DNA from: a bacterium
GTDB taxonomy: Bacteria > UBP15 > UBA6099
Direction of reading: 5' to 3'
Length of the DNA: 16,425 nucleotides
NCBI GenBank assembly: GCA_035380865.1
Contig: DAOSYA010000060.1
Coordinates: 1-16,425, forward strand
Part shown: positions 1-16,425 of the stretch, piece after piece
How positions within the stretch are numbered: position 1 is the first letter of the stretch
How the letters are laid out: each line of letters begins with the position of its first letter
Notes under the pieces: generated by a model
Seen by the model: the letters and a program-made list of their open reading frames with translations, nothing else
Database searches by the model: none
Told to the model about the DNA's origin: nothing
Made by a program: the position numbers and the translations under genes

Positions 1-1
1 A

Positions 2-415
2 TATGATGATCAGAAACAATGGACTTTTCCCGGCAATTGTTTTGATGACATCGTTCCTGTTCCGACACTGCAAAGCATTCTTGAACTAAGGATATTTGGT
101 AAACTCTCAGAGATCCATTTATGGCGAGGATCTGACGGGGAACTGCTGGGCCGAATAGTTAAAGACCTAACATGCGAAGACATCTCGCCACTGTCGCCAA
201 AAGATGAAAGTCGCCTGCTCCTAGGATACCACAGCAGGAAGATCCAGGAATGTGATAACGGATTTGTTCTTGTCAGGGACGACACGGGAGCACGCCAGGT
301 GCTGCCGCAGGTAAATGGCGATGCCCCGCAAAAACTCAATGTTAAGCATTACTTCAACGAAGATGAGGAAACCGGCACGGTGCGATATTGCCTTTGCAGA
401 TTTGTGGAGGTAAGT
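2..415 (+). CDS. 3' end (138 codons) of unknown protein, 5'-truncated by the window edge; translationally coupled to the downstream RAMP gene
   Basis: Frame 2 is open from nt 2 to TAA at 413-415 in AT-rich DNA. The listed antisense ORF 10..339 is its shadow. The stop lies 2 nt before ATG 418, with GGAGG at 406-410 inside the 3' end. No family recognised in ...RYCLCRFVEVS. Confidence 0.55.
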
Positions 416-417
416 TA

Positions 418-2742
418 ATGAGTAAAGATTATAAAAAAAATCAATACAAGCCCAAACAGCAGCAGGGGAAGAAAAAATCCTTCAAAAGTGAAAGCGGTGG
501 CAACCCAAATAATTGCAATAATTCCGGCAACCTCAAAAACAACAAGCTGTGCGAAGGTATCACCGCGCAGAATTGCAAATACAAACAGTGTTCGTACAAA
601 TGCAAAAAAGCTTTTAACAGCGGCAATCCGCCCACCCGAGCGCCATACAATTTCATTCCTCTCTACGAAAATCCATACGATGTGAGCGATGGATATCAAA
701 TCGCTTCGGGAGAAAAACTGAAACCCTGGGAGAAGAACGATACATACCACCCCGGATTACTCTCAGGTGTCATTCATCTCGATATCAAAACTGAAAAACC
801 AACCTATGTCGGCTGTGGAATCAAGAAGGAAGATGCCGACATGATTAGCAGAATCACAGATCCAGATAAAAAGAAAGCCGCTGAAAAAAAACTGAAACGG
901 GACTTCTTCTTCTCAAACAGTGAAACCCTGGAGCCCGTCATCCCCGGAAGTTCCATAAGGGGCATGACACGGTCTCTCGTTGAAATCCTTACATGCGGCA
1001 AGTTCACCGATTTTGTCGATGACAGGTTTATGTACAGGGCAGTGTTCAATAGCGATCCCGTGAACCATGAATATAAAAAAGTTTTCAAGACTCAGGACGG
1101 TTTCTATCCGTCCAGAAATATCAAATGTGGATATCTGCACATAAATGGGGTCGATTGGTCTATTATCCCCGCAAATGAACACCTAATAAACGAAGAGCTA
1201 TTCTCTTTCGTCCACATTACCCCCAAGAAATGGGAAATGAGAAACAACAAGATAAAATACAACGATCAAGATATTATAGGTAGAAAAATCAAGCTTAAAC
1301 TGCCATCAACTCTGAAGGGAAAACATATAGGCGCAGCCTCAATTAAGTATCCAGTCTGTTGCGATTACATTTTCAAAGATGAACTGGAAATGCTGTCTGG
1401 CGTCAAAAAGGCCGAATACAATTCTTACGTTGAAGCCGTAATCTTCCGCACCGGCAGCATGGGAAGCAGAAAGCATTACCATTGCGCGGTCTTTGAAAAA
1501 CAAATGCAGGATTCAAAATCCATTTCAATCGAAATCCCCGACCGCATTAAAAATGTTTATCTCGATGATACATCCGCAAAAAAGGGAATAGACGCCCGCC
1601 CTCTCAAAGACGGATCACCCGTTTTTTATGCTATAGAGAAAAAACAGAATAATGAGAAACTCGTCTTCTTCGGGCCGACAATGTTTTTCAGGCTCCCGTA
1701 CGAAAAATCTATCTCTGATTATGTCCCGCCCGAACTAAAAAATGAAAAAGCTATAGATATGGCGGAAGCCATGTTCGGCACGGTGGACGACGGGAACAGG
1801 ATTATTAAAGGCAGGTTGAGTTTCGAGGATGCTCCGCTTGACCCCCAACAAATGGAAAACAACAATAATTTTGATCCATTTCTCCAGACGCCCGCAAACC
1901 ATCCCGAAAAATATCAAGGGCTGTGGTCTCCGAAAATTCTCGGCGGCCCCAAAGCAACTGCCGTGCAGAATTATCTCCTCCAACACCCGCCCCAGAAAAG
2001 AAATGATCCTATTATGAACTGGAACTCAAAGCGCGGAACGGCAAACGCCCTGAAGAATGACGAAACACTGATACGCGGATACAAGCGCTACTGGCACAAG
2101 CCAAATGCGGATGAAAATTTCATCTTTGAAAATTTACCCGTGGAAGACAGTCAACATGTAGTCATGAAACCCGTCCGCGGCAGAGTCCACTTCTGCGGGA
2201 AAATTAAGTTTAATAATATCACTCACCTCGAACTGGGTGCGCTTCTTGCCGCCCTTGATCTACCCTCCGACATGCGCCACCAGATCGGCATGGGAAAACC
2301 CCGCGGCATGGGCAGCGTGCAAATAACACCTACCCTCGAACTGATCGACAGAAAAGAAAGATATCAGAATATGATGTTTGCCACTACCCGAACTCAGGAA
2401 AACACCAATGCCGGCGAGTCTTCCGATATAAAAGAACTAAAGAAAAACGCCCTGTCTCTTTTCCTGACAACTTTCGAACGTTGGCTGGGGAAAAAAGAGT
2501 GTGAACCACATGTGCAATTATCGTCAAATAGCAATAATGGAAACCACAGCTATGATGACATCAGAAAAAGCATCTGGGAACTTGGAAGAAACAGCGAGTT
2601 ATCAAAAATAATGGACTGGAAAAACGCCCCCGATCAAAATGACACCGACTACCACCCGATTGGAATATTTCGTGACAATAACTGGTCGAACAGATACATT
2701 CTCAGAGAAATAAAACATTTTCCTTTTAATAAAGCAGATTAG
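418..2742 (+). CDS. Large (774 aa) divergent RAMP-superfamily protein, Cas7-like, with an N-terminal Cys cluster and a roughly 240-aa insertion
   Basis: ATG 418 lies 7 nt after GGAGG; the tracker start 388 is a TTG. Motifs seen: GVIHLDIKTEKPTYVGCG (beta1 plus Gly turn, like LHIGSG); VIPGSSIRGMTRSLVEIL at nt 937-963 (compare Csm3 IPGSSLKGKMR); MFGTVDDGNRIIKGRLSFEDA at nt 1771-1833 (compare Csm3 LFGN...MGRLIFRDA); HLELGALLAAL; and a C-terminal G-rich loop GMGKPRGMGSVQI at nt 2287-2313. Cys cluster C-x11-C-x7-C-x4-C-x3-C at nt 514-603. Stop TAG at 2740-2742. Confidence 0.75.
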   Translation: MSKDYKKNQYKPKQQQGKKKSFKSESGGNPNNCNNSGNLKNNKLCEGITAQNCKYKQCSYKCKKAFNSGNPPTRAPYNFIPLYENPYDVSDGYQIASGEKLKPWEKNDTYHPGLLSGVIHLDIKTEKPTYVGCGIKKEDADMISRITDPDKKKAAEKKLKRDFFFSNSETLEPVIPGSSIRGMTRSLVEILTCGKFTDFVDDRFMYRAVFNSDPVNHEYKKVFKTQDGFYPSRNIKCGYLHINGVDWSIIPANEHLINEELFSFVHITPKKWEMRNNKIKYNDQDIIGRKIKLKLPSTLKGKHIGAASIKYPVCCDYIFKDELEMLSGVKKAEYNSYVEAVIFRTGSMGSRKHYHCAVFEKQMQDSKSISIEIPDRIKNVYLDDTSAKKGIDARPLKDGSPVFYAIEKKQNNEKLVFFGPTMFFRLPYEKSISDYVPPELKNEKAIDMAEAMFGTVDDGNRIIKGRLSFEDAPLDPQQMENNNNFDPFLQTPANHPEKYQGLWSPKILGGPKATAVQNYLLQHPPQKRNDPIMNWNSKRGTANALKNDETLIRGYKRYWHKPNADENFIFENLPVEDSQHVVMKPVRGRVHFCGKIKFNNITHLELGALLAALDLPSDMRHQIGMGKPRGMGSVQITPTLELIDRKERYQNMMFATTRTQENTNAGESSDIKELKKNALSLFLTTFERWLGKKECEPHVQLSSNSNNGNHSYDDIRKSIWELGRNSELSKIMDWKNAPDQNDTDYHPIGIFRDNNWSNRYILREIKHFPFNKAD

Positions 2743-3018
2743 TGCTGAATAATTGGCTCAAGAAGAGAACAGTGTTCAGGACTTTCTGATCTCGACTTCA
2801 GAACTACAATATTGATTTGTCTAACCCGGATTTCTCACAGAGAAATGCAGGCTAACCATGCTATAAATGGGAAGTCCATAGTGTTCGATATACCAATTAT
2901 TATATAGGTTTTCTTTTATTTATTTCAAATAAGAGCATATTTCCGAATAGTATCTCGCAGATATTGTATTGATACAAAGATAGTAAGAAAATATGAAATA
3001 TTTGAAAGGCGAGTGAAG

Positions 3019-3372
3019 ATGATTGAATCGAATCTTACAGGATATTGGCGAATTACCGAAATGGAGATGTGGGACAGCAATTACCTGGATATGGAAGTTG
3101 AGTCATATATTAAGTTTGAAGATAACGGAACCGGTGAATTTCAGTTCGGGCTCATCCACGGATGGATAGACGGTGATTTCACCGCCATGGATGAAAAACC
3201 CGCAGTAGAATTTTCATGGGAAGGCAACGACGAGATGGACCCGGCTTCAGGCCGCGGCTGGGCGATGCTGGAAGATGATATTACGCTGTCGGGTGAAATA
3301 TTTTTCCACATGGGAGATGGGTCCGGGTTCACTGCAACAAGGGAGAACAATGATCGGAAGACGAATGAATAA
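3019..3372 (+). CDS. Hypothetical small acidic protein (117 aa; GTG 3013 is an alternative start)
   Basis: ORF after a 270-bp AT-rich intergenic region. AGGCGAGTGAAG lies upstream of ATG 3019. Alternating hydrophobic pattern (YWRITEMEMWD...GEFQFGLIHGWIDGDF) suggests a beta-rich fold. The next gene starts 17 nt after its stop. Confidence 0.6.
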   Translation: MIESNLTGYWRITEMEMWDSNYLDMEVESYIKFEDNGTGEFQFGLIHGWIDGDFTAMDEKPAVEFSWEGNDEMDPASGRGWAMLEDDITLSGEIFFHMGDGSGFTATRENNDRKTNE

Positions 3373-3389
3373 AGGAGATATTTGCTTCA

Positions 3390-4643
3390 ATGGCGAAGAA
3401 AAAAAACCAAAAGAGAGATGCCCTTAATGCTCTCCTGGAAGCGGCGGAGGCAAAAGATTTAAGAGCTTTGATAGTGGAGTTAGCAGATGACCGACCGGAG
3501 GTGCGCCGCGAGTGTGTCGTTTTTCTTAAGGAACACGTGTCTCTAAAACCGGCATCGAAATCAACAGCCGATGTTGAAGAGGCTTGGGCTTTGTGGGCCG
3601 AACTCGAGCCGGACCTTTCCGAACTCGACGAATACGGAGGCGGCGATTACGGCGTTCAGGATTATGTGGTGGAACTCCTTTATCAGCTTGCACAGAAGCT
3701 GAGGGAAAACGATATTTCGTGGGAAGTAAGACAGGAATTCCTCGAAGAAGTTCTTCCATACATTAAAAGCAGTAATGCCGGATTGGACGATGATTTATAT
3801 GAAGTAGCATATGCAGCATGTAAAACGAACGAAGAGGAGCGATACCTTGCGCAGAAATTCGAAACCCTTGGTCCTGATTGGGCAATAGAACACGCGATGA
3901 GAATATATAGGGATATAGGTGACCGGGACAAATACCTCGAACTGCATGCTCTGAAAATGAAATACGGCATGGACTATTACGATCTATCAAAATTCTACTG
4001 GGATGCCGGAGAAAAGGATAAAGCTGTCGAAGTGGCCCGCGAGGGAATGGAAAAGGGAGAGGGCAGAATGGACGAACTCAGAAATTTCCTCGCGATCCAT
4101 GCCAAAAAGAGCGGCGATCGGTCCGGATACTTTAAATTGCAATTTGAGCAGGCCACGGACAGACTCACTGCGAAGAAATACCAGGAATTCAGAAAAATAT
4201 GTGGCAAGAAAGAATGGGAAGAATATGAACCGAGGATAATGGCTGCGGCGGAAAGAATCCGGGAGGATGAACGGCTGAAAATTTTCATGTTGCGAAAAGA
4301 ATATGATAAAGCGATAGAGACACTTTCGAAGATGGATTATCCCGACGGACTTTTTGGTAAAGAGGATGTATTGAAGATTGCCGCGAAGCTGGAGAAGAGA
4401 TATCCTGAACAAGTGCTGGAATTCTATAAAACCGGGCTGGGTAACCTCAATATCAGTCTGACACGAAAAGACTACGCACGCAAAGCAACTGTCATTAAAA
4501 AAGTCCGCCATATGTGGATAGATATTATGAATGAGCCCGGCAAGTGGAAATTATTTGCCTCTCAGGTTAAAGAAGCCAACGACAGGCGTCCGGCTTTTCA
4601 ACAGGAATTCGCAAAGGTTGTACCTGGATGGAAAGAATTATAA
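3390..4643 (+). CDS. Hypothetical 417-aa alpha-helical protein (K/E-rich), unknown function
   Basis: AAGGAG lies 13 nt upstream of ATG 3390. Long ORF with protein-like composition, 17 nt downstream of the 117-aa gene. No recognised catalytic motif. Confidence 0.7.
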   Translation: MAKKKNQKRDALNALLEAAEAKDLRALIVELADDRPEVRRECVVFLKEHVSLKPASKSTADVEEAWALWAELEPDLSELDEYGGGDYGVQDYVVELLYQLAQKLRENDISWEVRQEFLEEVLPYIKSSNAGLDDDLYEVAYAACKTNEEERYLAQKFETLGPDWAIEHAMRIYRDIGDRDKYLELHALKMKYGMDYYDLSKFYWDAGEKDKAVEVAREGMEKGEGRMDELRNFLAIHAKKSGDRSGYFKLQFEQATDRLTAKKYQEFRKICGKKEWEEYEPRIMAAAERIREDERLKIFMLRKEYDKAIETLSKMDYPDGLFGKEDVLKIAAKLEKRYPEQVLEFYKTGLGNLNISLTRKDYARKATVIKKVRHMWIDIMNEPGKWKLFASQVKEANDRRPAFQQEFAKVVPGWKEL

Positions 4644-5064
4644 AATGTGACGGGAAACATGAAACAAAGGAGATTTTGGAATTCCACAATCAGCAAACAT
4701 GGAAATAGCTTTGCAAATGAACAAATTTCGAGGGTATTAATCCGAGCAGATATGATGGAAAGAAACCCCAAGAAAATGAAAAGTGCGATTGCATCAGGAC
4801 TATTTCATCGCACAGCAATCAGATTGCCGTTCCAGAGGTTCGCTGGACTCCACTGCTCCCGGTACACATTCTTCTCTATGCGCCACACCGCCGAGCCCTC
4901 TCCGTTAATCGTCCCTCGTGACATAATCCTTTGAAATAGCCACTACAATCCATGGCGGGATTTTGGTTTTTTATCTCTTACCTCTTAATGGAAAGCGGCA
5001 GTATATGAGATGAAGTGGTTACAGCGAAAAGTATATGAAACATGCAGTTTGAATTCTCAATACG

Positions 5065-5847
5065 CTAGCAATCAAAATACTTTAGGGTCATTGCAACTTC
5101 ATGCAAGTATTCGTTTTTCTCAGCATAAGAAGACAGAAAAAGAGTAATATGTGCCGAATATAATCCTTTGGACAAATCCAAAATCAAATCAATTTTACCA
5201 TCTTTATCCATATCTCCTGCCCAAATAAGTGCGGGGCCATTATCAATGTCAACCTGATCTTTTTTGAAGTCTCTAATTGTTTGAAACGGATAGTAATTTA
5301 ATTTTTGCTGTGTCAACCTTAACGCATCAGAGTTCGATCTAAAGAAGACTCTATAATCCTCGACATAAACTGTGGGATGTCTATCCTGCAATTTAGCATT
5401 GCCGATGCTTGTAAGCTGATAACTGATCTCATCTAACTTCAAATGAATTGTCATTCCTGGATAAAGATACTGATGTCCCCAGAAACTCGTTTTTATCGGC
5501 CCTTCTTCTAATGATGGAATACCTTTTATTATTAAAAACGGTTCTGATTTTTCCCTGACATATAAAACATCTTCAATATCTTCATCAGAACAAATTCCCT
5601 CTTTATTGATCTGTACCGTATATTTCTTGACACTTAATCCACTTTCGGTTTCATACAAACCCAACCGTACATCGCCGGAGCTTATTACAATCTCTTTCTG
5701 TTGGAGTGAAAGAGGCATCCCTATTGGTAGAATTTCAATGTTTGATGAATTGGTTGATTGTGGAATACTCAAACAAGGAGTGAGACTGCAAATCGTTGCT
5801 ATTATAAAAACCAGCAAAAATTCTAAATATTTGACCTTGGTTTTCAT
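5065..5847 (-). CDS. Hypothetical exported protein (N-terminal signal peptide), 260 aa
   Basis: N-terminus MKTKVKYLEFLLVFIIATICSLTPCLS has a signal-peptide character. Long ORF in the AT-rich arm. No family recognised. Confidence 0.65.
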   Translation of the reverse strand: MKTKVKYLEFLLVFIIATICSLTPCLSIPQSTNSSNIEILPIGMPLSLQQKEIVISSGDVRLGLYETESGLSVKKYTVQINKEGICSDEDIEDVLYVREKSEPFLIIKGIPSLEEGPIKTSFWGHQYLYPGMTIHLKLDEISYQLTSIGNAKLQDRHPTVYVEDYRVFFRSNSDALRLTQQKLNYYPFQTIRDFKKDQVDIDNGPALIWAGDMDKDGKIDLILDLSKGLYSAHITLFLSSYAEKNEYLHEVAMTLKYFDC

Positions 5848-5895
5848 TTCTATATCCCTGTAAAGTTCTATTTATATTTTATTAAGGAAATCCAA

Positions 5896-6231
5896 CTAAT
5901 CCGTATGCAGTATATCGACGATCTTCTTGATAATTTCATCGATCTGTTCCAGTTTGAGATGTCCGATACGATAAAGGATGATACTTTTGTCAGCGGTAAA
6001 GATGCGATTCGGCCTGACGTTGCTACTTTGCTTGAGAGCGCCATTTTCAAAATCGGCATCTTCAATTGAGATAGCGTATCTGTCACCAATATTCCTGCTG
6101 GTTATCTGGCAGAGGATATAATCGTCTCCATCAAGATCGGCGATGATGAGCGCCGGACGTCTCTTTGCTTGAGTCAAGTCGGAGAAAGGAAAAGGAACAA
6201 CAACAACGTCACCTCTTATAAATTTTGCCAA
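5896..6231 (-). CDS. Type II toxin, PemK/MazF-family mRNA interferase
   Basis: N-terminus MAKFIRGDVVVVPFPFSDLTQAKRRPALII is the hallmark PemK/MazF N-terminal strand/loop. 111 aa. Overlaps the upstream antitoxin ORF by 16 nt. Confidence 0.85.
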   Translation of the reverse strand: MAKFIRGDVVVVPFPFSDLTQAKRRPALIIADLDGDDYILCQITSRNIGDRYAISIEDADFENGALKQSSNVRPNRIFTADKSIILYRIGHLKLEQIDEIIKKIVDILHTD

Positions 6232-6419
6232 GCCTGCTCCTCCTCGGGGCTCAGCCAGTCTTTTTCGAGCGATGATTCACTTGCAATCGCGATGCCTAAT
6301 TTCTCCCTGCAATCAACCGCTCTCAAAAAACGGATGAATTCCAGGACTTTTTCGACATATGATTCAGGAAGCCGATCAATTTCCTTAATGATTGAATCTT
6401 TTCCAGACATTGCTCTCAC
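6216..6419 (-). CDS. Antitoxin, DUF2281-like (LPE..VLEFIRFL motif; acidic C-terminal SESSLEKDWLSPEEEQAW)
   Basis: 67-aa ORF directly upstream of, and overlapping, the MazF-like toxin. The motif pattern is typical of DUF2281 antitoxins. Confidence 0.7.
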   Translation of the reverse strand: MRAMSGKDSIIKEIDRLPESYVEKVLEFIRFLRAVDCREKLGIAIASESSLEKDWLSPEEEQAWQNL

Positions 6420-6607
6420 ATCCCTCGCTTTTTCAATTGACTTCCATGCACAGCTTCAGTCTCTTCATGATTTTATTTTAGTTCAATCCGGGATTTCTTT
6501 CCAGCGCTCAGGTTTTCTGCCACCAACTTTGCCGCCTGTGCAAAGAAAAACCACTTGCCCCGAATTATGTATTGTCACCTAAATATTGCCCGTGTTCCAT
6601 TTTAATT

Positions 6608-7021
6608 TCACTTTTCCTTAAATCGAAGATTTCTCAATAGTTCTGCTGCGATTACTACGTACAATACTATGCCAGAAGAAAACGAGGGGAAAAGAAATAC
6701 TACTACCAATGGACCTGGAAAACCATAACTATAATCAATATATCTGGTATATTGTGGAGCGATCAATATTACCCACGATAGTGCGAAAGAAATTGTAGAA
6801 CATGCAAGAACAGGCACTATTAACCTCAATATCATAGACTTTCTTCCAAGACGGAAGTAACTGAATATACCTATGAAAGTAGGAATCCCTATGCCTGTGA
6901 TAAATATCGGGTGCAATGTTATAATCCCATGAAAAACAATTTTCGTCTCGTTAAGGAGTAATGGTGTTATCAGAAGTTGAATAATCAAGCCAATAAGAGA
7001 GAGTTTTCTTTTCTTTTTCAT
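6608..7021 (-). CDS. Small integral membrane protein, about 4 TM helices, unknown function
   Basis: Basic start MKKKRK followed by four hydrophobic 20-aa stretches. 137 aa. Confidence 0.6.
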   Translation of the reverse strand: MKKKRKLSLIGLIIQLLITPLLLNETKIVFHGIITLHPIFITGIGIPTFIGIFSYFRLGRKSMILRLIVPVLACSTISFALSWVILIAPQYTRYIDYSYGFPGPLVVVFLFPSFSSGIVLYVVIAAELLRNLRFKEK

Positions 7022-7519
7022 TTGTCGATCATTTTCGAACGTTATATAATGATTATATCACATATGCCAATCTTTGATTACTGAAGAATCACAAGGTAAT
7101 CTTAAATAAATCTGACTTTGCTCCAACTGTCGATTTCTTACAGTAGTACCTTCTGAGGATTTGTACGACCCAGCAGGATATCATCTGTTTCTAATAAGGA
7201 AAGGTCTATTCAAATACTGTGTTCACATTTTCCCAAAATCAGCGAGATTTTCTATCAGGACCGGGAAATTACGGCGGATACCGATTCCACAGATTCGTTT
7301 ATTCAAAGGAACCTCATATCGACCCCGTTGTTATGGATTTCAAAGCAAATCATCGTGCTTTCAGAAAACTGGCATTTGTTCTCTTTATCTGTTTTCCATT
7401 TCTCTTTATGATTTTCTGTTTTTTTTAGCAACTTCAGCATGTTGGTTTCAGGTCTTTTTCGTTGTGAGGGTTCGATATTTAATCCGCTTTACATTGAATT
7501 CTTACGAGGCAGGATAGAA

Positions 7520-8536
7520 TCAGCCCACACTAACTTCATAAGCATTTCCGCCCGTGGGTTCACATTCGATTGCGCAGTCCATAAACCGCCTCACAATGCT
7601 TATGTTCGTCAACGTGTGCTTCGATGGTTTCAGTGTCCGAAATTTTCCACCGGCAGCCATCACCATCGGAATCAGGAGCTGGTCTGCAAGATATCTCCCG
7701 ACCGGAACCCCTGCCATATCGTAATTTTCATATTGCTTCACCGTTTTCCCGGCGACCTGTTCGGACGAAACCCCGAGTTCTCCGAAACCCGAGAATATTT
7801 CTGTGATATTGCTATACCTCATTTCTATCAAGAGCACATTACCCGGTCCGGGGGAATCTTTCGACTCGATGACTTGAAGACAATCTTTCCCGAACCCAAG
7901 TTTCTTCTGCACAAATTTAAGTTCCCGCCGACCTATATTGCCGGACAGGTTCGACATGATGGCATAAGCTTTCTGTCCTATTAAGTCACCTCTCTCTGAA
8001 ATATCCACCGGAGACAGTTTTTCAACCGGTTCGATATTTACAGTGAATCTTCCTCCGCCAGCAGGGTAGAATCCGCGTCGCTCCAGGTTGCACGCAACTG
8101 TCGGCCCCATCCTGTTTAAGCAAGGAAGAAAAACCTTCTCGATGAAATCATAGGGAGGTGCGAAAGGATTATGAGTCCCGCCTTCCAGTACAAGGCGAGA
8201 AGGGGATGATGCGGTTATAAGAGCAGGAAGCACAGTTTGCAATACAAGAGTGGCGCTCCCAGCCGTACCTACAGAGAACGTATATTCTCCGGGAACAACA
8301 TTGCCCGGGGTAAATTCTATTTCGGTGCTGCCAATTCCTTCTCCATCAACCTTTGCACTACTGATCTGCATCGCGGCTTTTACAGCCGTCAGGTGTTGCC
8401 TCATCAGTCCGGGCTTTTTCCGCTTGGCGCGAATATTCTCGATTCGGAATGGCTGACCCGTAACCAGTGACAGCGCAAGCGATGATCTCAGGATCTGACC
8501 GCCACCTTCTCCTTTGGAACCGTCAATTGTGATCAT
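7520..8536 (-). CDS. rtcA: RNA 3'-terminal phosphate cyclase RtcA
   Basis: [52 protein letters not shown] aligns with E. coli RtcA ([30 protein letters not shown]...KPGLLRQHLTAV), including the catalytic His in RQHLT. The C-terminus LADQLLIPM...HTLTNI matches too. The AGAGGA SD sits before ATG 8536. An in-frame upstream ATG at 8608 is preceded by GGAGGGGGG and is an alternative start, adding 24 aa. Confidence 0.9.
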   Translation of the reverse strand: [338 protein letters not shown]

Positions 8537-8784
8537 GATATTCCTCTTTCCGGTTTCCAGTATACTATCATGCCGATCAGAGAAATTGCACAGAAGTAAA
8601 TTATTCATTCGCCCCCCTCCGATACCTGCCGGGGTTCGCCTTTCCGACCCGGCAGGCTTTCTTCGACATTTCCGCCTTCTTGTTTCCCTTGATTCTCGTT
8701 ACCGGATTTCTCGTCCACTTTCTCCTCACCGATTTATATAATTCGGAGAAATCCGTTTTTCCCTTATTCATTATCGCGCCAACC

Positions 8785-9552
8785 TCACTTCCCCGGCAGT
8801 CCGGCGCACGGAGCAAACATCCCCTGCGCCATACCCATGACGAAGGTGTTTCCCGGCACGCTGGAAGCGTCGGATAATGTCTGAAGAATCCTCAGGTTCA
8901 TGAGCTCAGGATTCTTCTCAAGCATCTTCGCGGTATTTGCCAGGTTTCTGAGAGCAGCCGATTCACCGCGCGCTTTCTCGAGGACCGCCTGCCCTTCTTT
9001 CTTTGCCCTGATAACCTCGTTGAAGATTCGCTTCAGGTCCGCGGGAAACATGACATCCTTCACCTCTGTCATCTCCGCCTCAATACCGATAGGAACAAGC
9101 TCTTTTGATACTCTTTCAAAGATGTCCTTCCCGATCTCGTTTCTCTTCTCAAGCAGGTCTTCCACCGTTCGGAGGCCAATCGCAATCCTCAGCGCAATCT
9201 GAACGCTCGTGTATACAAACCCGTTGTAATTCTCAACACTGCGGTCAAGAAGCGCAGCATCGGCAATCCTGTAAGAGATTGTCATGCTCACCTTTATTCC
9301 TACATTGTCTGAAGTAAGCAATTCCTGTCCGGGCACGACCACAATGCTTGTCCTCGTGTCGAACTCCCTGGATGTAAGGACCGTAAACAGACAGATTACT
9401 CTGTGCATACCCGGCTCCAGAAGCCGATAAAATTTTCCATTGCGATACAGAACCACTACATGGTTCTCTCGTACAACAATCTTTCTAACTGCTGCGTAGT
9501 AAAAAATAACTGCCAGTACCGGAATCACTGCCGAATAAATTATGATGCTCAT
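8785..9552 (-). CDS. SPFH / band-7 (stomatin/HflKC-like) membrane protein
   Basis: N-terminal TM segment (IIIYSAVIPVLAVIFYYAAV) followed by an SPFH core (GMHRVICLFTVLTSREFDTR...VGIKVSMTISYRI...) and a coiled C-terminus. AAGGAGG lies 5 nt before ATG 9552. The longer tracker start at 9582 lacks an SD. Confidence 0.85.
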   Translation of the reverse strand: MSIIIYSAVIPVLAVIFYYAAVRKIVVRENHVVVLYRNGKFYRLLEPGMHRVICLFTVLTSREFDTRTSIVVVPGQELLTSDNVGIKVSMTISYRIADAALLDRSVENYNGFVYTSVQIALRIAIGLRTVEDLLEKRNEIGKDIFERVSKELVPIGIEAEMTEVKDVMFPADLKRIFNEVIRAKKEGQAVLEKARGESAALRNLANTAKMLEKNPELMNLRILQTLSDASSVPGNTFVMGMAQGMFAPCAGLPGK

Positions 9553-9793
9553 AACATCCTCCTTATCATATCCTGGTATCATGCCCCGTGGCGTTCGGGA
9601 ATCCCGGCGGGGGCATTTGCCCGCATGGCCGGAATTCCGTCACACCAGGACAGTAGATACTACCTGCCCCCGGGGTACTACAGTCAGGGATTTGAACCCT
9701 TTTGGCATTGAGCCGTAACCATTTGGAAGCCAATGCGTGGAATCGCAGATGAATATTTCAACTGTGACCACTGGCGATTTCCCTTCTTTAGAA

Positions 9794-10702
9794 TCAGTCA
9801 AGGAAGACCACGTTCTTTCTTGCAGGTGATTTGTCTTCCGTATTCATGAACACCCGGTGCCAGTCTTTAAGCACGATCGTTCTGTGATCCTTATGTCTCA
9901 CTTTTCCCCTCGCATAAACTTCGGGGTTCCTCTTCATGACGGTCCAGTTCCAATTCCTGACTTCTTCTTTCATGTTGTCGGGAACCTGCTTGAACAACTC
10001 GTTTCTCTCTTCTTCGGTTATCCCTCCGGGAACTGATCCGCATACATAGACCGTCTCTCCGCCAATTCTGAACAATTCCTCAACGATATGGGGCTTGCTT
10101 CCGGTTCCTCTCGAAATAGGCTCGTTTCTCAATATGGTCCTGCTGTCAACCTGTATGTCGCCGGCAGGCACAAAGAACCATTCTCCCTGTCTGACAAACC
10201 CCTTATTCCGCCTCTTATTCCTGTTTTTCCTCCTGACCCGGTTCTGCTTCTGCGCCGTCTTAACTAAGTCCGGCTTCAGAGCTTCAATAGCGCCAGACAC
10301 ACTTGACGCGGGCTTATCGCTGTCAGGAATTGCGGCAACGTACCACTGCCGTTCGTCATGCCCGCACAAAAACCTGAGATTTGTTAAGTCGGATTTGACA
10401 AATAACAACAGGTGCCTGTTCCGGGGAACACAATCCATGACCCGAACATCAACAGCATCACCCGCTTCTATAAGAAAGATTTCTCCCTTCCTATCTTTTG
10501 CCACATCAATTCTTATGTTCGGCGTATCTGATTCTTCGGGCGGCTCATCGTTTATAACTGCCTTGCCGTTTTCAAATGTGACGAACGGCCCCCATAAATC
10601 CCACCTGCTTGATCTGGCCTCATTTCTATTGTCAGCCATCTTTTCAATCCTGACCCTTGCACCGATCTTTTCGAACTTGTCTTTTATCAATCTTGTGTTC
10701 AT
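9794..10702 (-). CDS. Hypothetical 302-aa protein with an internal tandem repeat and a highly basic linker
   Basis: Long ORF, the first gene divergent from rtcR. Two copies of the motif GE(I/W)F(L/F)(I/V).AGD..VD (KGEIFLIEAGDAVDVRV and QGEWFFVPAGDIQVDSR) sit about 100 aa apart, separated by KQNRVRRKNRNKRRNK. No known family recognised. Confidence 0.7.
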   Translation of the reverse strand: MNTRLIKDKFEKIGARVRIEKMADNRNEARSSRWDLWGPFVTFENGKAVINDEPPEESDTPNIRIDVAKDRKGEIFLIEAGDAVDVRVMDCVPRNRHLLLFVKSDLTNLRFLCGHDERQWYVAAIPDSDKPASSVSGAIEALKPDLVKTAQKQNRVRRKNRNKRRNKGFVRQGEWFFVPAGDIQVDSRTILRNEPISRGTGSKPHIVEELFRIGGETVYVCGSVPGGITEEERNELFKQVPDNMKEEVRNWNWTVMKRNPEVYARGKVRHKDHRTIVLKDWHRVFMNTEDKSPARKNVVFLD

Positions 10703-10742
10703 CTTTCTGCCCTCTGCTCGATTGAGTTTCGCCTATCAATAA

Positions 10743-10758
10743 TCCAAACTCTTTGCCA
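10743..10758 (-). promoter_or_regulatory. Candidate sigma54 (-24/-12) promoter for the orf302-SPFH-rtcA string
   Basis: The minus strand reads TGGCAAAGAGTTTGGA against the consensus TGGCACG-N4-TTGCW: the -24 GG is intact but the -12 box is TTGG, not TTGC. It sits about 40 nt upstream of ATG 10702 and divergent from the sigma54-type activator rtcR. Weak match. Confidence 0.25.
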
Positions 10759-10843
10759 CGACGACTTATGCCTGGCGTGGACGCTAAAAATGCCTTTGAT
10801 AGAAGGTATAATTAATTTATGGAAACGTACTACGGGCAAAGGG

Positions 10844-10874
10844 TTGACATAGCCGCAGGGGCATGTCTTATAAT
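10844..10874 (+). promoter_or_regulatory. Candidate sigma70 promoter of rtcR (TTGACA - 19 nt - TATAAT)
   Basis: Perfect -35 hexamer at 10844-10849 and perfect -10 at 10869-10874, about 34 nt upstream of ATG 10908. The spacer is 19 nt (18 if TTATAA is used), which is longer than optimal. Confidence 0.45.
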
Positions 10875-10907
10875 ATATTCTATTATTTTAGAATACTGGA
10901 TAGCGCC

Positions 10908-12494
10908 ATGAAGAAAACAGTGGTAATTGGGTTGCTGGGTATCATACTTGATGCCTGCGAGAGGTCGAAGCGGTGGGAAAAGTGGAGACCCACAGTTTCG
11001 ATATGTCAGCATGAAGAATTTCTGATCGACAGGATGGAACTGCTCTGCCAGCCGAAGTTTCACAAGCTGGCAAATGATGTTATCGAAGATATCAGGACTG
11101 TATCACCCGAGACGGAAGTCAACCTTGTGTATACGGACATTGAAGACCCCTGGGATTTCGAAGAGGTCTATGGCACTCTTCATGACTTCGCTCGTAACTA
11201 TGATTTCGATCCGGATAACGAAGAATACCTGGTCCATATTACAACAGGAACACATGTTGCTCAGATCTGCCTGTTCCTTCTTACAGAGTCACATCTTATA
11301 CCCGGCAAGTTGCTGCAGGCGAGCCCACCCAAGAGAAAGTGTACGCCTATGGCGGGCAGTTATACCGTTATTGACCTGGACCTGTCCAGGTACGACAAGC
11401 TCGCTTCAAGGTTCATCAAGGAAAAATCGGACGACATTTCATTCCTCAAATCAGGCATAGATACCAGGAATGCAGACTTCAACTACTTGATAGAGCGGAT
11501 TGAACGGGTAGCGATAAACTCTAAAGCCCCGATATTGCTTATGGGACCCACTGGAGCCGGGAAATCACAGCTTGCCAGAAAGATATACGAACTCAAGAAG
11601 AACAGGCGGCAGTTGAGCGGCTCTTTCGTAGAGGTCAACTGCGCAACCGTTAGAGGAGATGCAGCAATGTCTGCTCTTTTCGGTCATGTCAGAGGTTCTT
11701 TCACAGGAGCCATGAAAGATCGGGCGGGGCTGCTTCGGGCTGCGGATGGGGGACTGCTGTTTCTCGATGAAGCAGGTGAACTTGGAATAGATGAACAAAC
11801 GATGCTGCTCCGTGCCCTGGAAGAGAAAGTCTTTGTCCCGCTCGGAGCCGACAACGAGGTCCGGAGCGATTTCCAGCTTATTTGCGGCACTAACCGCGAC
11901 CTCGCTGAAGAAGTCGCAAACAAGCGTTTCAGGGAAGACCTGCTTGCCAGAATTAATATGTGGACATTCTATATGCCAGGTCTTAAAGACCGCACGGAAG
12001 ACATAGAGCCGAACCTGCAATATGAACTCGACCAGTTCGAACAGCACAATGGTATTCACGTCATGTTTAATAAAGAAGCCCGAGAGCGGTTCATGGCATT
12101 TGCATCTTCTCCGGCTGCAAAGTGGAAGGCGAACTTTAGAGACCTGAACGGAGCCATAGCAAGAATGGCAACTCTGTCAACAGGGGGAAGAATCACCCTT
12201 GATGATGTTGACGAGGAGATAGAAAATCTCATGAGGTCGTGGCGGGAGCCTGCCGCAATAAGTACAACTTCAGAACTTCTCGATAGTATTCTGGGAGATC
12301 GGCTCGAAAAGATAGATCCTTTCGATCAGGCGCAGCTTTCATATGTCGTTCAAGTGTGCAAGGAATCCAGCACCCTGTCCGATGCCGGCAGGAAACTCTA
12401 TTCTATCTCACGCAACCGGAAAAAGAATACCAATGATGCTGATCGGCTCCGCAAGTACCTTGCCCGCTTCGACATAGACTGGAAAGATATTTAG
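10908..12494 (+). CDS. rtcR: RtcR, a sigma54-dependent transcriptional activator with an N-terminal CARF domain
   Basis: MKKTVVIGLLGIILD...RSKRWEKWRPTVSICQ parallels E. coli RtcR (MRKTVAFGFVGTVLD...RWEKWRPTLCLCQ). Also present: Walker A GPTGAGKS, the GAFTGA-like VRGSFTGA, FREDLLARIN, and a C-terminal NDADRLRKYLARF HTH, all collinear with E. coli RtcR. The tracker start at 10863 falls inside the promoter; ATG 10908 matches the homologous N-terminus. Confidence 0.92.
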   Translation: MKKTVVIGLLGIILDACERSKRWEKWRPTVSICQHEEFLIDRMELLCQPKFHKLANDVIEDIRTVSPETEVNLVYTDIEDPWDFEEVYGTLHDFARNYDFDPDNEEYLVHITTGTHVAQICLFLLTESHLIPGKLLQASPPKRKCTPMAGSYTVIDLDLSRYDKLASRFIKEKSDDISFLKSGIDTRNADFNYLIERIERVAINSKAPILLMGPTGAGKSQLARKIYELKKNRRQLSGSFVEVNCATVRGDAAMSALFGHVRGSFTGAMKDRAGLLRAADGGLLFLDEAGELGIDEQTMLLRALEEKVFVPLGADNEVRSDFQLICGTNRDLAEEVANKRFREDLLARINMWTFYMPGLKDRTEDIEPNLQYELDQFEQHNGIHVMFNKEARERFMAFASSPAAKWKANFRDLNGAIARMATLSTGGRITLDDVDEEIENLMRSWREPAAISTTSELLDSILGDRLEKIDPFDQAQLSYVVQVCKESSTLSDAGRKLYSISRNRKKNTNDADRLRKYLARFDIDWKDI

Positions 12495-12495
12495 A

Positions 12496-12521
12496 AAAGC
12501 CGGCTTCCCGTGCCGGCTTTA
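12496..12521. terminator. Bidirectional intrinsic terminator between convergent rtcR and the phosphoesterase gene
   Basis: AAAGCCGGC-ttcccgt-GCCGGCTTT forms a 9-bp GC-rich stem with T-runs on both sides. It begins 2 nt after the rtcR TAG stop. Confidence 0.6.
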
Positions 12522-12641
12522 TTGAGAATCGACGCGGTGTTGCTCCTTTTATATTTTCTCCCTCCACGGTCGTTGCGATAGCAAAGATTGCTTGTATAGA
12601 ATACGCACAGTGGAATTATTAAAGTTTCATAAAAAACACGT

Positions 12642-13664
12642 TTAAAAACTATATGCGACAAAATTTTTGGGAGCCCATTTGCTGCCGTCGGCAAAAACGA
12701 CAGTCGAAACGATGTTTCCCGTCAGTGTGTCAATATCGATAATCGTGGCGCCCTTGCGGCACCGGTCCCCGCCATACCCGCCATACCCGGTAGCACGGAT
12801 ATATTCGAGCCTCACGCCGCGCATATCGCCCCAGTAGTTGGATAAATGGTCGTGCCCGCAGAATGTCGCTTTCACATACCCGCTCTTTGCGAAAACCCTG
12901 AAAGGCGCGGCAGTCCCTTTATCGTAGGAAACGCGCTCGCCCTTTACACCGATTGCCCTGCTGGTGTAAGACAGGTCTTCATACTGCTTGACGGGTATAT
13001 GGAAGAACATGAAAGCCGGCGGGATGCGGGTCGATTCCTCCTGAATCTCCTGCGTCACAAGATTGAACCAGTCCACCTGTTCCTGTGTCATTCCCGCTCG
13101 CGAATCGTTGATCAGAAGAAGATTGACAAGCGTTTCCTCGGACGACGCGCCCTTGATGGCAAGCCTGTAGTTTCCATCTGCGGCATCGCCCCTGTAAAGC
13201 GAATTCTCAGCGGCCCTTATCATCGCATGGCCTTTATTGTAATCATCAAGGCTGTCATGGTTTCCCCATACAAAAGCCCATGGAACGTCAACGCCGCCAA
13301 GCTGCTCACAACTCCATTCGCAGCGTTCGATCCCCTGCCCGTCGGGGTTGTTGTGCCATACATCCCCCGTGGGGATCATCAGGTCGGGCTTGTATTTTCT
13401 CGCAATGCTTTTTATGTCCTGCACTGTTCCGATATCCACGACATGATTCGCGAAAAAATGCAAATCCGTTACAAGCAGAATACGGAATTTCCCATCTGAT
13501 CCGGCACGCAGGCTCAACACCTCGGGCTTAATCCCGGGCGGCGGCGGAGCCATCATGGAAAACGCGTCTTTCCCGATCGCCAGCGACGCGCCTGCCGCCA
13601 GCGCCCCGGCGAGAAATGTTCTCCTGCTGATTTGACCGCGACCGGTGTGTTCATCGTCCCGCAT
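12642..13664 (-). CDS. Tat-exported calcineurin-like metallophosphoesterase
   Basis: Twin-arginine signal (SRRTFLAGALAAGASLA). Phosphoesterase motifs VTDLHF, TGDVWHN, GNHD, FFHIP and CGHDHL. GGGAGGGG lies 6 nt before ATG 13664. The tracker start at 13700 is a TTG. Confidence 0.85.
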   Translation of the reverse strand: MRDDEHTGRGQISRRTFLAGALAAGASLAIGKDAFSMMAPPPPGIKPEVLSLRAGSDGKFRILLVTDLHFFANHVVDIGTVQDIKSIARKYKPDLMIPTGDVWHNNPDGQGIERCEWSCEQLGGVDVPWAFVWGNHDSLDDYNKGHAMIRAAENSLYRGDAADGNYRLAIKGASSEETLVNLLLINDSRAGMTQEQVDWFNLVTQEIQEESTRIPPAFMFFHIPVKQYEDLSYTSRAIGVKGERVSYDKGTAAPFRVFAKSGYVKATFCGHDHLSNYWGDMRGVRLEYIRATGYGGYGGDRCRKGATIIDIDTLTGNIVSTVVFADGSKWAPKNFVAYSF

Positions 13665-13868
13665 CGTATCCCCTCCCGATATCAATCTCTGATTATTCAA
13701 TTTAGCATATTTCGGCGTAACTATACAAACGATCCGTATTCCCGGCAGCGCGAAATTAATGAAAAATAAATACGGAACACAAGAGATATAAGCTACAGAA
13801 TCGGGCGCACGAATACATTTTGCGCAGAGAAGATGCTTTCGTGGAGCTCCGGCAACGGCAACACCGGC

Positions 13869-14108
13869 CTATTCCTCACAAGTCCGGTCCCTCTCTTCGT
13901 TCGCCGGATCATCATCTCTCCCGGCCGAAAAAGATTCGGCAAGAAAAGAATCCATCATGTTGTCGAACGCCTGTCGGACGACCGTAGCAAGGCTCGCAAA
14001 ATCTTCGTCTGTAAGCCACAGCGCGACTCCCCCGATTTTCATGAATATCATTCTGCCACAGGGCGTCCGTTTCACGAATATTGTGTTGTTGTCATTATGC
14101 GCAAGCAT
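13869..14108 (-). CDS. Small hypothetical protein (79 aa, acidic C-terminus)
   Basis: Protein-like composition with hydrophobic cores IFMKIGGVALWL and FASLATVVRQAF. The overlapping + strand ORF is R/P-rich shadow. AAGGA lies about 10 nt upstream of ATG. A strong terminator hairpin sits immediately 5' of it, so how it is expressed is unclear. Confidence 0.35.
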   Translation of the reverse strand: MLAHNDNNTIFVKRTPCGRMIFMKIGGVALWLTDEDFASLATVVRQAFDNMMDSFLAESFSAGRDDDPANEERDRTCEE

Positions 14109-14140
14109 CGATAAACCATCCTTTTGTCGTATTTGAAAAA

Positions 14141-14186
14141 GCAGAGAGAGGAAGCCCGGTGGAGGCTTCCTCTCTCCTTCAATGCC
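14141..14186 (-). terminator. Rho-independent terminator on the minus strand
   Basis: Perfect 13-bp stem GAGAGAGGAAGCC / GGCTTCCTCTCTC (14154-14166 and 14174-14186) with a 7-nt loop. On the minus strand it is followed by GCTTTTTCAAAT. Confidence 0.55.
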
Positions 14187-14764
14187 AAGGAGACATTTAT
14201 GAAAAGGGTTAAAATGGTTCCCTGTATATACATCATTTCAATCCTGCATCCGCCTTTCTTTTATTTCACCCGGAAGGCAAGACCGGCACCTCATCATTAT
14301 CCACGGCTATTTCCATTCCGCCTCGCATCTTCCACCATGTTCCCGGTCTGCATTCCTGAAGCAAGCATTTCCCCGGGGACAATTTTGCCGTCCGTCTTTT
14401 CCTTTCGCGCCATGTTCACGCCTCCGACTGCCGTTATTGCAATCAGCATATTCAAATCCATTGAAAATCGAGCTCTCATTCCGGGCAAATATCTCCTTAA
14501 TGAAATCCGTCGGCACTTTAACCGGTTGGAATCTCCCGGTATATGTGCTAAATAGCAATGCCGGGTGCATGTGCGTTCCGGCACAGCGGAGGGGCCGCCG
14601 AAACCTTGCCATGGGGAGAGCGGCCCTTTCTTACTTAAGCAGACTTTCATTCCTGTTGAAACGCATCAACAGATTTCTATTGATGAGTCCGGTCAAACAT
14701 TAACTTCTTTGCCCTTCCCCGCCGGAATTTTCGTTCCGGCGCCATCCTGAATATCGATTCCGTT

Positions 14765-15604
14765 TCAATCGAGCCTGAAGACTATTGAAACAGATATTTT
14801 CATCAATTCCATGCCGAGTTCCGCCGGTATGGGAGGAAACACGCCGCAATTGCGTATGGTGGTGATCGCGCCGTCATCCAGAACATCGAAATCCGACGAA
14901 TGGGCAACCCTGATATCCGATACCGAGCCGTTCGCGGCTATAGTGAAACTCATCACTGCCGCCCCCTCGAACCCCTCCTCACGCGCCCATGGCGGATAAT
15001 ACTTATTCCGGGCCACTATCGCCGCGACACTTTTCTTGTATCCCAGCATGACCGCGTCGAGATCGATCAAAGAGCAATCCCCGGCACATGCACGCCCGCC
15101 GTCGCATTCTTCGCCCCGCTCGACCACACCGTTCCCGCAGACCGGGATAACCATGCACAGGGAACTGCAGTAACTCCCTCCGTCGCACTCCTCGCCGGGA
15201 TCCTTTATCCCGTTTCCGCAAACAGGCACATACACCGGTTCAGGCTCCGGCGGCGGCACGTATATCTCCTCGTATGCCGGCCCGGTCGGGATATCGATTC
15301 CACCGGCATCCGCAACCTCGGCTTCGATGGGCAACTTCGGCGTCTCAGGTTCGGGCTCCGGCGGGGGTGGCTCAGGCTTTGGCACCGGTTTCGGCGGCAG
15401 TTTCTTCCTGGGCCTGGGCGGGGGTGGCTCAGGCCTGGGTTTCGGCGGTGGCGGCGGCTTCGGTTTCTCGAAAACCAGGCTGACCTTCTTTTCGTCGATC
15501 TGCGATTTATAGCTTGCGGCCATCGTGAACGGCACGGAAGCCAGCAGCAAATGAAACACGATAGATATCACTATCCCGATATTGCTCACGGAAGGACGCT
15601 TCAT
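14765..15604 (-). CDS. tonB: TonB energy transducer with a Pro-rich spacer and two inserted Myxococcus-type cysteine-rich repeats
   Basis: N-terminal TM anchor, then a (KP/EP)n region. Two repeats (CGNGIKDPGEECDGGSYCSSLC and CGNGVVERGEECDGGRACAGDCS) match the CGDGxxxxGEECDDGN 'Myxococcus cysteine-rich repeat' consensus. The C-terminal TonB_C-like domain is YPPWAREEGFEGAAVMSFTIAANGSVSDIRVAHSSDFDVLD. GGAGG lies before ATG 15604, which overlaps the exbD stop as TAATG. Confidence 0.85.
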   Translation of the reverse strand: MKRPSVSNIGIVISIVFHLLLASVPFTMAASYKSQIDEKKVSLVFEKPKPPPPPKPRPEPPPPRPRKKLPPKPVPKPEPPPPEPEPETPKLPIEAEVADAGGIDIPTGPAYEEIYVPPPEPEPVYVPVCGNGIKDPGEECDGGSYCSSLCMVIPVCGNGVVERGEECDGGRACAGDCSLIDLDAVMLGYKKSVAAIVARNKYYPPWAREEGFEGAAVMSFTIAANGSVSDIRVAHSSDFDVLDDGAITTIRNCGVFPPIPAELGMELMKISVSIVFRLD

Positions 15605-16038
15605 TACTCCCCTCCCCCATCCGTGCCCGCGTCAGCGTCCGATTTGAGCTTTGTTGAGATGGTGACACCGGAAGCGTTACATATCTTCGCGTAGTCCATC
15701 ACCGTCACCACCGGCTGGAGAAGCGTCCCCCTGTCCGCCTTGATGATCACGACCTTTCGCTCATTCGCCTCGATCATCCCGCACAGTTCATGCTTTACAC
15801 CGTCCACATCGACCGGTTTCCCGTTCAGAAAATATTTTTCGTCCCTGGTAATCGAGACAATAATATCCATCTTGTCCTGATTGCGGGCGGCCTGCGCCTT
15901 CGGCAAATCTATCTTCATGCCCGGCTGCTTGATGAACTGGCTGGTGAGCAGAAAAAACAGGAGAAGCAGAAACACGATATCGACAAGCGGCGCTATGTCA
16001 AAATGCACATCGACTTTTTTGCGGCCCTCAAACTCCAT
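15604..16038 (-). CDS. exbD: ExbD/TolR biopolymer transport protein
   Basis: N-terminus MEFEGRKKVDVHFDIAPLVDIVFLLLLFFL is a typical ExbD N-terminal TM. GGAGG lies 8 nt before ATG 16038; the longer tracker start at 16053 has no SD. Confidence 0.85.
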   Translation of the reverse strand: MEFEGRKKVDVHFDIAPLVDIVFLLLLFFLLTSQFIKQPGMKIDLPKAQAARNQDKMDIIVSITRDEKYFLNGKPVDVDGVKHELCGMIEANERKVVIIKADRGTLLQPVVTVMDYAKICNASGVTISTKLKSDADAGTDGGGE

Positions 16039-16425
16039 GATCCGCGCCTCCATCGCCTGCGCCGGCGGGCTCCTGCCGTTTCGGCTCGCACGCCAGGTTA
16101 TATCCCCCCATTATCTCCGGAAAGATAACGGCGGAATCCTTGATGGATGATTCCATGTTGTCGACACGTCCCTCTATGAAATGGAACAGGATCATGACCG
16201 GGATGGCGACTGCGAGCCCCGCGGCGGTCGTGATAAGAGCCTCGGAAATACCGCCCGCGAGATCGGTTGCATCCACCTGCCCGCCGAGCGCCTGAATGGT
16301 CATGAACGCGCGGATCATCCCCACAACCGTGCCCAGCAGCCCCATCAGCGGCGAGATATGGGCGATGATGCCAAGGGTGTTCACGTTTCGTTCGAGATCA
16401 CGCCGCTGGTTGCTGCCCACCCGCC
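16028..16425 (-). CDS. exbB: ExbB/TolQ proton-channel protein, 3' part only (5' end beyond the window)
   Basis: The C-terminal region carries a conserved MotA/TolQ/ExbB signature (PLMGLLGTVVGMIRAFMTIQALGG...ISEALITTAAGLAVAIPVMILF). The ORF runs off the window end. Confidence 0.85.
   Translation of the reverse strand, partial: RVGSNQRRDLERNVNTLGIIAHISPLMGLLGTVVGMIRAFMTIQALGGQVDATDLAGGISEALITTAAGLAVAIPVMILFHFIEGRVDNMESSIKDSAVIFPEIMGGYNLACEPKRQEPAGAGDGGADHGV

Follow-up and report, generated by a model that had tools for sequence, protein, structure and literature searches.

A Cas7-like protein isolated at a contig end is a divergent member of the type III-D Cas7-insertion family

The window analyzed here is an entire contig of 16,425 nt (16.4 kb), and close to its left end it carries an open reading frame (ORF) for a 774-residue protein that resembles Cas7-group RAMPs. 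A first-pass annotation regarded this protein as an orphan, coupled to an unrecognisable upstream gene, and suggested that it might be a new RAMP-based effector or a CRISPR-independent module. The locus raises the question of whether the protein stands alone or belongs to an effector complex whose other genes lie elsewhere. As argued below, the ORF very probably encodes the Cas7-insertion subunit, whose gene comes last in the effector operon of type III-D systems. It is equivalent to the module of Cas7.4, insertion (INS) domain, and C-terminal extension (CTE) in III-D2 Cas7x3 and Cas7-11.

The ORF is present as annotated, starting with the ATG at position 418 (Table 1). The TAA stop codon of the preceding gene (416-418) shares one base with this start, giving the sequence TAATG, and the one-base overlap of ORFs 2-418 and 418-2742 supports the translational coupling that had been proposed. 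The upstream gene is in fact recognisable as csx19, which encodes a hallmark subunit of type III-D systems. Its product matched NCBIfam TIGR03984 with 73.1 bits (cutoff 35) over profile positions 32-167 of 170, and its C-terminus aligned through to the profile end. The PADLOC profile of Csx19 gave an E-value of 2.8e-16 for the same ORF, and the precomputed Pfam match was PF27799. The N-terminal 30-70 residues of the csx19 product are cut off by the contig end.

Table 1. Features of the cas7-insertion locus and of its encoded protein (positions in the window)
Feature	Position	Strand	Evidence
3' part of csx19, 138 codons and stop	2..418	+	NCBIfam TIGR03984, PADLOC, precomputed Pfam
Shine-Dalgarno sequence GGAGG, 7 nt before ATG 418	406..410	+	Read directly from sequence
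Gene for the 774-aa Cas7-insertion protein (TIGR03986; a type III-D Cas7 carrying INS and CTE)	418..2742	+	TIGR03986, PADLOC, Pfam, Foldseek, and PDB profile matches
Lineage-specific N-terminal tail, residues 1-74, Lys/Asn-rich	418..639	+	Outside all family profiles
N-terminal half of Cas7 RRM core, residues 75-209 (APYNFIP to FMYRAV); approximate boundaries	640..1044	+	Family profile against 8s9t_E
INS domain, approximately residues 210-414, mostly beta strands; approximate boundaries	1045..1659	+	Model secondary structure; between two core stretches aligned to 8s9t_E
C-terminal half of Cas7 core, approximately residues 415-655	1660..2382	+	Motifs, conservation, alignment to 8s9t_E
Helical C-terminal extension (CTE-like), approximately residues 656-774	2383..2739	+	AF2 helices; Cas7-11e profile

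A comparison with Cas7 profiles and a structure prediction had been proposed as checks of the RAMP assignment, and both were carried out. The 774-residue protein passed the cutoff of TIGR03986 in NCBIfam (341.6 bits, cutoff 161.35, E = 1.5e-101, profile positions 1-528 of 568), which is also the name that NCBI already gives to it, as well as that of the Pfam RAMPs family (43.6 bits, cutoff 22.1). The PADLOC profile Cas7_IIId matched residues 72-762 with an E-value of 2.3e-117 (profile positions 14-537 of 546). The AF2 model had a pLDDT of 75.6 and a pTM of 0.77. [quoted passage not shown] The TM-scores to 8S9T_E were moderate (0.54/0.60, with an rmsd of 8-9 Å), probably because of a different domain orientation. 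A search of the PDB with the family profile gave 9wxh_D (1.4e-50) and 8s9t_E (4.4e-43). Together, TIGR03986, PADLOC, Pfam RAMPs, and Foldseek bear out the description of the protein as a RAMP of the Cas7 group that carries a large insertion. Its nearest relatives share only 34-37% identity with it, and it is a divergent member of an already known family. The labels of orphan, new RAMP-based effector, and CRISPR-independent module are not supported, because the TIGR03986 cutoff is passed, csx19 adjoins the gene, and the closest fold is that of a solved type III-Dv subunit.

Other RAMP families matched far less well. The cutoffs of Csm3 (19 bits, cutoff 90) and Csx7 (23.4 bits, cutoff 108) were missed, with the alignment limited to the G-rich loop. 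Against the Cas7-11/gRAMP profiles of types III-E and III-I, the protein scored 62 bits (cutoff 700) and 27.5 bits (cutoff 800), with matches confined to the C-terminal portion of these profiles. The protein contains one Cas7 core and, as the first-pass annotation had stated, does not have the multi-Cas7 layout of gRAMP/Cas7-11. It is likewise not Cas10, since the GG[DE][DE] motif is absent and no Cas10 profile of Pfam, NCBIfam, or PADLOC matched it.

The three RAMP elements that had been read from the translation are all present, namely VIPGSSIRG at residues 174-182 (nt 937-963), FGTVDD at 453-458 with KGRLSFEDA at 464-472 (together nt 1774-1833), and GMGKPRGMG at 624-632 (nt 2287-2313). The estimate of about 140 residues beyond the last G-rich loop was accurate (142 residues), whereas the first loop and the FG segment, said to be about 240 residues apart, are separated by about 270. 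In the N-terminal half of the core, family-profile positions 13-132 align to residues 110-226 of 8s9t_E, and P76, N78, F79, R181, G182, R185, and R207 are invariant. The AF2 model shows strands from 235 to 419. The C-terminal half of the core, which holds the motifs PKxxxxPKxT and RGYKRYWHK in addition to the second and third elements, is the portion common to this protein and Cas7.4 of Cas7-11. In the CTE-like region, helices are modeled at 669-753, and positions 1472-1617 of the 1636 in the Cas7-11e profile are matched. The features that made the protein look oversized, its long insertion and its extended C-terminus, correspond to the INS and CTE domains published for the TIGR03986-type family (PMC13294483; PMC11026444). 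All of the 37 invariant columns of the family are kept in the protein.

The only unusual part of the 774-residue protein is its N-terminal tail with five cysteines. The reported spacing is exact: Cys 33, 45, 53, 58, and 62 form C-x11-C-x7-C-x4-C-x3-C (nt 514-603). Thus, 5 of the 13 cysteines fall inside one 30-residue window, for which position shuffling gave a P value of about 0.007. Residues 1-71 have a pLDDT below 50 in the AF2 model and are predicted to be disordered. A search of the tail against Pfam with E-values up to 10 returned only noise, and none of about 88 relatives at the protein level or 84 at the genomic level carried the tail. A tentative and rather unlikely reading of the cysteine cluster is that the tail may be an appendage, specific to this lineage, that binds zinc and nucleic acid and would give the complex another way to engage RNA or a partner.

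Accessory appendages at the N- and C-termini are highly variable across the TIGR03986 family. Elsewhere in the family, the accessory position is taken by an N-terminal domain of approximately 100 residues, or by a C-terminal domain of approximately 100 residues, which in a few cases adopts a CSD or S1 fold. We considered whether the N-terminal accessory domains found in some relatives correspond to the C-terminal extensions found in others; hhalign gave a probability of 0.3%, with no detectable similarity. The unique Cys-rich basic tail occupies the same position as the uncharacterised N-terminal domain of the Synechocystis subunit.

Because the contig starts within csx19, the genes for Cas10, Cas5, and the other Cas7 subunits are out of view. 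The apparent isolation of the 774-residue protein is a product of this contig break in the gene just upstream. That the remaining operon genes are missing reflects the assembly and does not demonstrate their absence from the genome. Four contigs carry the protein, each 10-20 kb in length, and the one shown begins at the window's own start point. The 34 nt that open the window had no exact match in GTDB representative genomes, a 40-mer from csx19 had none in JGI metagenomes, and an overlapping or longer contig that extends csx19 upstream was not found in either collection.

The surroundings of related genes were counted in 80 GTDB loci and in L002, L003, and L005, the three nearest relatives whose context could be used, with denominators that vary between the counts. 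These three relatives have the order Cas10 - Cas7 - Cas5_IIId - Cas7x2 - Csx19 - TIGR03986. A csx19 gene lies directly upstream of the TIGR03986 gene in 69 of 74 related loci, and a co-oriented cas10 lies 4-9 kb upstream in 59 of 62; in the other three (L041, L053, and L064), the cas10 profile was unmatched in that interval. The neighborhoods of homologues, which the first-pass annotation had proposed to inspect, thus come near the contrary case that it had named, a known subunit in an ordinary type III operon, with the operon itself out of view here. No array was present within at least 9 kb downstream in 30 of 36 related loci, nor within 9 kb on either side in 22 of 29. Because most relatives have no downstream array, the missing array in the window is typical and carries no information. 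Most TIGR03986 loci lack an array over about 10 kb, so a gene of this kind should not be called an orphan on the ground that none is in view.

The annotated absence of a CRISPR array from the window was confirmed by Tandem Repeats Finder, a direct-repeat search, and a k-mer spacing detector, all of which were empty. Pfam, NCBIfam, PADLOC, and PHROGs scans of ORFs across the downstream 13.7 kb also agreed that cas1, cas2, cas6, and cas10 are absent, and no Rfam family or tRNA was found. The ORFs at 3013-3372, 3390-4643, and 4647-4934 were considered as cas or ancillary genes and rejected; Pfam, NCBIfam, and PHROGs gave no matches, and PADLOC gave one marginal match, to DUF499 (E = 0.0044), in a 417-residue protein. 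This protein was modeled as a helical-repeat solenoid of a generic kind that had no specific counterpart in the PDB; its relatives are found in restriction-modification and Abi/Fic islands rather than in CRISPR loci. A PemK/MazF toxin gene is also located downstream, and the region resembles a mixed defence and mobile island of low GC content. The proposed AT-rich island holds to the extent that the 5' half of the window is moderately AT-richer: the GC content is 0.44 in the gene, 0.33-0.46 as far as position 7519, and 0.49-0.54 in the remainder.

Two other explanations were weighed against the type III-D operon. It is very improbable that csx19 and the RAMP gene act as a new effector without Cas10 or a crRNA from a nearby array. 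The 13.7 kb downstream without an array, cas1, cas2, cas6, or cas10 would fit such a module, as would the three of 62 related loci without a cas10 match upstream and the unique N-terminal tail. However, the window starts inside csx19, and the upstream side of the locus is not represented in it. In the solved complex, Csx19 is placed between Cas5 and Cas10, and assembly requires it (PMC11026444), a role that makes little sense without these two proteins. The prevalence of cas10 upstream of the relatives also argues against a free-standing pair, and the array-free downstream flanks common among them take the weight from the missing array.

We regard it as equally improbable that the gene is part of a decaying remnant, the surviving tail of a type III-D operon broken upstream by an event such as an insertion or a deletion, and no longer contributes to a working system. 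Contig breaks often occur at repeats or mobile elements, and the downstream side, with its helical-repeat gene, toxin gene, and low GC content, looks like a defence and mobile island. On the other hand, both reading frames are intact, the strong GGAGG sequence and the TAATG coupling remain in place, and no invariant family residue has been lost. The C-terminus of Csx19 also reaches the end of its profile.

The preferred explanation therefore remains the terminal gene of a type III-D effector operon. The family membership, the fold, and the adjoining csx19 are shown here. The points against it are that the upstream operon is out of view, that the 13.7 kb downstream holds no cas6, cas1, cas2, or array, that identity to the nearest relatives is low and the TM-scores to 8S9T_E are moderate, that functional residues of the Synechocystis subunit have no confident counterparts in the sequence, and that the tail has no counterpart in characterised members. 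From the relatives and the solved complexes, we infer the remaining operon and the mechanism. The operon would have the form cas10 - cas7 - cas5(csx10)/cas11 - cas7x2 - csx19 - cas7-insertion, with the present gene in the last place. The protein would have a divergent RRM core without the thumb hairpin, which is missing from its homologues (PMC13294483). By analogy with the Synechocystis homologue, the INS domain may cradle the last 6 or so nucleotides of the crRNA and present the seed for pairing with the target RNA, and the INS and CTE domains may contact the guide-target duplex. RNA cutting and Cas10 signalling would be performed by other subunits, and the Cas7-insertion subunit probably does not act as a cleavage site. 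In the solved type III-Dv complex, the subunits are present in single copies, the seed is exposed by INS, and there is no kinked cleavage geometry at Cas7-insertion (PMC11026444). The main value of the analysis is the correct annotation, by which a suspected new RAMP effector becomes a known type III-D Cas7-insertion subunit.

The closest characterised system is the type III-Dv effector of Synechocystis sp. PCC 6803 (PDB 8S9T-8S9X), in which Cas7-insertion is chain E (Schwartz et al. 2024, PMC11026444). The two proteins share the TIGR03986 family, the best fold match, a Cas7 core split by a large insertion, and a gene that immediately follows csx19 and closes the set of effector genes. Both conserved cores start late, at residue 75 here and at about residue 110 in Synechocystis, where the preceding region is unresolved by cryo-EM. 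The identity is only 17% (Foldseek), and the N-terminus of the Synechocystis protein is a 112-residue uncharacterised domain, whereas that of the present protein is a 74-residue Lys/Asn/Cys-rich tail. Functional residues of the Synechocystis subunit (F307, F767, and K396/R400-D616) have no confident mapping onto the present sequence. Unlike the cas7-cas5-cas11 fusion of Synechocystis, the closest relatives of the present gene have separate cas7 and cas5 genes.

[quoted passage not shown] 2026, PMC13294483). The same divergent RRM, INS, and CTE without a thumb hairpin are found in both, but in Cas7x3 they are fused to two more Cas7 domains (1235 residues) in a system without Csx19, whereas the present protein is a stand-alone subunit encoded after csx19. 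Cas7-11e/gRAMP of type III-E (e.g., PDB 7WAH, 8GS2, and 7Y80) has a homologous C-terminal region of Cas7.4, insertion, and C-terminal part, although the present protein reaches only 62 bits against its cutoff of 700 and matches the last part of the profile. Csm5 and Cmr1-Cmr6, which are capping subunits of the Cas7 family in types III-A and III-B, do not have INS or CTE domains and gave no significant full-length match, with only the G-rich loop aligned at 16-23 bits, well short of the cutoffs. [quoted passage not shown]

The 774-aa protein is very probably a divergent but ordinary Cas7-insertion subunit of the TIGR03986 family, encoded by the last gene of a type III-D effector operon that the contig boundary truncates. 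The NCBIfam profile TIGR03986 ("type III CRISPR-associated RAMP protein") scored 341.6 bits (cutoff 161.35; E = 1.5e-101), the PADLOC profile Cas7_IIId aligned with residues 72–762 (E = 2.3e-117), and the match to Pfam RAMPs exceeded its cutoff. On these profile matches, the assignment to RAMP proteins made in the first-pass annotation is correct, and NCBI has already given the TIGR03986 name to an identical sequence. The nearest relatives share just 34–37% identity with it. Cas7-11e, Csm3, Csx7, and Cmr6 gave weaker matches, all far under their cutoffs, and were rejected as identities.

The motifs that had been read from the sequence are all present: VIPGSSIRG (residues 174–182), FGTVDD...KGRLSFEDA (453–472), and GMGKPRGMG (624–632), with no GGDD motif. 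Cysteines 33, 45, 53, 58, and 62 reproduce exactly the proposed spacing C-x11-C-x7-C-x4-C-x3-C, a clustering that is improbable by chance (P ~0.007). The approximately 140 aa proposed to follow the last loop agree with the measured 142 aa, whereas the distance between the first G-rich loop and the FG segment is approximately 270 aa, not the suggested insertion of approximately 240 aa.

An AlphaFold2 model, prepared with an alignment of 37 relatives as input, had a mean pLDDT of 75.6 and a pTM of 0.77. [quoted passage not shown] The family profile matched 9wxh_D (type III-D2 Cas7x3; 1.4e-50) and 8s9t_E (4.4e-43) in the PDB. The profile and structure comparisons that had been proposed as checks both gave significant matches, to RAMP-family profiles and Cas7-insertion structures, respectively. 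Both features behind the impression of an oversized protein, the large insertion and a tail of approximately 140 aa, correspond to published hallmarks of the family.

The gene upstream, previously regarded as unrecognisable, encodes Csx19. Its fragment (2–418), whose stop codon overlaps the start of the 774-aa ORF (TAATG), scored 73.1 bits with TIGR03984 (cutoff 35) over profile positions 32–167 of 170, and both PADLOC Csx19 and the precomputed PF27799 gave the same identity. Csx19 is a type III-D-specific subunit, placed between Cas5 and Cas10 and needed for assembly in the solved complex (PMC11026444). The window is approximately the entire 16.4-kb contig (CAZABR010000084.1, GCA_964483305.1) and starts inside csx19; therefore, the remaining operon would lie beyond the contig end, out of view. 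No overlapping or longer contig was found with the first 34 nt in GTDB representatives or with a csx19 40-mer in JGI metagenomes. The three nearest relatives with an informative gene neighbourhood (loci L002, L003, and L005) have just 34% identity to the query, and all show the order Cas10d, Cas7_IIId (~210 aa), Cas5_IIId (~550 aa), double Cas7 (~490 aa), Csx19 (~200 aa), and TIGR03986, their csx19/cas7 genes being overlapping or tightly spaced, as in the window. The interpretation as an orphan and possibly new effector is unsupported, the protein being a TIGR03986 member with Csx19 adjoining it in what is very probably an operon truncated at the contig boundary.

Scanning GTDB representative genomes by sequence pattern gave at least 541 loci encoding relatives, and the best 80, together with L002, L003, and L005, were surveyed with iterated profiles for Csx19, Cas10, Cas6, and Cas1 and a simple array detector. 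This neighbourhood search, also suggested earlier, revealed a typical arrangement, with csx19 directly upstream in 69 of the 74 loci having at least 700 nt upstream and cas10 on the same strand 4–9 kb upstream in 59/62 loci having at least 7 kb upstream. Of the 36 loci with at least 9 kb of downstream sequence, 30 lacked an array of at least four repeats on that side; of the 29 with at least 9 kb in both directions, 22 lacked one within ~9–10 kb on either side. Few survey loci gave cas6 or cas1 matches, both profiles being built from very few seeds and probably insensitive. The first-pass statement on missing components was borne out: array searches detected no repeat array in the window, and cas1, cas2, cas6, and cas10 were not among the scanned ORFs downstream of the 774-aa gene. 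Because array-free flanks are usual in TIGR03986 loci, this absence over 13.7 kb downstream is uninformative about orphan status.

The ancillary genes beside the three closest operons vary. L002 (2877–4058; 12416–20953) has a Card1/Csx1-like CARF nuclease, Csx3, Cas6, CSD/HORMA-like genes, and RT-Cas1-Cas2; L005 has a CHAT-SAVED protease (702–2855), and L003 an nSTAND3/AAA protein and PIN toxin-antitoxin pairs (12446–13411).

Features of the window, with positions and strands
Feature	Position	Strand	Remarks
GGAGG	406-410	+	7 nt before ATG 418
774-aa ORF	418-2742	+	start ATG 418
119-aa ORF	3013-3372	+	no family match
417-aa ORF	3390-4643	+	acidic, all-helical
95-aa ORF	4647-4934	+	no family match; uncalled in public record
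260-aa ORF	5065-5847	-	hydrophobic N-terminus; no family match; 35-41% GC stretch
PemK/MazF-like toxin gene	5896-6231	-	lowest-GC part of window
64-67-aa ORF	6216-6419	-	precedes and overlaps toxin gene; probably antitoxin gene
137-aa ORF	6608-7021	-	resembles multi-pass membrane protein; no family match; 35-41% GC stretch
rtcA	7520-8608	-	
71-aa ORF	8601-8816	-	
SPFH/Band 7 gene	8785-9582	-	
Unassigned 302-aa gene	9794-10702	-	
rtcR	10863 or 10908-12494	+	CARF-domain sigma-54 activator, NF038308 800 bits; divergent from rtcA - SPFH/Band 7 - 302-aa cluster
TAT-signal metallophosphoesterase gene	12642-13700	-	
tonB-exbD-exbB cluster	14765-16420	-	

The GC content steps from 0.33–0.46 in the first 7.5 kb of the window (33% in the 270-nt spacer after the 774-aa gene) to 0.49–0.54 beyond, which is compatible with a defence island beside core genes. 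The region 12642–16420 (50–58% GC) has a core-genome look, and the Gly-rich direct repeats at 15237–15461 are inside the tonB linker. The 417-aa protein matched no Pfam, NCBIfam, or PHROGs family, and PADLOC DUF499 was marginal (E = 0.0044). Its strongly conserved family (>741 clusters), which carries no functional annotation beyond "hypothetical" or, in the best case, "TPR repeat protein", occurs in Desulfobulbaceae, Nitrospira, Acidobacteria, Pirellulales, and Syntrophales, with full-length identities of 51–58% for nearly all relatives among the matches listed. Relatives are encoded between the hsdS/SEC-C and hsdM genes of a type I restriction-modification operon and also adjoin Fic and AbiEi/AbiEii; the genes preceding them showed no similarity to the 119-aa protein. 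Its AlphaFold2 model (pLDDT 91.4) shows a generic TPR-like solenoid, for which the PDB gave no specific match, and the protein is a candidate passenger or adaptor of defence islands. It is possible that the 95-aa ORF is not a real gene. The window has no rtcB, and the CARF-containing rtcR is situated within a few kb of a type III CRISPR operon, perhaps by coincidence.

[quoted passage not shown] Through its insertion domain it keeps the last six crRNA nucleotides in place, their Watson-Crick faces exposed as the target-binding seed, and the RNA geometry suggests no cleavage there; the three catalytic sites of the complex are each independently abolished by a single Cas7-domain aspartate mutation (PMC11026444). 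In type III-D2, Cas7.4, the insertion domain (INS), and the C-terminal extension (CTE) recognise a helical segment of the guide-target duplex (PMC13294483). By homology, the query would act as these counterparts do, and from its sequence the role of Synechocystis Cas7-insertion is expected because all 37 of the 37 invariant family-alignment columns are retained. Synechocystis F307, F767, and K396/R400-D616 could not be assigned confident counterpart positions in the query.

The N-terminal tail is the sole mildly novel element of the 774-aa protein. Residues 1–74 are Lys/Asn-rich, carry the five cysteines, lie outside all family profiles, matched no Pfam family, and are predicted to be disordered in the AlphaFold2 model (pLDDT <50 for residues 1–71). 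None of the ~88 protein relatives with an identifiable core-start motif had more than three cysteines before the core, and just two of 84 genomic relatives had several, both being read-through artefacts. The ends of the family are variable: 27 relatives have an N-terminal domain of 75–135 residues and 28 a C-terminal extension of 80–140 residues, with no detectable similarity between the two kinds of addition (hhalign probability 0.3%), and a few (P0015, P0033, and P0067) have cold-shock (CSD) or S1 domains. One member, P0056 (1016 aa), is fused with AAA/SMC-type ATPase domains. The Synechocystis protein has an uncharacterised N-terminal domain of 112 residues that is invisible in the cryo-EM map (PMC11026444). 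In the family-profile alignment its conserved core begins at approximately residue 110, and this domain and the Cys-rich tail of the query share the same position.

Follow-up and report, generated by a model that had tools for sequence, protein, structure and literature searches.

The window, meaning the whole stretch of DNA analysed, is 16,425 nucleotides long and is essentially an entire 16,427-bp MAG contig, so the absence of RtcB described below refers to this contig. It carries rtcR (10908..12494, plus strand) divergent from three minus-strand genes: X302, the first operon gene, for a 302-aa protein (9794..10702); a gene for a "slipin family" SPFH/Band-7 membrane protein (8785..9552); and rtcA, for the RNA 3'-terminal phosphate cyclase (7520..8536), which is the last operon gene here. 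All four lie on the strands given in the first-pass annotation, and its assignments of rtcR, SPFH and rtcA are supported by profile matches. The RtcR ORF (10863-12494, plus) matches NF038308 at 800 bits (cut-off 650) with the alignment starting at residue 16, as well as Pfam RtcR (PF06956, 6e-83) and Sigma54_activat (PF00158, 5e-48), and comprises a CARF-type RtcR domain, a sigma54-interaction AAA+ domain and a lid. The RtcA ORF (7520-8608, minus) matches NF003246 at 438 bits (cut-off 352) from residue 25 and Pfam RTC (PF01137, 1.4e-82), and its C-terminus is intact, with model positions 3-336 of 342 covered. The SPFH ORF (8785-9582, minus) matches PF01145 (2e-31) over residues 36-207 and has an N-terminal hydrophobic helix, read from the translation as MSIIIYSAVIPVLAVIFYYAAV. 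Based on the profile alignments and on conservation in relatives, the true starts are likely M16 at 10908 for rtcR (the ORF opens at 10863), 9552 for the SPFH gene, which gives the 255-aa NCBI model "slipin family protein", and M25 at 8536 for rtcA (the ORF opens at 8608). The first 15 codons of the rtcR ORF overlap a motif that is intergenic in two related loci, L001 and L244, and the rtcA start ATGATCACAAT is kept in both.

In canonical Rtc systems, rtcR is divergent from rtcBA in E. coli and from rtcB-rlaP-rtcA in Pseudomonas (PMC3854526, bioRxiv 10.64898/2025.12.29.696909). RlaP extends the 3' ends of damaged RNA by 1-2 NMP, and heavily damaged tRNA does not regain its function without it (bioRxiv 10.64898/2025.12.29.696909), and damaged tRNA activates RtcR (PMC7790460). 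Our locus resembles these systems in that an RtcR with CARF-type and sigma54 AAA+ domains is divergent from an operon encoding RtcA, and its relatives also have RlaP and RtcB. In contrast to the canonical systems, the operon here opens with X302 and has a structured RNA, an SPFH gene and a small basic ORF further on; in the relatives rlaP-rtcB come after rtcA, and the window has neither rlaP nor rtcB. The order rtcR, X302, SPFH, rtcA, with rtcR divergent, recurs in L244 and L248, and rtcR, X302, rtcA in L001. L001 reads X302-small ORF-RtcA-RlaP-RtcB, with a full RtcB, divergent from rtcR. L244 reads X302-Band_7-RtcA-RlaP, again divergent from rtcR, and then the contig ends, while L248 reads X302-RNA-Band_7-small ORF-RtcA-RlaP-RtcB, with the first 17 RtcB residues at the contig end. 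The association of the 302-aa protein with rtcR and rtcA that the first-pass annotation had raised is seen again at L001 and L244, and the operon is also present at L248.

The annotation had also reported that no RtcB-like ORF is present, which agrees with our tblastn search of the window with the RtcB and RlaP of a relative (RtcB at E<=10), where we detected no match or remnant. The window diverges from L001, L244 and L248 exactly at the rtcA stop codon in the alignment; synteny is broken over 7380..7519, where RlaP and then RtcB lie in the relatives, and the composition profile has GC down to 0.35-0.41 over about 4500-7500. Because the closest relatives have RtcB at the end of the same operon, we regard its absence here as local loss, and because the rtcA stop marks the exact end of synteny, we read RtcB as either lost at this locus or encoded at another place in the genome, and not as substituted. 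It is fairly probable that the RlaP-RtcB end of the operon was lost or replaced on this contig, with RtcB encoded elsewhere or missing.

About 200 nt of the spacer between X302 and the SPFH gene are occupied by a conserved structured RNA (9580..9782, minus), co-directional with and upstream of the slipin-type SPFH gene. It consists of a 5' bipartite hairpin and a T-arm-like hairpin of the form GGGUUC(R)A(N)UCCC (together 9684-9782, with GGGUUCAAAUCCC at 9686-9700), the combination that defines the RNA family, and a long 3' hairpin domain (9580-9678) that ends about 28 nt before the SPFH start codon. The RNA is 78% identical to its counterpart in L244, compared with 51% for the flanking X302 protein, and 52 predicted pairs include none that is broken and six with compensatory changes; the folding z-score is -3.65. 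We built covariance models R2 and R3 with the window as a seed; their E-values are rough. R2 gave nine matches in about 3.2 Mb, each upstream of an SPFH gene, and independent members are found in L248 (79.5 and 83.3 bits), L014, L065, L068, L055, L088 and L250, the last with the RNA between Ro60 and SPFH. In the alignment of nine sequences, which was fitted to the model's own structure, paired cells amount to 96%, covariation is seen in 11 of 20 pairs and none of 500 shuffles reaches the observed score. In the loci scanned, the RNA exists as a covarying family linked exclusively to SPFH genes. At gathering score or E<=10 the window has no match to the Rfam models for YrlA (RF02553) or Deinococcus Y RNA (RF01053), nor does the RNA match the Y-like family A model built in this analysis. 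The D-arm-like GUAGCUCA...AGAGC is absent, and the resemblance to tRNA or Y RNA is limited to the T-arm hairpin.

The SPFH orthologues, at 73% identity in L248, 53% in L244 and 36-49% in L014, L065, L088 and L250, lie in RNA-repair or tRNA-array contexts. Burroughs and Aravind, writing in NAR in 2016, reportedly described RNA-repair systems in which SPFH/Band-7 proteins form modules with a "novel tRNA-like" RNA. The likeness lies in the RtcB/RtcA context and in a cognate structured RNA with a tRNA-like T-arm, and the SPFH-RNA pair of the window is probably the same module. In our analysis the RNA is delimited by covariance models and covariation, with a 5' bipartite hairpin and, for the clade of the window, an extra 3' hairpin domain abutting the SPFH ribosome-binding site. 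The SPFH protein and its RNA may together serve the repair system as a membrane-anchored scaffold or as a regulatory module; alternatively, the RNA could act in cis, as a leader on the SPFH mRNA.

Ahead of rtcA lies a very basic small ORF of 56 codons (8601..8771, minus; MNKGKTDFSELYKSVRRKWTRNPVTRIKGNKK...), annotated as PLN69_10020 in the MAG. Among 5.8e9 proteins there is no other called homologue, but L001 (68% over 47 aa) and L248 (60%, E 9e-18) have uncalled homologous ORFs in the equivalent place, and L244 has none there. Codon changes relative to L001 are 11 synonymous and 21 non-synonymous. Within the 3' end of this ORF, about 90 nt upstream of the rtcA start, is a conserved GC-rich hairpin (8625..8656, minus) with the arms CCUGCCGGG...CCCGGCAGG in the window and L001 and CCUGUCGCGG...CCGCGACAGG in L244, where two compensatory pair changes can be read directly from the alignment. 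The first-pass annotation had taken the intergenic gaps for spacers with GC-rich hairpins that might separate several transcription units. That view finds no support, since the gaps hold conserved elements (the structured RNA at 9580-9782, the ORF at 8601-8771 and the hairpin at 8625-8656) and a scan of 6500-11000 found no terminator-like sites.

Between rtcR and X302 we noted a conserved near-palindrome, TAGAATATATTATAA (10868..10882), adjoining the rtcR start; L001 and L244 have the identical block TTAGAATATATTATAA in their own control regions between rtcR and X302. TAGAATATATTATAA is a candidate RtcR enhancer site or rtcR promoter/operator. A sigma54-type promoter candidate, TGGCAAAGAGTTTGG (10744..10758, minus; GG-N10-GG), lies 42 nt upstream of the X302 ATG, and its -12 element, TTGG, departs from the consensus TTGC; at the same position L001 has TGGCAACCCGCTTGA and L244 the canonical TGGCAATCGGCTTGCC. 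RtcR would respond to damaged RNA, as its counterparts in Salmonella and E. coli do, and would drive a single transcript from TGGCA-N6-TTGG. Taken as a whole, the locus is probably a sigma54/RtcR-controlled RNA-repair operon of an extended type, comprising X302, the structured RNA, SPFH (slipin), the small basic protein and RtcA, and its repair target is most likely tRNA.

The Salmonella operon rsr-yrlBA-rtcBA, under RtcR, encodes Ro60, tRNA-like Y RNAs and RtcB/RtcA (PMC4201824, PMC7790460). Both loci combine RtcR-controlled repair enzymes with a structured non-coding RNA that has a tRNA T-arm-like hairpin, and Ro60 and YrlA-like RNAs occur at other X302 loci. However, no TROVE (Ro60) protein is encoded in the window, and its RNA does not match the YrlA model and is linked to SPFH instead of Ro60. 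In Anabaena, the slipin gene alr0740 shares the regulon of TrcR, described as a functional equivalent of RtcR, with rtcB and a tRNA array (PMC10272220, PMC9938897). Long tRNA arrays lie in linkage with rtcB and an HNH gene, and translational stress induces them together (PMC8421152). The likeness to X302 loci lies in the co-directional tRNA arrays with an HNH endonuclease and rtcB and in the co-regulated slipin. In contrast, the accounts of that system do not mention X302, the partner gene of alr0740, alr0739, encodes a homologue of YdeI instead of X302 (PMC9938897), and the window itself has no tRNA genes (none by ARAGORN, no RF00005 in Rfam).

X302 belongs to a large unannotated family of about 6,700 proteins and has two beta-rich domains with a Lys/Arg-rich linker between them; relative to most members, the protein of the window has an N-terminal insertion of about 30 residues. 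No match was found in Pfam (even at E<=10), NCBIfam, PHROGs or PADLOC, and neither PDB nor BFVD contains a relative of the structure model, which is a confident one, so the modelled fold appears to be new and gives no functional clue. Among members as distant as 23-30% identity, most of the residues that stay conserved are polar or charged (D, E, R, Q, E, three His, N, E and a C-terminal D), and the aromatics W120, W175, F176, F177, W253 and W281 are invariant. We also considered X302 as an HNH / His-Me finger nuclease and rejected this (hhalign probability against the co-occurring HNH family 0.06%; no Pfam HNH at E<=10).

For genomic context we listed 247 X302 loci (3.16 Mb), with a subset of 180 at >=8 kb; loci were gathered by X302 or SPFH similarity, at most 80 per scan, so the following frequencies are not population estimates. 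The 247 listed loci contain 1,085 tRNA genes, of which 1,052 have the same orientation as X302, and in the subset at least 5 tRNAs are present in 67/180 loci and at least 10 in 39/180. Family members lie inside long co-directional tRNA gene arrays in bacteria and on IMG/VR viral contigs, many of 100-500 kb, where they often adjoin RtcB, an HNH nuclease or Ro60 with Y RNAs. Of the 180 loci, 32 have RtcB, 31 HNH, 16 Ro60, 9 RtcR and 7 RtcA. There are also many stand-alone chromosomal copies under purifying selection. Of the 180, 95 have no tRNA array or repair gene nearby, mostly chromosomal copies in Planctomycetota, and the family therefore need not always act in Rtc repair. The IMG/VR "viral" contigs may include host islands.

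The invariant polar residues suggest that X302 is an enzyme. It may act on the ends of tRNA or tRNA-like RNA, upstream of or alongside RtcA and RtcB, by trimming, healing or cleavage, based on the invariant Asp/Glu/Arg/Gln/His/Asn and C-terminal Asp, the Lys/Arg-rich linker and the embedding in tRNA arrays near RtcB, HNH and Ro60/Y RNAs. A more far-reaching reading, less likely than not, is that X302 founds a new class of tRNA-acting enzyme with an unseen fold (nuclease or end-healing), with SPFH and its RNA as a membrane RNP scaffold of the same pathway. If so, the enzyme would make damaged tRNAs ready for RtcA/RlaP/RtcB, or do the same for the tRNA-like Y and SPFH RNAs. It would then be an overlooked core part of the RtcR-controlled repair operons and also of the long tRNA-array islands, both those of bacteria and those of jumbo phages. 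An unlikely alternative is a non-catalytic RNA-binding adaptor or chaperone, like Ro60 or Archease, that presents tRNA or tRNA-like RNAs to RtcB/RtcA or activates RtcB. The linker, the many invariant aromatics, directly adjacent RtcB, flanking Y-RNA-like genes and the lack of resemblance to any known enzyme fold would fit such a role, but the residues conserved in members of only 23-30% identity look more like those of an active or metal site, and the family is also present without RtcB.

The first-pass annotation had read the locus as a variant RNA-end module in which another partner takes over from RtcB. The conserved non-canonical Rtc operon is real, as L001, L244 and L248 attest, but the replacement of RtcB is not borne out: RlaP follows rtcA in all three relatives, and RtcB, which the annotation had named as contrary evidence if found just outside the window in the same operon, is there in L001 and L248, where the contig reaches. 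We therefore give very little credence to an RtcB-independent healing module that passes RtcA-made 2',3'-cyclic ends to X302, acting for instance as a novel ligase or as an end-processing enzyme, with SPFH possibly placing this step at the membrane. The lack of RtcB and RlaP in the window, the enzyme-like invariant residues and the many listed X302 loci without RtcB within +-8-10 kb would fit it, but the break at the rtcA stop with its composition change argues against it, and X302 and RtcB share a contig at 43 of the 247 listed loci, which is the opposite of the pattern for a substitute. It is also quite improbable that X302 is a cargo or mobility gene carried by phage islands and by long tRNA arrays as they spread horizontally, for instance as partner of the adjacent HNH homing endonuclease, and that it hitch-hiked into the rtc operon and has no part in RNA repair. 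An HNH gene is close to X302 in 38 of the listed loci, often directly downstream, relatives lie on the long IMG/VR contigs, and L-arrays spread by HGT with an HNH gene (PMC8421152). However, X302 is promoter-proximal in an RtcR operon without HNH or tRNA genes in the window, L001, L244 and L248, selection maintains the stand-alone copies, and X302 has no HNH profile similarity and no matches in the sequenced-phage and plasmid collections.

Acidobacterial loci carry a further arrangement, rtcR divergent from rtcB-rtcA-Y-like RNA-X302-YrlA-like RNA-(small Cys protein)-Ro60. In the X302 locus L034 the Rfam YrlA matches have E-values of 1e-5 and 9e-4, below the gathering score, and the acidobacterial rtcR-rtcB control regions have the canonical sigma54 element TGGCC-N7-TTGCT.

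The first-pass annotation described rtcR divergent from genes for a 302-aa protein, an SPFH protein and RtcA, and ORF listing with profile searches bears out all four genes. RtcR (ORF 10863-12494; NF038308, 800 bits) is on the plus strand, and the minus strand carries X302, our name for both the 302-aa protein and its family (9794-10702), the SPFH/Band_7 protein (ORF 8785-9582; PF01145, 2e-31) and RtcA (ORF 7520-8608; NCBIfam NF003246, 438 bits). Based on profile alignments and conservation in relatives, we moved the start codons of rtcR, the SPFH gene and rtcA to 10908, 9552 and 8536, respectively. X302, taken from the ORF listing, has no match in Pfam (even at E<=10), NCBIfam, PHROGs or PADLOC. 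Both flanks are unrelated to the rtc operon, with a TAT-signal metallophosphoesterase and TonB/ExbD/ExbB on one side and a low-GC run of orphan ORFs and a type III-D Cas7-like protein on the other. The window does lack RtcB, as had been claimed: tblastn with a relative's RtcB and RlaP found no remnant of either gene in the window, which is essentially the entire 16,427-bp MAG contig.

This absence had been taken to suggest an RtcB-free variant in which a different partner replaces RtcB, a reading that finds no support in the relatives, where the operon continues into RlaP and, in two of them, RtcB. The 850-kb contig with the closest X302 homologue (L001; 59% identity) has rtcR divergent from X302-RtcA-RlaP-RtcB. 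In L244 (X302 51% identical), rtcR is divergent from X302-Band_7-RtcA-RlaP, and the contig ends about 110 bp further on. L248, retrieved via its SPFH protein, has the order X302 (67%), Band_7 (73%), small ORF, RtcA (69%) and RlaP, and the final 51 bases of its contig encode the first 17 residues of an RtcB, 82% identical to that of L001. When the 3' ends of rtcA are aligned, the similarity of the window to these three loci stops exactly at the rtcA stop codon, past which RlaP begins in the relatives and AT-rich, unrelated sequence in the window. The composition profile gives a GC of 0.35-0.41 over approximately 4500-7519 against 0.45-0.58 elsewhere. This segment, which holds orphan ORFs at 5065-5847, 5896-6231 and 6608-7021 (minus strand) and 7161-7517 (plus strand), begins exactly at the expected place of RlaP-RtcB and is possibly an inserted or replacing one. 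Because the relatives continue with RlaP, and two of them with RtcB, and the window diverges at the rtcA stop codon, the likeliest reading of the missing RtcB is that the distal end of the operon was lost or replaced locally, or that the gene was relocated. Local loss accounts for the apparent Rtc system without RtcB, and the locus does not define an RtcB-independent system; if the organism has no RtcB elsewhere, the operon would be a decaying or RtcA-only remnant. The orphan ORF at 6608-7021 encodes a membrane protein with about four TM segments and has its own TATAAT-like promoter.

The 205-nt region between rtcR and X302 has blocks in common with L001 and L244. A near-palindrome, TAGAATATATTATAA, adjoins the rtcR start, an A/T-rich block comes next, and a sigma54-type element lies at a constant 56-58 nt, counted from its first base, to the X302 start codon. 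This element is TGGCAAAGAGTTTGG in the window (10744-10758), with a non-consensus -12 element, TGGCAACCCGCTTGA in L001 and the canonical TGGCAATCGGCTTGCC in L244; acidobacterial loci with rtcR divergent from rtcB have canonical TGGCC-N7-TTGCT elements. A consensus scan found no terminator-like sites between 6500 and 11000. From the anatomy of the control region and operon, we infer that X302, SPFH and rtcA are probably carried on a single RtcR-dependent transcript.

The intergenic gaps are more than spacers: the X302-SPFH gap holds a structured RNA, and the SPFH-rtcA gap a conserved ORF and a hairpin. Over about 210 nt, the X302-SPFH spacers of the window and L244 are 78% identical, while the flanking X302 proteins are only 51% identical. 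RNAalifold on these two spacers gives 52 pairs with 0 broken, 6 compensatory double changes and 7 single GU/GC changes, and the window spacer folded alone has z = -3.65. We divided the RNA into two covariance models, R2 for the 5' bipartite hairpin and T-arm-like hairpin GGGUUCAAAUCCC (9684-9782), and R3 for the long 3' hairpin domain (9580-9678), which ends about 28 nt before the SPFH start. At E<=1, where the E-values of both models are rough, R2 occurs in only nine places over the approximately 3.2 Mb of fetched loci (the window, L244, L248, L014, L065, L068, L055, L088 and L250), and each of the nine lies upstream of a gene from the same SPFH subfamily, on the strand of that gene. The alignment of the nine sequences, which was fitted to the covariance model, has standard pairs in 96.4% of cells and changes on both sides in 11 of 20 pairs (33 cells); 0/500 shuffles reached the observed values, and slid-partner controls gave at most 4 both-side-changed pairs. 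R3 is limited to the clade of the window (the window, L244 and L248); the sole match elsewhere is a partial one, to a hairpin in L249. The relationship could not be seen in a plain MAFFT alignment of four SPFH-upstream regions and became apparent only when L244 and L248 served as close comparators and a covariance model was used.

Several known identities for this RNA were considered. We rejected a tRNA, as ARAGORN finds none on the window, and a recognised Y RNA, as Rfam is empty there at both the gathering score and E<=10. The R1 model of the Y-like 'family A' described below matched only the T-arm (6.5 bits, E 1.7), and therefore the window RNA falls outside that family. Burroughs and Aravind reportedly proposed (in NAR in 2016) that, in RNA-repair systems, SPFH/Band-7 proteins act as scaffolds and have a cognate 'novel tRNA-like' RNA, and we presume that the SPFH-RNA pair of the window is this module. 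Two further SPFH loci deserve mention. In the Archangium violaceum chromosome (L249 6335-8819), a close SPFH homologue (46% identity) is downstream of an EF-Tu gene and near a gene for a ribosome hibernation factor (S30AE); this locus has only the partial match to the 3' hairpin (7921-7948) and no Rtc genes. In L250 (5863-9986), retrieved through SPFH alone, Ro60 is followed by the SPFH-type RNA, SPFH and an Rnl-type (PF09414) RNA ligase that is ATP-dependent; an RtcB lies 3.3 kb ahead of Ro60, and X302 is absent. Here the SPFH-RNA module is joined to a different ligase family.

The SPFH-rtcA gap contains a highly basic ORF of 56 codons (8601-8771, annotated PLN69_10020). Uncalled homologues with the core VRR.WTRNP[VI]TRIK are at the same position in L001 and L248 (60% identity to L248, E 9e-18), and none was found in L244. 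The window also shares a conserved GC-rich hairpin (8625-8656) with L001 and L244, and in L244 two of its pairs have changed in a compensatory way.

The X302 family comprises 6,742 proteins at E<=1e-3 in a 90%-clustered database, all of them 'hypothetical' and without Pfam domains; at 50% identity they form 2,476 clusters, nearly all stand-alone proteins of about 265 aa. They occur in Planctomycetota, Verrucomicrobiota, Acidobacteriota and IMG/VR viral contigs of 100-500 kb, with none in INPHARED (sequenced phages) or PLSDB (plasmids). The AlphaFold2 model of X302 from a 49-sequence alignment is confident (pLDDT 90.6, pTM 0.86) and has two beta-rich domains connected by helices and a Lys/Arg-rich linker. 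Across 80 aligned sequences, including phage-contig relatives at 23-30% identity, the invariant residues are D116, E117, R171-Q172-G173-E174, F177, H205, G266, H270, H273, N287 and E289, and the C-terminal residue is always Asp. This conservation suggests a catalytic or metal-binding site. An HNH/His-Me nuclease, considered for the 'H-x-D-H...N-x-E' hairpin-helix, was rejected at an hhalign probability below 1%. Residues ~22-55 of X302 include an insertion of about 30 residues, RNEARSSRWDLWGPFVTFENGKAVINDEPP, that is missing in most family members, partly present in the family protein P0003 and modelled at lower confidence (pLDDT 63-84). In one member, P0215 (735 aa), a WD40 beta-propeller forms the N-terminus, either as a fusion or through mis-calling of the gene, the other representatives being stand-alone; this fusion gave no hint of function.

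For the genomic neighbourhood, we sampled 247 X302 loci (3.16 Mb) among the matches listed: 80 metagenomic, 80 from IMG/VR, 80 from GTDB representative genomes and a few exact look-ups. They contain 1,085 tRNA genes (about 340 per Mb), and 1,052 of these share the strand of X302; an entire bacterial genome has 30-220 (PMC8421152). The largest array has 40 tRNAs (L104). Among the 180 sampled loci of at least 8 kb, X302 is near at least 5 tRNA genes in 67 and at least 10 in 39, near RtcB in 32, near an HNH endonuclease in 31 (often directly downstream) and near Ro60 (TROVE plus vWA) in 16. RtcR is near X302 in 9 of these loci, RtcA in 7, SPFH in 6 and RlaP in 5. At least one of these features is present in 85/180; the rest are stand-alone chromosomal copies, mostly in Planctomycetota. 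P0004, P0005, P0006, P0014 and P0064 lie in contexts without a connection to rtc. Among the typical layouts are tRNAs, X302, tRNA-Phe, RtcB, tRNAs, RNA and SPFH (L014) and X302-HNH-RtcB (L192, L195). In Acidobacteriota (L034, L059, L073, L213, L233), rtcR is divergent from rtcB, rtcA, a Y-like RNA, X302, a YrlA-like RNA, a small Cys-rich protein and Ro60.

In these acidobacterial loci, X302 is flanked by two Y-RNA-like gene families, both missed by ARAGORN and by Rfam at the gathering score. Family A, upstream, has the GNCGAAN0-1G motif of YrlA RNAs, and family B, downstream, is built like YrlA, which Rfam reports at E 1e-5 and 9e-4, short of the gathering score. The genes are at 7718-7843, 8737-8843 and 9044-9164 in L034, and similar ones are in L059, L072, L073, L082, L024 and L015. 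The Cys-rich protein of about 110 aa, without a Pfam match, is repeatedly encoded between X302, which it directly follows, and Ro60 in loci of this type (L073 6007-6336, L082 1564-1875, L024 1435-1782, L072 2451-2771, L075 6574-7014, L076 9112-9432, L081 3628-4017, L019 2436-2768). The tRNA arrays include an unusually long (90-96 nt) tRNA-Ile(UAU) (L022 8683-8778, L031 7025-7116, L062 3796-3885, L063 8888-8978, L059 11031-11124, L032 7389-7479). Its length lies in a long variable arm and not in an intron, so we rejected the idea of tRNA splicing. The variable-arm loop is CAGAUAC or CAGAUAU in four well-folded examples, and this tRNA-Ile is class-II-like and would need no lysidine to read AUA.

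Long tRNA arrays ('L-arrays') are spread by horizontal transfer and are linked to an HNH gene and rtcB, and the L-array of Anabaena is co-induced with both during translational stress (PMC8421152). The TrcR repressor, described as a functional equivalent of RtcR, targets the array, rtcB, the HNH gene and an operon with the slipin gene alr0740 at its end (PMC10272220). The slipin partner in Anabaena, alr0739, a 'hypothetical' gene upstream of the slipin, is a YdeI homologue (PMC9938897), and we rejected it as an X302. In Salmonella, RtcR is responsive to damaged tRNA (PMC7790460, PMC10159003). RlaP extends the 3' ends of damaged RNA by one or two nucleotides, and heavily damaged tRNAs depend on it to regain function (bioRxiv 10.64898/2025.12.29.696909). 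Bacterial Y RNAs are tRNA mimics located in rsr-rtcBA operons (PMC4201824). Because they fit with these published arrays, TrcR, RtcR, RlaP and Y RNAs, X302 and the SPFH-RNA pair would sit squarely in the response to damage of tRNA and the translation apparatus.

The locus is an extended type of Rtc operon with three conserved parts beyond the textbook system, all of them essentially uncharacterised: a very large, unannotated protein family of new fold linked to tRNA arrays and RtcB, a structured RNA family dedicated to a slipin-type SPFH protein and supported by covariation, and a tiny basic protein encoded ahead of rtcA. For bacterial RtcB/RtcA repair, neither the physiological substrates nor the accessory factors are well defined as yet. 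In our proposed scheme, damaged RNA would activate RtcR, which would open the sigma54 promoter before X302, and a single transcript would give X302, the RNA, SPFH, the small protein and RtcA. X302 would work as an enzyme on the ends of tRNA or tRNA-like RNA, either ahead of the cyclase RtcA, the nucleotide-adding RlaP and the sealing enzyme RtcB or alongside them, and SPFH with its RNA may form a membrane-associated scaffold or a regulatory leader. Sealing in this organism would require an RtcB encoded elsewhere. With tRNA arrays, RtcB, Ro60/Y RNA, HNH and RtcR control as its signature, a role of X302 in the tRNA-damage response is directly testable. X302 also joins RtcR operons to the long tRNA arrays that bacteria and large phages carry and that spread horizontally; these arrays are currently discussed as translational-stress and anti-defence devices.

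Two other features of the window were noted. A 784-aa type III-D Cas7/Csm3-like RAMP fusion (388-2742, plus strand; PADLOC Cas7_IIId 2.4e-117, Pfam RAMPs 6.6e-11) is about 5-8 kb from the CARF-containing RtcR. The obvious idea is a cyclic-oligoadenylate signal from this type III fragment to the CARF domain of RtcR; the closeness of the two may be coincidence. The window has no CRISPR array, and the neighbouring plus-strand ORFs (3013-3372, 3390-4643 and 4647-4934) have no family matches. Short imperfect Gly-rich DNA repeats (GGTTCAGGCTCCGGCGGCGG and similar) at 15237-15461, within the TonB-like gene at 14765-15604 (minus strand), probably encode a low-complexity linker.
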